Assembly (NCBI GenBank): GCA_030602345.1
Contig: JAUVZX010000002.1
Coordinates: 71,049-135,048 of the forward strand
DNA: 64,000 nt
DNA from: Bacilli bacterium
Lineage (GTDB): Bacteria; Bacillota_I; Bacilli_A; RF39; UBA660
Reading direction: 5' to 3'
In this document: positions 1 through 64,000 of the stretch, piece after piece
Layout: every line of letters begins with the position of its first letter
Position numbering within the stretch: the stretch's first letter is position 1
The notes under the pieces: model-generated
What the model was told of the DNA's origin: nothing
The model's input: only the letters and a program-made list of their open reading frames with translations
Databases searched by the model: none
Made by a program: the position numbers and the translations under genes

Positions 1-74
1 GCTTTAAGTTTAAAGAAAGATGTTCATTAATATCTTTTTTTTTGGCATTATAGTATAATAAGAATGGTGATATT

Positions 75-1025
75 ATGAATAAAAAAGTAGTAGTTTTAGG
101 CGGAGGAACAGGTTTATCAACTCTCTTAAGAGGTTTGAAACAATTTCCTGTGGATATAAAAGCAATTGTTGCGGTTAGTGATGACGGAAGTAGCACTGGA
201 AGACTTAGGGAAGAATTTAACACTCCCGCTGTTGGTGACATAAGGCAAGTTTTGATAGCTTTATCTGAAACAGAACCGCTGGTAGAAAATTTATTGAACT
301 ATCGTTTCAATACAAGTAGTGATTTAAATGGTCATGCTGTAGGCAATTTAATATTAACGGCTATGTCTAATATAACGGGTAATTTGTCTGTCGGAATAGA
401 ATCTTTAAGTAAAGTTTTCAATTTGAAAGGAAAATTAATTCCTCTTACAGATGAAAATGTAGTTTTAGTTGGTCATATGTCTGATGGAGAAATAATTGAG
501 GGTGAACATCATATAACCGAATATCGTAAAAAAATTGAAAAAGTAACATACAAAACGATGCCGACAGCGAATGAAGATGCAATAGAAGCGATAATGGAAG
601 CAGACCTAGTTATTTTAAGTATGGGAAGTTTATATACAAGCATCATTCCTAACCTTTTAATCCCCGAAATGAGAATGGCGCTTAAGAAAACCCCCGCTAA
701 AATAATGTATATTTGTAACATGATGACACAGCCTGGTGAAACTGATAATTTCAAAGTTAGTGATCACGTTAAAATATTAAATAGTTATTTAAGAGATAGA
801 GAACTGGATATCATAATGGCAAATAACAGTGAAATAAATGATGAAATGATAGAAAGATATTCATATTTAGAACAAAAAGAAAGAGTAATATTTGATAGAG
901 AAAACTTGAAAGAATACCAATTAATAGAAGATAATTTTGTAACCATAACAAACAACGTGATAAGACACGATGGTTTGAAGGTTTCTTTAAGAATATTTGA
1001 ATATTTACTAAAAGGAGACGAATAA
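75..1025 (+). CDS. yvcK: Gluconeogenesis factor / UPF0052 (YvcK/CofD-like) protein
   Basis: N-terminal VVVLGGGTGLSTLLRGLK...AIVAVSDDGSSTGRLR is typical of the YvcK/CofD family. It lies directly upstream of whiA, as in Bacilli. Confidence 0.8.
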   Translation: MNKKVVVLGGGTGLSTLLRGLKQFPVDIKAIVAVSDDGSSTGRLREEFNTPAVGDIRQVLIALSETEPLVENLLNYRFNTSSDLNGHAVGNLILTAMSNITGNLSVGIESLSKVFNLKGKLIPLTDENVVLVGHMSDGEIIEGEHHITEYRKKIEKVTYKTMPTANEDAIEAIMEADLVILSMGSLYTSIIPNLLIPEMRMALKKTPAKIMYICNMMTQPGETDNFKVSDHVKILNSYLRDRELDIIMANNSEINDEMIERYSYLEQKERVIFDRENLKEYQLIEDNFVTITNNVIRHDGLKVSLRIFEYLLKGDE

Positions 1026-1966
1026 TGTCTTTTACGAGTGTTGTAAAAAATGAAGCCAGTAAAGTAGAAGCTACAAAAACAGAATATACTTCAGAATTAT
1101 CAGCAATAATAAACGCAATTGGAAAAGAAGAAAATGGTATATCAATATCTTTTGAGAATGCTAGCGTGGCAAGAAGATGTTTTTCAATAGTTAAAGATCT
1201 TTATTCTATAACTCCTTCTGTATCAGTTAGAAAAAAATACAAAAATTCTTCCCAATATCAATATGTTTTAAAAATAAATAAAGAAAAAGAATTAATAATG
1301 AGTGATTTATCCATAAAAGGGAGCACAAAAATTCCCAATTCATTTATATATGCTGACGAAGAATTATCTCGAGCATATTTAAGAGGTATTTTCTTAGCGG
1401 TAGGAACAATAAGCGATCCTAAAACTTCTAGATATCATTTAGAATTTATTGTAACAACGAAAGAATTTGCACAGTTCCTATCGACGCTATTAAATGCATT
1501 TAATTTGAAAAGTAAATATATAAAAAAAGACAACAAATATATGGTTTATATTAAAGAAGCGGAAAAAATAAGTGACTTTTTAAGAATAATTAAGGCAATT
1601 CAATCATTGCTATATTTTGAAGATATACGAATTTATCGCGATCATAAAAATATGACAAACCGATTAAATAATTGTGAACAAGCTAATGTAGATAAAATAG
1701 TGATGAATGCTTCGTCTCAAATAAATGATATTGAGCTAATAAAAGAAAGCGGTCTATTTGATGTGTTAGATAAAAAAATACAAGAAGCTGCACTATATCG
1801 AGAAAAATATAGCGAATCTTCTTTAACGGAATTAAGTGAAATAATCTCGTATGAAACAGGAATAAAAATAACAAAATCAGGATTAAATCATCGTATGACT
1901 AAAATGAAAGAGTTGGCAAATAAAATTAGAACCAACCAACATAAAGACAAGCAAAGCAAAATATAG
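1025..1966 (+). CDS. whiA: DNA-binding protein WhiA
   Basis: 313 aa, placed immediately after yvcK; the RGIFLAVGTISDP LAGLIDADG-like segment and a C-terminal HTH fit WhiA. Confidence 0.8.
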   Translation: MSFTSVVKNEASKVEATKTEYTSELSAIINAIGKEENGISISFENASVARRCFSIVKDLYSITPSVSVRKKYKNSSQYQYVLKINKEKELIMSDLSIKGSTKIPNSFIYADEELSRAYLRGIFLAVGTISDPKTSRYHLEFIVTTKEFAQFLSTLLNAFNLKSKYIKKDNKYMVYIKEAEKISDFLRIIKAIQSLLYFEDIRIYRDHKNMTNRLNNCEQANVDKIVMNASSQINDIELIKESGLFDVLDKKIQEAALYREKYSESSLTELSEIISYETGIKITKSGLNHRMTKMKELANKIRTNQHKDKQSKI

Positions 1967-1988
1967 TATAATATCTTAGGAGGTATGC

Positions 1989-2438
1989 ATGAAAATAATA
2001 TACACAAAAGATTTAAAGGGCCAAGGTAAAAAAGGTGAAATTAAAGAAGTAAAAGATGGATATGCACAAAACTTTCTAATTAAAAATGGATATGCGGTTC
2101 CGGCAACAAAAGAAAATTTAAATATTTTAGCGAAAGAACAGGAAACAGAAAAGTTAAATCATTCATTAGCGCTAAAAGAAGCTAATCAGTTGAAGGAAAA
2201 ACTAGAAAAAGAAAAAATAGATTTTTTTGTAACTGTTGGTTCACAAGGAAATATCTTTGGAAGTATAACTTCTAAAGATATAGAAGAAAAATTAAAAGAA
2301 AAAAATTATGAAATAAAAAAACAAAATATTATAGTTGAAGAAAAAATAAATAAATTGGGAGTAAATATTGTTTTGATAAATTTGTATGATAATATAAAAG
2401 CAAAATTATCGATTCATTTGAAAGAAAAAGGTGAATAA
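1989..2438 (+). CDS. rplI: 50S ribosomal protein L9
   Basis: [40 protein letters not shown] matches the L9 N-domain; GGAGG RBS; followed by dnaB as in Bacillus. Confidence 0.85.
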
Positions 2439-3779
2439 ATGAACGAAAGAGCGTTACCACATAATCTAGCTGCTGAACAAGCAGTATTAGGATCGATGTT
2501 TTTATCAAAATACGCAATGCAAAAAGCAATAGAAGAGTTAGAAAAAGAACTTTTTTATTCTGAAAGTCATGCAAGAATTTTTTCTGTGTTGGTAGATTTA
2601 AACGATAAACACGTTCCTATTGATATAACGACAGTGGTTGAAGAATTAGAAAAAAGAAAATTATTAAAACAAGTTGGAGATGTTTCATATTTAGGTGAAA
2701 TAATCAATTCTGTTCCAACGGCTTCAAATATAGATGAGTATATAAAAATTGTGACTGAAAAAGCAATTTTAAGAAGACTTATTGCAGAAGCGACTCAAAT
2801 TGTAACAGATAGTCTAGATGGTAAAGAAGATTTGGTTAATTTGCTTGATCGAGCAGAACAAAAAATATTAAATGTTGTTAAGAAAAGAAAAGCAACTGAA
2901 TTTAGAACAATTCAAGACGTTTTATTTAAAGCTCAATCTGATTTAGAAAAATTATCTAAAAATAGAGGAGAAATAACCGGATTACCTACTGGATTCTTCG
3001 GTATTGATAAAATAACTACCGGTCTTCACGAAAACGAATTAATAATTATAGCAGCAAGACCAGGTATGGGTAAAACTGCGTTTGCTCTTAATATAGCGAC
3101 AAACATAGCTATTCAATCAGCTAAAACAGTTGCAATATTTAATATGGAAATGGCAGCAGAACAATTAGTAATGCGTATGTTATCTTCGATTGGACAAATA
3201 GACGGTTATAAATTGAGAAGCGGTAAATTAGAAAATAATGATTGGAAAAGAGTTAATGAAGCAATAAGTAGACTTGCAGATGCAAAAATGTATTTGGACG
3301 ATACGCCGGGGATTAGCATTAATGAAATTAGAGCTAAGTGTCGTAGATTGGCAACTTCAGACGAGGGGCTAAGCGCAATATTTATAGACTACTTACAATT
3401 AATTACAACCAATTCAAAAAATTCATCTAATCGTCAACAGGAAGTGGCAGAAATTTCTCGTTCTTTAAAGATGTTAGCAATGGAATTAAATGTACCCGTA
3501 ATAGCTTTGGCTCAACTTTCAAGAACGGTTGATGGTAGAGAAGACAAAAGACCAATTTTAAGTGATTTAAGAGAATCAGGATCGATCGAGCAAGATGCCG
3601 ATATAGTAGCCTTCTTATATAGGGAAGATTACTATACGAGAGAACAAGATCTTGACGAACATACAAGTAAAAGTGAATTCATTATAGCTAAGCATCGTAA
3701 CGGTCCAACTGCAACGATTGACTTAGTGTTTAAGAGAAATACTTCAACTTTTGTAAACTATCTTGAAAAAGAAGAATAG
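2439..3779 (+). CDS. dnaB: Replicative DNA helicase DnaB
   Basis: 446 aa with Walker A GMGKTAFALN, IFNMEM, and the LSRTVDGREDKRPILSDLRESGSIEQDADIV RecA-fold motifs. Confidence 0.9.
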   Translation: MNERALPHNLAAEQAVLGSMFLSKYAMQKAIEELEKELFYSESHARIFSVLVDLNDKHVPIDITTVVEELEKRKLLKQVGDVSYLGEIINSVPTASNIDEYIKIVTEKAILRRLIAEATQIVTDSLDGKEDLVNLLDRAEQKILNVVKKRKATEFRTIQDVLFKAQSDLEKLSKNRGEITGLPTGFFGIDKITTGLHENELIIIAARPGMGKTAFALNIATNIAIQSAKTVAIFNMEMAAEQLVMRMLSSIGQIDGYKLRSGKLENNDWKRVNEAISRLADAKMYLDDTPGISINEIRAKCRRLATSDEGLSAIFIDYLQLITTNSKNSSNRQQEVAEISRSLKMLAMELNVPVIALAQLSRTVDGREDKRPILSDLRESGSIEQDADIVAFLYREDYYTREQDLDEHTSKSEFIIAKHRNGPTATIDLVFKRNTSTFVNYLEKEE

Positions 3780-5244
3780 GAGAAAAATGTTTAAGACAAA
3801 GGAAATATTAGCTTTAATTTTAGTTTCTTTGAGTCTTTTTGGATTAGGATTTAATTACAGAACTCCGAAAGAACCAAATGTTTACTACCAAGTTTTTATC
3901 GATGATACTTTAATAGGTATCGTAAAAAACGATAAAAATTTTTTGGAATACATTGATAATAAAGAGGAACAATATAAGGCGAAATATGGAGTTGATGAAA
4001 TTCTGCCTCCAGAAGGTGTAACTATAAAGAAAATAGTTACTTTCCATGATGATGTCAACTCTGACAAAGAGGTTTATGAAAAAATGGTTAAAATAAGTCC
4101 GATGACAATCATGGCTTATGAATTTAAATTAAACGATCAAATTGATATCAAAACGATATATGTAACTGACTCCAAGGTTTTTGATCAAGCGGTCGAAGAA
4201 GTTTACAAAACTTTTGTGGGAGCAAATAGGTATCAAAACTATACAAATAAAACTCAAGAGACAATACAAACAACTGGTAATAATATTCAAGATATATATG
4301 TGGATGAAGAAATAGTTGTCAAGAATACGAGAGTCTCGGTTGATAAGCAAATATTTAATGATTATAAGGATTTGGCTAGATACTTATTATTTAAAACTTC
4401 TGAAGATCAGAGGACATATATTGTGAAAGATGGTGACACAATAGAGAGCATCTCTTTTAACAATCAAATTAGTGTCGAAGAGTTTTTTCTATCGAACCCT
4501 CAATTTAGCAGTCCTAAAAATTTACTATTTCCAGGACAAACAGTAACTATTGGAGTTTTAGAACCACAAATGAGAGTTGTTGTTGAGGAATATGTTGTAG
4601 CAGATATAACAAATAGATATAATACTGAATATATTAATGATCCAACACTATATATTGGTGTCGAAAGAGTAGTTCGTCCAGGACAAAATGGGACATTCAG
4701 GGTTGCGCAAAATAGAACTATTGTTAATGGTCAGATAGTTGATATTAGCGAACCGATAAGTAGGGTTGAACTAGTACCAGCTATTAATAGAATAGTTAGA
4801 ACTGGTGCCAAAAAATTGCCAAGTAACGTAGGTAGTTTGAAAGACTGGAGATGGCCAACTAATCCAGGTTGGGTAGTGACTTCAGGCTATGCTTGGAGAA
4901 TTAACCCGATAACCAAAATTCGTCAGTTTCATGATGCTATAGATATAGCGGGAACTGGTTTAAATTCACCAATTTATGCAATTAATAATGGTACAGTTTA
5001 TAGGGCAAGAAGAAGTGCTGTTGCTGGTAACTATGTTGTAATTAATCACAACAATGGTTACTATTCATACTATGGCCACCTCAATAAAATTAATGTTTCT
5101 GAAGGTGAAGTTGTAGCGAAGGGAGATATTCTTGGCGGAATGGGAAAAACCGGTCAAGCAACAGGAGTTCACGTCCACTTTGCAATTTATGACAGCATAC
5201 CTTTCTCTGGTAAACGAGCTCTCAATCCGTGGTCGTTTTACTAA
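3763..5244 (+). CDS. LysM-domain M23 family metallopeptidase
   Basis: N-terminal TM segment, a LysM-like block (YIVKDGDTIESISFNN...FPGQTV) and a C-terminal M23 core (HDAIDIAGTG...GHL...GQATGVHVHFAIY). The true start may be the MFKTKE at 3787. Confidence 0.7.
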   Translation: MKKKNRRKMFKTKEILALILVSLSLFGLGFNYRTPKEPNVYYQVFIDDTLIGIVKNDKNFLEYIDNKEEQYKAKYGVDEILPPEGVTIKKIVTFHDDVNSDKEVYEKMVKISPMTIMAYEFKLNDQIDIKTIYVTDSKVFDQAVEEVYKTFVGANRYQNYTNKTQETIQTTGNNIQDIYVDEEIVVKNTRVSVDKQIFNDYKDLARYLLFKTSEDQRTYIVKDGDTIESISFNNQISVEEFFLSNPQFSSPKNLLFPGQTVTIGVLEPQMRVVVEEYVVADITNRYNTEYINDPTLYIGVERVVRPGQNGTFRVAQNRTIVNGQIVDISEPISRVELVPAINRIVRTGAKKLPSNVGSLKDWRWPTNPGWVVTSGYAWRINPITKIRQFHDAIDIAGTGLNSPIYAINNGTVYRARRSAVAGNYVVINHNNGYYSYYGHLNKINVSEGEVVAKGDILGGMGKTGQATGVHVHFAIYDSIPFSGKRALNPWSFY

Positions 5245-5957
5245 TGAAAATATCTATATTAGGAAGCGGTAGCTTAGGAAACGTCTCACTATTAATAACT
5301 GATAAATTGAAAGTTTTAATTGATTGCGGAATGTCCTACACTTATATAAAAAACCAACTAAAGGAGTATGGAATTCATCCTGAAGAAATAGATTTTATTA
5401 TTTTAACTCATGATCACGATGATCATATATACGGATTAGAACAGTATAAAAAACGACACAATACACAGATTATTTTCGAACCGTCAGAAGAACAGAACAA
5501 TATTTTAGAAATTAAAGATTTAAAAATAACAAGTTTTCCCTTATCTCACGATGCAGAATATATAAATGGTTATGTTTTTGAAAACAACAATAAAAGAATA
5601 GCCTATATAACTGACACGGGATACATCAACATAAAGAATCATGAATTATTAAACAATTTAGATTGTTATATTATCGAAAGCAATCACGATATAGAGATGT
5701 TGATGGAGGGAAGCTACCCTCATTATTTAAAGCAAAGAATAATAAGTGATCGAGGTCATTTATCAAATTATGATGCCATGAATTATTTAAATAAATTCAT
5801 AGGAAAAAGAACCAAGAAAATAGTTCTTTTTCATCTTAGCGAAAAGAATAATAGTATTGATTTAGTTAAAAAAGAATTTGAAAAATTAAATAAACAAGAT
5901 ATTGACTTATATATTGCTAAACAGAAAGAAAAAACGGAGTTGATTAATATTGATTAA
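5229..5957 (+). CDS. MBL-fold metallo-hydrolase (YycJ/WalJ-like)
   Basis: HDHDDH metal-binding motif (ILTHDHDDHIYG) and conserved downstream His/Asp residues. Confidence 0.65.
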   Translation: MVVLLMKISILGSGSLGNVSLLITDKLKVLIDCGMSYTYIKNQLKEYGIHPEEIDFIILTHDHDDHIYGLEQYKKRHNTQIIFEPSEEQNNILEIKDLKITSFPLSHDAEYINGYVFENNNKRIAYITDTGYINIKNHELLNNLDCYIIESNHDIEMLMEGSYPHYLKQRIISDRGHLSNYDAMNYLNKFIGKRTKKIVLFHLSEKNNSIDLVKKEFEKLNKQDIDLYIAKQKEKTELINID

Positions 5958-6372
5958 ACTATTAGTAGCGGGGAAAATTAAAGAAGATTATTTAAAAAAA
6001 GCCTGTGAAGATTACGTAAAAAGAATAAGCAAATTTTCTAAAATTGAAGTGATAGAAATAGAAAAAAATATTGAAGAAAAAATGCTAAATAATCTGACTA
6101 TTAAAGACCACAAGATAGCTCTTACTATTGACGGAAAAAAAATTGACTCCATAGAGTTCGCTAAAAAAATAGAAAATCAATTTATATATAATCCCAATAT
6201 AATTTTTATAATAGGAGAATCAGAAGGAATTCCACAAAAAGTATTAGAGTCGTGTGATGAGAAAATAAGTTTTTCTGATATGACTTTCCCTCATCAACTT
6301 TTTAGAGTTATGTTGCTTGAACAAATATATCGTTCTTATAAAATAAACAGTAATCAAGAATATCATAAATAA
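5950..6372 (+). CDS. rlmH: 23S rRNA (pseudouridine1915-N3)-methyltransferase RlmH
   Basis: About 140 aa SPOUT fold; the MIKLLVAGKIKEDYL start and the C-terminal SFSDMTFPHQLFRVMLLEQIYR are typical of RlmH. Confidence 0.8.
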   Translation: MIKLLVAGKIKEDYLKKACEDYVKRISKFSKIEVIEIEKNIEEKMLNNLTIKDHKIALTIDGKKIDSIEFAKKIENQFIYNPNIIFIIGESEGIPQKVLESCDEKISFSDMTFPHQLFRVMLLEQIYRSYKINSNQEYHK

Positions 6373-6381
6373 AGGAGAGTT

Positions 6382-7230
6382 ATGTTAGTAAATTCAAAAG
6401 AAATATGTAATAAAGCATATCAAGAAGGATATGCAATACCACAATTCAATATAAATAATTTGGAATGGACCAAATATATTTTGGAGGAATCGGAAAAACA
6501 AGGAAGCCCTATAATTTTAGGAGTTAGCGAAGGAGCAATTAAATATATGGGAGGATATAATGTAGTGTATTCTCTTGTAACTTCATTAATCAAAGATTTA
6601 GGGATTAAAATTCCTGTATCGCTTCATTTAGATCATGGAACTTCTTTAGAAAGTTGCAAAAAAGCAATAGATGCTGGATTTTCTTCTGTTATGATTGATG
6701 CTTCTAAACTTGATTTGGAAACAAACATAATGATTACAAATCAAGTTTGTGATTTAGATGAGAATATTAGCGTAGAAGCCGAAGTTGGTCATATTGGTGG
6801 AACCGAAGATAACATAACGGCTGACATAGCTTATGCTAAGGTAAATGATGTAGCAGAAATGGTTTCAAGAACTAAAATTGATTTATTAGCAGCAGCTTTA
6901 GGCAGTGTTCATGGTCTTTATAAGGGGGAACCAAAACTTGATTTTGATAGAATGTTGCAGATAAAAGAAATGACTAAAATGCCCTTAGTTTTACATGGAG
7001 GATCTGGGATTCCAGATGAAATGATAAGAAAAAGTATTTCTTTGGGAATGGCAAAAGTTAATTTCAATACTGAATTGCAAATAGTTTGGCATAGAGCAGT
7101 TAAAGAATTCGTTACCACTAATGAAAATTATGATCCAAGAAAAGTTATTTCTTCAGGCGAAAAAGCAATAAAAGAAGTAGTTGCTCAAAAAATAGAGCTT
7201 CTAGGTAGCAAAGGAAAAGCTTATGAATAA
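6382..7230 (+). CDS. fba: Fructose-bisphosphate aldolase, class II
   Basis: AIPQFNINNLEW, LHLDHG and GVNFNTELQ motifs of class II FBA. Confidence 0.85.
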   Translation: MLVNSKEICNKAYQEGYAIPQFNINNLEWTKYILEESEKQGSPIILGVSEGAIKYMGGYNVVYSLVTSLIKDLGIKIPVSLHLDHGTSLESCKKAIDAGFSSVMIDASKLDLETNIMITNQVCDLDENISVEAEVGHIGGTEDNITADIAYAKVNDVAEMVSRTKIDLLAAALGSVHGLYKGEPKLDFDRMLQIKEMTKMPLVLHGGSGIPDEMIRKSISLGMAKVNFNTELQIVWHRAVKEFVTTNENYDPRKVISSGEKAIKEVVAQKIELLGSKGKAYE

Positions 7231-8482
7231 GATGATAATAGAAGGAAATAAAAAGTTGACCGGTGAAATTAAAATTAGCGGCGCTAAAAATAGTGCAGTG
7301 GCTTTAGTACCGGCAGCTTTATTGTCTGATGAAGGAGCGATAATAGAAAATATACCTAATATTTCTGATATTGCAGCTTTAAAAGACATATTAAATTTAT
7401 TGGGAGCAACAATAGAGGAAACAAATGGTGTATTAGCAATCGAAACAAAAAATTCTTTCAATAAAGAAATACCAGAGGCAATGGCAAAAAAATTAAGGGC
7501 TTCTTATTATTTTATGGGGGCTTTATTAGGAAAATATAAAGAAGTTGATATATATTTTCCTGGAGGTTGTTCTATAGGTGAAAGGCCCATTAATCTTCAT
7601 TTAAAAGGTTTTGAACTTCTTGGAGCTAAAATAGAGGAAAGAGAAAACCATTTCAACATTAAAGCTGATGAACTTATTGGAAACAAAATATATTTAGATA
7701 TGGCAAGTGTTGGAGCAACAATAAATATAATGTTAGCAGCAGTTAAAGCAAAGGGAGAAACAATCATTGAAAATGCTGCAAAAGAACCAGAGATTGTTAA
7801 TGTTGCAACTTTTTTAAACAATATGGGAGCAAACATTAAAGGTGCCGGAACAAACGAAATAAGAATAACCGGTGTTGATTATTTGAAAAGAGGATATATT
7901 GAAGTGATTCCTGACAGAATAGAGGCGGGAACATACATAATAGCCGGAGCTCTTAAGGGTGATAACTTGAAAATTTCAAATATAATTCCTTTACATGTTG
8001 AATCATTAATTTACAAATTACATGAGATGAATATTCCACTGGAAGTTCATGAAGATCATTTGATAATAAGTGAAAATAAAAACATGAAAGCGACGAGCGT
8101 TAAAGTACAAGTTTTTCCTGGATTCCCAACAGATTTGCAACAGCCAATGACAACATTACTTGCTTTAGCAAAAGGAACTTCATTTGTTGAAGAAACAATT
8201 TATGAAAATAGATTTCAAAATGTTCAATATTTAAATGAGATGGGTTCTTCAATAAAAATAAACAACAGAACAATTGAAATAAAAGGTGTTGATAAATTAA
8301 TTGGTAAAGAAGTTTATGCAACTGATTTAAGAGCTGGAGCATGTCTTGTTTTAGCAGGATTAGTTGCTGAGGGAACGACTAAAATAAATAGCATTGAGCA
8401 TGTATTAAGAGGTTATGAAAATATAATTGAAAAATTAACGAATGTGGGAGCAAACATAAAAATGGAGGATAGTAATGAATAA
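7223..8482 (+). CDS. murA: UDP-N-acetylglucosamine 1-carboxyvinyltransferase
   Basis: 419 aa; KISGAKNSALP-like start and the catalytic Cys region GGCSIGERPI. Confidence 0.9.
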   Translation: MNKMIIEGNKKLTGEIKISGAKNSAVALVPAALLSDEGAIIENIPNISDIAALKDILNLLGATIEETNGVLAIETKNSFNKEIPEAMAKKLRASYYFMGALLGKYKEVDIYFPGGCSIGERPINLHLKGFELLGAKIEERENHFNIKADELIGNKIYLDMASVGATINIMLAAVKAKGETIIENAAKEPEIVNVATFLNNMGANIKGAGTNEIRITGVDYLKRGYIEVIPDRIEAGTYIIAGALKGDNLKISNIIPLHVESLIYKLHEMNIPLEVHEDHLIISENKNMKATSVKVQVFPGFPTDLQQPMTTLLALAKGTSFVEETIYENRFQNVQYLNEMGSSIKINNRTIEIKGVDKLIGKEVYATDLRAGACLVLAGLVAEGTTKINSIEHVLRGYENIIEKLTNVGANIKMEDSNE

Positions 8483-9107
8483 TAATTTCTTTTCTAAAGT
8501 ATTAATGTGGTTATTTATTGGATTAATGGTGACTTTCTTCACAGGATATCAAATTTCATTAAATGAAAATTTAATGATTAATCTATATCAATCAGGGATT
8601 TATTACTTAATAATTTTAGTTCAATTTGGTCTAGTTATATTCTTATCAGTAAGAATAAATAAAATGGCAGATTTAACAGCAAAATTGGTATTTATTAGCT
8701 ATGCTTTTTTAACGGGATTAACACTATCTTATATATATGTTTTGTTTGAACTTTCATCAATAATTCAAATATTTGGTATCAGTTCAATTGCCCTTCTAGT
8801 CATGGGTGTCATCGGATATACTACCAACCAAGATTTAGGAAAAATCAGAAACTTTTTATATATAGGATTAATTGCTTTAATATTAATAAATGTAGTTAAT
8901 ATTTTCGCCGGTAGTCAAATGTTAGATTTTTTTCAAATGAATTTTGGAATAGTTTTATTTTTAATATTCATTGCATATGATATTCAGAAAATCAAGAATA
9001 TGTATGGCGAAGAAAAGTATGCTGTTCATTCAGCTTTGAGACTATATTTAGACTTTATTAATCTTTTCTTAAGACTTCTTAATTTATTAGGAAAAAGAAA
9101 AAATTAG
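8475..9107 (+). CDS. Bax inhibitor-1/YccA family membrane protein
   Basis: 210 aa polytopic membrane protein with the BI-1-like N-terminus FFSKVLMWLFIGLMVTFFTGY. Confidence 0.55.
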   Translation: MNNNFFSKVLMWLFIGLMVTFFTGYQISLNENLMINLYQSGIYYLIILVQFGLVIFLSVRINKMADLTAKLVFISYAFLTGLTLSYIYVLFELSSIIQIFGISSIALLVMGVIGYTTNQDLGKIRNFLYIGLIALILINVVNIFAGSQMLDFFQMNFGIVLFLIFIAYDIQKIKNMYGEEKYAVHSALRLYLDFINLFLRLLNLLGKRKN

Positions 9108-9193
9108 TATTGCTTTATTATAGTTAATTTGTTATAATTTAGTAGCGCAATTTCTATAATCAAAAAAAGATTATGGCGGGAGGAGAAGTAAAA

Positions 9194-9394
9194 ATGAAAA
9201 AAAATATACATCCAAAATATATTTCTACAAAAGTAGCATGTGCTTGTGGAAACGAGTTTGAAGTTCGTTCTAATAAAGAAGAATTACACTTAGAAACTTG
9301 TGATAAATGTCATCCTTTTTTCACTGGTGAACAAGGAACAGTGGCAAGAACAGGTAAAGTTGAAAAATTTAATAAGAAATATAACTTAAAATAA
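9194..9394 (+). CDS. rpmE: 50S ribosomal protein L31 (zinc-binding type A)
   Basis: MKKNIHPKY...CACGN...[10 protein letters not shown] is the L31 signature with both Cys pairs. Confidence 0.85.
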
Positions 9395-9485
9395 AAACGT
9401 GAGAAAAAAATCTCATTTTTTTATTGCATTTAATTGAAATACAAAATCAAAAGTGATATAATAAAATGCAATATGAGGTGAGAGC

Positions 9486-10121
9486 ATGAAGCAAAAAGAA
9501 AACAGAAAAAAAACAGTAGAAATGGTTAATCTTTTAGATGTTAATAATTTAGAAAAACACGAAAAAGTATTATCTGAAGATAAAGAAAAAGCTCTAGTAG
9601 AAATGGTTGGTTTCTTTAAAATGAATCATGGCAAAAATTTTGAGAATGTTCTTACTAAACATTTAATGAAAGCTTTAAGTGTGGATGAAGAATATAATTT
9701 AGATGAAAAAGTTTTCGCTACATATTTAAAAGGAGCTATAGCTAAACATATTTATTTAAAAAATGTAGTCAATAATGAACTTACGGAATCTTTTGATGCC
9801 GCTCATTATATTTTGAAATATAAAAAAACAAACTATAAACAAGCTGAAGTGTTATTGTATTCAATTTTAATAAATGATCACAATGCTTATTCAGACTTAC
9901 TTGAGTCAGATCCGAGATTAATGGAAAACGCCTTAAGAGCGTATGTAGCAAATGGACTTTTAAAAGATTTTGATTACAAAGAGCAATATATACCTTTAGA
10001 CGCTATAGCCAATGCAGAGCAAATTGAATATGCATATGATTTGAAAATTAAAAAGATGATTAAAGAAGCACATCAATTAATGAAAATTGATCAACCAATC
10101 TTAGAATTGAAATATAATTAA
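9486..10121 (+). CDS. Hypothetical protein
   Basis: 211-aa ORF with good coding appearance; no recognisable motif. Confidence 0.35.
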   Translation: MKQKENRKKTVEMVNLLDVNNLEKHEKVLSEDKEKALVEMVGFFKMNHGKNFENVLTKHLMKALSVDEEYNLDEKVFATYLKGAIAKHIYLKNVVNNELTESFDAAHYILKYKKTNYKQAEVLLYSILINDHNAYSDLLESDPRLMENALRAYVANGLLKDFDYKEQYIPLDAIANAEQIEYAYDLKIKKMIKEAHQLMKIDQPILELKYN

Positions 10122-10170
10122 AGTAGTAAAATAACTACTTTTTTTATGTTATAATATAAGTGGTGATAAT

Positions 10171-10590
10171 ATGAAAATAGCAATAGCAAACGATCATGGT
10201 GGAACAAAACTTAAACAAGAGATAGTTGCACATTTTAAAAACAATTATGAACTAATTAACTTGGGTACAGATAGTGAAAAAAGTGTTGATTATCCAGATT
10301 ATGCAAAAGAAATAGGAAAAATGGTTTCATCTAAACAAGTTGATTTAGGCATATTAATATGTAGGACAGGAATTGGTATGAGTATTTCTTGTAATAAAGT
10401 TCCTGGTGCTTATTGTGCTAAAGTAAACTCTCAAAGAGAAGCAATGCTTTCAAGACAACATAATAATGCCAATGTTATTACCATTGCAGGAACTATGAAG
10501 CCAGAAAAAGCTATAAAAATAATCGAAAAATTTATAATTACACCCTTTTCAAACGAGGAAAGACATTTAAAAAGGATAAATAAAATATAA
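10171..10590 (+). CDS. rpiB: Ribose-5-phosphate isomerase B (RpiB/LacAB family)
   Basis: MKIAIANDHGG...GILICRTGIGMSISCNKVPG matches the RpiB fold. Confidence 0.8.
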   Translation: MKIAIANDHGGTKLKQEIVAHFKNNYELINLGTDSEKSVDYPDYAKEIGKMVSSKQVDLGILICRTGIGMSISCNKVPGAYCAKVNSQREAMLSRQHNNANVITIAGTMKPEKAIKIIEKFIITPFSNEERHLKRINKI

Positions 10591-10781
10591 TGGTTAAAGT
10601 ATTATTATATTTGTTCTTTTTCGCAGTGTCGTTATGGATGGTTGAGAGCATAAAAATAGAACTTATCTTTAAAAAAAATAGATTATATCAAATGCAACTG
10701 CTCTATATATTCATAGCCATAACTTTTTCTTATATAGTAGTTAATTTTTTGTATGATTTTCATGTTTTAATAAATTCATAA
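10590..10781 (+). CDS. Small hydrophobic hypothetical protein
   Basis: 63-aa ORF with two predicted TM segments; it may not be expressed. Confidence 0.2.
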   Translation: MVKVLLYLFFFAVSLWMVESIKIELIFKKNRLYQMQLLYIFIAITFSYIVVNFLYDFHVLINS

Positions 10782-10814
10782 TATGTTATAATATTTTAGA
10801 AAAGGAGGACAAAT

Positions 10815-11804
10815 ATGTTTTCGAAAGATATTGGAATAGATTTAGGAACGGCAAACGTTTTAGTTTATATTAAAGGCCAAGGTGTTGTTTTAAATGAACC
10901 AAGTGTAGTTGCTATAGATAGTGAAACTAAAAAGCCGTTAGCGGTTGGTTCTGAAGCGCATGAAATGCTTGGAAGAACACCCGGAAGAGTAAAAGCAATA
11001 AAACCCATGAAAGATGGAGTTATTGCTGATTTTGAGATTACGGAAATTATGCTTAATTATTTTATTAGAAAAGTTAATGGAAAAAGTTGGTTTGCAAGAC
11101 CTAGAATTTTAATTTGTTGTCCTTCTAATATAACTCAAGTAGAAAAAAATGCGATTAAGGAAGCTGCCGAAAGAACAGGAGCAAGAAGAGTATTTCTTGA
11201 TGAAGAACCAAAGGTGGCGGCTATAGGAGCGGGCATGGATATTTCTAAACCAAGCGGGAATATGGTTATAGATATAGGTGGAGGAACAACCGATGTTGCT
11301 ATTCTATCTCTTGGTGGAATAGTTACAAGTGATTCGATTAAAGTTGCAGGTAATACTTTTGATAATGATATAGTTAAATTTGTAAAAGAAAAATACAAAC
11401 TATTAATTGGAGAAAGAACAGCTGAAGAAATTAAAGTAAATATCGGTTCTGTTTTCAAAGAATCTGCAAAAGAAAAAATGGAAGTTAGAGGCAGAGATTT
11501 AGTTACGGGGTTGCCTCATACAATTACCTTAACTTCAGATGAAGTAGAAGAGGCTCTTAGAGAAAGCATATATATAATAGTTAATGCCACTAAAAATGTT
11601 TTAGAACAAACACCGCCAGAACTAGCGGCAGATATAATCGATAAAGGCATAGTTTTAACGGGTGGAGGAGCTTTAATCAAGGGAATCGACCAATTACTGT
11701 CTTCAGAGTTAAAGGTCCCTGTATTTATAGCAGAAAACCCATTAACATGTGTTGCCGAGGGAACGGGAATACTATTAGAAAATTTGCATTTAATTGATAA
11801 ATAA
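10815..11804 (+). CDS. mreB: Rod shape-determining protein MreB/Mbl
   Basis: IGIDLGTANVLVY...DIGGGTTDVA... actin-fold motifs. Confidence 0.85.
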   Translation: MFSKDIGIDLGTANVLVYIKGQGVVLNEPSVVAIDSETKKPLAVGSEAHEMLGRTPGRVKAIKPMKDGVIADFEITEIMLNYFIRKVNGKSWFARPRILICCPSNITQVEKNAIKEAAERTGARRVFLDEEPKVAAIGAGMDISKPSGNMVIDIGGGTTDVAILSLGGIVTSDSIKVAGNTFDNDIVKFVKEKYKLLIGERTAEEIKVNIGSVFKESAKEKMEVRGRDLVTGLPHTITLTSDEVEEALRESIYIIVNATKNVLEQTPPELAADIIDKGIVLTGGGALIKGIDQLLSSELKVPVFIAENPLTCVAEGTGILLENLHLIDK

Positions 11805-11850
11805 AAACCTAATAAGGTTTTTTTATTTTGGACATTGATGTATAATAAGA

Positions 11851-12894
11851 ATGGTGATAAAATTGACAGATTTAGAATTAAGTCATATATTAATATTCAT
11901 ACTATCTTTTTTAATAGTATTTTTTATAACTCCATATATAATGAAAGTTGCAAAAAATATTGGGGCAATTGATATGCCTGAAAAAAGAAAAGTTCATAGT
12001 ATAGCAACTCCAAGACTCGGAGGATTAGGAATATTCTTAACCTTTTTAATCGTATCCTCTATTTTTTTAGAACCTAGTAGAGTTTTAAGTGGAATTTTAA
12101 TTAGTTCTACAGTAATTGTTCTATTAGGAATATTAGATGACATAAAATCATTAAAAGCCATTGACAAGTTTATAGGACAATTTATTGCAGCAAGCATATT
12201 AGTTTTACACGGTAATTTAATTATTAGTAACATTAATATTAATATGTTGTCGTTAAACATACAATTAGGAATTTTAGCAATTCCGTTAAGCATTATCTTT
12301 GTTGTTGCTATTATAAATGCAATTAACTTAATCGATGGACTAGATGGATTGTCATCAGGAATTGGAGCAATATTTTTTGCAACAATAATAATAATTTCAG
12401 TAATAAAAAACTACTATGGATTAGAAATGCAAATATCGTTGATATTTTTGGGATCATTATTAGCATTTTTAAAATATAATTTTAATCCCGCTAAGATCTT
12501 CCAAGGAGATACTGGTTCGATGTTAATGGGATTAATAATAGCATCAATCGCTATCATGGGGTTTAAATCAATTACAGCTAAAACAATGTTTGTTCCAGTG
12601 TTGATATTAGCAATCCCAATACTGGATACTATATTTGCAATTATTAGAAGAAAAAAGAATCATCAAAAAATATTTTCTTCAGACAAAAATCACATCCACC
12701 ATCAGATATTAAACTTTAGTAAGAATAATACTAAAAAAACTGTTATAATAATATACTTAGCAAACATATTCTTTTCAACAACATCAATTTTATACATATT
12801 AAACATGAATAACATAGCCAATAAAATGATGCTGTTAATGTTAGCAATAGTAATAATTTTTGTATATAAAACAAGTATTATATTCAAAAAATAG
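11851..12894 (+). CDS. Glycosyltransferase family 4 phospho-N-acetylhexosamine-1-P transferase (WecA/TagO-like, possibly MraY-like)
   Basis: N-terminal TM segment, then AKNIGAIDMPEKRKVH, ILDDIKSL and NAINLIDGLDGL motifs of the MraY/WecA superfamily. The start may be the TTG at 11863, which follows a GGTGAT Shine-Dalgarno. Confidence 0.65.
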   Translation: MVIKLTDLELSHILIFILSFLIVFFITPYIMKVAKNIGAIDMPEKRKVHSIATPRLGGLGIFLTFLIVSSIFLEPSRVLSGILISSTVIVLLGILDDIKSLKAIDKFIGQFIAASILVLHGNLIISNININMLSLNIQLGILAIPLSIIFVVAIINAINLIDGLDGLSSGIGAIFFATIIIISVIKNYYGLEMQISLIFLGSLLAFLKYNFNPAKIFQGDTGSMLMGLIIASIAIMGFKSITAKTMFVPVLILAIPILDTIFAIIRRKKNHQKIFSSDKNHIHHQILNFSKNNTKKTVIIIYLANIFFSTTSILYILNMNNIANKMMLLMLAIVIIFVYKTSIIFKK

Positions 12895-12903
12895 GAGGCA
12901 CTT

Positions 12904-14160
12904 ATGTATGAAAAATATAATGTTTATCTAAAATCTTTTAAAAAAGATAAAAATTCTTTTGACAAAAAAGAACAATACATAAAAGATTTAATAAATAAGA
13001 AAGAATTTACTTTAGAAAATCTAGAGGAAATTATTTTTCATGCTAAAGAAGAACTTGATAGTCAATACAACTTTTCATACAACTTTGAAATAGACAAAGA
13101 ACATTTTAGTGACAATAGTAAAGCGGTATATTCTTATAATATAATGACAAAAGAGCACAAAATAGTTATGAATATGCTTAATATTCTATCGGATAAAAAG
13201 GACAAAACCCCTTTAGAGATGATTGAAAGTTCTTTACAATCTTTTTATCATGAGTATAGACACATGATGCTAACACACATTACTCTAAATAAAAACAATT
13301 ATAGTTTAGATTTATTTCAAATAATCTTGGACAGATTAATTTTTGATTTATCAAGGGAAGTTAACAAAAAAAGAAGAGGAATAAACAATATAAAATATAA
13401 TATTGAAAACTTAGAACCAATAAATTATTATGAAGATATTTATGATGAGCACTTTGAAGAAAGAAAAAGTAAAATATTTGGTTTAGAAAAAACTATTGAA
13501 TTTTTAGAAACCAGAAATATCCAAGACAGTAATATAAAATATTTAAAATTAGATTTGGGAAAAGAAATTTCTAATGATGAAAATAATCATTTTTATAGTA
13601 AAAAAAATAAAAAAAATAGACTGGAATACGGCTTAGATTTATTAAAGAATAAAGTACCGGCAATAACAAAATATTTAGGACAGTACCCTATATTCTATTC
13701 TCAATACCTTTCATCACAAATGAAATTGCACGATTTAATTATTAAAAAATACGAAATTCTTTCAGATTTACTTGATGTATACGAAGAAGATAAAAATAAA
13801 GATCATATTTCATCTAAAATCTCATTTGAACAAAGAAAAAAAGATTTAGAAGAGTTATTTGACAACTTATATTTAATTGAGTATAAAAAAGACTATTGTA
13901 AAAAGCCAAAGTATTTAGGAAGATTGCGAGAAGAAATCGTTCCTTCTCTAGAACGTATTCACAAACAAAAGAAAACACAAAAAGTTAAGAATGAAATAGA
14001 TTTTTATAATTATAAAATACCAAATGAGACATTTCATTTAAATAAAAAACTACTAGAAGAAGACTACAAGAATTTTTTAAAACTTGAAAAAGAGACAATT
14101 GGATACATAAAGTTGTCAGACATATTAGAAAAACAAACAAAAATCAAAATAAACTTGTAA
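12904..14160 (+). CDS. Hypothetical protein (Lys/Glu-rich)
   Basis: 418-aa ORF with no recognisable motif. Confidence 0.35.
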   Translation: MYEKYNVYLKSFKKDKNSFDKKEQYIKDLINKKEFTLENLEEIIFHAKEELDSQYNFSYNFEIDKEHFSDNSKAVYSYNIMTKEHKIVMNMLNILSDKKDKTPLEMIESSLQSFYHEYRHMMLTHITLNKNNYSLDLFQIILDRLIFDLSREVNKKRRGINNIKYNIENLEPINYYEDIYDEHFEERKSKIFGLEKTIEFLETRNIQDSNIKYLKLDLGKEISNDENNHFYSKKNKKNRLEYGLDLLKNKVPAITKYLGQYPIFYSQYLSSQMKLHDLIIKKYEILSDLLDVYEEDKNKDHISSKISFEQRKKDLEELFDNLYLIEYKKDYCKKPKYLGRLREEIVPSLERIHKQKKTQKVKNEIDFYNYKIPNETFHLNKKLLEEDYKNFLKLEKETIGYIKLSDILEKQTKIKINL

Positions 14161-14262
14161 AAACTTTAAAAGTATGATAAAGTATTAATGGTTTAAAAAA
14201 TTATTTTGTTCCCGACCAAAAGACCTAATAACTATTAAATCAAATATATAAGGAGGAACAAA

Positions 14263-14460
14263 ATGAAAGAATATAACGATATTACTTTAGTTTGTCAAGA
14301 AACAGGTGTTGAATTTGTTTGGACAGCTGGAGAACAAAAGTTCTATGACGAAAAAGGGTTAACAAATCAACCTAAATATTGTCCAGAAGTTCGTGCAAGA
14401 AGAAAAGCTGCTAGAGATAACAGAAACTTCAGAAACAACAGAAACGACAACAGAAACTAA
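14263..14460 (+). CDS. Small zinc-ribbon (zf-trcl-like) protein with C-terminal RN repeats
   Basis: LVCQETGVEFVWTAGEQKFYDEKGLTNQPKYCPEVRARRKAAR resembles the probable zinc-ribbon (zf-trcl) family, but the first Cys pair is degenerate. The tail is RDNRNFRNNRNDNRN. Confidence 0.45.
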   Translation: MKEYNDITLVCQETGVEFVWTAGEQKFYDEKGLTNQPKYCPEVRARRKAARDNRNFRNNRNDNRN

Positions 14461-14510
14461 TAACAGAAATGTTATAAAAAAGTAATATGAAAGTATTACT
14501 TTTCTATTAT

Positions 14511-14587
14511 GGCGATTATGGTGAAGTGGTTAACACGGTAGATTGTGGTTCTATTATGCGTGGGTTCGATCCCCACTAGTCGCCCCA
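14511..14587 (+). tRNA. tRNA-His (anticodon GTG), with G-1 and encoded CCA
   Basis: Folded by hand. Acceptor GCGATTA pairs with TAGTCGC (one G-U), there is an extra 5' G (G-1) opposite discriminator C73, the T-arm is GTGGG-TTCGATC-CCCAC, and the anticodon stem GTAGA/TCTAT carries loop TTGTGGT with anticodon GTG. Confidence 0.85.
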
Positions 14588-14629
14588 TATTTAGGGTAAT
14601 AAAACCTTTTGGTTTTTATTGATATAAAA

Positions 14630-14668
14630 AACCTAGGATTTCCAATAGGAATCTAGGTTTTTTTGTCG
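14630..14668 (+). terminator. Rho-independent terminator after tRNA-His
   Basis: Imperfect palindrome CCTAGGATTTCCAATAGGAATCTAGG followed by T7. Confidence 0.55.
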
Positions 14669-14691
14669 TTTAAAAAGAAAGGTTTGATTAT

Positions 14692-14991
14692 ATGAAATTT
14701 GAAAAAGAAAAATTACCATTAAATAATAACTTATATAATAAGCTAAATAATATATGTAATTTTAGCAATATAAGGTTAGAAGTTGTTAATGGATTGATAT
14801 TTAAGGCTAAAGATATGAATATTAGTTTTATCGAGCCTCATAGATTTGTAATAGTTGTTAATGATATTAAATTAGTATTATTATGCTATGACAATTTAAA
14901 CTTATATTTATATGAAAAAGATAAACCAATAAATATACCGATATTAAAAGAAATAATTGATGGCATTAAAGGAGGAATATATAATGGCTAA
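14692..14991 (+). CDS. Hypothetical protein
   Basis: 99-aa ORF overlapping the start of the Rep-like gene; no motif. Confidence 0.3.
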   Translation: MKFEKEKLPLNNNLYNKLNNICNFSNIRLEVVNGLIFKAKDMNISFIEPHRFVIVVNDIKLVLLCYDNLNLYLYEKDKPINIPILKEIIDGIKGGIYNG

Positions 14992-15823
14992 GAAAAAATT
15001 AGGTATAGGAAATATTGAAATAAACAAAAAGTTCAAAGATAAAGAAGAAGCATATAGATATGCTAAAAGATTAATTGAAAAAATTAGATGTGTCTGCAAC
15101 GATAAAGCCGATAAAGGTTGGTATGCTCAAGCTATGGTAGTATGTAGCAACTTAAAAAAGGATGTAAGCACATTGAGATACGAAATAACGGATAAAAGAG
15201 GTAGGCCAAGGAAGAAACACGATATTAATAATATTATTGCTAATGGCTGGTATAAAGGGGATTATAAGACGGATTGGCATTTACATATATTATTAGTAAG
15301 TAAACCAAGTTATATGTTTAGAAATATAATAAAGAGTTATATAGATAAAAACTGGAACGAAGTGCCTAATGCATATGAAGTTGAGCCTTTTGATATAAAA
15401 AAATTAAATGTGGAAAAGACATATAAGAAAAAATGTAATATTACAATGGCAGATTATTTTATATGGCAATGCGATGAAGTGCTTTTCTATAATAGTAAAT
15501 TTGGCGAGGAAGGAGAATTAAAATATAGTTTAAAGGAATACTATAGAGAATATTTAAAATTAGATAGTGCTAAAAGAAGATTATATAGACAACATAGATT
15601 AAATCCAATGAGTGAAGAAAATTATTTAGAGAAAGAAAAAAAGATAGAAAGTAAATTTAAAGAAATAGAAGCTTACTTTTTAAATATAACCGAAGAGCAA
15701 GATAAAAAAGAGGTGGATGAATTTATGAGAAAAGCAAGAATAAATAAAATAATTGAGAGTAAGGAAAATAATAAAGTACAGAGTATTAGAAGAAACAGAA
15801 AAGATGAATATAGTTTGTTTTAA
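14984..15823 (+). CDS. Putative HUH-motif Rep-like protein (rolling-circle replication initiator / Rep_2-like)
   Basis: AGGAGG RBS before the ATG at 14984. The HUH-like block DWHLHILLVSKPS resembles pMV158 RepB KAHYHVLYIAKNP, and iterons lie directly downstream. The assignment is tentative. Confidence 0.35.
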   Translation: MAKKKLGIGNIEINKKFKDKEEAYRYAKRLIEKIRCVCNDKADKGWYAQAMVVCSNLKKDVSTLRYEITDKRGRPRKKHDINNIIANGWYKGDYKTDWHLHILLVSKPSYMFRNIIKSYIDKNWNEVPNAYEVEPFDIKKLNVEKTYKKKCNITMADYFIWQCDEVLFYNSKFGEEGELKYSLKEYYREYLKLDSAKRRLYRQHRLNPMSEENYLEKEKKIESKFKEIEAYFLNITEEQDKKEVDEFMRKARINKIIESKENNKVQSIRRNRKDEYSLF

Positions 15824-15889
15824 AGAAAAAAGCATATATATATGTAGTTAATATATTATCATATAATATACACAATAAAATATATAAAA

Positions 15890-16000
15890 ATCGTATAAAG
15901 AATTATATATAGAAAGTATAAAGACTTATATAAATTTTTATTGTTAAATGTATAAAGTTAATATGATTACTGTATAAAAAATGGCAAAAATCTTTATACA
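15890..16000. repeat. Iteron-like direct repeats GTATAAAG (4 direct copies plus 1 inverted)
   Basis: GTATAAAG at 15893, 15916 and 15950; GTATAAAA at 15972; the inverted copy CTTTATAC at 15992. Spacings are 22-34 bp, in an AT-rich region after the Rep-like gene. Confidence 0.5.
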
Positions 16001-16107
16001 TATCTAAATATGTGTTTCCTATAAATAAAGGGAATTTTAAGATTTTATTAGGAGTACTGTATATACTATTTCGGAAATTACAATAAAAAAGCATTAAAAA
16101 AAGAAAA

Positions 16108-16317
16108 TTACTTTTCTTTATTTTCTATTTTTATTAATTCGTTAGGAGTACAATTCAATAATCTACAAAATTCCTCCAAATATTTAAATGAAATTAATGA
16201 GGTTTCTCCTCTAATAATTCTATTCATATTTCTTGATGTTACATTCATATTTTGGCATAGCCAATATTTACTTTTATTATTTTTCTTTAATAGTTCTTCT
16301 ATATTTAATTTTATCAT
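16108..16317 (-). CDS. XRE-family helix-turn-helix transcriptional regulator
   Basis: MIKLNIEELLKKNNKSKYWLCQNMNVTSRNMNRIIRGETSLISFKYLEEFCRLLNCTPNELI is an XRE HTH. It is divergent from the downstream membrane-protein gene. Confidence 0.6.
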   Translation of the reverse strand: MIKLNIEELLKKNNKSKYWLCQNMNVTSRNMNRIIRGETSLISFKYLEEFCRLLNCTPNELIKIENKEK

Positions 16318-16425
16318 TTCTATCACCAAGTTAATTGTATAAAATATGATAAATATAAATAAGATACTTGCATTACCCACATTAATTATAATATAATGGT
16401 ATTGTATATGTGGAAGGAGATATTT

Positions 16426-17010
16426 ATGATAGTATTTGACATATTAGTTTATTTAATTATGGCAGGGATATTCGCATTGCCAATATATTTGATAGTTAAG
16501 AAAAGGGCGAAAAAAGGGAAAGTATTAAATGAAAATGGTAATTCTAAAGAAATAGTAAAGAAAGAAAAAGCATACGACAAGATAGATATGACACATATCG
16601 CTGGAATAGATAATATTCAAAAGACACAAGACTGTAAAGTTATCTTATATGCAGATAAAATAAATATTTATTTTACTAAGAATATGGAATTCAATGTTAA
16701 GAGTGAAAATATAAAAGGTATGAGTATCATATTAGCTAAGGATTTATTAGAAAAGAAAAAAAGTCCAGTTCTTCGCGGTATAGTTGGTAATGTTATAGCT
16801 GGTCCTGGTGGTTTAATATTAGGTGGAATGTCGGGTTTAAATAAAGGTAGTAAAAGCGAATATGTATTAATTATTAATTACTTATCAAAAAATGAAGAAG
16901 AAAAATCTTTAGTATTTGGAATTAAGTATGGAAAAGTATTAGCAGAAAACTTTATTAAGAAATTTGAAAATATAAATAACAAAAGCATGAAAATTGATGT
17001 AGAATTATAA
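16426..17010 (+). CDS. Hypothetical membrane-anchored protein with a Gly-rich segment
   Basis: N-terminal TM segment (MIVFDILVYLIMAGIFALPIYLIV), a Gly-rich stretch GIVGNVIAGPGGLILGGMSGL, and a GGAAGGAG RBS. It is divergent from the XRE gene. Confidence 0.35.
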   Translation: MIVFDILVYLIMAGIFALPIYLIVKKRAKKGKVLNENGNSKEIVKKEKAYDKIDMTHIAGIDNIQKTQDCKVILYADKINIYFTKNMEFNVKSENIKGMSIILAKDLLEKKKSPVLRGIVGNVIAGPGGLILGGMSGLNKGSKSEYVLIINYLSKNEEEKSLVFGIKYGKVLAENFIKKFENINNKSMKIDVEL

Positions 17011-17258
17011 GTCTAATACCTTTATTAGGCTTTTTTAATGCAAATGATGGCTTATTTGCTATAAATGAAGCTGTATTTAAAGAGTTATAATAATATTAAA
17101 TAAAATATATATGGAAAAGTATTTGAATGCTTAAAAGCCGATTTTATGGCTAAAAGCTCGATTTGCAATTTTCTCCAAAAAATTATATAATAAACTCAAT
17201 CGCAACTATTGCAAAAAAACAAGAAAATTGATATACTTAATAGGTAGGAGAAGATAAT

Positions 17259-18482
17259 ATGGCAAAACAAAGAAAATATAATGTAGTATCCTTATTTTCT
17301 GGTGCAGGGGGAATGGACTTAGGATTTAAAAATAAAGGATTTAACATAGTATGGGCAAATGATTTTTTCCAAGAGGCAGTTGATACATATAAAAAAAATA
17401 TTGGTGATCATATTGTTTTTGGAGATATAACAAAAATAAAGAGTGATGAAATACCTAATGATGTAGATGTTGTAATTGGTGGATTTCCTTGCCAAGGATT
17501 TTCTGTCGCTAATACAAAAAGAAGTATGAAAGACGAAAGAAATTTTTTGTATAAAGAAATGTTGAGAATAATAAAAGACAAGCAACCTAAGTTTTTTGTT
17601 GCAGAAAATGTAAAAGGATTGCTTTCCATGGAAAAAGGCAAAGTAATCAAAATGATAAAAAAAGATTTTGAATCTTTGGGATACAAAGTAGATGCAAGAT
17701 TGTTAAATGCTGCAGAATATGGTGTGCCTCAAGCAAGAGAAAGAGTAGTTATTATAGGTAATAAGTTGGGATTAGAAAATGTTTATCCTAAAATTACGCA
17801 TTGGGTTGATAGTAAAAAATATGAGTCTAAGAAAGAATTAAAGAAACCAAATACAGTTGAAAAAGCAATAAGTTTTTTATCAGATGTTAATGTCAGCTAT
17901 AATCCTATTAATTTAAATGGAGAGATTATATATAATCATATTGCTTCAACAAATGTATATGATAAATTTTGGGGGCGAAAATATAAAGTCAATCAAGCCG
18001 ATATATGTGATTATTTAAAAGAGTGGAGAAAAAAATCTGGTTGGTCAACAATGAGAGTTGATGAGCATTTTGGTTATAGGCATACAGCTGGACACTGGTT
18101 TAGAAAAGATAATGGGTCGGGGAGCATTCCAAAACCTAGTGATTGGTGGGAATTAAAAAAAATATTAGGATTTGACGATAAGTATGATAAAAAAGTAACT
18201 ACAATGGAAGAAAAAGAAATAAAATTTGAACAGTCATTAAGAATTACAAATTGGGATAGGCCTAGTGATACTATAACAGCAACTGGACCCGAAATACACG
18301 TTAATAAAGAGAGACGCCTTAGCGTAAGAGAATGTGCAATTTTACAGACGTTTCCTAATGATTTTATTTTTACTGGTAGTATAAATAAAATGTATAAACA
18401 AATAGGTAATGCAGTTCCAGTTTTATTAGCAGAAAAGATAGCAAATGAAATATTAAACCAATTAAAAGAGGAGGCTAATTAA
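17259..18482 (+). CDS. DNA (cytosine-5)-methyltransferase
   Basis: C5-MTase motifs: I FSGAGGMDLGF, IV GFPCQGFS, VI ENVKGL, X QIGNAVPV. Confidence 0.9.
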   Translation: MAKQRKYNVVSLFSGAGGMDLGFKNKGFNIVWANDFFQEAVDTYKKNIGDHIVFGDITKIKSDEIPNDVDVVIGGFPCQGFSVANTKRSMKDERNFLYKEMLRIIKDKQPKFFVAENVKGLLSMEKGKVIKMIKKDFESLGYKVDARLLNAAEYGVPQARERVVIIGNKLGLENVYPKITHWVDSKKYESKKELKKPNTVEKAISFLSDVNVSYNPINLNGEIIYNHIASTNVYDKFWGRKYKVNQADICDYLKEWRKKSGWSTMRVDEHFGYRHTAGHWFRKDNGSGSIPKPSDWWELKKILGFDDKYDKKVTTMEEKEIKFEQSLRITNWDRPSDTITATGPEIHVNKERRLSVRECAILQTFPNDFIFTGSINKMYKQIGNAVPVLLAEKIANEILNQLKEEAN

Positions 18483-18493
18483 TAGCTCCTCTT

Positions 18494-19492
18494 TTATAAA
18501 ACCTCGTAATATTTTCTTTGTCCGCTCCAATAAACGTTTTTAGAATCGTATCTTTTTTCAAGCCATGCATCGTTATAACGTCCAGTATCTCCGCTTTTTA
18601 CAGCTTCTAAAAATATCTCTTGATGGTTTCCTTTTTTTCTTTTAACAGTAAACCATCCAATTTCTTTGTTAGAATCAAAATATCCTAGTTTAGAACGACC
18701 TTCGATTCTTTGCCAATCGCTAGGAATATATACAGCGTTTTCTATTTTTTTATACATATTTTCTTTATTTAAATTTGAGTATTCAATTTCGTCGGTTATA
18801 TATTTTGGCTTAAAATATTCGCCATGTGATTTATTATAATAAATATAATTTTTGAAATTTGTAAATAGGTTGTTTTCAAAAAGATTACTTAGAAGACCGT
18901 TTGGCAAACAAGTTAGAATTAATGTTGGTGTTTTAGAGTCATTGCAAATGCTGAAAGCCCCTTTTCCACTATCTGCATAAACTATTTTTATTAAATAAGT
19001 TAATAATGGTTTGTTTGTCCTAGAATCCATAGCTCTTAAGTTTGATTGGATTTTAAATCCTGGGAATGGTGGAAAAGCATCAACATTGTCATTAAGAAAA
19101 GAAGTTTGATTATGTTCAAATTGTGTTGTTTTTATTTCTCCGCCATTACCTACTTTATCAATTGTTTTAACATCTACATTTAAAATTATATCATCCAGCT
19201 CAATTGCTATATCACTGCTTATAGGTGCCGAAAAGAAAGATTTTGTTTGAAAGTTATTATATAAATAGTATCTTAATAATCTCTCAGAAGCTTCCTTTAT
19301 CTTGTTTTTCTTACCCCATATTTCTTGTAATATTGGATAATATTCTCTTGTTTCTGCTTCAATATTTTTTAAGTCATCCAAGAATTCTTTTGAATTAATT
19401 ATCTTTTCCAATTTATCCATATATTTTTTTTCTAAATCTAAAATAGAATTTTGAATAATTGATGGCTTTATTTCTAAACTTTGATATGCCAT
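18494..19492 (-). CDS. Putative Type II restriction endonuclease (uncharacterised family)
   Basis: 332-aa ORF convergent with the C5-MTase and 11 bp from its stop. The possible PD-(D/E)xK-like segment SDIAIELDDIILNVDVKT is the only motif. The assignment rests on context. Confidence 0.4.
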   Translation of the reverse strand: MAYQSLEIKPSIIQNSILDLEKKYMDKLEKIINSKEFLDDLKNIEAETREYYPILQEIWGKKNKIKEASERLLRYYLYNNFQTKSFFSAPISSDIAIELDDIILNVDVKTIDKVGNGGEIKTTQFEHNQTSFLNDNVDAFPPFPGFKIQSNLRAMDSRTNKPLLTYLIKIVYADSGKGAFSICNDSKTPTLILTCLPNGLLSNLFENNLFTNFKNYIYYNKSHGEYFKPKYITDEIEYSNLNKENMYKKIENAVYIPSDWQRIEGRSKLGYFDSNKEIGWFTVKRKKGNHQEIFLEAVKSGDTGRYNDAWLEKRYDSKNVYWSGQRKYYEVL

Positions 19493-19607
19493 GTTATCAC
19501 CTCTTAATACATTATATCATTTAAATTCTATTTTTTGTTAATTTGGAATGCAATAAAGTTGGTTGAGAAGAAATAATAAAAAATATATAATTAATTTGGG
19601 TGGTAGA

Positions 19608-20108
19608 ATGAGTAAGTTAAATATATTATATGGTAATATATTTGATTATTTAGATGGGATGGATGCCATTGTTAATTCAAATAATCAATATATGATTTGT
19701 GGTAGTGGAGTTTGTGGGCAAATATATAGAAGAGCAAGTAAAGAAAAATTAGAAGAATACTGTAAAAATAATTTTAATGAAAATATGAAAGTTAATGAGG
19801 TTAGGATAACTTCAGGATTTAATTTAGAATTAGATATAATCCATATATATTGTCCCAAAGCTTATGAGAGTAAAGAGCCCTTAAAAGAACTGTTAGAAAG
19901 CTATGAAAACATATTTAAAGTTGCTAAAGAGGGTGGATATAAAAATATAATATCGCCTATTTTAGGGACGGGGATACACGGTTATAAAGAAAAAGAAGTT
20001 ATTAAAGAAGTATTAAGAAAACTAAAAAAGTTAGCAAAAAATTACAAAATAAATTTTTATTTAATTATATTTAAGAAGGAGAAAACGAATGGAAAAAATA
20101 GTTTTTAA
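19608..20108 (+). CDS. Macro-domain protein (ADP-ribose binding / deacylase-like)
   Basis: ILYGNIFD..DAIVNSNNQYMICGSGVCGQIYRRA...ITSGFNL...IIHIYCP..and..NIISPILGTGIHGY match the canonical macro-domain blocks. Confidence 0.7.
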   Translation: MSKLNILYGNIFDYLDGMDAIVNSNNQYMICGSGVCGQIYRRASKEKLEEYCKNNFNENMKVNEVRITSGFNLELDIIHIYCPKAYESKEPLKELLESYENIFKVAKEGGYKNIISPILGTGIHGYKEKEVIKEVLRKLKKLAKNYKINFYLIIFKKEKTNGKNSF

Positions 20109-20280
20109 TGTTAAAGAAGTAGCAAAATATTTATCGGTAAGTGAATCAACAATTAGAAAATTAGTTAGGGAAAATGGTGTTCCGTATTATAGGATTTACT
20201 CTAAAATTTTATTTAATAGAGAAATAATTGATTTATGGTTAAAAGATAAACAAAATAAAAATAATTATTTTGTTGAATAA
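20089..20280 (+). CDS. Excisionase-family HTH DNA-binding protein (Xis/MerR-like)
   Basis: FNVKEVAKYLSVSESTIRKLVRENGVPYYRI...EIIDLWLK matches the excisionase-family HTH. It overlaps the macro gene by 20 nt. Confidence 0.55.
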   Translation: MEKIVFNVKEVAKYLSVSESTIRKLVRENGVPYYRIYSKILFNREIIDLWLKDKQNKNNYFVE

Positions 20281-20439
20281 ATAAAAAACTGTTTTGGTAA
20301 TATGAATATTAGATTTTTTACTGTATAATGATTGTAGTTGAGTATTGTTGTGATATTAGCATAACAGGTTAAAATTTATGTAATGTGTTTTGGTATCAAG
20401 TAATACATATAAGTAAAAGTTAAATTAAGAGGTGAATAA

Positions 20440-22155
20440 ATGAATTATATTGCGGGATATGAAGAAAAATATGCAATAATTATTGGAATAAATGAATATA
20501 AAAATACAAACAATCTTTTATATGCAGTAAATGACGCGGTTGCTATTGCAGATTTGTTAGAAAAAAAATTTGAATATAATAAAGATAATATTGAATTAAT
20601 ATTGGATAAAGATGCAACAAAGAAAAACATTTTAGATAAATATATTAAATTAATTGAAAAGACAAATGAAAATGATAGTGTTATTGTTTTTTATGCAGGG
20701 CATGGCTATACACAAAGATCAAAGAAAAATGATGTTGGTTTTTTGGTTCCAACGGATGCCAGTGTTGAAAATATTAATACATTAATCAGATGGGATGAAC
20801 TTACTCGAAATGCTGACTTTATTAAGGCAAAACATATGCTCTTTATTATGGATGCTTGCTATAGTGGATTAGCAGTTACAAGAGGATTTAATCCGGGTAC
20901 AAGTCGTTTTTTAAAGGATATGCTACAAAGATATTCTCGTCAAGTTTTAGTAGCAGGTAAGGGGGACCAAGTTGTTAGCGATGGAAACGGACCACTTCCA
21001 GAACATTCGATTTTTACAGGTCATTTGATTGAAGGATTGAATAATAGCGCCAAGAATAAATATGGAATTATAACTGCCAACGGGTTAATGTCCTATGTTT
21101 ATAACAAAGTTGCTAATGATACTTATTCTAATCAAACACCACATTATGGATTTATTGATGGTGATGGAGACTTTATTATAAATATTAATGAAATAAGCAA
21201 CATAATCGAAAAAGAAACTTCAGAGGGGAATGATTTATTAATAGATATTCCTTCTGCGTTTGAAGGGGACAACGATAAAAATATTTCTGATGAATTGGTA
21301 GAAGAAGTTAAAGAATTAGTTTCAGAAGATAAGAACATTATTAAGCTAGAAGGCCTAGTGAATTTTGAAATAAGAAAAATAATTGAATTGACTTCATATG
21401 AACATTTTTCAGTTAATGAGACAGCAAATCAAACGATAATAGATGAACGAATAGAAAAATATGAAGACATAATAAAAAATTTGCAAAGGATAATTATAAT
21501 TCTCTGTTGTTGGGGAAAAGAAAAGCATTTAAGAATAGTTGAAAAAATAATAAGTATGTTAGCGAATAATAATAGTCAAATAGGTGGAACAACTTCATTA
21601 ATTAATTTAAGATGGTATCCGATAATGATATTAATTTATTCTGGAATGGTTTCATCTTTGGCTTCGAATAATTTTGAATATTTAAGTGCCATTCTAAATG
21701 GTAGAGTTACCAATTTTAAAAGAGGATATATGGAAAGCGATTATGCTGTTATATTAGCTTCAAATTCAATTACTGATACAATGAATATTTTTAATAAGCA
21801 TCCAGAGGGTAAAAAGTATCATTATCCTTTCAGCGAATATATTTACAAGAAAATTCAACCAATGCTAGATGACTTATTATTTTTGGGAAACACTTATGAA
21901 GATTTGTTTGATATTTCTGAGTTATTAATAAGCTTAAAATATGTTGATATTAAATTTAAAGATGAGGAAAGTAGAGTTTGGGGACCGCAAGGAAGATTTG
22001 CTTATAAATATGAGGATAATGAGGAAAAGCTTTTTGAAAAACTTTCAACAAAGAATATTTTGAACAGAATTAATATATTTGATAATGATGAAAATAGGAA
22101 GAAAAAAATTGTAGACCTATATCAAAAATTTTTAAAAGGAATAAATCGTTTTTAA
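20440..22155 (+). CDS. Caspase-like (peptidase C14) domain protein with an uncharacterised C-terminal domain
   Basis: N-terminal about 250 aa: YAIIIGINEYKN...AVNDA, the His block VIVFYAGHGY and the Cys block LFIMDACYSGL form a caspase His/Cys dyad. The C-terminal 320 aa have no recognisable motif. Confidence 0.7.
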   Translation: MNYIAGYEEKYAIIIGINEYKNTNNLLYAVNDAVAIADLLEKKFEYNKDNIELILDKDATKKNILDKYIKLIEKTNENDSVIVFYAGHGYTQRSKKNDVGFLVPTDASVENINTLIRWDELTRNADFIKAKHMLFIMDACYSGLAVTRGFNPGTSRFLKDMLQRYSRQVLVAGKGDQVVSDGNGPLPEHSIFTGHLIEGLNNSAKNKYGIITANGLMSYVYNKVANDTYSNQTPHYGFIDGDGDFIININEISNIIEKETSEGNDLLIDIPSAFEGDNDKNISDELVEEVKELVSEDKNIIKLEGLVNFEIRKIIELTSYEHFSVNETANQTIIDERIEKYEDIIKNLQRIIIILCCWGKEKHLRIVEKIISMLANNNSQIGGTTSLINLRWYPIMILIYSGMVSSLASNNFEYLSAILNGRVTNFKRGYMESDYAVILASNSITDTMNIFNKHPEGKKYHYPFSEYIYKKIQPMLDDLLFLGNTYEDLFDISELLISLKYVDIKFKDEESRVWGPQGRFAYKYEDNEEKLFEKLSTKNILNRINIFDNDENRKKKIVDLYQKFLKGINRF

Positions 22156-22330
22156 ATGTTTACTTTTACAAAGACTTTAAATCAATATGATTTAGGTCTT
22201 TTTTTGTATTTGAAAAGGTATAATATTTAATTTTTAAATGTTTTAAAAGTATTTAAACTTTTTTAAAGAAAACCCTTGAGATTATGACAAAGGGTCTATA
22301 ATATATATTTTATGGTAAGGAGGGTCCATG

Positions 22331-22921
22331 ATGAATAATAGAATTTATGGATATGCGAGAGTGTCGAGCAAAGAGCAAAACGAGGAAAGGCAAATAAAAT
22401 CACTAATAGAAAACGGTGTAGAAGAAAGATTTATATTTGTTGATAAACAAAGTGGAAAAGATTTTAATAGAAGCCAATATCAAGTTTTAAAAAATGCTTT
22501 AAGAGAAAATGATATATTAGTTATTAAGTCAATTGATAGATTAGGTCGTAATTATAATATGATTATTGAAGAATGGCGAGATATTACTAAGAATATAAAA
22601 GCTGATATCAAAATAATTGATTTACCCATTATAAATACAGATAGAAATAAAGAATTATTAGGGACTGTTATTAGTGATATAGTATTAGGTTTATTATCTT
22701 ATGTTGCAGAACAAGAAAGAGCTTTTATTAAACAGCGACAAAAAGAAGGAATAAATAATGCTATGAATAAAGGGATTAAGTTTGGTAGACCAAAGATTAA
22801 TAAACCACAAAATTTTGATATTATTATTAGGAAATGGAAAAATAAAGATATTAAAACTAAAGAAGCGATGGAGTTATTAGAATTAAAGCCAAATACTTTT
22901 TACAATATGATAAAAATGTAA
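22331..22921 (+). CDS. Small serine recombinase (resolvase/invertase family)
   Basis: IYGYARVSSKEQNEERQ catalytic Ser motif, about 195 aa with a C-terminal HTH. Confidence 0.8.
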   Translation: MNNRIYGYARVSSKEQNEERQIKSLIENGVEERFIFVDKQSGKDFNRSQYQVLKNALRENDILVIKSIDRLGRNYNMIIEEWRDITKNIKADIKIIDLPIINTDRNKELLGTVISDIVLGLLSYVAEQERAFIKQRQKEGINNAMNKGIKFGRPKINKPQNFDIIIRKWKNKDIKTKEAMELLELKPNTFYNMIKM

Positions 22922-23028
22922 AGTTTTGATAAAAAATAAAAAAAATAAAAAAAGTATTTACATATTAAAAGTTTTCTGATATAAATATTTTGAGGAGTTA
23001 ATTCATATTTTTATGTAATTAATGATTC

Positions 23029-23145
23029 GTGCAAAAAGTGCAAAAAATTAAAAGTGTAAAAAAGTTAAAATCTCAAAAAAGCAGAAAACGTAAAAAGTGC
23101 AAAAGTGCAAAAGTGCAAAAAAGTGCAAAAAAAGTACAAACGTTT
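23029..23145. repeat. Phased A-tract repeat array (GTGCAAAA units)
   Basis: GTGCAAAA(A) units begin at 23029, 23038, 23054(GTGTAAAA), 23097, 23105, 23113, 23123 and 23134(GTACAAA). Spacing of 8-11 bp predicts intrinsically bent DNA. An 11-bp inverted repeat pair TGCTTATAGAG (23151-23161) / CTCTTATAAGCA (23183-23194) follows. Confidence 0.6.
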
Positions 23146-23214
23146 AATAATGCTTATAGAGATTTTTTTGTTATTTAAAAACCTCTTATAAGCAAAAAAA
23201 GAAAGGAGGTTATT

Positions 23215-23517
23215 ATGAATAATATTAAATTATTGCCACCACTTGAAGAATGGGACAGCGATAATCAAGGTTTATATTATTATGGAGATTCAATAGTAAA
23301 TGCTGATGGTTCATATAGTATGGAAGTCTTTAAAATGCCATTTCCAAGAGAAGAAGTATTCTATAGGCGAAGAAATATACCATCAAATATGTTAAATTTA
23401 CCCCAATATGACACTTGTAAGTATTGTAATAAAATACTTATTGATGGCTACTGGAGAAGAATGCATATGTGTAGAGCATGCTATGATAAAAAGCCTTGGG
23501 CAAAACCATTGTTCTAA
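23215..23517 (+). CDS. Hypothetical small Zn-ribbon protein
   Basis: 100-aa ORF with C-terminal CKYCN...CRACY; AAAGGAGG RBS. It lies between the two recombinase genes. Confidence 0.35.
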   Translation: MNNIKLLPPLEEWDSDNQGLYYYGDSIVNADGSYSMEVFKMPFPREEVFYRRRNIPSNMLNLPQYDTCKYCNKILIDGYWRRMHMCRACYDKKPWAKPLF

Positions 23518-23604
23518 TATTTGAAGTTATATCACTTCTATATTTTGATTATATAGAGGTGATATAATAACATTGTAATCATTCTGATATTTGGAGGTGA
23601 AGAA

Positions 23605-25296
23605 ATGATAAAAAATGAAGTTCAAAATAAAACCGCAGTGTACATTCGTGTTAGTACAGATGACCAAGCTCGTGAAGGACATAGTTTAGATGAACAACTT
23701 GATAGAATTAAAGAGTTTTGTAATTATAAAAAACTTGAAATTTTGAAAGTTTATAAAGACGATGGTAAAAGTGCAAAAAATATGAATGGCAGACCAGAAT
23801 TTTTAAAAATGGTAAATGATGTTAAAAGTGGTAAGATAAATAATATTTGTATTTACAAGCTTGATAGATTAACTAGGTCAGTAAGAGACTTAGAGGAAAT
23901 ATTAACATTGTTGGAAGAATGCGATTGTGGTTTAATGTCAGTAAGTGAAGAAATAAATACAAAAGGTTATATGGGAGTGTTCTTTATAAGATTAACAATA
24001 TTGTTAGCTCAATTAGAAATAGATCAGACAAAAGAAAGAACAATAATGGGGCTAGTTGGAACGGTTAAGCAAGGTATTCCAATTGGGAAATTACCAATTG
24101 GATATAAAAGAGATATTAATAACAGTGATTTGAAATTGAGAAAAAAAGCGATTATCAATGAAGAAGAGGCACAGGTTGTTAGAAGAATATTTAATCTGTA
24201 TTTAAAAGGCTACTCATATTACTTTATAGCAAAGAAGTTAATTGAAGAAGGCAATGCAATGAAAAAATGGAAGGACTATGAAATACAAAAAATTATTAAT
24301 AATAAAATATATTGTGGCGATATAGAGCATAGAAAATCCATTAAAGATAAAGAAACAGTTATTTATGAAAATGTAGTTCCTCCAATTATTAGTAGAGAAG
24401 TATTTAATGAATGCCAAGTTTTAATTGAGAAAAATAAACATAGTTTTGGTGGCAGTTTGGAGTATATGTTTGGAAAAACTCTATATTGTAATAAGTGCGG
24501 TAGTATGCTTGGTGTTAGTTCAAATAAGGGAAAAGGAATTAAACATTATTGGTGTAAAAAGTGTAATAGCAGATTAAATGAAAGTAAAGTTGAAAAAGCT
24601 ATTTTAGAAAAATTAGAAAGTATTGAGCAATTTAATATAGCATTAACCTATAATGCTATTATGGTTGATGATGATAGATTGACTGAAATATTAAACAATG
24701 TAGAATTAGAAGCACCAGACGAAAGATTAAAAGAAAGAAAAGAAGAACTTAGAGATTTGTTAGATGATGCAGTTTATAAAGCAAATATTTCTAAAGATAA
24801 GAAAGAAAATGCGCTGTGGTCAGATATGAATTATGAAGAAAAGAAAACCTTTATTAATACTATGATAGAAGCTATTTACATAGATAAAATTAAAGGTACA
24901 AATCAACAAGATTATGATGTTGTAATTAAGAAAATCAGATTTAAGCAAAGCAGAGTTATGGCATTCTATAAATTAATAAACCAAGGTATTATTGATTCGA
25001 TAAGTGCCAAAGCAAATGCTTATTATAGTTCTTTTGCTTTAATTGATAAAGAAGAAGAAATTCAAAATTACATAAAAAAATTAAGGCAAAAGTATAAAAT
25101 AAAAGTTGATGAAATAGTTATTAGAGGCGATGAACCAAAAAGAAAAAATAGTTTAAAAAAGATGGATGATTTTTTTGAGGAAGTATATTTTAACAATGAT
25201 AAATTATTTAAACTAATTAAGGTTGGCAGAAAGAATGAATTATTAAAAGGAACCTTTAATAAAGAAAAACATATATTTATTAGCTTAGAAGATTAA
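23605..25296 (+). CDS. Large serine recombinase (site-specific integrase)
   Basis: TAVYIRVSTDDQAREGHSLDEQ catalytic domain and a recombinase domain. The Zn-ribbon CNKCGS...CKKCNS and a C-terminal coiled-coil region give 563 aa, typical of large serine recombinases. Confidence 0.85.
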   Translation: MIKNEVQNKTAVYIRVSTDDQAREGHSLDEQLDRIKEFCNYKKLEILKVYKDDGKSAKNMNGRPEFLKMVNDVKSGKINNICIYKLDRLTRSVRDLEEILTLLEECDCGLMSVSEEINTKGYMGVFFIRLTILLAQLEIDQTKERTIMGLVGTVKQGIPIGKLPIGYKRDINNSDLKLRKKAIINEEEAQVVRRIFNLYLKGYSYYFIAKKLIEEGNAMKKWKDYEIQKIINNKIYCGDIEHRKSIKDKETVIYENVVPPIISREVFNECQVLIEKNKHSFGGSLEYMFGKTLYCNKCGSMLGVSSNKGKGIKHYWCKKCNSRLNESKVEKAILEKLESIEQFNIALTYNAIMVDDDRLTEILNNVELEAPDERLKERKEELRDLLDDAVYKANISKDKKENALWSDMNYEEKKTFINTMIEAIYIDKIKGTNQQDYDVVIKKIRFKQSRVMAFYKLINQGIIDSISAKANAYYSSFALIDKEEEIQNYIKKLRQKYKIKVDEIVIRGDEPKRKNSLKKMDDFFEEVYFNNDKLFKLIKVGRKNELLKGTFNKEKHIFISLED

Positions 25297-25327
25297 ATAT
25301 AAGTAAAAAAATGTTATAAATGCTATA

Positions 25328-26821
25328 ATGATTTGTAAGGAAGTGTATGTAGTGGAAGAATTATTAAAAACAATTTATTTTGATTATTATAATATTAAAA
25401 GGACAAATAAATTTACTACTGATAAAGAATTTTTCAGATTTCTGTATAATTTAAAAAATTATAAAGATAAAAAAATAAATGGCAATGAAATATTAAAAAA
25501 ATATTTAGATCCTGTTGTAAAAGAAATTAGAGATAAAATTGGTAAAAACACTTTAAAAGATGATTTTTTTTCAGAAAAGAATTTTGTACATTTAACATAT
25601 CCTCTTGAACAAACTATAAAAAGATTACAAATTATATATATTAGTTTAGGTGAAGAAGAATGGAATAAAATTTTTAGTTTTAAATATAGTTTTTTTGTTG
25701 ATTTTATATTTTTTCTTATTAGAAGAGTTTTGTTATTTAATGATTATGCACTTCAAAAAGATAATAAAAGAAAACGAGAATATGAAGAAAGTTTTTCAAA
25801 ATCAACAAATTTTTACTTTACCAAAGATGAACTTTACAGCTTTTTTCCAAAACACAAAAAAGAGATAGATAAGATATTTAATATTATAACAATAAATATT
25901 TTTGGTTTTGAAAAAGAAGCAGATGTTTTTAAGATTATTGAAAATGACAATAAATATATATTATATTTTTTATGGGATTTCACATATTTTTTATACGATT
26001 TAATAGAAGACGAGATTATCAAATACTATGGCATTAATTCCAAAGAGTTAGATAAATATTATTTGAAAAGAGGTAAGGCATTAGAAAAATATTGTTACAT
26101 AAGCTTAATAGATGCTTTTCCCAAAACAAATATTAGAAGAAATTTATATTATGATAGTAAAAATGGAAATAATGAAATAGATATTATACTTGAAACTAAA
26201 AACGAATTTATTATATTTGAGCAAAAGAGTTCAAAATTTGATATCCATCAAACAAAAGATGATGAAAATTTAAAAAAAGCATTTATTAAAGCATTTGGAA
26301 ATAGTTTTAAAACACTAAACAATTTTTATGAATTTGCTAAAAATGGTGATGGTGTTATGTATTTTAAGCACGATAAAAAGAAAGTTAATATTGATTTAAA
26401 ACATAAAAAAATAATATTGATTCAAGTATCATTACACAACATAGAGTATATGCAAAGTAGCGTTCAAAAATTTGATAAAAATTTAATAAAACCAGTTGCT
26501 AATTACCCTATATGTTGGAATTTTATAGATTTTTTAACAATATTAGAACTTGCGAAGATGAATACAGAAATTGTAATAGAATATATAAATAAAAGATATG
26601 ACATTTTAAATAGAAACAAAGAAATTACTTTGGATATAGATGAAATAGATGCTATGGGATTTTTAACTGACTCTAGATATAAAAAACAATATGAGATGTT
26701 AACGAATGATCAAAACAATAATGTAGATTTAAGATTTATGATAGGAAATGGAGCGTATAGAAATGAAGTAAATGAACTAATGAATTCAAGATTTTATGAT
26801 ATGCTTTTTAATGTAAAATAA
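25328..26821 (+). CDS. Hypothetical protein with a putative PD-(D/E)xK nuclease core
   Basis: 497 aa; GNNEIDIILETKNEFIIFEQKSS fits the D...(E/D)xK core of restriction-like nucleases. It starts 32 bp after the large serine recombinase stop. Confidence 0.35.
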   Translation: MICKEVYVVEELLKTIYFDYYNIKRTNKFTTDKEFFRFLYNLKNYKDKKINGNEILKKYLDPVVKEIRDKIGKNTLKDDFFSEKNFVHLTYPLEQTIKRLQIIYISLGEEEWNKIFSFKYSFFVDFIFFLIRRVLLFNDYALQKDNKRKREYEESFSKSTNFYFTKDELYSFFPKHKKEIDKIFNIITINIFGFEKEADVFKIIENDNKYILYFLWDFTYFLYDLIEDEIIKYYGINSKELDKYYLKRGKALEKYCYISLIDAFPKTNIRRNLYYDSKNGNNEIDIILETKNEFIIFEQKSSKFDIHQTKDDENLKKAFIKAFGNSFKTLNNFYEFAKNGDGVMYFKHDKKKVNIDLKHKKIILIQVSLHNIEYMQSSVQKFDKNLIKPVANYPICWNFIDFLTILELAKMNTEIVIEYINKRYDILNRNKEITLDIDEIDAMGFLTDSRYKKQYEMLTNDQNNNVDLRFMIGNGAYRNEVNELMNSRFYDMLFNVK

Positions 26822-26851
26822 TTAAAAAGTTATAAAAAATAAGTTTTGTGC

Positions 26852-26877
26852 CTATTGGAAGATTGCCCCATTTAAAA
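26852..26877. repeat. 27-bp repeated motif CTATTGGAAGATTGCCCCATTTAAAA (copy 1)
   Basis: Near-identical to 29396-29422 (CTATTGGAAGCTTGCCTCATATAAAA). Both copies lie about 25 bp after a stop codon and before a hairpin terminator. The GCCCCAT core resembles the tRNA-His 3' end. Confidence 0.5.
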
Positions 26878-27211
26878 AAATACTGCTCATTATCCAATGA
26901 GCCTTATAAATAAAGGGATTGCATGTTTGCAATCTTCTTTTTTATGCATTTTTTAGTTAAAATCGATGGTTTTTTCGCCCGAAAATGCAAATTTTTAAGA
27001 ACCTTTGTATTGAGGTGCTGTATTAAATTTATATTGAAAGCGTATTAATAAGTGCTAATAATACGTATTGAATATGTAATAATTAATGTATAATCTGTTA
27101 AAAACCACTTTAAAGTGTTATAATTTTATTGGGTGATAACGATATTTAAAAATTAATTCTAGAAATAAAAATAACTGAATATAAATATAAATAGGAAAGG
27201 GTGTTGAAAAA

Positions 27212-28057
27212 ATGAAATTATATGAAGGTCAAAAAATCACAATATTTACTAAACACAAAAAGGAGAATGCAATGGTGGAACTATTTAAAAATTCCATTGG
27301 TGGTGATATTGAAGTTTATGATAAATTTGATACTGATAAGCTTGGAACTTTTTCAAGAGAAATATCTAGAAAAAAAAGTCAAATAGATACAGCAAGAAAA
27401 AAAATCAAGATTGCTATAAAAAAATGTAAGGAAACCGATGTAATAGTTTCAAGTGAGGGTAGTTTCACTTCCCATCCTGATGCACCTATACCATGGAACA
27501 TTGAATTAGTTATGTTTTATGATGTAAAGAAAAAAATGGAAGTCTATGGTTTTTATGCAGGTTCAGAAACTAACCAGAGTCACATTTTGACAAACAATTA
27601 TGAGGAGGCTTTAGATTTTGCAAAAAAGATTGGTTTTCCATCACATCAATTGATAATGAGACCCGATAGCGAAAAGTCAAAGCATATAGTGAAAGATATT
27701 AATACCAAGTCAAAATTAAAAGAAACATTTGATTATTGCGTTTTGAAATCAAAAACAGGGAAAGTTTTTATAGAAACAGATATGAGAGCTTACGCCAATC
27801 CAACAAGAATGAAGAATATCGAAAAAGCAACAAAAAACCTAATTGACAATATACTCAATTTTTGCCCAAGATGTCAAGAACCAGGTTTTGTTGTAAGCGA
27901 AGTAATAAGGGGACTTCCGTGTTCGCAATGTGGATTTCCAAGTGATTTTCCTTTGGAGTATGTTTATAGTTGTTGGAAATGTAAAAAAACAGTGACAAAA
28001 AAAAGTGAGGAAGCAGCAACTGTTAATCCGATGTACTGTCATAATTGCAATCCTTAA
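27212..28057 (+). CDS. Hypothetical protein with C-terminal double Zn-ribbon
   Basis: 281 aa; C-terminal CPRCQ...CSQCG...CWKCKK...CHNCNP; no family recognised. Confidence 0.35.
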   Translation: MKLYEGQKITIFTKHKKENAMVELFKNSIGGDIEVYDKFDTDKLGTFSREISRKKSQIDTARKKIKIAIKKCKETDVIVSSEGSFTSHPDAPIPWNIELVMFYDVKKKMEVYGFYAGSETNQSHILTNNYEEALDFAKKIGFPSHQLIMRPDSEKSKHIVKDINTKSKLKETFDYCVLKSKTGKVFIETDMRAYANPTRMKNIEKATKNLIDNILNFCPRCQEPGFVVSEVIRGLPCSQCGFPSDFPLEYVYSCWKCKKTVTKKSEEAATVNPMYCHNCNP

Positions 28058-28344
28058 TTAAAATTGATAATGTTTAAATATAAATTTAAAGCAAACATTT
28101 TCGTATTACAGCTGTGACTTACCAGTGATATAAATAGCTTGTTGCCCCGTCATTTTAGACACACAAATTAAAATAATTATCGTATAAATTGGCTTCAAAA
28201 AAGAATATAAATTTATACTGAAAATGAAACTAACCCAATTGATATAAGGTAATAACCACTATTTTAAACTTGTATCGAGAATGTATTACAAATGTATGTG
28301 ATAAAAATACTAGACTTTTATTAAAATAAGCGGTATTTTGTAAA

Positions 28345-28396
28345 TGACTAGTGAGTATGTGGGCTGAGAAAATAGTAGACCTTCGCCCCATTAAAG
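28345..28396. repeat. Degenerate copy of the tRNA-His 3' half (putative att-site remnant)
   Basis: TATGTGGGCTGAG...AGTAGACCTTCGCCCCATTAAAG parallels the tRNA T-arm and acceptor plus flank TATGCGTGGGTTCGATCCCCACTAGTCGCCCCATATTTAG. A terminator hairpin ACAAACCTTTAAATAAGGTTTGT follows. Confidence 0.45.
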
Positions 28397-28526
28397 AAAA
28401 TGACAAACCTTTAAATAAGGTTTGTTTTCTTTTGGTAAAAAAGACATAACACACCTATATTAATTTAAGTAAGTTCTGTCATAACTATGAAATTTTTATG
28501 ATAAAATATTAATAGGAGGAACTACT

Positions 28527-29375
28527 ATGTTAAAAAAAATATTGACTTTATTGTTATTGATTTTATTTGTTAATGGATGTGGATCGGGCGCAAACCAAAA
28601 AAATACTGAAAATGTAAAGCAAGAAGAGAAATATGATAAATTAGTAATAAAAACAAAGGTGACTAACAAAGAAGAAAACGGTGGTTACTTAGTTTATTTT
28701 ATGCATGTAGGAGAAAGAAGAGAAGAAGCTGGAGAAGCTAATCAATCAGCTTTTGGACCTTTTGAAACAGACGATAATGGTGAATATATCTTGGATTTAA
28801 AATTTAATTTTAATAATGATATTGGGACATACTTAAAAAGTGGTGAAGGTAAAGAAAAAAATAAATTAGAAATGTTCATTGTAACTAGAGAAGACATTTA
28901 TATTCGTAATCCATTAAACAAAAAAACAATTGTAGAATTTATTCCTAATGAAACCGATGAACCTTATCCGGATTATTCATATTATTCTAAGAAAAAAGAA
29001 ATCGAAGTTTCCATTACAGATAAATATCCAGAAGGAGTATTATCACTGACTTTTCAAGATTCTATATTTGTTATAAAATTAGCATTTGATGAAGAAATCC
29101 CTCAAAAATCCTATGAAGTTTCTATTTTTTGGAGTGATCCAAGTAAACCAAGCGGAATTGGAACAATTCGTGTGGGAAGAATTAGTAGAGCATTTCAATA
29201 TTGGGATACTCCATTCTATAAATCAGATAATTTAGCAAGTAAGACAGGTACAATAATAATAAAAGATTTTGATACGAATGAAACTGTAGAATATGAAGAC
29301 TATCCAAAAACAGTGTCTTTTGATAAGGATGGAAATCCTATAGGGGATAAAGTACTTAAAATAAAATTAAGATAA
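28527..29375 (+). CDS. Putative lipoprotein
   Basis: Signal peptide with lipobox LLLILFVNGCGSG; 282 aa; no enzymatic motif. Confidence 0.5.
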   Translation: MLKKILTLLLLILFVNGCGSGANQKNTENVKQEEKYDKLVIKTKVTNKEENGGYLVYFMHVGERREEAGEANQSAFGPFETDDNGEYILDLKFNFNNDIGTYLKSGEGKEKNKLEMFIVTREDIYIRNPLNKKTIVEFIPNETDEPYPDYSYYSKKKEIEVSITDKYPEGVLSLTFQDSIFVIKLAFDEEIPQKSYEVSIFWSDPSKPSGIGTIRVGRISRAFQYWDTPFYKSDNLASKTGTIIIKDFDTNETVEYEDYPKTVSFDKDGNPIGDKVLKIKLR

Positions 29376-29395
29376 TGTTTCGATTGGTTTCGCGA

Positions 29396-29422
29396 CTATT
29401 GGAAGCTTGCCTCATATAAAAT
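29396..29422. repeat. 27-bp repeated motif (copy 2) followed by a terminator
   Basis: CTATTGGAAGCTTGCCTCATATAAAAT, then hairpin GTGAAACGAATTTATAAATGAGTTCGTTTTTTTAT. Confidence 0.5.
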
Positions 29423-29494
29423 AAAGTGAAACGAATTTATAAATGAGTTCGTTTTTTTATTCAAATGATATATAATTAAAACATAGGAGAGAAT

Positions 29495-29740
29495 ATGAAA
29501 AAAATCAAAATGCACAATTTATATAAAATATCATCAATATTAATATTGATTATGGGATTGATATTTACCTATTTTGTTGCAGATAGTGAAGACGCACCGG
29601 GATTTATTTTTTTGGGAACACCAGTAACGATTTTTTTAAGTTTATTTTTGTTTGAATTAGGAAATTTAATAAAATATATAGAACTACAAAATCAATTGCT
29701 GTTAGATATTTATAAAGAGATAAAAAACAAAATGAAGTAA
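29495..29740 (+). CDS. Small membrane protein, hypothetical
   Basis: 81 aa with two hydrophobic segments; GGAGAG RBS. Confidence 0.3.
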   Translation: MKKIKMHNLYKISSILILIMGLIFTYFVADSEDAPGFIFLGTPVTIFLSLFLFELGNLIKYIELQNQLLLDIYKEIKNKMK

Positions 29741-29770
29741 CCTGTTGCTAAAAATAAGATAAGGAGTATC

Positions 29771-30448
29771 ATGTATAAAATATATAAAAATAAAGATGAG
29801 ATGATTGAACTATTTGAAGATGAACGTTCTTCAATAAAGAAGAGTAATTCTATAACAACGGCATATATTAATTTGGATAGTAAAAATAGGTTTATTAAAT
29901 ATTTTCTTATTTTTATAATATTAATAGTAATTATAAAAATATTATTTGGAGAAATTAATTTATATAGTCCTTTAAAAACATTTAATAGTAAATATCATCA
30001 AGTAAAAGTTAATGCTCAAATAGTTAATATTGGAGTAGAGGAAAAAAATAAGATAGTATTGATTCCCTTTTTGGTAAATATTCATTCATTTTCTTTTGAT
30101 TACTTTTATCACAAGGATATTTCTTCTAATGAATTAGTTTTTGAATTAAATGAAAAAATACTTCTTAATGTTGAATCATTTAATTGTGCTTTTAATGTTA
30201 ATAATATTAATTATAAAGTTTCTTGTAATGGCGAAAACTTTAATTTAGCAACAAAAAGCTTATTCTCTGATATAAGTTATAAAATAATGATAAAAAGAAC
30301 TAATAAGGGTGAAACTATTAAATACGATGGTCAATTTAAAGAAGATATAAGTGATTATTTTGATGAAAAAGGTGGATACTTAGTTAGAGTAATTGCTAGC
30401 TATAATAATGTTGATAGTAATATATATTTTTGGGTAAGAATAATATAA
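29771..30448 (+). CDS. Hypothetical membrane-anchored protein
   Basis: 225 aa with a single TM segment (YFLIFIILIVIIKILF); no motif. Confidence 0.3.
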   Translation: MYKIYKNKDEMIELFEDERSSIKKSNSITTAYINLDSKNRFIKYFLIFIILIVIIKILFGEINLYSPLKTFNSKYHQVKVNAQIVNIGVEEKNKIVLIPFLVNIHSFSFDYFYHKDISSNELVFELNEKILLNVESFNCAFNVNNINYKVSCNGENFNLATKSLFSDISYKIMIKRTNKGETIKYDGQFKEDISDYFDEKGGYLVRVIASYNNVDSNIYFWVRII

Positions 30449-30480
30449 AAAGATGCTTATTAAGCATCTTTTGTTTTTAA
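30449..30480. terminator. Bidirectional terminator between convergent genes
   Basis: AAAGATGCTTATTAAGCATCTTTTGTTTTT is a perfect hairpin with flanking A/T runs, placed between the 29771 gene (+) and pflA (-). Confidence 0.6.
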
Positions 30481-31161
30481 TAAATCTTCTAATTCTTTAA
30501 TTCTATTTAGATTCATATCTTTCATATCTTTTAGTTTATAATCAATATTTAACTTTTTATATTTATCATTAGCAAGACTATGATATGGTAAGAGTTCTAT
30601 TTTTTCAACATTTTTAATATTTTTAATTTTTTCTTTTAATTTTAATATATGTGCCTCATTGTCGTTTATACCGGGCATAATAACGTGCCTTATCCATATT
30701 TTAGTGTTTAGTCTTTGACATGTATCTAGAAAGTCATTATTTATAACTTTACTTGTAATATATTTCTCATCAGCATCATTTATGCCTTTAATATCAAGTA
30801 ATACTAAATCAGTATATTTTAATAATTCCTCGTGTTTTCCTTGATAGCCTGAAGTATCTAAGCATGTATGAATGTTATTTTTTTTGCATTCTTTAAATAA
30901 TTCTGTTACAAATGCACTTTGTAATAAAGGCTCACCACCTGAGACGGTTATTCCTCCTTTTTCGCCAAAGTAATCTTTATATTTTAAAATATTAGTCATT
31001 AATTCTGATACAGTCATTAATTTGTTTTCTTTTATATTCCAAGTTTCTGGATTATGACAATAAATACATCTTAATGGACAACCTTGCAAGAATATTACGT
31101 ATCTAACGCCCGGTCCATCAAGTAGACCTGCTGTTTCGATTGAGTTTATATTTCCGAGCAT
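30460..31161 (-). CDS. pflA: Pyruvate formate-lyase activating enzyme (radical SAM)
   Basis: GPGVRYVIFLQGCPLRCIYCHNPETW is the CxxxCxxC radical-SAM motif of the PFL activase. Confidence 0.85.
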   Translation of the reverse strand: MLGNINSIETAGLLDGPGVRYVIFLQGCPLRCIYCHNPETWNIKENKLMTVSELMTNILKYKDYFGEKGGITVSGGEPLLQSAFVTELFKECKKNNIHTCLDTSGYQGKHEELLKYTDLVLLDIKGINDADEKYITSKVINNDFLDTCQRLNTKIWIRHVIMPGINDNEAHILKLKEKIKNIKNVEKIELLPYHSLANDKYKKLNIDYKLKDMKDMNLNRIKELEDLLKTKDA

Positions 31162-33369
31162 TATAATTCTCCATGGAAAGTTCTATTTATTACTTCTAAT
31201 TGTTGTTCTTTACTTAGTCTATTAAATAAGACAGCATAACCAGAAACTCTTATAGTCAAAGAAGGATACTTGTCTTTATTATTCATGGCATCAATTAATG
31301 TTTCTTTGTTGAAAACATTAACATTTAAATGGTGTCCTCCTTTTTTGAAATAACCATCTAAAATATTAACTAGATTTTCTTTTTGTGTTTCTAAGTTTTT
31401 ACCTAAAGTATCAGGTATGATTGAAAAAGTATTAGATACTCCATCTTCGCAAACATCTTTATATGGGATCTTAGCGACCGAATTAAGCGATGCTAATGCA
31501 CCATTTGTGTCTCTACCGTGCATTGGGTTAGCTCCTGGTGCAAACGCTTCATAAGCTTTTCTCCCGTCTGGAGTAGAGCCTGTTTTTTTTACCATAAACT
31601 ATGTTTGAGGTTATAGTTAATATTGAAAGTGTATGATAGGCATTTTTATATAATTTGTGTTTTTTAAGTTCGCTTGATAATTTTTTAACTATATCAACTG
31701 CAATTAAATCAACTTTATCATCATCATTCCCATATTTTGGATAATCACCCTCAATTATATAATCAATAACTAAATTATTTTCATCTCTAATGGTTTTAAC
31801 TTTAGAGTGTTTAATTGCTGATAAAGAGTCTGCTGTAACAGATAATCCTGCTGCACCGAATGCCATTAAATGTTTTACGTTGGAATCATGCAAAGCCATT
31901 TCGATTCTTTCATAAGCATACTTATCGTGCATATAATGTATTATGTTCATTGCATCAACGTATGTTTTGGCAGACTTTTCTAAGACTAAATGATAATTTT
32001 TTAAAACTTCATCATATTCTAAATATTCAGATTCTATTTTAGAAATTCCTTCTATGACCAATTCTTTAGTCAATTCGTCATATCCGCCGTTTATTGCATA
32101 TAATAAGGCTTTAGCAATGTTCATTCTAGCTCCAAAAAATTGCATTTGCTTTCCTAGTGTCATTGCTGAAACACAACATGCTATTGCATAATCGTTACCA
32201 TACATTGGTCTCATTAAATCATCATTTTCATATTGAATAGCATCTGTTTTGATTGATATATAAGAACAATATTTTTTAAAGTTTTCTGGTAAATTTACAG
32301 ACCATAAAACAGTCATATTTGGTTCAGGGGCAGGTCCTAAGTTAATTAATGTATTTAAATATCGATAGGTGCTTTTAGTTACTAAAGATCTCTTTTCATC
32401 AATCATTCCGCCTAAAGATTCAGTTACCCAAGTTGGATCTCCTGCAAAAAGTTCATTATAATCCGGCGTTCTTAAGTGTCTAACCAATCTTAACTTAATA
32501 ATAAATTGATCAATTATTTCTTGAGCTTCTTCTTCGTTTATTAAACCGTTTTCTAAATCTTTTTCGATATAAATATCTAAGAATGTTGCTGTTCTTCCCA
32601 AACTCATGGCTGCTCCATTGCTTTCTTTAACTGATGCTAAGTAAGCAAAGTATAACCATTGAGTTGCTTCTTTAGCGTTAGTGGCTGGTTTGGAAATATC
32701 AAATCCATACGATAAAGCCATATCTTGAGTTTCTTTTAAAGCTTTAATTTGTTCGTTAATTTCTTCTCTTAATCGTATTGTTTCTTCATTTATATCAATT
32801 AAATTTTTTAAATCATCTTTCTTTTGTTGAATTAAAAAATCAATTCCATATAATGCAACTCTTCTAAAGTCTCCAATAATTCTTCCTCGACCATACGCAT
32901 CAGGAAGGCCGGTTATTAAACCACTTTTACGAGCCTTTTTTATTTCGTTTGTGTAAGCATCAAATACGCCGTCATTGTGATTCTTTCTATATTGTTCGAA
33001 TTTTTTAGAAACATCCTCATTCATTTTATAGCCATAAGCATTTAAAGCACTATAAACCATTTTTATTCCACCATAAGGATTAATAATTCTTTTTAATGGT
33101 TCATCTGTTTGCAAACCAAAGATAACCTCATTATCTTTATCAATATAACCAGGTTTATAATTATTAATTCCTGCAATATTATCAGTATCAACATCTAATA
33201 TTCCTTTATCTAATTCTTTTTCTAATAATTCTTTACTTTTTGTCCAAACATAATTTGTTTTTACGGATGGTCCTACTAAAAAAGACTCATCGCCTTTATA
33301 TTCATGATAGTTATTTAATATAAAGTCTTCTACATTGATTTCTTCTTTCCATTTAATTCCTTTAAACAT
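31161..33369 (-). pseudogene. pflB: Formate C-acetyltransferase (pyruvate formate-lyase), reading frame interrupted by a +1 frameshift in an A8 tract
   Basis: The 606-aa N-terminal ORF carries the catalytic CC ([11 protein letters not shown]). The 144-aa C-terminal ORF carries the glycyl-radical motif RVSGYAV. The frames switch within AAAAAAAA (the + strand T8 at 31583-31590), and seven A would restore [10 protein letters not shown]. This could equally be a homopolymer sequencing error. Confidence 0.6.
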
Positions 33370-33555
33370 GTTTCATTCCTCCTATCATCTAAAATAGTAT
33401 AGCATGTATATATAAATAAAAGATATATTTTATACAAATTTTCAATGTCTTTTACAAACGTTTTCCATATAATATTTTTATTATAATGATAGTTAATTTT
33501 TAATGAAAATAAATTTTAAAACAACAAAAAAAGATGCTTTAGCACCTTTGAATTG

Positions 33556-35136
33556 TTATTTTTTTGCTTTTTCTGCACGAATTATTCGATCATTAAATTT
33601 CTTATTTTGAATCTTAGTTAAAAATTCATCAGCATGTTCATTAGCAACGTTTAAGAAGGTAAATTTAGTTAATACTTCTATATTACTAAAATGATCTTTA
33701 TTAATTTGTGTTTCTTTTTTTATGAAATCGATTAGGCTTCCTGCTTTTATATTGTCCATTTTACCGATTGTTAAGAAAACTCTGGTTGAATTTTTATTGA
33801 ATTTTTTGTGTCCTTGTTCGACTTTTATTTCTTTAGTAAAATCAGAGCCAATTTCTTTTTCAAAGACATTTTTAAGTAGAGCTGCACTAAATTTTATTAA
33901 ATCATCTTTATTTAAATCTCTTACATATTTGATGTATGGTTCATACTCTTTATTATTAATAGCATCATTAACTCTTTCAATAATTTTTTGATGCTTACTA
34001 TTTATAATGTCATCGTTATTTGGGAGTTCAGATTGAATAATTTTACTATTAGTAACTCTTTCGATATCTGCTAGCATTCTTAATTCTCTATTATTAACTA
34101 ATGTTATTGCGTATCCTTCGTTTTGAGCTCTTCCTGTTCTTCCGATTCTATGAATATATGATTCTATTTCTTGAGGTAAATTATAATTAATTACACAAGT
34201 GATATTATCAACGTGTAATCCTCTTGCTGCAACATCAGTTGCAATTAAGAATTTATATTCTTTATTTTTAAATCTTTCTAATCTTTTAATTCTCATAGTT
34301 TGTGTAATATCACCATGGATAGCCTCAACACTATAATTTCTTTTAGCCATTTCAGCTGTTAATTGATCTACTTCTCTTTTTGTTTGGCAAAATATTATGG
34401 CGCTATCAGGATCTCTTGCATCTAAAATTCTGCATAAAGATTCGTCTCTTTGTTTTTCATTTATTACATAATAATATTGCTTAACATTTTTAGCAGTTTT
34501 AGTTTCAGATTTAATTGTAATATGAACATAATCTTTTTTCATATATTTTTCAGCTAAAGTTTTAATTTGTCTAGGCATAGTAGCAGAAAAAAGTAATACT
34601 TGTTTTTCAGCTTTAGTTTTTTCGAATATAAATTCAATGTCTTCTAAAAATCCCATATTAAGCATTTCATCTGCTTCATCTAATACAAAGAAACTAATGT
34701 TATCTATCTTTAAAACGTGTCTATTCATCAAATCCATTACTCTTCCGGGAGTCCCAACAACTATGTCCACTCCTTTTCTTAGGCTTCTAATTTGATTTTC
34801 AATGCTTGATCCTCCATAAACTGGAATTATATCGAAGCTTGATGAATTGTTTAATGTATTAAACTCTTCACACACTTGAATTGCTAATTCTCTAGTAGGA
34901 GTCAAAATGATTGATTTTATTCCTTTTTCTTTAGGATTAATTTTAGATAAAATACTTGCTGCAAAAGCAAGTGTTTTTCCTGTTCCTGTTTGTGCTTGTC
35001 CAATAACGTCTTTTCCGTTTAATATTTCAGGTATTATTTCAACTTGAATTGGACTAGGTGTTTCATAACCTAATTTAGCTATAGATTTTAAGACTTTTTC
35101 ATCTAATCCTAAATCTTTAAATTTAATATTTTCCAT
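33556..35136 (-). CDS. cshA: DEAD-box ATP-dependent RNA helicase
   Basis: Q-motif, AQTGTGKT, PTRELA, DEAD (VLDEADEM), SAT and HRIGRTGRA motifs; C-terminal extension. Confidence 0.85.
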   Translation of the reverse strand: MENIKFKDLGLDEKVLKSIAKLGYETPSPIQVEIIPEILNGKDVIGQAQTGTGKTLAFAASILSKINPKEKGIKSIILTPTRELAIQVCEEFNTLNNSSSFDIIPVYGGSSIENQIRSLRKGVDIVVGTPGRVMDLMNRHVLKIDNISFFVLDEADEMLNMGFLEDIEFIFEKTKAEKQVLLFSATMPRQIKTLAEKYMKKDYVHITIKSETKTAKNVKQYYYVINEKQRDESLCRILDARDPDSAIIFCQTKREVDQLTAEMAKRNYSVEAIHGDITQTMRIKRLERFKNKEYKFLIATDVAARGLHVDNITCVINYNLPQEIESYIHRIGRTGRAQNEGYAITLVNNRELRMLADIERVTNSKIIQSELPNNDDIINSKHQKIIERVNDAINNKEYEPYIKYVRDLNKDDLIKFSAALLKNVFEKEIGSDFTKEIKVEQGHKKFNKNSTRVFLTIGKMDNIKAGSLIDFIKKETQINKDHFSNIEVLTKFTFLNVANEHADEFLTKIQNKKFNDRIIRAEKAKK

Positions 35137-35223
35137 AAGTTCCTCTTTTCAACTAGTCAATTATACTAGAGTTGTCTTAAAAGTGCAACTAGTACTTTTT
35201 TGATAAATAAAATGTCTGAAAAA

Positions 35224-36246
35224 TTACTTTAATTCAAATACAATCGTTCCCTTATTATCTTTTGATTCTATCTTCGCTAATGCGCCATTAATAAGCGTTA
35301 ACTGAGGTGGTTTATGACCTATATCAGCATTTATTATAATAGGTACATTTAAATCACTTAAACTTTCTTTGATAGCATCCTTAAAAGAAATATCATAGTA
35401 GCTTTCTTCAATTGTACTTCTTCCAAATATAATACCTTTAGTATATTTAAACCAACCGGCATTTTTTAATTGCCACATAGCTAAAATTAGTTTTTCGCTT
35501 GTTAGGCCGAAGTTATCGAAATACCAAATGATACCGTCTTCTTTATATTTTTCTAAAAAAATGGCAGTATTATCAAATTTAGTACCGATTAAATTAAGAA
35601 GCACGTCTAAACAACCTCCGATTAATCTACCTTCCATTTTGATAAAATTTTCATCATTTAAATTTTCCCATTTGACTCTTTTTGTTAAATTAAAACCTTC
35701 ATCACCATTTATTGATTTAATTCTTTCTTCTTCAAACATTTCAAAACTACTTTGTTCCAGCACTTTTCCTTCCAATAAAGACATATTATTTAAAAGTGAA
35801 GGATGCCATTTTTTCATTGAGAAAGTTTTAAAATTATTTGAATATATTGTTGCAATATCAAGGTTAGTAGTAATTATAAACAATAAAGATGTGGGATCTG
35901 AATATCCTTGAATCCATTTGGGATTATTTTTAATTATATTAAAATCTATCTTATCAATTATTTCTAATAAAAAATCTCCTCCCGAAAGGCATATTATCAA
36001 TTCGACTTCTTCATTAATAAATAAATCTTCAAGTTGTTTTTTTCTTTCTTCAATTGAAGAACTTCTACCATTAAAACTGGTTTTGCAATTATCAGTTATT
36101 AAAATTTTATAATCTATTTTATTGAAATTATTAATCGCATTCTCTAATTTTAACAAATCAACGATATCAGAAGAGCCCCCGGAAGGAGCTGTAACACCAA
36201 TTATTTTATTCTTGATAAATTTTGGATAAAACATAATTACCTCCAA
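35224..36246 (-). CDS. LD-carboxypeptidase (peptidase S66 family)
   Basis: IQGYSDPTSLL matches the S66 G(Y/F)SD(x)T nucleophile motif; size is about 340 aa. Confidence 0.6.
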   Translation of the reverse strand: MEVIMFYPKFIKNKIIGVTAPSGGSSDIVDLLKLENAINNFNKIDYKILITDNCKTSFNGRSSSIEERKKQLEDLFINEEVELIICLSGGDFLLEIIDKIDFNIIKNNPKWIQGYSDPTSLLFIITTNLDIATIYSNNFKTFSMKKWHPSLLNNMSLLEGKVLEQSSFEMFEEERIKSINGDEGFNLTKRVKWENLNDENFIKMEGRLIGGCLDVLLNLIGTKFDNTAIFLEKYKEDGIIWYFDNFGLTSEKLILAMWQLKNAGWFKYTKGIIFGRSTIEESYYDISFKDAIKESLSDLNVPIIINADIGHKPPQLTLINGALAKIESKDNKGTIVFELK

Positions 36247-36352
36247 AACTATTATACATTTATTAGCATCAGTGATACAATATAAATGATAATATCAATT
36301 TAAATACTATAAAAAATAGAATAATTTAACTACATATACAACAGGAGGAAGC

Positions 36353-37597
36353 ATGTATACATTTAAAGAAATAGAAAATATATCAGAATATGAAAAATTT
36401 TGTCAAAATTTTAGTAAAGCCCCAATAATGCAAGATTATGCTTGGAGCAAAGTGAAAAACAATTTTGATTCAAAAATTTTAGGTTTATTTAAGAACAAAG
36501 AATTAGTAGCAGCCAGTTTAATTTTAATAAAGAATCTTCCTTTTGGCATAAAGGTATTTTATGCATCTAGAGGTTACTTGATTGATTTTGAAAATGAAGA
36601 ATTACTAGAAATTTTTACAAAAGAAATAAAAAAATATGCAGCTCAAAAAGGAGCATATTGTGTAAAAATAGATCCTTATGTTGCAATGAAAGAGGAAAGA
36701 ATCTATCCTTTAGAAGATGAAGAATATGATTTATATAGTAAAAACCATAAAATAATAATGGAAAACTTGAAAAATGCAGGATATATTCATAAAGGATATA
36801 AAAAAAACATATCTGCTTATTTGCAACCTCGTTTTACAATGACTGTTCCATTAGTAAATTCAAAAGAAGAATTTGTTAATGAAGAATATATTTTAAAAAC
36901 GATGAAGAAAAATGTAAGAGGATATTTGGGCGATTATCATTCAAAAAGGGGAGTATTTTTTTACCACACTTCAGATGTTTCTAAATTAGAGGACTTTGTT
37001 CAAATAATTAATAAAACAGAAGAGAGACAAAATGTAGCTTTAAGAAATTCAAAATATTTTGAAAGAATAATGAAATCTTTTGGTGAAAGAGCTATTTTGT
37101 TTTTTGCAGAAGTAGATTTAAAGAAATATCTAAATTTCATAAAAATGTCATTAGAAGAAAAAAATGCCAATATTGAATTTTTACAAGATCAACAAGAAAA
37201 AACAATAAAGCTAATTGAGGAAAGAGGAGATTCCGTAATTACCTCGGCAGCATTAGTTGTTTTACCTCCTAATAAAGAAGGAATCAAAATGGCAGAATTT
37301 TTATATGCAGGTAACGATGTTTCTTTACTGCCAAATCTAAAAATAAATAATGGACTTACTTATTATAGATTGTTATATTGTTTAGAAAATAATTATCATT
37401 ATGCAAATTTAGGTGGAGTTGATGGTTCTTTAGAAGATCATCTATCTGTATTTAAATCTAAATTTAATCCATTAGTAATTGAATTTATTGGGGAGTATGA
37501 TCTTCCTGTAAATAAAATTCTATATGTATTAATTTCAAATTTCGAACCATTTCTTAAAAAAATTTATTATAAATTAGCGAGAATCATTAAAAGGTAG
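36353..37597 (+). CDS. FemAB-family peptidoglycan interpeptide aminoacyltransferase
   Basis: 414 aa; the N-terminal MQDYAWSKVK...GLFKN...AASLILIK pattern is typical of FemX/FemAB. Confidence 0.65.
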   Translation: MYTFKEIENISEYEKFCQNFSKAPIMQDYAWSKVKNNFDSKILGLFKNKELVAASLILIKNLPFGIKVFYASRGYLIDFENEELLEIFTKEIKKYAAQKGAYCVKIDPYVAMKEERIYPLEDEEYDLYSKNHKIIMENLKNAGYIHKGYKKNISAYLQPRFTMTVPLVNSKEEFVNEEYILKTMKKNVRGYLGDYHSKRGVFFYHTSDVSKLEDFVQIINKTEERQNVALRNSKYFERIMKSFGERAILFFAEVDLKKYLNFIKMSLEEKNANIEFLQDQQEKTIKLIEERGDSVITSAALVVLPPNKEGIKMAEFLYAGNDVSLLPNLKINNGLTYYRLLYCLENNYHYANLGGVDGSLEDHLSVFKSKFNPLVIEFIGEYDLPVNKILYVLISNFEPFLKKIYYKLARIIKR

Positions 37598-37670
37598 AAT
37601 GTCATTTTCTACCTTTTATTTTTGAAAAAGATAGTAGTTTAAATATGATATAATTTAGTGGGTGATATAT

Positions 37671-38840
37671 ATGTATGATGTAGTGGTAATTGGCGGTGGT
37701 CCTAGTGGTGTTATGGCTTCAATAGTTTGTAGCGAAAGAGGACTAAAAACATTATTAATTGAAAAAAATAATGATATTTTAAATAAATTTAAGCTTACCG
37801 GTGGGGGAAGGTGTAATTTAACTAATAATTTAAAAAAACAAGATTTTCTTAGAGAAATTAATAATTCTTTATTTTTTAAGGATAGTTTTAATTCGTTTAG
37901 CAATTTTGATTTAAAAAAATATTTTGAAAAAAATAAAATTATTTTTAATTTAGAAGGTCACAAAGTATTTCCTAAAAGTGGTAAAAGTGTTGAACTTATT
38001 AATGTTTTAAAAGAAAAGTTAAACAATGTTAAAATAATTAATGAAGAAGTTATAAATATATCAAAAGAAGACTTATTTATAATAAAAACGAGGAGCACCA
38101 TCTTAAAAAGCAAAAATGTAATAATAGCTACGGGCGGAAAAAGTTATCCAATTACTGGATCAACAGGATTCGGTTATGATATAGCTAAAAAGTTTGGACA
38201 TAAAGTGACAGATTTATATCCCTCAGAGACATTTATATATGTTGAAAACACTGATGAATTATCAGGTATAAGTCTAGAAGTAACGGTTAAATACTTAAAT
38301 TATATTGAAAAGGGGCAAATACTATTTACTCATTTTGGAATGTCTGGGCCTTCTATTATGGATTTAAGTGAAAAGATAGCGAAGAACATAAAAAAAGAAA
38401 ATAGGTTAATAATTGATTTTTTACCAAATATGTCTTTTGAAAAAATTGAATCAGAATTTATTAAAGCTCCCGGTAATATTCAATTGAGTACATGGTTATC
38501 TAATTTTTTTCCAAAAAGATTGGCAAATTATTTTTTTGAAAAATTGCAAACTAAAAAAATGGCCACCATCTCTAAAAAACAAAGACAAGAAATTATTAAT
38601 AATCTAAAAAATTATATATTTATAGTAAAAGATGTTGGTTCAATAGAAAAAGCAATTGTAACTTCAGGTGGCATTGATTTAACAGAAATTGATTCTTTAA
38701 CTTTGGAGTCTAAAAAAGTTAAGGGACTATATTTTGTCGGCGAGGTTTTAGACCTTCACGGACCAATTGGAGGCTTTAATTTAACGATTGCATTTTCAAC
38801 TGGATATTTAGCAGCTTCTAGTATCCAATTGACAAAATAA
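37671..38840 (+). CDS. NAD(P)/FAD-dependent oxidoreductase (HI0933/BaiN family flavoprotein)
   Basis: YDVVVIGGGPSGVMASIV...GGGRCNLTN and C-terminal GGIDL...LYFVGEVLD are hallmarks of the HI0933 family. Confidence 0.7.
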   Translation: MYDVVVIGGGPSGVMASIVCSERGLKTLLIEKNNDILNKFKLTGGGRCNLTNNLKKQDFLREINNSLFFKDSFNSFSNFDLKKYFEKNKIIFNLEGHKVFPKSGKSVELINVLKEKLNNVKIINEEVINISKEDLFIIKTRSTILKSKNVIIATGGKSYPITGSTGFGYDIAKKFGHKVTDLYPSETFIYVENTDELSGISLEVTVKYLNYIEKGQILFTHFGMSGPSIMDLSEKIAKNIKKENRLIIDFLPNMSFEKIESEFIKAPGNIQLSTWLSNFFPKRLANYFFEKLQTKKMATISKKQRQEIINNLKNYIFIVKDVGSIEKAIVTSGGIDLTEIDSLTLESKKVKGLYFVGEVLDLHGPIGGFNLTIAFSTGYLAASSIQLTK

Positions 38841-38963
38841 CGAAAATATTGTATTATATATCCAGATTGTTCGAGTAGTCTATTAGACAAAATATCTTAT
38901 AAATGAAATTACAAAACGGATTTATTCGTTTTTTTGTTTCTCTACTCTTAGAAAGGAAAGATC

Positions 38964-39509
38964 ATGTTTAAAAAAAATAAGTTTAACTTGGATGAATATA
39001 TTGACTATAATTATGTCGAAAATGATGAGGCAATAATTTCTGTAAATATTCCGAAAGTAAGCTCTTTTTATAATGAATTTGATGCTGATAAATTGGCAAT
39101 ATCTGATGATATTACTGATTTTATCGATAGTAGAGTTAAAAATATTTCTACAGATTATGATATCGTTTTAGAGTTTATTGTTCCAAAGATAAGTAAGAAG
39201 GAACAAGAAAAGGTAAAAGACATAATAAAAGCCCACTATGGACTTTTGGCATCGTCAAAAAATCATATATTAAAAGTTAATAACTATAAAGCAATTATAT
39301 TACTTTTTGTAGGTTCATCATTGCTAGCTATTTCATATGTCTTTGATTCTTTTGGAATTTTAGGTAAAGAAATTTTAAGTATAGCAGGATGGGTAGCTGC
39401 TTGGGAAACTTTCAATACTATAATGGTTGACGCTATTGCAATAAAATCATCGAAGAGTATTTTAGATAGACTTTATAATGCAAAAATTATATTTACACAA
39501 AAAAAGTAA
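38964..39509 (+). CDS. Hypothetical protein with C-terminal TM region
   Basis: 181-aa ORF with no motif, followed by a terminator. Confidence 0.3.
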   Translation: MFKKNKFNLDEYIDYNYVENDEAIISVNIPKVSSFYNEFDADKLAISDDITDFIDSRVKNISTDYDIVLEFIVPKISKKEQEKVKDIIKAHYGLLASSKNHILKVNNYKAIILLFVGSSLLAISYVFDSFGILGKEILSIAGWVAAWETFNTIMVDAIAIKSSKSILDRLYNAKIIFTQKK

Positions 39510-39517
39510 TTAAATAA

Positions 39518-39871
39518 TTACTTTTTTTTGTTTAATAAAAATAATGCTGTTCCAACAATTGCAAAATTAGCAAATGAAACATATATAGAACGACTATTTT
39601 GATATTCTCTATCTTTAGCCCAAATTTCACTCATTGAATATTCTTGAAGACATCTTTCATCTTTTTCTTCTTCTGTTAATTCAGTTTCTTTATCAAAGAA
39701 ATAGTTTTTACAGTTTTGCGCGCGATATTCTTCAAAAGTTAGTGTTGGTTCTTTTACGAGCGTTGTTATGATATTTGTTGATATAGCAAACATTGAACCG
39801 ACCAACCACACAATTAAAACCAAATTAGTAATTCTATGGATTAAGTCTTTGTCTTTAGAAAATAATTCCAT
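39518..39871 (-). CDS. Small two-TM membrane protein (paralog 1 of tandem pair)
   Basis: 117 aa. MELFSKDKDLIHRITNLVLIVW... is paralogous to the adjacent gene (MLFSKEKDLILRITNMVLVLW...). Confidence 0.4.
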   Translation of the reverse strand: MELFSKDKDLIHRITNLVLIVWLVGSMFAISTNIITTLVKEPTLTFEEYRAQNCKNYFFDKETELTEEEKDERCLQEYSMSEIWAKDREYQNSRSIYVSFANFAIVGTALFLLNKKK

Positions 39872-40194
39872 TATTTTTCCTCCTTTTTAAAGTTTAATAC
39901 AAATAATGTACCACCGATTATGATACCCATACTAATAGTTATTAATAAATCTCTATTAGTATATGAAAAGTTCTTTTTAGTAGAAGCTGTATAATCGGCA
40001 TAAAAAGTATCGCATTCAGTTTCTTCTGCATCTTTACAATTTAGAATAGCGAATTCTTCTCTAGTTTGAACTCTTCCCGGCATAGTAAGGCTAATTACAT
40101 TTGAAGCAATTAATACGTTTGCTAAAACAAACCACAATACTAAAACCATATTAGTTATTCGTAAAATAAGATCTTTCTCTTTTGAAAATAACAT
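39871..40194 (-). CDS. Small two-TM membrane protein (paralog 2 of tandem pair)
   Basis: 107 aa; its start codon overlaps the stop of paralog 1; Cys-containing acidic linker between TM segments. Confidence 0.4.
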   Translation of the reverse strand: MLFSKEKDLILRITNMVLVLWFVLANVLIASNVISLTMPGRVQTREEFAILNCKDAEETECDTFYADYTASTKKNFSYTNRDLLITISMGIIIGGTLFVLNFKKEEK

Positions 40195-40276
40195 TTAATC
40201 TCCTCCTAGTATAAGTATATCATATTTTACAAATGCTACAATATATGTTAATATATTTATTAAATAGGAGGCTATC

Positions 40277-40909
40277 ATGGAATTGAAAAAAGTAATCTTA
40301 AAAAGAATTGAAGCCGAAGAAAAATTACACTTATTAAATAAAGACGCAATGGTTAATCCGAAAGAAATTACCTTGGCAAGAGGTAGGTTAATTAGATGGC
40401 TCGGGTATGAATATAAACTTACCAAAGATGTTAAATCAAAAGAAGTCATAAAATCTAAAATAAATATGGAAATTTCTTCTCATAAAGAACACTTAGAATT
40501 AGATATAAACAGAAATAAGAGGCTTCCTCAATCGGTTTTGACTCAAGTGAATAAGGAGTTTGATTTAAGAACAAAAACCATTTTAAACGAGTTTAAAAAG
40601 GTAAAAAATAGTTCTAAAACGATTGATCAAACTATGGGTGTCTTCGACGGAGTAGGAAACATAATGTTACTCCCTGTCACTCTATTAAAGGTTCCAATCG
40701 TAGTAACTTTAACAGCGTTAGGAAAAGTTATGCCTTTTGCAACAACAGTATTAGTTCAACCAATTCATTTGGTTGGTTTGATTTATTCTAAAACGATATC
40801 TTTTAAAACGCCTTATAATAAGATGCCAATTAATGAGTTTGGAGATAAGGTAGGAAATATTATAAAGGCTGGTTTAGATAAAACAAGCGAGGTAATAAGA
40901 AAAATATAA
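40277..40909 (+). CDS. Hypothetical protein with internal hydrophobic segment
   Basis: 210-aa ORF with RBS GGAGG; no motif. Confidence 0.35.
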   Translation: MELKKVILKRIEAEEKLHLLNKDAMVNPKEITLARGRLIRWLGYEYKLTKDVKSKEVIKSKINMEISSHKEHLELDINRNKRLPQSVLTQVNKEFDLRTKTILNEFKKVKNSSKTIDQTMGVFDGVGNIMLLPVTLLKVPIVVTLTALGKVMPFATTVLVQPIHLVGLIYSKTISFKTPYNKMPINEFGDKVGNIIKAGLDKTSEVIRKI

Positions 40910-41187
40910 TGGAAGAAATGAGTATAAAAATTTTAAATTCTTCTAATGAAGAAGTAACTTTAGATATACTATATTCTTTTGTTGACCGAAAAAGTAATAA
41001 GAGTTATATAATTTATACAGATTATACATTAGACAAAGATAGTAATTTTAATTTATTTGCATCTGAAATTATTAATGAAAATGGTAAGTATACATTGTTA
41101 GATATAATAGATAAAAAAGTAAAAGATGAGTTAAAAAATATTTTAAAAGATCTATCAAAACAATTAAGTTTAGAAGAATATTTATAG
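40909..41187 (+). CDS. DUF1292/UPF0473-like small protein
   Basis: 92 aa; the EEVTLDILYSFVDRKSNKSYIIY...YTLLDII pattern resembles DUF1292. Confidence 0.35.
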   Translation: MEEMSIKILNSSNEEVTLDILYSFVDRKSNKSYIIYTDYTLDKDSNFNLFASEIINENGKYTLLDIIDKKVKDELKNILKDLSKQLSLEEYL

Positions 41188-41225
41188 AAATCTTATCTTA
41201 GATAAGATTTTTTGAGGAGTTAAAT

Positions 41226-42218
41226 ATGAAAAAAAATATGATAACGGGAGTTCAACCAACGGGAAGATTGACGTTGGCAAATTATATAGGAGCTTTGAAA
41301 AACTTTGTTGCTATGCAAGAAGAATATAATTCCTATGTTTTTGTCGCGGACTTACATGGATTAACGACATATCAAGAACCAAAGGAATTTAATGAAAGAG
41401 TATTAGAGTTAGCAGCACTATTTTTAGCGTGTGGGATTGATCCTAAAAAAACTACCTTTTTTATTCAAAGTGAAGTTGATGAACATAGTGTGTTAGGTTA
41501 TTTAATTGCTTTTCAATCACGTGTTGGTGAACTTGCAAGAATGACACAATATAAATCTAAAAAAGAAAGTAATTTTAATGGGGGCGTTGATTTAGGATTA
41601 TTCATTTATCCTACACTTATGGCAGCAGACATTTTATTATATGATGCTCATATTGTTCCTGTTGGAGCAGATCAAAAGCAGCATATTGAAATAACTAGAG
41701 ATTTGGCAGAGAGATTTAATAAAAAATACTCAGATATATTTGTTTTACCAGATCATAGCATTCCTAAAATAGGAGCTAGAATAATGAATTTACAAAATCC
41801 AGAAGAAAAAATGAGTAAATCAGCTCCAGAAAATGACAAGGGAACACTTTTTCTTTTAGATGATTTAGATTCTATCAGAAAAAAAATAATGTCTGCTAAA
41901 ACAGATTCAGACAATATAATAAAATATGATGTTGATAATAAACCAGGAATATCGAATTTGATGACCATTATGTCTGTTTTATCAGGAATGACGTTTAAAG
42001 AAATAGAAGATAAATATAAAGATGCAAATTATGGAACATTTAAAAAAGAAGTTGCAGATGTGGTAGTTTTAAAAATATCAGAGATTCAAGATAAGTATAA
42101 TGAAGTGCGTCAAAGTGGAGAACTTAAAAATATTTTAAAAGAAGGTGCAGAAAAAGCCAGAAAAGTAGCAAAAGCCAAATTAGAAAAAATAAAAGAAGTT
42201 CACGGAATAAGTTATTAA
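41226..42218 (+). CDS. trpS: Tryptophan--tRNA ligase
   Basis: TGVQPTGRLTLANYIGA (HIGH-equivalent), GADQKQH and KMSKS motifs; 330 aa. Confidence 0.9.
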   Translation: MKKNMITGVQPTGRLTLANYIGALKNFVAMQEEYNSYVFVADLHGLTTYQEPKEFNERVLELAALFLACGIDPKKTTFFIQSEVDEHSVLGYLIAFQSRVGELARMTQYKSKKESNFNGGVDLGLFIYPTLMAADILLYDAHIVPVGADQKQHIEITRDLAERFNKKYSDIFVLPDHSIPKIGARIMNLQNPEEKMSKSAPENDKGTLFLLDDLDSIRKKIMSAKTDSDNIIKYDVDNKPGISNLMTIMSVLSGMTFKEIEDKYKDANYGTFKKEVADVVVLKISEIQDKYNEVRQSGELKNILKEGAEKARKVAKAKLEKIKEVHGISY

Positions 42219-42224
42219 GAATTG

Positions 42225-42440
42225 ACAATAACTTAGTAAAAATAATATAATTAATTTGTTAAACGAAGATCAAGAGGAGTAAATTTGATTTCTATAAAGA
42301 GAGGAAAACATAGGTGTGAGTTTTCTTAGAAAAATAATTGAAGGTTGCTTGGGAGTTATTCGCATATATGCGTTAAATATAAGAGAAAAAATTAAGGTGG
42401 TACCACGTAATCACGTCCTTATTGGATGTGATTTTTTATT
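42225..42440 (+). promoter_or_regulatory. T-box riboswitch leader
   Basis: T-box sequence AATTAAGGTGGTACCACG (42390-42408) overlaps the terminator ATCACGTCCTTATTGGATGTGAT+T6. Stem-I-like AGAGAGG/GGTGTGAG elements lie upstream. The specifier codon was not decoded. Confidence 0.7.
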
Positions 42441-42453
42441 GGAAGGAGAAATT

Positions 42454-44862
42454 ATGTTAGAGAATAAGTATAATCATTTGATTAATGAAGAAAAATGGAT
42501 GAAAAAATGGAAAGAGGAAAATACATATCAATTTAAAGTTGATGGCAGAAAAATATTTTCAATAGATACTCCTCCTCCAACTGTAAACGGTAAAATACAT
42601 ATTGGTCATATCTTTTCGTATTCACAAACAGAAATGGTTGCCAGATATAAAAGATTAAGAGATTTTAATGTCTTTTATCCTTTTGGTTTTGATGATAACG
42701 GTTTACCTAGTGAAAGATTAGTAGAAAAAGAAGTTGGTAAAAAGGCTAGCGAAATAGGACGTGAAGAGTTCAATAAACTTTGTATAGAAACCACAAATCG
42801 CTATGAAGAAGAGTTCAAATTGCTATTTAGCAAAATGGGAGTAAGTACAGATTGGGATTTAGCATATAAAACAGTTAGTCCAGAAACTATTAAAATTAGT
42901 CAATCATCTTTCTTGGATTTGGTAAGCAAGAATCACGCTTATCATAAAGAAAGCCCTGCTCTTTGGTGTAATGAGTGTTTAACTTCAATTGCACAAGCAG
43001 AACTAGAAACAAAAAGAGTCGAAACGACTTTCAACTATATTAATTTTGATGCAGATGGAGAAAAATTTACGATTGCTACCACTAGACCAGAATTATTACC
43101 AGCGATAGTAGCGGTATTTATTAATCCGGATGATTCAAAAAATAAACATTTAATAGGAAAAGAAGCCAATATTCCTTTAATCAACATTAAAGTTCCAATA
43201 ATGGGTGATGATAAAGTTGATCCAGAAAAAGGAACAGGAATAGTAATGTGTTGTACTTTTGGCGATCAAACAGATATTGAATGGTGGAAAAAATATAATT
43301 TGCCACTAAAAAATATATTTTCTAATGAAGGTTTTTTAAATTCAAATGCCGGAGCATATGAAGGACTTAGAATCAAACAAGCAAGAAAAAAAATTGTGGA
43401 AGATTTACAAGAATTAGAATGTATAGTTAAGATAGAGCCGCTAGAGCATGATGTTCAAGTTCATGAAAGATGTGGCAAAGAAATAGAATATACAATTATA
43501 AAGCAATGGTTCATTGATTTAATAAATTATAAAGAAGACTTTTTGAAAAAAGGTGAAGAAATAAACTGGTACCCAGAACATATGTCTAAAAGATATAAAG
43601 AATGGGTTGAAAATGTCATGTGGGATTGGTGTATATCAAGACAAAGATATTTTGGTGTTCCTTTCCCGGTTTGGTATTGCCAAGAATGCGGTAAACCACA
43701 TTTTGCAAGAATAGAAGATTTACCTGTAAATCCTCTTGTAGATAAACCAAGTAGTGTATGTAGCTGTGGTTCAAGTAATTTTATTCCGGAAAAAGACGTC
43801 ATGGATACTTGGGCAACATCATCGGTAACTCCATTGATAAATATGCGATATGGGTCAGAAAATAATTATGAAAAAGAATTAAGACCTATGAGTTTAAGAA
43901 GTAATGCTTCAGAAATAATTAGAACTTGGGACTTTTATACAATTGTAAAAAGCTTTTATCACTTTAATGAAATTCCTTGGGAAAATGTTATGATATCTGG
44001 CTTTGTAATGGCCGATAAGGGTGAGAAAATATCTAAGTCTAAAGAAAATAGTAAACAAGAGCCATTTGAATTAATTAATAATTATTCTGCAGACGTCATA
44101 AGATATTGGGCTGCAAGTGGAAGACTAGGAACAGACATAGTTTTCTCTGAAGAAACATTACTCAGAGGGAAGAAACTATTAAATAAACTATGGAATGTTT
44201 CCAAATTTATCGAAATGCACCTTCAAGACTATGATAAAGAAACTAAGTTAGATAACTTAGAGTACTTTGATAAATGGATACTGGCTAAATATTCAGAAAT
44301 GGAAAAGCAATATATTAATTATATGGATGAATATGAAGTTGGTCTCGCACTAAATATTTTAGAAAAATTCTTTTGGAATTTTTGTGATAACTATATAGAA
44401 ATAGTAAAACATAGACTATATCGTCCAGAAGAATTTGGAGCTGAAAAACGCTTATCAGGACAATATACAGTTTATACAATTTTATTTAAATTATTGCAAA
44501 AGATGTCTATATTTTTTCCTTTTATGACGGAAGAAATATTTAGAGAACTATATGAAGATACATCTATTCATAATACTGTTATTGAAGAACTAATTGTTAA
44601 TAAAGATGAATTAGAAACAGGAGATTATTTAAATGAAATAATTGGTCATGTTCGCGGGGAAAAAAGCAGCAATAATACATCTTTAAAAACATCTGTTTCA
44701 TATATAGAGATAGAAGCTAATAAAAATATTATTAATGCTTTTAACGAAGCAATAATGGATTTAAAAGCAACTTTATTTATAAATGAGTTATCATTAATAG
44801 AAAAAGAGTCAATTAATTATAATATAAACAAAATAGAATTGGAGTTTGACAAAGATAAATAA
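42454..44862 (+). CDS. valS: Class I aminoacyl-tRNA synthetase, most likely valine--tRNA ligase
   Basis: PPPTVNGKIHIGH (HIGH), YPFGFDDNGLP, the editing-domain-like HERCGKEIEY..QWFI, KISKSKEN (KMSKS), and an anticodon-binding C-terminus. The choice among ValRS, IleRS and LeuRS is not certain from motifs alone. Confidence 0.6.
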   Translation: MLENKYNHLINEEKWMKKWKEENTYQFKVDGRKIFSIDTPPPTVNGKIHIGHIFSYSQTEMVARYKRLRDFNVFYPFGFDDNGLPSERLVEKEVGKKASEIGREEFNKLCIETTNRYEEEFKLLFSKMGVSTDWDLAYKTVSPETIKISQSSFLDLVSKNHAYHKESPALWCNECLTSIAQAELETKRVETTFNYINFDADGEKFTIATTRPELLPAIVAVFINPDDSKNKHLIGKEANIPLINIKVPIMGDDKVDPEKGTGIVMCCTFGDQTDIEWWKKYNLPLKNIFSNEGFLNSNAGAYEGLRIKQARKKIVEDLQELECIVKIEPLEHDVQVHERCGKEIEYTIIKQWFIDLINYKEDFLKKGEEINWYPEHMSKRYKEWVENVMWDWCISRQRYFGVPFPVWYCQECGKPHFARIEDLPVNPLVDKPSSVCSCGSSNFIPEKDVMDTWATSSVTPLINMRYGSENNYEKELRPMSLRSNASEIIRTWDFYTIVKSFYHFNEIPWENVMISGFVMADKGEKISKSKENSKQEPFELINNYSADVIRYWAASGRLGTDIVFSEETLLRGKKLLNKLWNVSKFIEMHLQDYDKETKLDNLEYFDKWILAKYSEMEKQYINYMDEYEVGLALNILEKFFWNFCDNYIEIVKHRLYRPEEFGAEKRLSGQYTVYTILFKLLQKMSIFFPFMTEEIFRELYEDTSIHNTVIEELIVNKDELETGDYLNEIIGHVRGEKSSNNTSLKTSVSYIEIEANKNIINAFNEAIMDLKATLFINELSLIEKESINYNINKIELEFDKDK

Positions 44863-44890
44863 TATGTTAATATATTTAACGAACTTATAA

Positions 44891-46108
<1,218 letters not shown>

Positions 46109-46109
46109 T

Positions 46110-47147
46110 ATGACAACAAATGATTTTGACTTTGAATTAGATGAGAGTTTAATTGCACAAACACCTCCTTTAAAAAGAAGTGATTCTAGATTAATGATTG
46201 TTAATAAAAATGAAAAAGATATATATCATCATAATTTTAACGATATATATGATTATTTAAAAAAAGGTGATGTTTTAGTTTTAAACAACACAAAAGTTAT
46301 TCCAGCACGATTGTATGGAATTAAAAAAGATACAAATGCCCATGTCGAAATTTTAATTTTAAAAATAGGAACTAATGATAATGTAGAATGTTTAGTAGGA
46401 AATGCTAAGAAAGTTAAAGAAGGAACCGAGATTATAATAGGCGATGGCTTAATTAAAGCTGTATGCCTAGAAATAAAAGAAGAAGGAATAAGAGTATTTA
46501 AATTTATCTATGATGGCATTTTATTAGAAGTATTAGAAAAAATAGGTACGATGCCCCTTCCTCCTTATATAAAGGAAAAATTATTGGATAATAATCGCTA
46601 TCAAACTGTATATGCAAAATATAACGGTAGTGCAGCTGCCCCAACAGCAGGACTTCATTTTACCGAAGAACTAATAGATAGATTAAAAGAAAAAGGCGTA
46701 ATTTTTGCAGAAGTGACTCTTCATGTTGGACTGGGTACATTTAAACCAGTATCAATTGATGACTTTTCAAAACACAAAATGCATGAAGAAGAGTATGAAA
46801 TGAGTAATGAAACGGCGACCATTTTAAATCTTGCCAAAAAAGAGAACAGAAGAATTATTGCAGTTGGAACAACGAGTTTAAGAACTCTAGAAACAATATA
46901 TAGTCAACATAACGAATTTAAAGAACAAAGTGGAGTAACTAGTATTTTCATATATCCAGGTTATGAAATAAAATCAATTGATGGTTTAGTAACTAACTTT
47001 CATTTACCTAAATCAACATTAATTATGTTAGTTAGTGCTTTGGCAGGTATTGAGACAATTAAAAACGCTTATTCAATCGCAATTAAAGAAAGATATAGAT
47101 TCTTTTCATTCGGCGACAGTATGTTTATAACTCACCTTGACAATTAA
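46110..47147 (+). CDS. queA: S-adenosylmethionine:tRNA ribosyltransferase-isomerase
   Basis: [24 protein letters not shown]...[12 protein letters not shown] match QueA. Confidence 0.9.
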
Positions 47148-47185
47148 ATAAAAACAATTATAATAATTAGTGCTTAGGAGGACAT

Positions 47186-47887
47186 ATGAACGGACAAGAA
47201 ACTTTAGGATTGTTTATTGAAGAAGTAAATAAATTTGCTAAAATAAATGATCATCACATCGAAAAAAGACAAAAAGTAGTAGGAATGATGAAATATACTT
47301 ATCTTGCTAAAATGGATGAAAAAGAAATTACATTTTTCCCCAAAATATCGCAAGCAGGAATATCTCGTGCAGTACATTTTATTGAAGAAGAAATAAAGAA
47401 AAACGAAATTAAAATATTTAAGGCTTATAAAGATAAAGTAGATTATTTATTTCTTATGGATGCCTATAATGATAATTATAATTTAAGAACGGTATATGAG
47501 TTTTTGTTGAAAATTGATAATAAAAAAATTAATCAAAAAATCTCTATTTTTAATGAAGAATTAAATGAATTGAATATTATAAGAGATGAAGACCAAAAAG
47601 AGGTTTCGAAAAATATGATTGTTAAAGAAAAACAAGAACAAATAATTTGTTTGATATCAAATAAATTCAACATAAATATGTGTCAAAACAAAGGTATGCA
47701 AGAAGATATGATTTTTGGAAAAGAAGAAGCTAGATTAAATCAAGCAATTCAAGATGAAAAATTAATAATTAAAAACTTCAAAGAAGAAATAAGCAAAGCT
47801 ATAATGGACTTGCATAATATAATTATCGAATCTCAAAAATACAAAGAGAAATTAAAAAAAGAAGGAAGTTACCTTAGTTTATTTTAA
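47186..47887 (+). CDS. Hypothetical protein
   Basis: 233-aa ORF with RBS AGGAGG; terminator after the stop. Confidence 0.35.
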   Translation: MNGQETLGLFIEEVNKFAKINDHHIEKRQKVVGMMKYTYLAKMDEKEITFFPKISQAGISRAVHFIEEEIKKNEIKIFKAYKDKVDYLFLMDAYNDNYNLRTVYEFLLKIDNKKINQKISIFNEELNELNIIRDEDQKEVSKNMIVKEKQEQIICLISNKFNINMCQNKGMQEDMIFGKEEARLNQAIQDEKLIIKNFKEEISKAIMDLHNIIIESQKYKEKLKKEGSYLSLF

Positions 47888-47898
47888 AAGAAAAAACC

Positions 47899-48399
47899 CT
47901 ATATTAATATAGGGTTTTTTAATTTACCAAATTCAGAATAATAATTATCTTCTATTTCTTCTTTTAATTCTTCATAAACATCATTTTTTACTAAATGTTT
48001 GTTCTTATCTAATAAGAATAATTTTGCAAGTTTTTCTCTAATCATCAATTCATCTAATTCAAATTCATTTTTTAAATTAAAATCATTAACTAATTTATCT
48101 ACCACTGTATTTTCTAACATGTTTTTAGACAAATTTAAATTTAATTTTCTTATCAGTTGTTCTTCGTCAGATACAATAAAAGATATTTCATCTTTAATAT
48201 ATTTAAGTAAGAATATATATTCTTCTTTTTCGAATAAAGATTTATTAGCTTCCAAGGCTGAAACTTTAGTTTTTAACTCATAGTTTTCATTTTTCGGATC
48301 GAAGAGATTACTATATATAACTCTTTTAACTTCATGAGCCTTATTTGCATCTGCCAACATTTTTAAAATTTCTTGTTTTGAAACTTTTTTTGTTTTCAT
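47899..48399 (-). CDS. Hypothetical protein
   Basis: 166-aa ORF convergent with the upstream gene. Confidence 0.35.
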   Translation of the reverse strand: MKTKKVSKQEILKMLADANKAHEVKRVIYSNLFDPKNENYELKTKVSALEANKSLFEKEEYIFLLKYIKDEISFIVSDEEQLIRKLNLNLSKNMLENTVVDKLVNDFNLKNEFELDELMIREKLAKLFLLDKNKHLVKNDVYEELKEEIEDNYYSEFGKLKNPILI

Positions 48400-48653
48400 A
48401 ATATTTTTTTAAAAAATACTCCTTCTAATTTCATAATGAAATTGAGATTATTATAGCATATTTTTATAAAAATGCAAATTAGCATTGTTTAGAAAAATAA
48501 AATACTATATAATAAAATTATAGTTAATTTAAATTGACAATTTTAAAATAACTATTATAATAAATGATATCAAATTGAAAGGGGAGTAAACTTAATTTTA
48601 ATCAAAATTATGAGTTTATCGCCTTTTTTTGTTAAGAAGGCAGGAGGAAAGAA

Positions 48654-50528
48654 ATGGCAAAAAGCAAAGCAAAAAAAGAAGAAAAAGTTTTAAATAAAAC
48701 CTTAATCTTTTTTATAAGGGTATTGAAAGAAGAGGGATTTATAAGCACTTGGTCAGAAGCGGCAAAAATATATTTTGCTATTGAGGGAGAAGAAATAACT
48801 CCTAATAAATTAGCGATGAGAGCAAAATCCGCGTTAGCTTCCGATGGTGTAGAAACTAATTTATTTTTTGAGTATTGTTCATTGAAATCAAAATTAAAGA
48901 AATTGATAGAAGTAACAAAAGAAAAAGAAGAGATAAAAGAAGAAACTGAGGTAGCGGAAACCAAACTAAAAGTTTTAGCAAACGATGCTACTGCTGTAAG
49001 TTTTTCGATAAAATTTGAGGACTTAGAACCAGTTTTTGGTGTTGATTTGGAAAACGATCCAATTGACACTATAAGATATAAAATTAATCAAAAAATCAAT
49101 GATGATAAATTCTTATTAGAATATATTGGACTTGATCCGTACATAAATACTATTGAGTCTCGTAAATTTGGTTCTTGGACTACTGTAGTTAAAGAAAAAG
49201 ACTCTATGGGAATAGAACAAGCAAGATTGATTGCCAATCAAAAGTTTGAAATAGTAATTAAGAAGAAAAAGAATATCGTTGGATATCCTACTAGAGAAGA
49301 CTTTGTTAAATTTTTGGAAGATTTCCTAAAAGAAAGAGGAATAACTCCGTTTGATCTTTTTGAAAACAATTATAAAACTTTTAAGTCTGAAGAACATCCT
49401 GTCTTAAATGAAAATTTAATAATGGTTTCTCCGGGATTAGAATTACATCTTGGTAAACTGGGAAGCTTAGCAGATTTTGAAGATTATTCAACAAAACAAG
49501 CAATGTGGAGAATCAAAAAAGTTACAGAAGAAATAGTTAAGTATCAATTGATGGTTGGGGCAGCTCAATTTACAATGGGTATCGGAAATGACTTCTTTAA
49601 TTCAGATACTGTTGATGACAAAACAACTGCAGGTACTCCGCAAAATAATGATAGTAGATATAAAGAAACTTATTTATGGGGTAAAGTAGGAATGGTTTCT
49701 ATGATTGAAACTTTGAAAATGTTTTTCAACAAGATTGTCTTAAAACATAATCCAGGAAACCATGATGAAAAATCTAGTTTTAGTTTATTTAGTCATATAT
49801 ATGATATATATTCAATGACGGAAGACCCTAAAGTTTCAGTACCATTTACTTTTGAAGATATAAGATTTACAACTATTCAAGAATTTGGGGATAACTTATT
49901 AGTATTCTCGCATGGTAATAGTCCGGGAACCAAAAATTTAAATGATGCTGATTTAGCTAAAGCTGTTAAGTATCAATATCCAGAACAATATAATAAAGCC
50001 AAAAATGTATATGTATTCGCAGGTCATCTTCATACAGATCGCGAGAATAAATATGATAAAGTAACAGTAATTAGAACAGCTTCGTTGTCAGGAATTGAAA
50101 ACTGGCATGCAGCAAATGCTTATATTGGACAACGACAAGGTCATTCAGTTTATCTATTTGACAAAGAAAGAGGATATGTTGGTAAACACGTAATCACTCT
50201 TACTGAAAAAGATAAATTAGCTAAAATTTCTAGTATGCCAAGAAATAATAAAATTGACATCAACAAAGGAATGAAAAAAGCTCTAGATTTAAATGCCGAA
50301 AGTTCTAAGACAATGTTATTGGCTAAAAAAATTAAAGAAATTAACGAGCATTTAAAAGCAACGCATGAAGATTTCAATGATCGTTTAAAAGAAATTTTAG
50401 TTATTTTAGGAATAAAAAATATTACTGAAGAACAAGTTAGAGAAATTATTAATATCATGGGTTATGAAGAAAAAACAAAACCAGCTAGACTAGAACTTAA
50501 ATATATTGAAAAGGCAACAACAAAATAA
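48654..50528 (+). CDS. Metallophosphoesterase (calcineurin-fold, Mre11/SbcD-like motifs) with a long N-terminal domain of unknown function
   Basis: Motifs ELHLG (I), GIGNDFF (II), HNPGNHDE (III) and VFAGHLH (GHxH); the N-terminal about 250 aa are unassigned. Confidence 0.5.
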   Translation: MAKSKAKKEEKVLNKTLIFFIRVLKEEGFISTWSEAAKIYFAIEGEEITPNKLAMRAKSALASDGVETNLFFEYCSLKSKLKKLIEVTKEKEEIKEETEVAETKLKVLANDATAVSFSIKFEDLEPVFGVDLENDPIDTIRYKINQKINDDKFLLEYIGLDPYINTIESRKFGSWTTVVKEKDSMGIEQARLIANQKFEIVIKKKKNIVGYPTREDFVKFLEDFLKERGITPFDLFENNYKTFKSEEHPVLNENLIMVSPGLELHLGKLGSLADFEDYSTKQAMWRIKKVTEEIVKYQLMVGAAQFTMGIGNDFFNSDTVDDKTTAGTPQNNDSRYKETYLWGKVGMVSMIETLKMFFNKIVLKHNPGNHDEKSSFSLFSHIYDIYSMTEDPKVSVPFTFEDIRFTTIQEFGDNLLVFSHGNSPGTKNLNDADLAKAVKYQYPEQYNKAKNVYVFAGHLHTDRENKYDKVTVIRTASLSGIENWHAANAYIGQRQGHSVYLFDKERGYVGKHVITLTEKDKLAKISSMPRNNKIDINKGMKKALDLNAESSKTMLLAKKIKEINEHLKATHEDFNDRLKEILVILGIKNITEEQVREIINIMGYEEKTKPARLELKYIEKATTK

Positions 50529-50529
50529 T

Positions 50530-51546
50530 ATGAAAAAATATATAAATAATAAAAAGAATTTAATTATTTCTCACATTGCAGATGCCGATGGAATTAGTTC
50601 TGCTTTAATTGGAAAAATGTATTTACCAGATTCAGATATTATTTTATTAGAAATTAACGAAATTAAAGAAGTTTTAATGGGATTGCAAAATAGCCATTAT
50701 GAAAAAATAATAATTGTAGACTTACCCCTTCGAAAAGACGTAAGAGATTTATTAGAAGGAAAAGAAGAATTGATTTCTAAAATAGCTCATTTTGATCATC
50801 ACACTTCTGATTTAGATGAAGTTTTACCTAGCTATATTAATATAGTTTATGAAAGAGAAGGTAAATTAGAGTGTGGAGCTACTTTGTTATATGATTATTT
50901 TGCTAAAGTAAATCCAGATCATCCTCTGAGCAATAGTGAATACATTAAGATGTGGTTAGAAGGTGTTAGAAGTTATGATACCGAGGGGCCTCCAACGTTG
51001 AATCCAATTGGAATGGGTATAACTAAGCAATTAGAGTTGCTAGGTATTGATGGATATATGTCTTTTTATGAAAAGGAAATTTATGCTAATCAAGAAACAA
51101 AAGTTTCACTACCGGAAAGTTATAAAACATTCTTTCCAGAAGAGCATATTGCAATCTTTAAAAAAGAAGATGAAATAATAAATGAATATATTGCTAAAGT
51201 TGAAGAAAACTTAGTTATTCTTCCATTCTTATATGAAGGTAAAGAATATAATGCAGGAGCTATTATATCTAATCAATATAGAAGTGTAGTAGGAAATAGA
51301 TTAGCAAAAAAATATGCTAATGAAGTAGATTTTATGCTTTTGATAGATTTTGACAGAAGACAATTTTCTTTTAGAGGAATAAGAGAAGACTTGCATTTAG
51401 GTAAATTAGCAAAAGCAATTCATCCTTTAGCGGGAGGTCAAGCAAAAGCTTGTGGGATGCCAATTGATGAGTTAACAATTGATATTGTTAAACAATATGT
51501 TGAACTATTTGAACTACAAAAACTTAACACTAAAAAAGTAAAATAG
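50530..51546 (+). CDS. DHH-family phosphoesterase (NrnA-like)
   Basis: ISHIADADGISSA (DHH motif I), DFDHHTSD (DHH) and a C-terminal AGGQAKACG (DHHA1-like). Confidence 0.55.
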   Translation: MKKYINNKKNLIISHIADADGISSALIGKMYLPDSDIILLEINEIKEVLMGLQNSHYEKIIIVDLPLRKDVRDLLEGKEELISKIAHFDHHTSDLDEVLPSYINIVYEREGKLECGATLLYDYFAKVNPDHPLSNSEYIKMWLEGVRSYDTEGPPTLNPIGMGITKQLELLGIDGYMSFYEKEIYANQETKVSLPESYKTFFPEEHIAIFKKEDEIINEYIAKVEENLVILPFLYEGKEYNAGAIISNQYRSVVGNRLAKKYANEVDFMLLIDFDRRQFSFRGIREDLHLGKLAKAIHPLAGGQAKACGMPIDELTIDIVKQYVELFELQKLNTKKVK

Positions 51547-51600
51547 TAATGATAACGATTCTTTCTGTGGTATAATTATACTATAGGGAGGATCGTTTTT

Positions 51601-52131
51601 ATGAAATTTAATATTCATGGAAAAAATATTGAAATTACAGATTCAATAGAAGCATACATAGAGGAAAAAGTAGGCAGACTACACAAATATTTTGGTCAAC
51701 CAGATGATATGGTGGCAAATATTTTGGTTAAAGTAAAAGGGCTTGACCAAAAAATTGAAGTCACGATTCCAACTAAGAATGTCATTTTAAGAGCTGAAGA
51801 AGTAGGTAAAGATTTATATGCAGCGATTGACTTAGTATCGGAAAAATTAGAAAGACAAATAAGAAAATCAAAAACAAAAATGCAAAAACATCGTCAAAAA
51901 GAAAGATATATGGATTTTTCAATGGATTATGATGTTAGTGACGAAGACAACAAAATAGTAAAAAGAAAATTATTAGATTTAGTTCCTATGAGCGAAGAAG
52001 AAGCTATCGTTCAAATGGAAATGTTAGGACATGATTTCTTTGTATTTAAAAATAGCGATTTAGAAGAAATATGCGTTTTATATAAGAGAAAAGATAATGA
52101 TTTTGGAATACTAATTGCAGAAGAGAACTAA
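51601..52131 (+). CDS. hpf: Ribosome hibernation promoting factor (long HPF)
   Basis: MKFNIHGKNIEITDSIEAYIEEKVGRLHKYF plus a C-terminal dimerisation domain; 176 aa. Confidence 0.85.
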   Translation: MKFNIHGKNIEITDSIEAYIEEKVGRLHKYFGQPDDMVANILVKVKGLDQKIEVTIPTKNVILRAEEVGKDLYAAIDLVSEKLERQIRKSKTKMQKHRQKERYMDFSMDYDVSDEDNKIVKRKLLDLVPMSEEEAIVQMEMLGHDFFVFKNSDLEEICVLYKRKDNDFGILIAEEN

Positions 52132-52204
52132 GTTCTCTTTTAAAATGACACTATTATTTTTCAATTATTTTTGATAAAATAGAAAATGACGAAAGAGGGA
52201 AAAC

Positions 52205-54694
52205 ATGAAATTAATAAAACAACTTTTTGATCATGAGTATAAAGAACTAGAACGATTTAAAAAAATAGCAGATCAAATAGAACTTTTAAGTGATGAAATG
52301 GAAAAGCTTTCAGATGAAGAATTGAAAGCGAAAACAGCAGAGTTTAGAAATAGACTTGCTGATGGAGCAACTTTAGATTCGATTTTAGTCGAAGCTTTTG
52401 CTGTGGTGAGAGAAGCGGCTTTCAGAGTAATTGGTGAAAAACCATTCTATGTTCAATTATTAGGTGGTCTTGCTATTCATTATGGAAATATAGCAGAAAT
52501 GAAAACAGGAGAAGGAAAAACTCTTACTTCTACATTACCCGCTTATGCTAATGCTTTAACAGGAGATGGAGTTCATATAATAACAGTTAACGAATATCTA
52601 GCTGGCCGTGATGCTGAATGGATGGGAAATATTTACCGTTTCTTAGGATTGACAGTTGGAGTAAACTATAGAGAACTTACACCCGAACAAAAACAAGAGG
52701 CATATAATTGTGATATTATGTACACCACAAACAACGAAGTTGGTTTTGACTATCTAAGAGACAACATGGTTGTTAACAAAGCTGAGAGAGTCATGAAGGG
52801 CCTTAATTTTGCTATTATCGATGAAGTTGACTCGGTTTTAATTGACGAGGCTAGAACGCCTCTAATTATTTCAGGTGGGGTTGTTAATTCAGCAAAATTA
52901 TATATGCAAGCAGATACATTTGTTAGAACTTTAAAAGAAGATAACGGATATATATATGATGAAAAAACAAAAGCTGTTAGTCTTGATGAAGTCGGAATAG
53001 CAAAAGCTGAAAAAGCTTTTGGTGTAGATAATTTATATGATATAAATAACACCAATTTAGTCCACTTTATAAATCAAGCCTTAAAAGCAAACTTTTCAAT
53101 GAAAAAAGATGTAGATTATGTAGTAGATGAAGGTAAAATATTAATTGTAGACCCATTTACGGGAAGATTAATGGTGGGAAGAAATTTCTCTGATGGACTT
53201 CATCAAGCTATTGAAGCCAAAGAAAGAGTTGAAATTCAAGAAGAAACCAAAACTCTAGCAACTATAACATTCCAAAATTTATTCAGAATGTATAAAAAAT
53301 TATCTGGTATGACCGGAACTGCCAAAACAGAAGAAGAAGAATTTAGATCAATATATAATATGTATGTCATTTGTATTCCCACAAATAAACCAGTTATAAG
53401 AGAAGACTTCGGAGATTTAATTTTTGCTACTGCCGATGGTAAATTTAGGGCAATAGTAAAAGAAATTAAAGAAAGATATGAAAAAGGACAGCCAGTATTA
53501 GTTGGTACAGTTGCGGTTGAAACGAGTGAATTAATTAGTGAATTACTTCACAAAGAAAAAGTTCCTCATGAAGTCTTAAATGCTAAAAATCATGTTCGTG
53601 AAGCTGAAATAATCGCCAAAGCCGGACATAAAAACTCAGTTACGATAGCAACGAATATGGCTGGACGTGGAACCGATATCAAATTAACTCAAGAAACTAA
53701 AGAGCTCGGGGGATTATGTGTAATTGGTACTGAAAGGCACGAATCACGAAGAATCGATAATCAGTTAAGAGGTAGAGCGGGTCGTCAAGGAGATCCAGGA
53801 TTTTCACAATTCTGCGTTTCATTCGAAGATGAATTGATGGTTAGATTCGGAACAGATCGCGGTAAAGACTTACTTAAAAAAGTTGGCTTTGATGGTGATA
53901 TGTCAATCCGTACAGGAATGATGTCTAAATCAATTGAATCTGCGCAAAAAAGAGTTGAAGGAAACAACTTCGATATTCGTAAGCAATTATTACAATATGA
54001 TGATGTTGTCAATCAACAAAGACTTCAAATATATGAAAAAAGAAATGAAATTTTAGATAAAGAATCTATTCATGATGAAGTTTTAAATAATATATATAAT
54101 TATGTAGCAGGACTAATCGATAGTCATATTGCTCCAGAAGGATTTTTAACTGAATTAGATAAAAAAGAAATTTTAGAAGCGGTTAATTATATTGTTTCTA
54201 AAAAAATAAATATTACTGATGTTTTAGAATTGGATGAAGAAGCAACAATTGATTATATTTACGAAAAAGTAATAAGCGAATATGAAGAAAAAATTTCTCA
54301 ATTACCAGAAGAAGTAATAAATGAGTTTGAAAAAGCAATTTCTCTAAGAGTTATTGATACTTATTGGATGGAAAATATTAATACAATGGCTAATTTAAGA
54401 GAAGGAATTCACTTAAGAGGATACGCGCAAGAAGATCCTCTAAGAGCTTATACTCAAGAAGGATTCGAATTATTTAATGAATTATTACATACAATTGATA
54501 AAGAAATAACTTCATACTTATTAAGAGCTGAAATAAGACAAAACACTGAAAGAAAACAAGTTATAAAAGGTGAAGCAGCTCAAGATATGTCAAAAGTAAA
54601 AAAACAAACACCAAAACAAGTGGAAAAAATAGGAAGAAACGATCCTTGTCCATGTGGAAGTGGAAAAAAATATAAACAATGTCATGGTAAATAA
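52205..54694 (+). CDS. secA: Preprotein translocase ATPase SecA
   Basis: MKTGEGKTLTSTLPAYANAL, DEVDSVLIDEARTPLIISG, and the C-terminal Zn finger CPCGSGKKYKQCHG. Confidence 0.95.
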   Translation: MKLIKQLFDHEYKELERFKKIADQIELLSDEMEKLSDEELKAKTAEFRNRLADGATLDSILVEAFAVVREAAFRVIGEKPFYVQLLGGLAIHYGNIAEMKTGEGKTLTSTLPAYANALTGDGVHIITVNEYLAGRDAEWMGNIYRFLGLTVGVNYRELTPEQKQEAYNCDIMYTTNNEVGFDYLRDNMVVNKAERVMKGLNFAIIDEVDSVLIDEARTPLIISGGVVNSAKLYMQADTFVRTLKEDNGYIYDEKTKAVSLDEVGIAKAEKAFGVDNLYDINNTNLVHFINQALKANFSMKKDVDYVVDEGKILIVDPFTGRLMVGRNFSDGLHQAIEAKERVEIQEETKTLATITFQNLFRMYKKLSGMTGTAKTEEEEFRSIYNMYVICIPTNKPVIREDFGDLIFATADGKFRAIVKEIKERYEKGQPVLVGTVAVETSELISELLHKEKVPHEVLNAKNHVREAEIIAKAGHKNSVTIATNMAGRGTDIKLTQETKELGGLCVIGTERHESRRIDNQLRGRAGRQGDPGFSQFCVSFEDELMVRFGTDRGKDLLKKVGFDGDMSIRTGMMSKSIESAQKRVEGNNFDIRKQLLQYDDVVNQQRLQIYEKRNEILDKESIHDEVLNNIYNYVAGLIDSHIAPEGFLTELDKKEILEAVNYIVSKKINITDVLELDEEATIDYIYEKVISEYEEKISQLPEEVINEFEKAISLRVIDTYWMENINTMANLREGIHLRGYAQEDPLRAYTQEGFELFNELLHTIDKEITSYLLRAEIRQNTERKQVIKGEAAQDMSKVKKQTPKQVEKIGRNDPCPCGSGKKYKQCHGK

Positions 54695-54906
54695 ACAATC
54701 AAAAGAGGTTTGAATAAGGGTTAATCTTAAGCTTACCTTTTTTAGTGTTATAATATATTTGGTATGGGAGAAATTATGAACAAATTACCACAAATAAAAT
54801 TCAGAGTTATGACTTTGAAATAAATTAATAAGGGTTTTGATTATATTAAAAATTATTTTAATAAATAGTTTTCCAAAATGATATAATAATATATAGAGGT
54901 AATACT

Positions 54907-56361
54907 ATGAATAACTTAAAATTAGATGCAGATATTTTTGGTGGATATTTTAGTTCAGAGCAAATAGATATGCTATCTATTATTCAATGCAAAAATTTTA
55001 ATGATTTAGTAACTTTTATTAAATACTGTGACCAAATAAATAGGGTTCCAGATATATATGAGAATTTAGATAGTATTGATTTGGAAACTGCAAAAAGAAT
55101 GGTATTTAAAAAATATCAAGACACATTAGTATCCCACGACTCTACAAAAGATGAGTCCGCATTGAATAAATTTAAATATTTGGGAATAGTGGCATCAGAT
55201 TTAGAATCTATAATTGATAGAAAACATCCATATTCGGAAGAAATTGTAACTTTGAACCATCATTTTGTATCAAGAGAAAGAGATCAGTTAAAAAATGAAA
55301 ATTTATATGATGAAATGGTTTTTTTGGAGAGTCAACTAGATAATTTCAATAGTATAGTTGTTGGTTCTGGAAAGATATACACGATAGTTAACAAGTTTTT
55401 TAGAAACAAAGAACTAGAAAAAAGATATGATTTTTATCATGTGAAAAGAGATTTGGCTTTTGCACTTAGAAACAGGAAGCAAGTTAGGTTTCATTCTTTG
55501 CTCGTAAGAGAGGATCCGAACAATCTATTTGAAGGAAAAAATAAAAATCAAATTTTAGAAATAATTAGTGAATATGTAAAAAATACAATAAACTTTATTA
55601 GTGAATATAATAAAAATAATAAGATTATTGTAAACGGAAAAGAAGAACCGCAAATATATGCAATTGATTTATTCAATGAAATAATTAGTTTTGATAAGGA
55701 TAAAGATGGCGACTATAATAATATTTGGGTGAAAAAATATGGTATATCTTTAAAGGAAATAATCGAAACATTTGAGTACGCCAAAACTAATAAACCTGAA
55801 GGGGTCAAATATTTGTATAACGAACCATTTTTAGAAAATGGTGACAGAAGAAAAAAAGTATTGGAAACAATTAGTGAAATTGAAGTGCTATCTCCTGGAC
55901 TAATTGATACATTAGGTAGCCAAATGCATATAACGATTAGAGAAGATTTAAATAACATAAAAAATTGCTATGAAGATTTCAAAGCATTTCAAGATAGCAC
56001 TGGAAAGAATGTTGAAATTACAGAATTTGATATGTCATTATGCAAAAATGATATTGAGCGAGTTTTTGGTGAAAAACCGGATGTTCAGCCTAGTCAAGTT
56101 TACGATATTAAAAAAGAAAAAATAAATGAAATATCTCAAATAATAAATAACTCTGGCGTTAAATTATCGGGAGTTTCGTATTGGGCTTTAACGGATGGGA
56201 TAGATTTTAATTTAGAAAGAATTAGAAGTGATTTTTTGAAAGAGGAAAAAATAAAAAATTCCACAGAGATTCCATCAGCCTTCGGTGGTTTATTTTCTAC
56301 ACATCAAAATAAATTGGTTTCTCAAAAAGAAAACATAATCAAACAAGAACAGCATCTATAA
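54907..56361 (+). CDS. Hypothetical protein (weak GH-A/GH10-like motifs)
   Basis: 484 aa. VEITEFDMS resembles the GH10 ITELD nucleophile block and GVSYWALTDG the GH10 C-terminal block, but the acid/base NEP motif is not conserved (REDP). Treat as uncertain. Confidence 0.3.
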   Translation: MNNLKLDADIFGGYFSSEQIDMLSIIQCKNFNDLVTFIKYCDQINRVPDIYENLDSIDLETAKRMVFKKYQDTLVSHDSTKDESALNKFKYLGIVASDLESIIDRKHPYSEEIVTLNHHFVSRERDQLKNENLYDEMVFLESQLDNFNSIVVGSGKIYTIVNKFFRNKELEKRYDFYHVKRDLAFALRNRKQVRFHSLLVREDPNNLFEGKNKNQILEIISEYVKNTINFISEYNKNNKIIVNGKEEPQIYAIDLFNEIISFDKDKDGDYNNIWVKKYGISLKEIIETFEYAKTNKPEGVKYLYNEPFLENGDRRKKVLETISEIEVLSPGLIDTLGSQMHITIREDLNNIKNCYEDFKAFQDSTGKNVEITEFDMSLCKNDIERVFGEKPDVQPSQVYDIKKEKINEISQIINNSGVKLSGVSYWALTDGIDFNLERIRSDFLKEEKIKNSTEIPSAFGGLFSTHQNKLVSQKENIIKQEQHL

Positions 56362-56449
56362 AAAGTGATTTAATCACTTTTTGTTTATACTTTTTATTAT
56401 TAGTTTATGCTATAATAATTATACGGACAAAAATTAAAAAGGAGTAAAA

Positions 56450-57319
56450 ATGAAACAAAAAAAAGAGTTTATTTCAAAGGAGCCAAATGATAAAGAAAGA
56501 AAAAATTTGCTTTATGCACTTGGTTTAGGTTTAGGGTTTTTCATATTAATGATATTGCTTAGTTCAATGTCTGCTAATGAAGAAAAAAGAATTATAAGCA
56601 ATTATGAGAAGGCATTTGCAAATACAGAAAGAAATATAGTCTATATTGGTAGAGATACTTGTATATACTGCCAATATTTAAATCCTATTTTAAAAGATTT
56701 TAAAAAAGATTTCGGAGCAGAATACGTTTATATTGATTTCGAAAAGATAAGTTCTAAAGTTTTTGAAGAAATTATGGAAGATTTAGATATCGATCCTGAA
56801 ACATTTGGGACGCCTTACATAGTTGCACTTGAGAATGGTGAAGTAAAAGAAAGATTAATTGGTTTTAACGGAGAACAGAGAACATTTGAATTTTTTCAAA
56901 GGCATAATCAAATATCTTCTGAATTATCACCGGTTATTAACTATATAAAAGCAGATGAATTTGTAGATTTATTAAATCAAAGTGAAATGGAAGTTGTAGT
57001 AGTTGGAGCAACAACGTGCAGTTTCTGTGCGCAAGTAAGACCGACTCTAGTAAATTTATCAAAAAAACATAATTTGACAATAAATTACTATAATATTAAT
57101 ATTGTAGATGGAGATGACTTTCAAAAGGCAATTGAAGCCTCACTTAGTCTTATAAATGGTAGTATTGAAGAAATATTAACTTCAGACGAAACTAAAATTG
57201 AGAAATTTGGTACACCAACAATGTTCTTGGTAAAAGATAGAAAAGTTATTGCTCATTTAAGTGGAGCGTTAAGTTTGTCAGAGTTTGAAAGCTTCTTAGA
57301 AAAAAATGGAGTATTATAG
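56450..57319 (+). CDS. Membrane-anchored tandem thioredoxin-like protein
   Basis: N-terminal TM segment and two CxxC motifs (CIYCQ, CSFCAQ) in thioredoxin-like contexts. Confidence 0.5.
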   Translation: MKQKKEFISKEPNDKERKNLLYALGLGLGFFILMILLSSMSANEEKRIISNYEKAFANTERNIVYIGRDTCIYCQYLNPILKDFKKDFGAEYVYIDFEKISSKVFEEIMEDLDIDPETFGTPYIVALENGEVKERLIGFNGEQRTFEFFQRHNQISSELSPVINYIKADEFVDLLNQSEMEVVVVGATTCSFCAQVRPTLVNLSKKHNLTINYYNINIVDGDDFQKAIEASLSLINGSIEEILTSDETKIEKFGTPTMFLVKDRKVIAHLSGALSLSEFESFLEKNGVL

Positions 57320-57772
57320 ATGAAAAAAATTAACATATATGCGGCCCTTAGTACCTTTATGCATAAATATCCTATGACTGTTGCTTGGAGAGTTAAAGCG
57401 CATGCTAAAATTATCGAAAAGCATTTAAATCCAGGGGAAGAAGTATTATACGCTTTTGCAGGACAAAAAGGACCTGAATTTTATGAATTGTTTTATACAG
57501 GAGTTATTGTACTAACTAATAAGAGAATTTTAGTCGCAACAAAAAGATTTGTGTGGGGATATTTTTTCACATCGATTACACCTGATATGTTTAACGATTT
57601 TAAAGTTAAAGTTGGACTTATTTGGACTAGAGTATATATCGATACTATAAATGAAGAAATAATCATTTCAAATGTTGATAAAGCTGCTGCTAATGAATTA
57701 GAAACAGCTGTTACTGAACAAATGATGAAATTAAGCAAAGAATATGGTATAACAAAAAAAAGAGGTAGATAA
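57320..57772 (+). CDS. Hypothetical protein (possible bacterial PH-like domain)
   Basis: 150 aa; start overlaps the upstream stop (TAGATG). Confidence 0.3.
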   Translation: MKKINIYAALSTFMHKYPMTVAWRVKAHAKIIEKHLNPGEEVLYAFAGQKGPEFYELFYTGVIVLTNKRILVATKRFVWGYFFTSITPDMFNDFKVKVGLIWTRVYIDTINEEIIISNVDKAAANELETAVTEQMMKLSKEYGITKKRGR

Positions 57773-57834
57773 CCTCTTTTTCTTTTGATTGAAAAAATAT
57801 CATAAATTCTATATAATTATTATAGTGAGGTAGT

Positions 57835-59112
57835 ATGAAGAGATTATTTTCAACTTTGGTTATTTTATTTTTAATTTACTATGCGATTGAAATATTTTTT
57901 AATTTATTTGGCGTGGGACATTCATTAAACTATATTATATATAAAAACGATATGAACATTACGGTAGAAGAAGAATACGTTGCTAGGCAAAAGAATGAAA
58001 CTAATTCATATAATATAAAAATAAACTATGATGGTAGTGATTTTTATTTTAATGTTTTTAAAAATATGTATGGTGCAAGGAAAATTGTTAAAGATGTAAT
58101 AGTTTATTCTGATGCTCAATACAAATGCGTTTTCCCGATTTTTACTAATAATTCAATTTTATCAGATGTTCTTTGTTTAAAGGGAAACACATATTATCAT
58201 GCAAATTCTATTAATTCTAAAGAAGTGGCGTCATTTATTGATGGTTTAGAAAGCAAGGGTTATGATAAGACTCAATTCGTGGACGATAAGTCTAATACAA
58301 CTGTGAATGGAGTATTGACGGTATTTGAAAATAATCTAGTAGATAATCATTTTATTTCAATGAATCATTATCGAGGAATATTTACAATAAATAAGAGCAA
58401 CTTAAAAACAGTTTATGTTGCCAGAATGTTTTTGACAGATATATATAGAAGAGACATAAGTGTTCTTGTAAATAATTTTTATGTAACTGCTAATTATGAT
58501 CAAAAATTTGCTTTTGATAAATTTTTAGTGGTAGATATAACAAATAATAGATCTTTTGAAATAAGAACATCAGGATTTTTAATCGATTTTGATTCATACA
58601 TTCAAGGTGTTGTAGGAGATTCACTTTATCTATTTGATAAACAAAGTAGAAAACAATATGAAATTGATGTTAAAAAGAAAACTGTAGTTGAAGTTGGTAA
58701 TTCTGATATAGGTATTAGAATATATAAAAATGAAGTATTTGAAAGAGTACCTGCGGTAGACGTTTTAAAAAACTTACCTTTATTTGACGGAGATGTGACA
58801 TCAACGTTCAAGACTAATGGTTACGAAAGAATAGATACTATTATCGGAGAAAAAACAGGATATATATATTATTTTAAAAAAGTTAATAATGAATTCGAGG
58901 TTTATAGAGCTCCAAAAATTGATAAGGATGCAAAAACATACATATTTAAAACAAACAAAATAGATAATATAAAATATATAGACGGATTTATCTATTATAC
59001 TTCTGGAATAGAAGTAAAACATTATAGTGATTTATTGGGAGAAAGAACTATTGCTAGAAACACAGAGTTTGATTTTAATAGTAGTTTATATTTTAATGCA
59101 TATAGAAAATAG
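57835..59112 (+). CDS. Hypothetical membrane-anchored protein
   Basis: 425 aa with an N-terminal TM helix; no motif. Confidence 0.3.
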   Translation: MKRLFSTLVILFLIYYAIEIFFNLFGVGHSLNYIIYKNDMNITVEEEYVARQKNETNSYNIKINYDGSDFYFNVFKNMYGARKIVKDVIVYSDAQYKCVFPIFTNNSILSDVLCLKGNTYYHANSINSKEVASFIDGLESKGYDKTQFVDDKSNTTVNGVLTVFENNLVDNHFISMNHYRGIFTINKSNLKTVYVARMFLTDIYRRDISVLVNNFYVTANYDQKFAFDKFLVVDITNNRSFEIRTSGFLIDFDSYIQGVVGDSLYLFDKQSRKQYEIDVKKKTVVEVGNSDIGIRIYKNEVFERVPAVDVLKNLPLFDGDVTSTFKTNGYERIDTIIGEKTGYIYYFKKVNNEFEVYRAPKIDKDAKTYIFKTNKIDNIKYIDGFIYYTSGIEVKHYSDLLGERTIARNTEFDFNSSLYFNAYRK

Positions 59113-59120
59113 AGGTAAAC

Positions 59121-60095
59121 ATGGATATAGAAATAATTGAAGTAACTAAAGAACCCGATATAGTAGAATTGTTTGGTGAAGATCTTACTTCTAAAAAATA
59201 TATAACTAATCCAGCGATTGCTAGAGAAGGAGAAATTAAAAAGGTTTTATTGACTTTATTAACTCCTGAAAAATCGGCAATTCTCGTGGGTAAACCAGGT
59301 ATCGGTAAAACAGCTATAGTTGAAGGAATAGCATATTTAATTCAAAAAAATGAAGTTCCAAAAGTATTGCAAGGATTCAAAGTAATTAAATTTAACTCTT
59401 CTTCGTTATCTGGAGTAATTAGTCTGGAAAATAGAGAAGAAGCCGTTATATCTCTTTTGATTAAACAATTAAAAGAAAAAGAGAAGATAATTATTTTTAT
59501 TGATGAAATCCATACTTTAATCGGAAATAATAATTCCCTAGATTTAGCAAATATTTTAAAGCCTGCTTTAGATAGGGGAGATGTTAAGGCAATAGGAGCG
59601 ACAACTACTCTTGAGTATGATAAATATATAATCAGAGATAGAGCTTTCTTACGAAGATTTGAAAAAGTAGATGTGTTAGAGCCTAGCCGTGATACTACGG
59701 TTGATATTTTAGTCGGCTCACTTCCGAGAATTGAAAAAAATACGGGAATAAAATTTAAATATAATCACTATGTTTCTAAACAGATAATTGAGAGTATTGT
59801 TGATGCAACATCTGAATATAAAAGAATTTATGGACTTGCTGCCATGTATCCTGACGTATCCTTTTCAGTATTGACACAAGCGTTTTCACAAGCTTTATTT
59901 GATAATAGAGAAGAAGTTACCGTTAAGGACGTATATAATGCTATCAAAGGAAGCAAGCGTATATATCCTGATAGTATAATTAAAGAGCTTGATGCCTTTA
60001 AAAACAAGTTTCAAGATATCATAGAAGAAGAGAAAATACAGTTAGATACTGTTACAATTGAGGAACTGAAAAAAGAAAATGAAGGACTGTACTAA
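59121..60095 (+). CDS. Stand-alone Clp-type AAA+ ATPase (ClpA/B D1-like domain)
   Basis: LVGKPGIGKTAIVEGIA (Walker A), IIFIDEIHTLIG (Walker B), ALDRGDVKAIGATT..EY..I..D.AFLRRF (sensor / Arg finger) mirror the ClpA/B D1 domain. There is no second AAA domain. Confidence 0.55.
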   Translation: MDIEIIEVTKEPDIVELFGEDLTSKKYITNPAIAREGEIKKVLLTLLTPEKSAILVGKPGIGKTAIVEGIAYLIQKNEVPKVLQGFKVIKFNSSSLSGVISLENREEAVISLLIKQLKEKEKIIIFIDEIHTLIGNNNSLDLANILKPALDRGDVKAIGATTTLEYDKYIIRDRAFLRRFEKVDVLEPSRDTTVDILVGSLPRIEKNTGIKFKYNHYVSKQIIESIVDATSEYKRIYGLAAMYPDVSFSVLTQAFSQALFDNREEVTVKDVYNAIKGSKRIYPDSIIKELDAFKNKFQDIIEEEKIQLDTVTIEELKKENEGLY

Positions 60096-60104
60096 GGTGA
60101 TAAT

Positions 60105-60524
60105 ATGAAAAATAAAATTATATATGGATTAATTATCTTTGCAACCTATTTTTTATTATTTTCTTTTATTACTATTTATAGAGAATATAAAAATAATAGT
60201 GAAGTTAAATTTTTGCGAGAAAAAATTAGCGAGATATATTATGAAGATCTAGATAATTTTCTTTTAGAAAATCCAGATGTATATATTTATATAGTTGAAC
60301 TTGAAAATCAGAATGCAGAATTTAATTCCGATGTTATAGAATTAGTAGAAAAGAACGTTTTAGAAGAGCAAATAGTTTTATTGATTTTAAATAAAGAAGA
60401 ACAAAAAACATTTGAAAAAAAATATGATTTAATTTTAGAAATTCCAACAGTAATATTTTTTGAAAATGGCAACTATATACAAACTATGGGTGATTTAAAA
60501 CTTATGAGTATAGAAAATGATTAA
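60105..60524 (+). CDS. Hypothetical membrane-anchored protein
   Basis: 139 aa with an N-terminal TM segment; GGTGAT-type Shine-Dalgarno. Confidence 0.3.
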   Translation: MKNKIIYGLIIFATYFLLFSFITIYREYKNNSEVKFLREKISEIYYEDLDNFLLENPDVYIYIVELENQNAEFNSDVIELVEKNVLEEQIVLLILNKEEQKTFEKKYDLILEIPTVIFFENGNYIQTMGDLKLMSIEND

Positions 60525-61020
60525 TGTAGTTTTGTTTGAGCCTGAGATAGCGGGTAATGTAGGTAATATTATGAGAACGTGTGCAGCTTCAGGAGTAAGG
60601 TTACATTTGATCGAGCCGTTTGGTTTTTTATGGAATGATAAATTGATAAAAAGAACTGGAGCAAATCACATAGATGATTGTGAGCACTTTGTTTATGAAG
60701 ATTTAGATGATTTTTTTTCTAAAAACAGTGGTAAATACTATTTTATAACTAGATATGGAAAAAAAGCCCATTCATCTTTTGACTATTCTTTGGAAGAAAA
60801 TATATATTTCTTCTTCGGAAAGGAAAGTACGGGTTTGCCAAAAGAGTTATTAGCAGCAAATCTTGATAATTGTCTAAGAATACCAATGAAGGAAAATATA
60901 AGATCTTTAAATGTATCAAATACAGTTGCAATAATTGTATATGAAGCATTAAGGCAAAATGATTATAAAGGATTATCATTAAAAGAAGTCATAAAAGGAG
61001 AAGACTATTTAAGTCAATAA
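60517..61020 (+). CDS. trmL: tRNA (cytidine/uridine-2'-O-)-methyltransferase TrmL (SpoU family)
   Basis: MINVVLFEPEIAGNVGNIMRTCAASGVRLHLIEPFGF is the SPOUT TrmL N-terminus. Confidence 0.8.
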   Translation: MINVVLFEPEIAGNVGNIMRTCAASGVRLHLIEPFGFLWNDKLIKRTGANHIDDCEHFVYEDLDDFFSKNSGKYYFITRYGKKAHSSFDYSLEENIYFFFGKESTGLPKELLAANLDNCLRIPMKENIRSLNVSNTVAIIVYEALRQNDYKGLSLKEVIKGEDYLSQ

Positions 61021-61030
61021 GGAGAAAAAA

Positions 61031-61654
61031 ATGAGTAAAAATAAAATGATTGAGCTAGAGTGTCTCTTTTGCAAAGAAAAAGGGAACTATCTTCTTTGGG
61101 ATTCAATAAATGTAACAGTTGATCCACAGATAAAGGAAAAAGCATTAAATCTAAGTCTTTTTGACTATAAATGTGAAAAATGCAATTCTATATCAAGAGT
61201 AAATCACGATTCTTTATATCACGATATGGATAATAAGTTTATGGTTTATCTATTGGAAGACCAAAGCGAAGCAGCAGTTAAAAAGCTAAATGAAGCGATG
61301 ATTGTTTCATCTGAATATCACTTTCGCTTAGTAGATGATCATAACCAAATGAAAGAAAAAATTCACATTTTGGAGAGCAAACTTAATGATGCAACTATTG
61401 AATTAGTAAAATCTCAAATATTTAAAGATTTTACTCAAGAGGAAAAAGCAAATATGATTGGTTTTTATTTTTTAGAAAAGCATGAAGACGGATTAGTGTT
61501 TATCGTTGTAAATAAAGATAATAATCAATCTATCAAACTTCCAATTAGTTTTTATGATGGAATTAATAGATTAGTTTCGGACATAGAAAAAAATATTTTT
61601 GTTAAAGTAGATAGCAAAACGGCTATTCACTATGTGAATAATCTTGAAAATTAA
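61031..61654 (+). CDS. Hypothetical protein with N-terminal CxxC pairs (CpXC-like)
   Basis: CLFCKEKG...CEKCNS Zn-ribbon-like N-terminus; 207 aa. Confidence 0.3.
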   Translation: MSKNKMIELECLFCKEKGNYLLWDSINVTVDPQIKEKALNLSLFDYKCEKCNSISRVNHDSLYHDMDNKFMVYLLEDQSEAAVKKLNEAMIVSSEYHFRLVDDHNQMKEKIHILESKLNDATIELVKSQIFKDFTQEEKANMIGFYFLEKHEDGLVFIVVNKDNNQSIKLPISFYDGINRLVSDIEKNIFVKVDSKTAIHYVNNLEN

Positions 61655-61694
61655 GAAAATAAATGTTAAACTATAAATAGTAGGAGAAAAGAAT

Positions 61695-62198
61695 ATGGAT
61701 ATTATGGAAATTTTTAATGAATATACTTGGCAAATAATAGTTGCTTTAGTTGTTGTAGTTATGGCGATAATTGGTTTCATCGCTGATAAAACTGATTTTG
61801 GCAAGAAAGAAGCGATAAAAAAAGAGAAGAAAGTAAAACAAAAAGAAGAAAAAGTGGTTATTGAACCAAAACAAGAAAAACCAATTGAAGATGTTTTTGT
61901 TGAAGAACTACAAATGGAAGAAGAAAAACCTTTAGATACTATAATCGTAGAAGAGTTACACGATGAAACAAAACCATTGCACGAAATAATTGAAGAAGAA
62001 AAAGTTTTTGATTATAATACCGAACTAGAAGATATGTTACATGAACCGGGCGGATTGGAAGAGATAACTATCGAAGAGCCAATTTTAGAAGAAGTAAAAG
62101 ATTCGTCAATAGAAGAAGTTGCTTTGGAAGAAGAAAAGCCATTAGAAGAACCTAAAATCGAAGAAACTTTAGATGAAGAAAACATTTGGAAATTTTAG
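61695..62198 (+). CDS. Membrane-anchored acidic repeat protein
   Basis: N-terminal TM segment, a Lys-rich linker, then degenerate EE-rich repeats (VEELQMEEEKPL / VEELHDETKPL / EEPILEEV / ALEEEKPLEEP). Confidence 0.4.
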   Translation: MDIMEIFNEYTWQIIVALVVVVMAIIGFIADKTDFGKKEAIKKEKKVKQKEEKVVIEPKQEKPIEDVFVEELQMEEEKPLDTIIVEELHDETKPLHEIIEEEKVFDYNTELEDMLHEPGGLEEITIEEPILEEVKDSSIEEVALEEEKPLEEPKIEETLDEENIWKF

Positions 62199-62259
62199 AA
62201 CCTTATAAGGTTCTTTTATTTTTGATTTTAACTATGATATAATATTTTTGGAGGCAAAT

Positions 62260-63078
62260 ATGACGTTTGATGAATTAATTTTGTTATTTAGAAAACTAGC
62301 CGATGTTTTATTGGTTTGGTTTATGATTTATTTTGTATTAAAAAGTTTGAGAAAAAACTTAAAGATGGTTCTTTTATTTAAAGGAATTTTATTTTTAGTG
62401 GTTTTGAAGGTAATAAGTGATCTTTTAAACTTAGTTACAGTAGGATTTTTATTAAATTACGTAATTATGTGGGGACCACTAGCTTTAATAATTATATTTC
62501 AACCTGAAATAAGAAATGTGCTTGAACAATTGGGAAGAAGTCAATTGTTGGGAAGGCATAAAGTTTTAACGGTTGATGAGAGAGAAAAACTAGTTTATGA
62601 AGTTATTCAGAGTGTTGAATACTTAAAGAGAAATAGAGTTGGTGCTTTGATAGTATTTGAAAGAGATCAAAGTTTAAGTGAATATATTGAAAAAAGTAAG
62701 AAAATATATGCCGACATTTCTTCAGAGCTATTAATATCAATCTTTTTCCCTAATAATCCATTGCATGATGGTGGAGTAATTATTCAAGGAGATAAAATAA
62801 CAAGTGCTGGCGCTGTGTTCCCAACAAGTGATAGTGTTAGAATAAGCAAGAGATTAGGAACTAGACATCGCGCGGCTTTAGGTATTTCAGAGGCAACCGA
62901 TTCAATTGCTCTGGTTGTATCTGAGGAAACCGGAAGAATTTCAATCGCAATTTCTGGAGAATTACATTATAATTTAAGCATCGATGAAATGAAACTTTTA
63001 ATTTTAGAGGAATTGAGACCCAAAAAAGTTGTAGCAGTTGACGAAGAGGAGAATGAAGATGAAAAAGTTGCTGAATAA
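62260..63078 (+). CDS. cdaA: Diadenylate cyclase CdaA
   Basis: Three N-terminal TM helices plus the DAC domain GALIVFERD..., HDGGVIIQGDKI, GTRHRAALGISE. Confidence 0.85.
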   Translation: MTFDELILLFRKLADVLLVWFMIYFVLKSLRKNLKMVLLFKGILFLVVLKVISDLLNLVTVGFLLNYVIMWGPLALIIIFQPEIRNVLEQLGRSQLLGRHKVLTVDEREKLVYEVIQSVEYLKRNRVGALIVFERDQSLSEYIEKSKKIYADISSELLISIFFPNNPLHDGGVIIQGDKITSAGAVFPTSDSVRISKRLGTRHRAALGISEATDSIALVVSEETGRISIAISGELHYNLSIDEMKLLILEELRPKKVVAVDEEENEDEKVAE

Positions 63079-64000
63079 TATTAATTCATTCTTTAATCAA
63101 TTATTGAAACAATTGGACAAAAAAATAATTGTCCCCGTTACTAAGTTTGTAATGTCTTTTTATGAAAAATACTCTGGATCGGGGAAACAATTTGAAAATT
63201 GGCTTTCTAAAGCTAATACATTATTATTTATATCGTTATTCTTAGCTTTTTTCACATTTATAATTGTTGATCAAAAAATTATAACTTTTACTGAAAGTTC
63301 AGCAGAAGTTTTAAAAGATCAAAAAGTAACAGCAATATTTAATGAAGAAGCCTATGTTGTAGAAGGGTTGCCAGAAATAGTTGACGTAACTCTTATAGGG
63401 AATAGAGCAGATTTGTATTTTGCAAAACAATCACCTGCCAGTGATATTATCGTTGATTTAAGTGGATTGAAACCCGGGACACACCGTGTTACCATAAAAT
63501 ATAGTCAAGCTTTACCAAGTATTGATTATAAGGTTAATCCATCGGTGGCAACTGTAATAATATATCCAAAATTATCTGAAACAAAAACTGTGGCAGTTGA
63601 TGTTTTAAATAAAGATAAATTAGATAGTAAATTTATTATTACTAATGTAGGAATTGATAATGACAAAGTAGTTATTAAGGGTGCTGAACATCAACTTGCA
63701 AAAGTAGCAAGCGTCAAGGCATTAGTGGACATAAATAATTTAGTTAGACAAGAAATTGGGAATACGGTTATTAGAGACGTACCATTAAGAGCGTATGATC
63801 AATCTGGTAATGTAGTAAATATAGAAATAGTTCCTGAAAAGATAGATGTTAACTTAGATATTGCATCACCTAGTAAAGATGTACCAATAAGAATTGTTCC
63901 TGTTGGTAATGTTTCTTTCGGTAAGGCGATAAGCTCTATAACTTCTAATGTTACAAGCGTAACCATTTATGGTGAAGAGGCGGCTCTATCAGCAATTAAC
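63053..64000 (+). CDS. cdaR: CdaA regulatory protein CdaR (YbbR-like), 3'-truncated by window end
   Basis: It overlaps the cdaA stop; an N-terminal TM segment and YbbR-like repeats. The ORF continues to the window edge. Confidence 0.65.
   Translation, partial: MKMKKLLNNINSFFNQLLKQLDKKIIVPVTKFVMSFYEKYSGSGKQFENWLSKANTLLFISLFLAFFTFIIVDQKIITFTESSAEVLKDQKVTAIFNEEAYVVEGLPEIVDVTLIGNRADLYFAKQSPASDIIVDLSGLKPGTHRVTIKYSQALPSIDYKVNPSVATVIIYPKLSETKTVAVDVLNKDKLDSKFIITNVGIDNDKVVIKGAEHQLAKVASVKALVDINNLVRQEIGNTVIRDVPLRAYDQSGNVVNIEIVPEKIDVNLDIASPSKDVPIRIVPVGNVSFGKAISSITSNVTSVTIYGEEAALSAIN

Follow-up and report, generated by a model that had tools for sequence, protein, structure and literature searches.

Large serine recombinases (LSRs; CcrAB or CcrC) integrate SCC and SCCmec elements into a conserved gene at its 3′ end, without loss of the gene, and composite SCC arrays hold recombinase-less units between copies of one short repeat. 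In the textbook division of labor, tyrosine integrases use tRNA targets and serine integrases use intragenic targets; serine integrases act on short sites and need no host factors. The Dehalococcoides ssrA islands (McMurdie et al., 2011; PMC3146451) are stacked in tandem at the 3′ end of a tRNA-like gene, with a short copy of the gene end bounding each island. Their integration module pairs an LSR of ~540 aa (DsiB) with a small serine recombinase of ~200 aa (DsiA), lies beside attL on the reverse strand, and uses the T-loop of the tmRNA gene as its target, with a 20-bp repeat. Dehalococcoides islands without this module have been read as cis-mobilisable passengers, conjugation genes are absent, and the cargo consists of reductive dehalogenases. 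Phage-type serine integrases, including those of Bxb1, phiC31, and A118, combine Resolvase, Recombinase, and Cys4 zinc-ribbon domains, act on small att sites with imperfect dyad symmetry and a short core, typically of 5–8 bp (PMC8092301), and disrupt protein-coding genes (PMC8092301; IME review, PMC5704250). The att sites of serine integrases span ~50 bp, with a crossover of 2 bp. Tyrosine-integrase tRNA islands and the ICE/IME-CIME elements integrate at tRNA 3′ ends with regeneration of the gene, leave repeats of roughly 15–76 bp (PMC8092301), and form tandem arrays of autonomous and non-autonomous units.

The locus described here lies in a 64-kb window (the whole stretch of DNA that was analysed), in which the region behind a tRNA-His gene is, judged by its junctions, an array in which three units (A, B, and C) stand in tandem, rather than one island (14588–29414; coordinates are window positions, and features lie on the forward strand unless noted). 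By analogy, its closest counterparts appear to be the Dehalococcoides ssrA islands and SCC. With the former, a likeness by description, the array shares tandem stacking, gene-end copies around each unit, an LSR (563 aa) with a small serine recombinase (197 aa), units lacking this module (found also as mini-modules in the related loci L007 and L002), and the absence of conjugation genes. It differs in its target, which is the last six bases of tRNA-His with a core of 6–9 bp, in the placement of its recombinases toward attR on the forward strand, in its defence-type cargo, and in host phylum. With SCC it shares an LSR, a 3′-end target that is preserved, and recombinase-less units, but the SCC target is a protein gene, rlmH (orfX), and the SCC partner protein is a second large recombinase, whereas here the LSR is accompanied by a resolvase-type protein of 197 aa. 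Assignment of the LSR as a Ccr orthologue was rejected, as it scored 134, 101, and 95 bits against CcrB, CcrA, and CcrC, for which the cut-offs are 900, 700, and 900. The domain set and short core of phage-type serine integrases recur in the LSR family of this window, whose putative att sites also appear to be small and to have imperfect dyad symmetry, but the target of this family is a tRNA gene that survives integration, and no phage structural genes were found in the array. Like tyrosine-type tRNA islands, the array sits at a regenerated tRNA 3′ end and combines autonomous and non-autonomous units, but its repeat is shorter, it has no tyrosine integrase, and no relaxase or conjugation genes were detected in it. 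The general design, in which an LSR and a small serine recombinase accompany tandem islands and passengers, is already known from Dehalococcoides and SCC. As tRNA genes are ordinarily targeted by tyrosine integrases, an LSR at tRNA-His is unusual.

Array boundaries

The tRNA-His(GTG) gene (14512–14587), which encodes its CCA, was identified by ARAGORN, by Rfam (tRNA, 60 bits), and from its sequence. Its last eight bases plus T, TCGCCCCAT, have just two exact copies in the 64 kb (14580–14588 and 28383–28391, both on one strand), compared with 0.08 copies expected from dinucleotide shuffles (0 of 100 shuffles reached 2). The original prediction saw a decayed copy of the tRNA T-arm and acceptor at 28345–28390, but only the 9-nt core is a genuine repeat: the 40 nt before it (28343–28382) gave a local alignment score of 5 against the T-arm and acceptor (mean of 5.5 for random 40-mers of the window) and an anchored identity to the tRNA of 11/40 (mean of 10.1 for such 40-mers). 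A copy of just the last 8–9 bases is what a serine recombinase would be expected to leave, rather than the longer copy of a tyrosine-type island.

Two additional junctions had been missed, TTGCCCCAT at 26863–26871 and TTGCCTCAT at 29407–29415. GCCCCA-type cores are present at 14582–14587, 26865–26870, 28385–28390, and 29409–29414, with a hairpin and U-run behind each. Every unit begins with such a terminator hairpin, as detected by a terminator scan and folding, and ends with a copy of the last bases of tRNA-His. The junctions near 26871 and 29415 also have the 20-mer CTATTGGAAGnTTGCCnCAT in common (2 matches; 0.00 expected). Because of these further junctions, 28383–28391 is an internal junction and not the end of an island, and the array runs to 29414. 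The single island of ~14 kb (14588–28396) that had been predicted is better divided into an LSR element that stops at 26870, a 1.5-kb module that extends to 28390, and a third module that extends to 29414. Other parts of the original prediction held: mobile-element genes do start directly 3′ of tRNA-His, the data support site-specific integration at this 3′ end, and the only recombinases found in the array are serine recombinases, as anticipated.

Element A

We propose that A (14588–26870; 12,283 bp) is an autonomous integrative element with an LSR and defence-type cargo; its limits are marked by junctions that lack A and by loci in which its backbone stands beside tRNA-His in other contexts. 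The left end (14588–14661) consists of the P′ arm TATTTAGGGTAATAAAACCTTTTGGTTT and a hairpin with a U-run (14626–14661; folding energy of −21.2 kcal/mol, z = −3.0) and is conserved in all family members. This hairpin would stop transcription of the tRNA. At the right end, the P arm AAAAATAAGTTTTGTGCCTATTGGAAGATT and the core GCCCCA (26865–26870) form attR of A (26835–26870), a segment that is conserved in every relative, 3′ of the LSR.

Two conserved backbone genes follow the left end. The first (14692–14991; 99 aa) had no Pfam, PHROG, or NCBIfam match, but a syntenic gene of 96–99 aa also comes first in L007, L011, L017, and L099. The second (14957–15823, with a likely start at 14984; 279–288 aa) has 136 homologues, none of which contains a Pfam domain. 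Its His99 and His101 (an HxH motif in a β-strand) and Tyr158 (in a helix) are invariant, and Foldseek searches with its AF2 model (pLDDT 77) gave no significant match in PDB or BFVD; identification as an HUH-type Rep or relaxase would be guesswork. An IME carries its own integration module and a relaxase/oriT with which it hijacks a conjugative pore; of these, A contains an integration module and had no match to a relaxase family in Pfam, PHROG, or NCBIfam. A Cro/C1-type HTH regulator (16108–16380, minus strand; PF13443, 3.9e-11) is divergent from the cargo and occupies a backbone position, with minus-strand HTH genes at the matching position in L007, L011, and L017.

The cargo begins with a C5 cytosine DNA methyltransferase of a type II R-M system (17259–18482; PF00145, 3.5e-89; PADLOC MTase_II, 2.7e-104) and a convergent 332-aa ORF (18494–19492, minus strand), which had no family match in Pfam, PHROG, NCBIfam, or PADLOC and, from its position, may encode the cognate restriction endonuclease. 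A Macro-domain gene (19563–20108; PF01661, 6.3e-18), which recurs as cargo in L007, L017, and L099, and a caspase-like protease gene (20440–22155; PF00656, 6.6e-21; PADLOC caspase, 1.5e-22) come next; the C-terminal domain of the protease resembles the candidate defence family PDC-S65 (PADLOC, 5.6e-40). A 497-aa cargo gene with a DUF4143 domain (25328–26821; PF13635, 1.2e-06) lies between the LSR and attR. The defence cargo of relatives includes a KAP NTPase.

Two small genes precede the LSR. The 197-aa serine recombinase is of the resolvase/invertase type (22328–22921; PF00239, 2.4e-25; PHROG DNA invertase, 1.8e-46), and a resolvase gene of 196–198 aa is present just 5′ of the LSR in all three family members examined for gene content (L007, L011, and L017). 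This small recombinase might be needed or might itself carry out the catalysis of some step. Directly upstream of the LSR, an ORF (23215–23517) without a family match encodes a Cys-rich protein of 100 aa, a candidate accessory or directionality factor; a 100-aa gene has the same position in L007/L008, and genes of 76–79 aa are close by in L011/L017.

The LSR and its family

The proposed integrase is the 563-aa LSR (23605–25296; PHROG integrase, 3e-97). Its predicted domains are those of a serine integrase, with a catalytic Resolvase domain (PF00239, 5.2e-33; residues 11–157), a Recombinase domain (PF07508, 4.8e-21), and then a Cys4 ribbon. The zinc-ribbon match is weak (PF13408, 21.5 bits, under the cut-off of 25.3), but Cys295, Cys298, Cys317, and Cys320 are invariant in the family alignment. 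The catalytic motif YIRVST is present, Arg15 is invariant, Ser17 is found in at least 90% of 28 homologues, and the gene looks intact.

Joining 26821–26870 to 14588–14640 reconstructs attP, and joining 14540–14587 to 26871–26900 reconstructs attB. The attP consensus is AAAGGTTTnATGCCTATTGGAAttTTGCCCCA|TtTnTGGGaAAATcAAACCTTtTGGTTT, in which the only identity with attB is GCCCCA(T) and the arms are conserved for ~30 bp on each side. Dyad symmetry in the reconstructed attP is weak (9–12 of 22 positions), and its center is ambiguous.

Several comparative observations associate the LSR with these putative att sites. First, homologues with 54–87% identity (L007, L011, L017/L023, L022, L024, L025, L027, L028, and L029) all lie on the tRNA-His(gtg) strand, 0.5–7 kb downstream of the gene, in the nine other genomes examined, and the link to tRNA-His holds in 10/10 loci with enough context, the window included, although most of the related loci come from metagenome contigs or MAGs, in which repeats may have been misassembled. 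Second, the upstream genes of the LSR loci fall into at least three differing sets (L007, L011, and L017), and the far-side flanks are unrelated. Third, the LSR gene comes last in most relatives, and in most the P arm lies within ~100 nt of its stop codon; in the window, 1.5 kb separates the LSR gene from attR, which counts against the association. Finally, the P arm differs in the two most divergent LSRs (L027 and L028). Relatives of the LSR come from uncultured Bacilli and "Tenericutes" MAGs, and those in IMG/VR have 45% identity or less. L099/L100 have the left backbone of A with no recombinase within 10 kb, and some family copies are therefore degenerate.

These observations bear on the idea that a tyrosine integrase or other recombinase encoded elsewhere in the genome built the array, with the serine recombinases of A being cargo or acting only in resolution or inversion. 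tRNA 3′ ends are described as classical tyrosine-integrase targets (PMC4383910; PMC8092301), a tyrosine-integrase element uses the same tRNA-His in related loci (L181/L182), and B and C, which lack a recombinase of their own, need some action in trans in any case. Nevertheless, we regard an outside recombinase as improbable. The LSR co-occurs with both arms and tRNA-His in 9/9 other genomes, its most divergent versions have a changed P arm, the P arm stays close to the LSR stop codon in most relatives, and LSR elements have cores of 6–9 bp, compared with the 18-bp repeat of the tyrosine element at this tRNA. Moreover, PF00589 matched no ORF of at least 80 aa between 14.6 and 30.4 kb, and no tyrosine recombinase was present among annotated ORFs of at least 170 aa between 33.5 and 63 kb. 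Assignment of the array itself as a tyrosine-integrase tRNA island was rejected on the missing PF00589 match, the 9-bp length of the shared repeat, and the chance-level similarity of the 40 nt upstream.

Loci without element A

In a metagenome contig of the same species (L006), the flank is 98.8% identical and the tRNA is joined to TTTAAAAAA, the sequence that follows window position 26870, after which there is an IS. In L002/L003, tRNA-His is joined to a segment 99.6% identical to window 26865–28401. Because the flank in these loci is only 69% identical, module B travels alone. In L004/L005, the flank is 98% identical and a different module stands behind tRNA-His. The empty-site comparison called for by the original prediction succeeded for element A: L006 and L002/L003 have tRNA junctions without A, but no fully empty site, with the tRNA joined to 29415 and beyond, was found for this species.

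One island of 14 kb (14588–28396), with attR at the 28383–28391 copy, would agree with the occurrence of the exact 9-mer only at 14580 and 28383, and accretion models permit adjacent units to be excised jointly. This reading is very unlikely, however, as the part from 26871 onward sits directly on tRNA-His at the loci that lack A, B has moved without its neighbors, a core with a family P arm lies inside the supposed island at 26835–26870, and a further junction lies beyond it at 29396–29415. We give hardly any credence to a variable hot spot with incidental GCCCCA copies, maintained as repeated terminator and flank sequences recombine homologously. Although the similarity between module ends could support such exchange and GCCCCAT alone is not rare (4 matches; 1.5 expected), every locus has its junctions at one and the same base behind the tRNA CCA, the 20-mer and the 9-mer greatly exceed chance expectation, and the arms are conserved while the flanks past the far junction are unrelated between genomes.

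Modules B and C

Module B (26871–28390; 1,520 bp), which abuts tRNA-His in L002/L003, has no recombinase and ends in TCGCCCCA. It consists of two hairpins with a U-run (26885–26936), a promoter-like region, a DUF6671 gene (27212–28057; PF20376, 3.5e-53), and a conserved 3′ region of ~290 nt (28098–28390). Its ends also enclose other cargo in a sister module of L002, with similarity over 250–300 nt, and the sister module has the conserved promoter-like upstream region as well. Module C (28391–29414; 1,024 bp), also without a recombinase, has a P′-like start, a terminator (28402–28426), a lipoprotein-like gene (28527–29375), and an A-type P arm ending in the degenerate core GCCTCA (29409–29414). 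The ends of A and C are 82% identical over 38 nt (26843–26880 against 29387–29424), and the junctions of mini-modules in L007 read P-core-P′. The distal flank, on the B′ side of the last junction, starts with a hairpin and U-run (29415–29470; −11.3 kcal/mol, z = −3.2) that is probably the original tRNA-His terminator, and no more copies of the P arm or core lie downstream of it. An integron, which would have an IntI tyrosine recombinase with attI and promoterless cassettes that end in attC hairpins, was considered and rejected, given the lack of a tyrosine recombinase, the promoter-like region upstream in module B and its L002 sister, and the terminator hairpin at the start of each module.

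Integration model

We consider it likely that three units are stacked at the 3′ end of tRNA-His, with A integrated by its LSR and B and C as passengers. From the sequences of the junctions, we propose that the 3′ part of tRNA-His is the B half of attB and that its last six bases, GCCCCA (14582–14587), are the common core. The LSR would recombine attB, whose left half would be the tRNA-His T-arm and acceptor end, with an attP of ~50 bp in which the core GCCCCA has a P arm (...GTTTTGTGCCTATTGGAAGATT) to its left and a P′ arm (TATTTAGGGTAATAAAACC...) to its right. Strand exchange would occur inside the last six bases of tRNA-His (G71–A76), the encoded CCA included, so that the tRNA would remain intact and only its terminator would be replaced, each unit bringing a new hairpin and U-run of its own. 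The right half of attB appears to be poorly specified, in which case insertion would take place beside the tRNA whatever was already there and units would stack. On this loose-attB reading, A would be the latest arrival. Module C, with P- and P′-type ends of A's family, could move in trans by means of an A-type LSR. Module B has a second type of end, for which no matching recombinase was found, and nothing ties B to this LSR. Excision of A would be expected to produce the circle junction ...GGAAGATTGCCCCATATTTAGGG... and the vacated site ...TAGTCGCCCCATTTAAAAAAATACTG...; neither a circular form nor a product of excision was seen.

Implications

The ten loci, window included, form a coherent family of LSRs devoted to a tRNA gene, and half of the proposed attB is sequence that many bacteria conserve. 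As serine integrases use short sites without host factors, this LSR could serve as an integration tool in hosts lacking an engineered landing pad. The locus also shows defence genes (R-M, Macro, and caspase-like genes here and a KAP NTPase in relatives) being shuffled between gut bacteria as small recombinase-less modules. A bolder possibility, which we find rather doubtful, is that an LSR clade of uncultured gut Bacilli has specialised on the last tRNA bases, CCA included, and recognises essentially only the tRNA half of attB, resulting in a cassette array that is serviced in trans and can stack without limit. If so, the site of this clade would be a serine-recombinase counterpart of the integron platform, where one LSR would act in trans on defence and other modules with P and P′ ends. 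Under this bolder reading, the target of the clade would be tRNA-His at the present locus and possibly tRNA-Phe for a relative with 36% identity in L184.

Three units are stacked behind tRNA-His

ARAGORN identified a single tRNA gene in the window, with which Rfam concurred: tRNA-His(GTG) at 14512–14587, which encodes its CCA, ends in ...CACTAGTCGCCCCA, and is followed by a T. The 9-mer TCGCCCCAT was present in exactly two copies in the 64 kb, at 14580–14588 and 28383–28391, both on the same strand, compared with 0.08 copies expected from dinucleotide-preserving shuffles; two copies were seen in 0/100 shuffles. Thus, the repeat of the tRNA-His end near 28390 noted in the original prediction is real. 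The degenerate T-arm and acceptor 3′-half copy also proposed at 28345–28390 did not hold up, as the 40 nt before the distal 9-mer resembled the tRNA at chance level (local score 5, mean 5.5 for random 40-mers; anchored identity 11/40, random mean 10.1).

Comparison contigs containing parts of this locus, mostly metagenome contigs or MAGs, were collected by exact-protein look-ups and then compared with the window by BLAST. In contigs L002 and L003, tRNA-His directly abutted sequence matching window 26865–28401 with 99.6% identity; the L002 flank upstream of the tRNA was 69% identical to that of the window. In L006, a contig from the same species (98.8% flank identity), the tRNA was followed by TTTAAAAAA, the start of the sequence from 26871 onward. 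Contigs L004 and L005 had flanks 98% identical to the window and a different module after the tRNA. These joins and flanks establish that 14588–26870 is present or absent as one block and that 26871–28390 travels independently. The window itself contained further junctions, TTGCCCCAT at 26863–26871 and TTGCCTCAT at 29407–29415, both preceded by the motif CTATTGGAAGnTTGCCnCAT (two matches, 0.00 expected). Based upon the block behavior of unit A and these extra junctions, the locus is an array of three units in the order tRNA-His, A (14588–26870; 12,283 bp), B (26871–28390; 1,520 bp), C (28391–29414; 1,024 bp), and flank, replacing the single ~14-kb island first proposed. The comparison with empty sites that the prediction called for succeeded in part: L002, L003, and L006 supply sites without A, and a single metagenome scan anchored on pflA found no fully empty site of this species, returning distant taxa only. 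The segment at 29415–30459 might be a decayed fourth module.

Directly behind each copy of the core (GCCCCA, the last six bases of tRNA-His), we found a hairpin and then a U-run, with four z-scores all −3.0 or lower, and each unit therefore brings a substitute terminator for the tRNA. The predicted junctions are CCTATTGGAAGATTGCCCCATATTTAGGGTAATAAAACC for a circle of A, CACTAGTCGCCCCATTTAAAAAAATACTGCTC for the site vacated by A, 28390 joined to 26871 for a circle of B, 29414 joined to 28391 for a circle of C, and CACTAGTCGCCCCATATAAAATAAAGTGAAACG for the fully empty site; no circular form was observed. In L006, the conspecific strain, an IS3-family (IS3-like) element (572–1285; OrfA with an HTH) lies 9–10 nt past the tRNA-His end and breaks the start of a B-type module.

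Gene content of the array

Unit A encodes two left-end backbone proteins of unassigned function (99 aa and 279–288 aa), a Cro/C1-type HTH regulator in divergent orientation, a protein of 204 aa, a C5 DNA methyltransferase and a convergent 332-aa ORF that we infer to be its restriction enzyme partner, a protein with a Macro domain, a caspase-like protein with a C-terminal match to the candidate defence family PDC-S65, a 197-aa serine recombinase of the resolvase/invertase type, a Cys-rich protein of 100 aa, a 563-aa large serine recombinase (LSR; 23605–25296) with Resolvase, Recombinase, and weak Zn-ribbon domains and a YIRVST catalytic motif, and a DUF4143 protein. The sole gene of unit B encodes a DUF6671 protein, and that of unit C a lipoprotein-like protein. 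As predicted, the array ORFs include serine recombinases and no tyrosine recombinase, nor was one found among the annotated ORFs of ≥170 aa at 33.5–63 kb, which are housekeeping genes.

The conserved 279-aa protein (14984–15823) has an invariant HxH on a central β-strand and an invariant Tyr ~57 residues on, in a helix, a spacing reminiscent of HUH nucleases; it matched no Pfam, PHROG, or NCBIfam family, and its AF2 model (pLDDT 77) gave no fold match. Beside pflA (30460–31161), pyruvate formate-lyase is divided between two overlapping minus-strand ORFs, 31161–31595 (144 aa, with the glycyl-radical motif RVSGYAV) and 31549–33369 (606 aa), which points to a frameshift, pseudogene, or assembly error.

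Association of the LSR family with tRNA-His

Metagenomes contain numerous homologues of the LSR (48–88% identity). Exact look-ups and a scan of species-representative genomes with the LSR alignment yielded nine further independent loci (L007; L011; L017, identical in place to L023; L022; L024; L025; L027; L028; and L029) in MAGs assigned to Bacilli or "Tenericutes". A tenth match, on a 2.5-kb Ca. Onthocola contig (L026), was left out as its context was too short. In all loci with enough upstream DNA, tRNA-His(gtg) lay 0.5–7 kb upstream of the LSR gene on the same strand, and this family is tied to tRNA-His. The chromosomal genes upstream varied (Peptidase_M23 in L007, HSP20 in L011, DAP_DH in L017), and the far-side flanks were unrelated to one another. 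In these three loci, where gene calls allowed comparison, the tRNA was followed by a common backbone of a 96–99-aa gene, a 240–290-aa gene, an opposite-strand HTH gene, variable cargo often with Macro, a ~196-aa small resolvase, and the LSR.

Several related arrangements were also seen. An element in L099 (9605–18200) and L100 has an A-type left end, with a 279-aa gene 94% identical to that of A, and its cargo comprises a KAP NTPase and R-M genes of the Eco57I/TaqI_C and SwaI-like types; neither a recombinase gene nor a recognisable distal core was present within 10 kb, and the element may have degenerated or become fixed. In L012, L014, and L015 (positions 1–50), the LSR element of L011 is preceded by ...GTGGCTAAAAGTTTGTGTGTAACATGCCCCA instead of the tRNA, a sequence resembling the right-hand end of a further module between tRNA and element. 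In L021 (3078–4043), the LSR, P arm, and core are followed by an additional hairpin and a gene of 96 aa, equal in length to the first gene of the L017 element, and two full elements may stand in tandem.

Attachment sites and a proposed mechanism

We aligned all junctions by anchoring each on GCCCCA. On the element side, the P′ arm after the tRNA was conserved as TtTnTGGGaAAATcAAACCTTtTGGTTT, followed by a hairpin with the loop TTCCAATAGGAA, and the P arm before the distal core as AAAGGTTTnATGCCTATTGGAAttTT, at most ~100 nt from the stop codon of the LSR in most relatives. The P arm differed in L027 and L028, which have the most divergent LSRs (54–56% identity), and read TTACTCGCwCCyTTTGAGATT. 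First, identity between the reconstructed attP (26821–26870 joined to 14588–14640) and the tRNA-side attB (14540–14587) did not extend beyond GCCCCA, or GCCCCAT at some loci. Second, the base after the core A differed between attL and attR in L011 and L024. Third, a T/C difference at position −7 in the window marked the other limit of the core. Judged from these sequence limits, strand exchange would have to be confined to G71–A76 of the tRNA. An outer inverted repeat, GGTTT...AAACC, centers the ~50-bp attP near TTG|CCCCA; dyad symmetry is weak overall (9–12/22 positions) and does not place the crossover dinucleotide.

For all catalytic steps, we infer the following mechanism. The LSR would recombine attP with the tRNA-His end, perhaps with help from the small serine recombinase that the family conserves, in the manner of CcrAB and DsiAB, with the 100-aa protein as a candidate directionality factor. 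The tRNA would remain whole, and the incoming element would provide its new terminator. B′ half-sites vary between genomes. The enzyme probably relies mainly on the tRNA half of attB, which would explain insertion beside the tRNA whatever follows and hence stacking.

Passenger modules of two end-types

Module C starts with a P′-like GAAAATgaCAAACC and hairpin and ends in an A-type P arm. L007 contains three P arms in series, and its mini-modules, with genes for an LD-carboxypeptidase and a 112-aa protein, have junctions reading P-core-P′. By their ends, C and the L007 mini-modules look like non-autonomous members of the att family of A, and an A-type LSR could move them in trans.

Module B represents a second end-type, starting with T(T)AAAAAAATACTGCTC and ending in ...GGGCTGAGAAAATAGnnnnnnnnnGCCCCA, and this end motif is confined to the species group of the window. 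An L002 module with other cargo (2303–2558 and 4058–4357) matched the ends of B (26877–27130 and 28098–28390) over ~250 nt at the 5′ end (~80% identity by BLAST) and ~290 nt at the 3′ end (72%); the L004 module has part of this similarity. We looked for a recombinase for B and found none. The non-coding 5′ end of B-type modules contains a terminator and an extended −10 promoter-like TGTTATAAT, and the non-coding 3′ end contains extended stretches of full identity, for example GTATTACAAATGTATGTGATAAAA and AAAATAAGCGGTATT. These conserved ends, to which Rfam gave no match, may function as recombinase arm sites or encode a small RNA.

Relation to known systems

By description, the array resembles the Dehalococcoides ssrA islands, which are tandem units at the 3′ end of a tRNA-like gene, with an LSR of ~540 aa (DsiB) and a serine recombinase of ~200 aa (DsiA), and in which islands without the recombinase module were read as cis-mobilisable (PMC3146451). 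Unlike the window array, those islands target tmRNA inside the T-loop with a 20-bp repeat (PMC3146451), and module position, orientation, host, and cargo all differ. The logic is also analogous to that of SCC, but the window LSR scores far under the Ccr model cut-offs. According to reviews, serine recombinases of IMEs insert inside genes and tyrosine integrases at tRNA ends (PMC5704250). A large LSR discovery paper nowhere mentions tRNA, and our literature search found no paper joining "serine integrase" and "tRNA-His"; large island databases may already hold such cases.

Competing integrases at tRNA ends

In a related MAG (L181 5950–9379; L182 3334–6763), a 3.4-kb element stands first behind the same tRNA-His; it encodes a tyrosine integrase, an HTH protein, and a rolling-circle Rep (REP_ORF2-G2P), and its boundaries are marked by an 18-bp repeat, TCCCCACATTTCGCCCCA, that copies the end of the tRNA. 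By contrast, LSR elements left repeats of 6–9 bp at this tRNA. This difference fits published core lengths, as tyrosine integrases use long cores and tRNA targets and serine integrases use 5–8-bp cores and targets inside ORFs (PMC8092301). Behind the tyrosine element lies a second one with a 578-aa LSR, 37% identical to that of the window, and the end ATTGCCCCA. Given these two elements, at least three integrase families compete for the tRNA-His site.

In L184 (9293–20681), a more distant LSR (605 aa, 36% identity) directly follows a tRNA-Val/Asp/Phe cluster, at the head of an 11.3-kb element that also encodes TnpV, a NikA-like protein, and a relaxase. One further copy of the final 8–9 bases of tRNA-Phe, AGGCACCA(A), is present at 20673, and this 8-mer repeat weakly suggests that tRNA-end targeting may be wider within the LSR clade.

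Follow-up and report, generated by a model that had tools for sequence, protein, structure and literature searches.

The window analysed here, a stretch of 64,000 nucleotides of bacterial DNA, contains a gene (positions 20440–22155) whose product combines a caspase-like protease with a C-terminal part of about 320 residues that could not be placed in a family when the sequence was read on its own. The question is what this C-terminal part does for the protease to which it is joined. The sequence-only reading had suggested that it could sense or target a substrate, while remarking that the recognisable sensor usual for bacterial caspase-like effectors was absent. The answer favoured here, with a probability of roughly 0.55, is that the gene codes for a conflict system complete in one protein, probably of the abortive-infection type and directed against phage, in which the caspase would be the effector and the C-terminal domain (hereafter C-domain) a sensor or autoregulator.

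The gene and its genomic context

The open reading frame is a real gene, as its length of 1.7 kb in DNA of 27% GC and its homologues in many phyla put it far beyond chance. It begins with ATG, and full-length homologues are 37–67% identical to its product. A Shine–Dalgarno-like sequence, AAGAGGTGA, was read 4 nt before the start codon. The 160-nt gap 5′ of the gene also holds a promoter-like site; this is a consensus match only, and such sites are no more numerous in the region than in shuffled sequence, so it says little for a promoter at this position.

20348–20375, plus strand: promoter-like site, TTGTGA-16-TAAAAT
20427–20435, plus strand: Shine–Dalgarno-like sequence
20440–22155, plus strand: complete caspase/C-domain fusion gene, 571 aa, stop codon included

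The gene is carried by a putative integrative island, recognised from its gene content and lower GC, that extends from a tRNA-His gene to a large serine recombinase. The boundaries of the island are approximate because a search for flanking att-type direct repeats gave nothing convincing. The only plasmid match that megablast returned for the island was one of 53 bp in a recombinase.

14512–25296, no strand assigned: putative integrative island
14512–14587: tRNA-His, start of the island
17259–18482: C5 methyltransferase
18494–19492, minus strand: convergent candidate restriction enzyme of 332 aa, paired with the C5 methyltransferase
19563–20108: Macro-domain gene
20089–20280, plus strand: HTH_17 (excisionase-like) gene
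22328–22921: small resolvase
23605–25296: large serine recombinase, end of the island

The excisionase-like gene (Pfam HTH_17, E 2.8e-12) lies directly upstream of the caspase gene. The closest caspase homologue, at locus L092, is also adjoined by an HTH_17 homologue, 57% identical, but on its downstream side (tblastx of L092 against the window). The Macro-domain gene on the upstream side does not recur in the loci of homologues, and a functional link to it was rejected for that reason.

Structure of the caspase/C-domain protein

The protein consists of an N-terminal protease domain and a C-terminal helical domain joined by a linker.

20467–21174, plus strand: Peptidase_C14 caspase-like protease domain, residues 10–245 (Pfam, AlphaFold2 model, Foldseek and identity to EcCaspase)
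20701–20703, plus strand: codon of catalytic His88, AGHG motif
20857–20859, plus strand: codon of catalytic Cys140, MDACYSG motif
21175–21294, plus strand: acidic, poorly conserved interdomain linker, residues 246–285
21295–22140, plus strand: all-α C-domain, residues 286–567 (PADLOC match and helical model)

The protease assignment made from the sequence alone holds. Pfam PF00656 (Peptidase_C14) covers residues 10–235 with an E-value of 6.6e-21 and a score of 75.5 bits, the cut-off being 21.4, and His88 and Cys140 are both invariant in a 10-sequence alignment of the family. The dyad is intact and the protease active-looking. An AlphaFold2 model from the single sequence reached a pLDDT of only 35.6 and was replaced by one built on a 38-sequence alignment (mean pLDDT 84.4, pTM 0.56). 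This model predicts a caspase–hemoglobinase fold in residues 10–245, with pLDDT mostly above 90, including most of residues 10–140; the fold ends at about residue 245. The packing of the two domains against each other is uncertain in the model, as the pTM indicates. A Foldseek comparison, which the sequence-only reading had recommended together with structure prediction, matched the full-length model to Yca1, MALT1 and metacaspases 4 and 9 in the PDB (E 4e-9 to 1e-6). All matches listed from the PDB and BFVD fall in the caspase domain, and nothing else was significant in BFVD.

The segment LYAVND32 of the protease domain aligns to LSGCEND of EcCaspase, an immune caspase described below, and is presumably the counterpart of the GCxND motif, the Asp of which borders the S1 pocket in metacaspases specific for Arg/Lys. 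A P1-basic (Arg/Lys) specificity is therefore plausible for this caspase, judging from Asp32 in its xxND motif.

The linker has low model confidence from about residue 250 to 285, with pLDDT values of 44–59 for the 10-residue blocks between 251 and 280. The helical C-domain then follows at about residues 281–567 with pLDDT of about 80–97. Conserved motifs within it are LRWYP (390–394), SEY (465–467), FLGxxYExxFDxxE (481–494) and GRF (518–520), and six acidic or polar residues that hardly vary (E466, E487, D491, E494, R519 and K523) form a cluster. Mean pairwise identity is 60% for the caspase domain, 41% for the C-domain and 27% for the linker; the contrast between the two domains is typical of a conserved effector joined to a faster-evolving sensor.

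The segment IIIILCCWGKEKH, described as Cys-rich in the sequence-only reading, contains just two adjacent cysteines (356–357). Neither is conserved, the family consensus being LLAxWG with only W358 and G359 kept, and a Cys-rich metal-binding motif was rejected for this reason. A membrane or pore-forming C-domain was likewise rejected: the hydropathy of every 19-residue window in the 571-aa protein stays below the transmembrane-like value of 1.6, which is attained in only 3 of 38 family members. The protein is predicted to be soluble.

The C-domain belongs to no family in the curated libraries, and in this respect its description as unassigned stands. Pfam gave zero matches in the C-domain, whether of the window protein or, with a limit of E ≤ 10, of 58 family members; NCBIfam gave none, and no relative was found among PDB sequences either with the single sequence or with a profile.

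The C-domain family and its partners

The statement that no motif could be placed stands for the curated libraries but not beyond them. Residues 286–566 match positions 307–587 of the 592 in PADLOC model PDLC05061 (E 5.6e-40), and the C-domain also matches positions 215–473 of the 503 in PDLC05060 (E 1.2e-26). Both models describe PDC-S65, a single-gene defence candidate known from prediction and not a well-characterised family, which came from a ‘guilt-by-embedding’ screen (bioRxiv 10.1101/2024.01.29.577857); a literature search found no paper naming it. All 58 family members compared match both models, and through this match the C-domain has a predicted link to defence. The N-terminal profile of PDC-S65 (the first ~300 and ~210 positions of the two models) was matched neither by the window protein nor by any of the relatives compared, with their caspase, TIR, kinase, ParA-like or unassigned N-termini, which suggests that the N-terminal domain of the model is something other than a caspase or any of these fusion partners. 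The single-gene organisation is shared with the caspase fusion.

The domain is widespread. A word-indexed search with the C-domain alone gave one match, and an exhaustive HMMER search was required to recover 1,136 relatives among cluster representatives at 50% identity. This search and the accompanying survey of partners, both of which had been proposed from the sequence alone, show that the arrangement is less unusual than had been implied. Peptidase_C14 is the N-terminal partner in 51 of 67 long representatives, the others including Pkinase (3), ParA/CbiA (2) and TIR (1). At least 246 species-level genomes, spread over many phyla, carry the caspase fusion, which has a patchy distribution and variable loci. 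A metagenome sample of 117 loci, gathered with a hand-made degenerate DNA motif, gave a similar picture: about 81 of the 105 classifiable loci are caspase-linked, 21 carry a stand-alone C-domain and 3 are other fusions, so that around three-quarters of the classifiable copies are fused to the same caspase. None of the phage records encodes the C-domain.

The stand-alone C-domains, of about 300 aa, are found beside effector-type genes. They lie directly downstream of TIR_2+Y4lF genes at loci L005 and L006 (at L007 a 169-aa gene intervenes), of SduA_C Shedu-type nuclease genes at six loci (L008, L009, L110, L154, L194 and L195), of a further TIR_2 gene at L142 and of a Hypoth_Ymh gene at L144. 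At L091 the C-domain gene follows a Trypsin_2 gene after 270 nt. The order in these split forms is the effector gene followed by the C-domain gene, with gaps that are small or overlapping. A literature search on Y4lF and on Peptidase_C14 defence systems found nothing specific.

The caspase fusion behaves as a single-gene unit without an obligate partner, since no neighbour is conserved across 80 genomic loci; the sole recurrent neighbour is a tyrosine integrase (10 of 80), and no conserved small neighbour gene was seen. The 139 neighbours sampled belong to a heterogeneous set of Pfam families, mostly ordinary metabolic, transport and housekeeping ones. Some relatives adjoin restriction–modification systems, Abi_C genes or integrases, and mobile-element genes are absent within 6 kb of most homologues. 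Enrichment of the homologues in defence islands is weak, because only about 5% of the sampled neighbours match defence models.

Comparison with known systems

The protease domain is 28% identical over 217 aa (E 3e-15) to that of EcCaspase from type IV Thoeris, the caspase of which (PsCaspase/EcCaspase) is an experimentally characterised immune protease that requires an adjacent TIR gene making N7-cADPR (bioRxiv 10.1101/2024.10.24.620036). EcCaspase, however, is only 321 aa long, and its C-terminal part is unlike the C-domain profile (hhalign probability 0.1%). In the surroundings of the caspase gene (16396–26821) none of ten scanned genes codes for a TIR protein, and no TIR family recurs among the 139 sampled neighbours of homologues. 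Type IV Thoeris was rejected owing to the missing TIR gene and the unrelated C-terminal domain.

The best NCBIfam match of the protease domain is ‘caspase, EACC1-associated type’ (NF047832, E 1.4e-22), with a score of 80.2 that is below the cut-off of 140. Such caspases belong to protease–effector modules, in which a caspase or trypsin is found with EACC1, Pepco, MBL or an α/β-hydrolase (PMC12642450). The window gene is flanked by the HTH_17 gene and the resolvase, and has no partner gene of the EACC1, Pepco, MBL or hydrolase kind. Pepco (117 aa, a β-barrel) and EACC1 are small proteins (PMC12642450), in contrast to the ~290-aa helical C-domain. An EACC1 or Pepco module was rejected. In protease–effector modules and in caspase-bearing Avs/STAND proteins an immune-type caspase-like protease is coupled to a sensor, as it would be here; a STAND NTPase domain is absent from the window protein according to Pfam and NCBIfam.

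The VMAP proteins of vWA–MoxR systems follow a similar logic: their N-terminal effector is a caspase, TIR or trypsin, and all-α regions come after it (eLife 2020;9:e52696). The ten genes scanned in the vicinity of the caspase gene include neither vWA nor MoxR genes, and none recurs beside homologues. A VMAP ternary system was rejected on this account and because the C-terminal region has no Pfam match, VMAP families included.

Metacaspases, orthocaspases and paracaspases (C14B; yeast Yca1 4f6o, MALT1 3uo8, Geobacter GSU0716 3bij) have the fold and the His–Cys dyad in common with the window protein. No p10/p20 insertion or Ca-binding region could be identified in it, and neither the Ig and death domains of MALT1 nor the prodomains of metacaspases are related to the C-domain.

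In the Shedu (SduA) and TIR-effector loci the stand-alone C-domain holds a position equivalent to that in the caspase fusion, directly after the SduA_C or TIR_2 gene, although the window protein itself has no nuclease or TIR domain. Canonical Shedu consists of one protein, in which the N-terminal region is considered to be the sensor.

Proposed function and alternatives

Throughout the family the C-domain is the fixed part, and the effector-type enzyme with which it is combined varies. As the same module is paired with such varied effectors it is read here as a sensor or regulator, a role that this pattern fits, although the logic of a constant module with variable effectors suits a scaffold or an inhibitor equally well. 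The earlier suggestion of a sensing role thus agrees with the range of partners (caspase, TIR, kinase, ParA-like, Shedu, trypsin-like and Hypoth_Ymh), and the sensor that had appeared to be absent is most likely the C-domain itself, which is merely missing from the curated libraries.

In the proposed mechanism the C-domain would hold the protease inactive in the uninfected cell. On recognising a sign of infection, for example a phage protein or some other perturbation, it could change conformation or oligomerize and so bring caspase domains together. The protease would then cut proteins of the cell, of the phage or of both, with cleavage probably following basic residues, so that growth or phage replication stops. 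A stronger form of this proposal is that the C-domain is a new, widespread, NTPase-independent sensor that detects infection directly and switches on at least six classes of effector (caspase, trypsin-like, TIR, Shedu-type, Ser/Thr kinase and ParA-like); this is put forward tentatively, at somewhat less than even odds. If true, it would define an undescribed polymorphic anti-phage family with the caspase fusion as its commonest form, and bacterial caspase activation could occur without a STAND/NLR platform or a nucleotide second messenger.

Up to now, caspase-like immunity in bacteria has been linked with STAND/Avs platforms, with CHAT proteases associated with CRISPR and with signals derived from TIR. 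In the window protein the caspase is joined to a compact helical domain, and there is no NTPase or partner gene. Were the C-domain a sensor, the protein would offer a simple single-polypeptide model of how an infection cue licenses a caspase, and a portable sensing module the trigger of which may be found with escaper phages. A description of the family (1,136 clusters, and at least 246 species with the caspase fusion) would also close an annotation gap, since NCBI names its proteins, where it names them, only ‘caspase family protein’, the label on one copy of the fusion.

It is unlikely that the protein is instead a housekeeping or stress orthocaspase, acting in regulated proteolysis or abiotic-stress cell death with a C-domain that targets the substrate or localizes the enzyme, and having no link to phage. 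Orthocaspases that carry various uncharacterised C-terminal domains are frequent in bacteria, most of them without a known function, and both the ordinary character of most neighbours of homologues and the small share that match defence models are what would be expected of one. Such a role does not readily account for a C-domain that also pairs with TIR domains and Shedu-type nucleases, both typical immune effectors, as well as with a trypsin-like protease and a kinase, that matches a PADLOC candidate and that is distributed patchily across phyla in variable loci; the window gene, moreover, is on a mobile element beside a restriction–modification system.

Slightly less probable is an addiction module resembling a toxin–antitoxin pair, with the caspase as toxin and the C-domain as its cis-antitoxin, the main role of which would be to stabilize the island rather than to confer immunity. 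The recombinases and excisionase-like HTH gene of the island, the integrase as the only recurrent neighbour, the HTH_17 homologue retained at L092 and the operon-like order and spacing of the split forms all accord with this. A covalently fused antitoxin, however, is incapable of the differential stability needed for classical addiction, and most homologues have no mobile-element genes nearby. The difference from the favoured reading is in any case more of emphasis than of mechanism, and addiction and defence roles can overlap, as in fused toxin–antitoxin defence proteins such as CapRel.

Least probable, by a small margin, is that the C-domain is a latent effector or substrate, which the attached or adjacent enzyme activates by cleavage, phosphorylation or a TIR signal and which then harms the cell. 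Shedu-type nucleases and TIR domains are among its partners, together with Hypoth_Ymh, and the first two are unlikely upstream activators because they are themselves typical terminal effectors. The single-gene form would in addition be left without any other sensor. The C-domain has no membrane-like segments, no match to the NCBIfam EACC1 model and no likeness to Pepco or EACC1. In favour of a latent effector, linked protease–effector modules are common, and there the death effector is the constant partner that is not the protease (PMC12642450). Both caspase and trypsin-like proteases are among the partners of the C-domain; the near-invariant acidic and polar residues of the C-domain could form an active site, and the disordered linker between the two domains offers a possible cleavage site.

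Domain structure of the caspase fusion

The caspase gene is a 571-aa ORF on the plus strand (20440..22155 in the ORF listing of the window) that starts with ATG, and the 3' end of a ribosome-binding sequence, AAGAGGTGA, lies 4 nt upstream of this codon. As the window is AT-rich (23-33% GC) and stop codons are common in it, an ORF of 571 aa is no chance product. The N-terminal part matches Peptidase_C14 over residues 10-235 (Pfam, E 6.6e-21), and the PDB relatives of the protein by sequence are metacaspases. The catalytic residues are His88, in AGHG, and Cys140, in MDACYSG, both of which are invariant in the family alignment.

AlphaFold2 gave an unusable model from the single sequence (pLDDT 35.6), and the fold is taken from a model built on a family alignment of 38 sequences, A3 (mean pLDDT 84.4). 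In this model the caspase α/β fold extends to about residue 245. A variable acidic linker of low confidence follows (about residues 250-285), and residues 281-567 form an all-α domain of about 15 helices with a small β-hairpin. This helical C-domain is folded in the model and soluble, with no transmembrane-like hydropathy. The full model matches the yeast and Candida metacaspases, MALT1, plant metacaspases and Geobacter GSU0716 in the PDB (Foldseek, E 4e-9 to 1e-6). The sequence-only reading had described a caspase-like protein with an intact dyad, and this description is correct with regard to the ORF, which is exact, the Peptidase_C14 assignment, His88/Cys140 and the metacaspase-like model.

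The C-domain defines a large family

The same reading had left the C-terminal region unassigned. No Pfam or NCBIfam match was found for it, nor any credible PDB sequence in a profile search; no common family emerged when 58 family members were compared with Pfam at E<=10, and no phage record was found to encode it. The domain is yet no orphan, as both PADLOC models of the candidate system PDC-S65 match it over residues 286-566 with their C-terminal parts (E 5.6e-40 and 1.2e-26). The N-terminal half of these profiles is unmatched by the window caspase or by any other fusion partner examined; the C-domain is therefore all that the window protein has in common with PDC-S65, so that it falls short of full-length membership. 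Nothing specific on PDC-S65 was found in bioRxiv 10.1101/2024.01.29.577857, its supplements or the other literature searched.

When only the C-domain was used as query in an exhaustive HMMER search, 1,136 cluster representatives (50% identity) scored at E<=1e-3; at E<=1e-30 there were 79. Their lengths fall into two main classes, about 575 and about 300 aa. The conserved motifs are KE(Y)LS...I.L, YE, WG, LRWYP, SEY, FLGxxYExxFDxxE and GRFxxK. The Cys-rich segment pointed out previously is not a family feature, the consensus there being LLAxWG with conservation only at W358 and G359.

Partners of the C-domain

A constant C-domain is combined with many effector-type enzymes. Peptidase_C14 is present in 51 of the 67 long representatives, a Ser/Thr kinase in three, a ParA/MinD-like ATPase in two and a TIR domain in one, and in several the N-terminal region belongs to no family recognized by Pfam. 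The TIR domain of one relative (P0056) strongly matches the Thoeris ThsB1 model.

The short form is a stand-alone protein of about 300 aa. A stand-alone C-domain gene lies directly 3' of a SduA_C Shedu-type nuclease gene at six loci (L008, L009, L110, L154, L194 and L195), of a TIR_2+Y4lF gene at L005 and L006, of another TIR_2 gene at L142 and of a Hypoth_Ymh gene at L144. At L091 a Trypsin_2 protease gene precedes it by 270 nt. In L007 (4521-6906) a TIR_2+Y4lF gene, a gene for a 169-aa protein and a stand-alone C-domain gene follow one another, and L129 (5351-7803) is a composite locus at which a TIR gene abuts a ParA-like/C-domain fusion immediately downstream. The L007 composite adjoins a DEAD helicase and an SMC/AAA-like gene of 1301 aa. 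The L005 pair (2680-10607) has an MmeI-like type IIG RM gene (1167 aa) on one side and two tyrosine integrases on the other, and here the split form stands in a clear defence-island and mobile-element setting.

For a less biased sample, a degenerate DNA motif for WYP...FLGxxYExxFDxxE was searched for in metagenome contigs, and 117 loci have an intact ORF that bears it. On a first pass these comprised 75 caspase fusions, 21 stand-alone genes, nine other fusions and 12 genes truncated at the 5' end. On re-examination six of the nine other fusions turned out to be caspase fusions that are truncated or split, so that about 81 of the 105 classifiable loci are caspase-linked, 21 stand-alone and three other.

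Distribution and gene neighbours

With one genome scanned for each species, at least 246 genomes encode a relative, in Bacillota, Planctomycetota, Chloroflexota, Pseudomonadota, Acidobacteriota, Patescibacteria and other phyla. A full-length homologue with 43% identity is found on a 1.3-Mb replicon of Pseudoalteromonas piscicida.

ORFs were called in the 80 kept loci and clustered all-against-all. The sole recurrent neighbour family is a tyrosine integrase (10/80). The Pfam families of 139 sampled neighbours are mixed and mostly metabolic, and about 5% of these neighbours match PADLOC models, including type IIG and type II RM, HEC-06 and PDC-S11. The tie to mobile elements and defence genes is present though modest. 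The neighbourhoods thus indicate that the caspase fusion requires no partner gene; it is a single-gene unit.

The closest homologue (P0183, at locus L092) is 60% identical over the C-domain and 67% over its full length. Beside it lies an HTH_17 gene 57% identical to that of the window, in reversed order: caspase then HTH at L092 (1114-3042), HTH then caspase in the window (20089-22155). The kept neighbour suggests that the two genes form a linked cassette or that both loci share an element family.

Comparison with known systems

E. coli type IV Thoeris was retrieved starting from the published TIR sequence. Its caspase-like protease (EcCaspase, 321 aa) has a related caspase domain, but its C-terminal part is unrelated to the C-domain (hhalign probability 0.1%) and the window caspase gene has no accompanying TIR gene, which together rule out membership. 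An EACC1-associated caspase is ruled out by an NCBIfam score under the cut-off and the lack of an EACC1 gene, and the VMAP ternary system by the presence of neither vWA nor MoxR genes. The window protein is best described as the caspase-bearing, commonest variant of an uncharacterized system family built on the PDC-S65 C-domain. It would be a single-protein sensor-effector conflict system, of a kind catalogued only as a predicted candidate and never described with a caspase. The C-domain family is large, modular and tractable by experiment, although many comparable candidates exist and its function is only predicted.

Proposed mechanism

The C-domain probably acts as a sensing and autoregulatory module, with the caspase as effector. 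Mean pairwise identity is 60% in the protease domain versus 41% in the C-domain, which fits a conserved effector and a diverging sensor. The earlier interpretation is borne out in part, as the sensor that it took to be absent is most probably this unassigned C-domain. Recognition of an infection cue by the C-domain would activate the caspase, probably via an altered oligomeric state, as caspase-family proteases generally need dimerization. The protease would probably cleave after basic residues. In its LYAVND segment, Asp32 falls on the GCxND motif when aligned with EcCaspase, and in Arg/Lys-specific metacaspases this motif lines the S1 pocket. This alignment, and the Arg specificity of the related type IV Thoeris caspase (bioRxiv 10.1101/2024.10.24.620036), form the basis of the prediction.

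Alternatively, as known from protease-effector modules (PMC12642450), the C-domain could itself be the latent effector, or a substrate; its nuclease and TIR partners, and a single-gene form that lacks any other sensor, argue against this. The caspase gene could also be a toxin-antitoxin-like addiction module of the island in which it lies. A stress-response orthocaspase with no link to defence fits poorly with a genomic context that varies and with C-domain partners of immune type.

The island around the caspase gene

Downstream of the core genes MreB and a family-4 glycosyltransferase, a tRNA-His gene is followed by a stretch of lower GC, the first gene of which encodes a Cro/C1-type HTH protein. 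The valyl-tRNA synthetase encoded in the window clusters with a protein of a 'Bacilli bacterium' MAG, and the host seems to be a low-GC relative of Bacilli. The features of the island region are as follows.

14512-14587: tRNA-His, left edge of the low-GC island
17259-18482: C5 cytosine DNA methyltransferase, 407 aa (Pfam, E 3.5e-89)
within 17259-19492, minus strand: 332-aa ORF, candidate restriction enzyme, convergent with the C5 methyltransferase
within 19563-20280: stand-alone Macro-domain protein, 181 aa, 20-nt overlap with the HTH_17 gene
within 19563-20280: HTH_17/excisionase-like gene, just before the caspase gene, weak PADLOC mad1 match
within 22328-25296: small resolvase (serine recombinase), 197 aa, after the caspase gene
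within 22328-25296: large serine recombinase, 563 aa, after the small resolvase
25328-26821: 497-aa protein, directly after the large serine recombinase, sole Pfam match DUF4143 (residues 237-302)

The stretch from tRNA-His to the recombinases looks like an integrative island with defence cargo; its ends are undefined, since no att repeats or flanking direct repeats were detected around it. Pfam, NCBIfam, PADLOC and the PDB gave no match for the 332-aa ORF, which probably forms a type II RM pair with the methyltransferase, as an unclassified restriction enzyme. The Macro gene is not a recurrent neighbour of caspase homologues and is therefore regarded as cargo unrelated to them; it may serve to bind or remove ADP-ribose, or in anti-defence. 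The 497-aa protein weakly matches PADLOC PDC-S01 (E 5.6e-4) and is possibly a further defence candidate.

At 23033-23129, two direct repeats of 38 nt, imperfect and with many AAAAGTGCAAAA units, lie 59 nt apart; they are intergenic, upstream of a 100-aa ORF (23215-23517), and could be a protein-binding or recombination site. Just outside the island, at 27212-28057, is a DUF6671 gene (Pfam, E 3.5e-53), whose 281-aa product has CxxC pairs in its C-terminal part. Finally, the window is plus-strand apart from a minus-strand gene block at 30460-36246, where GC and AT skew are locally reversed (about 30-36 kb); this block may have been inverted or acquired separately.
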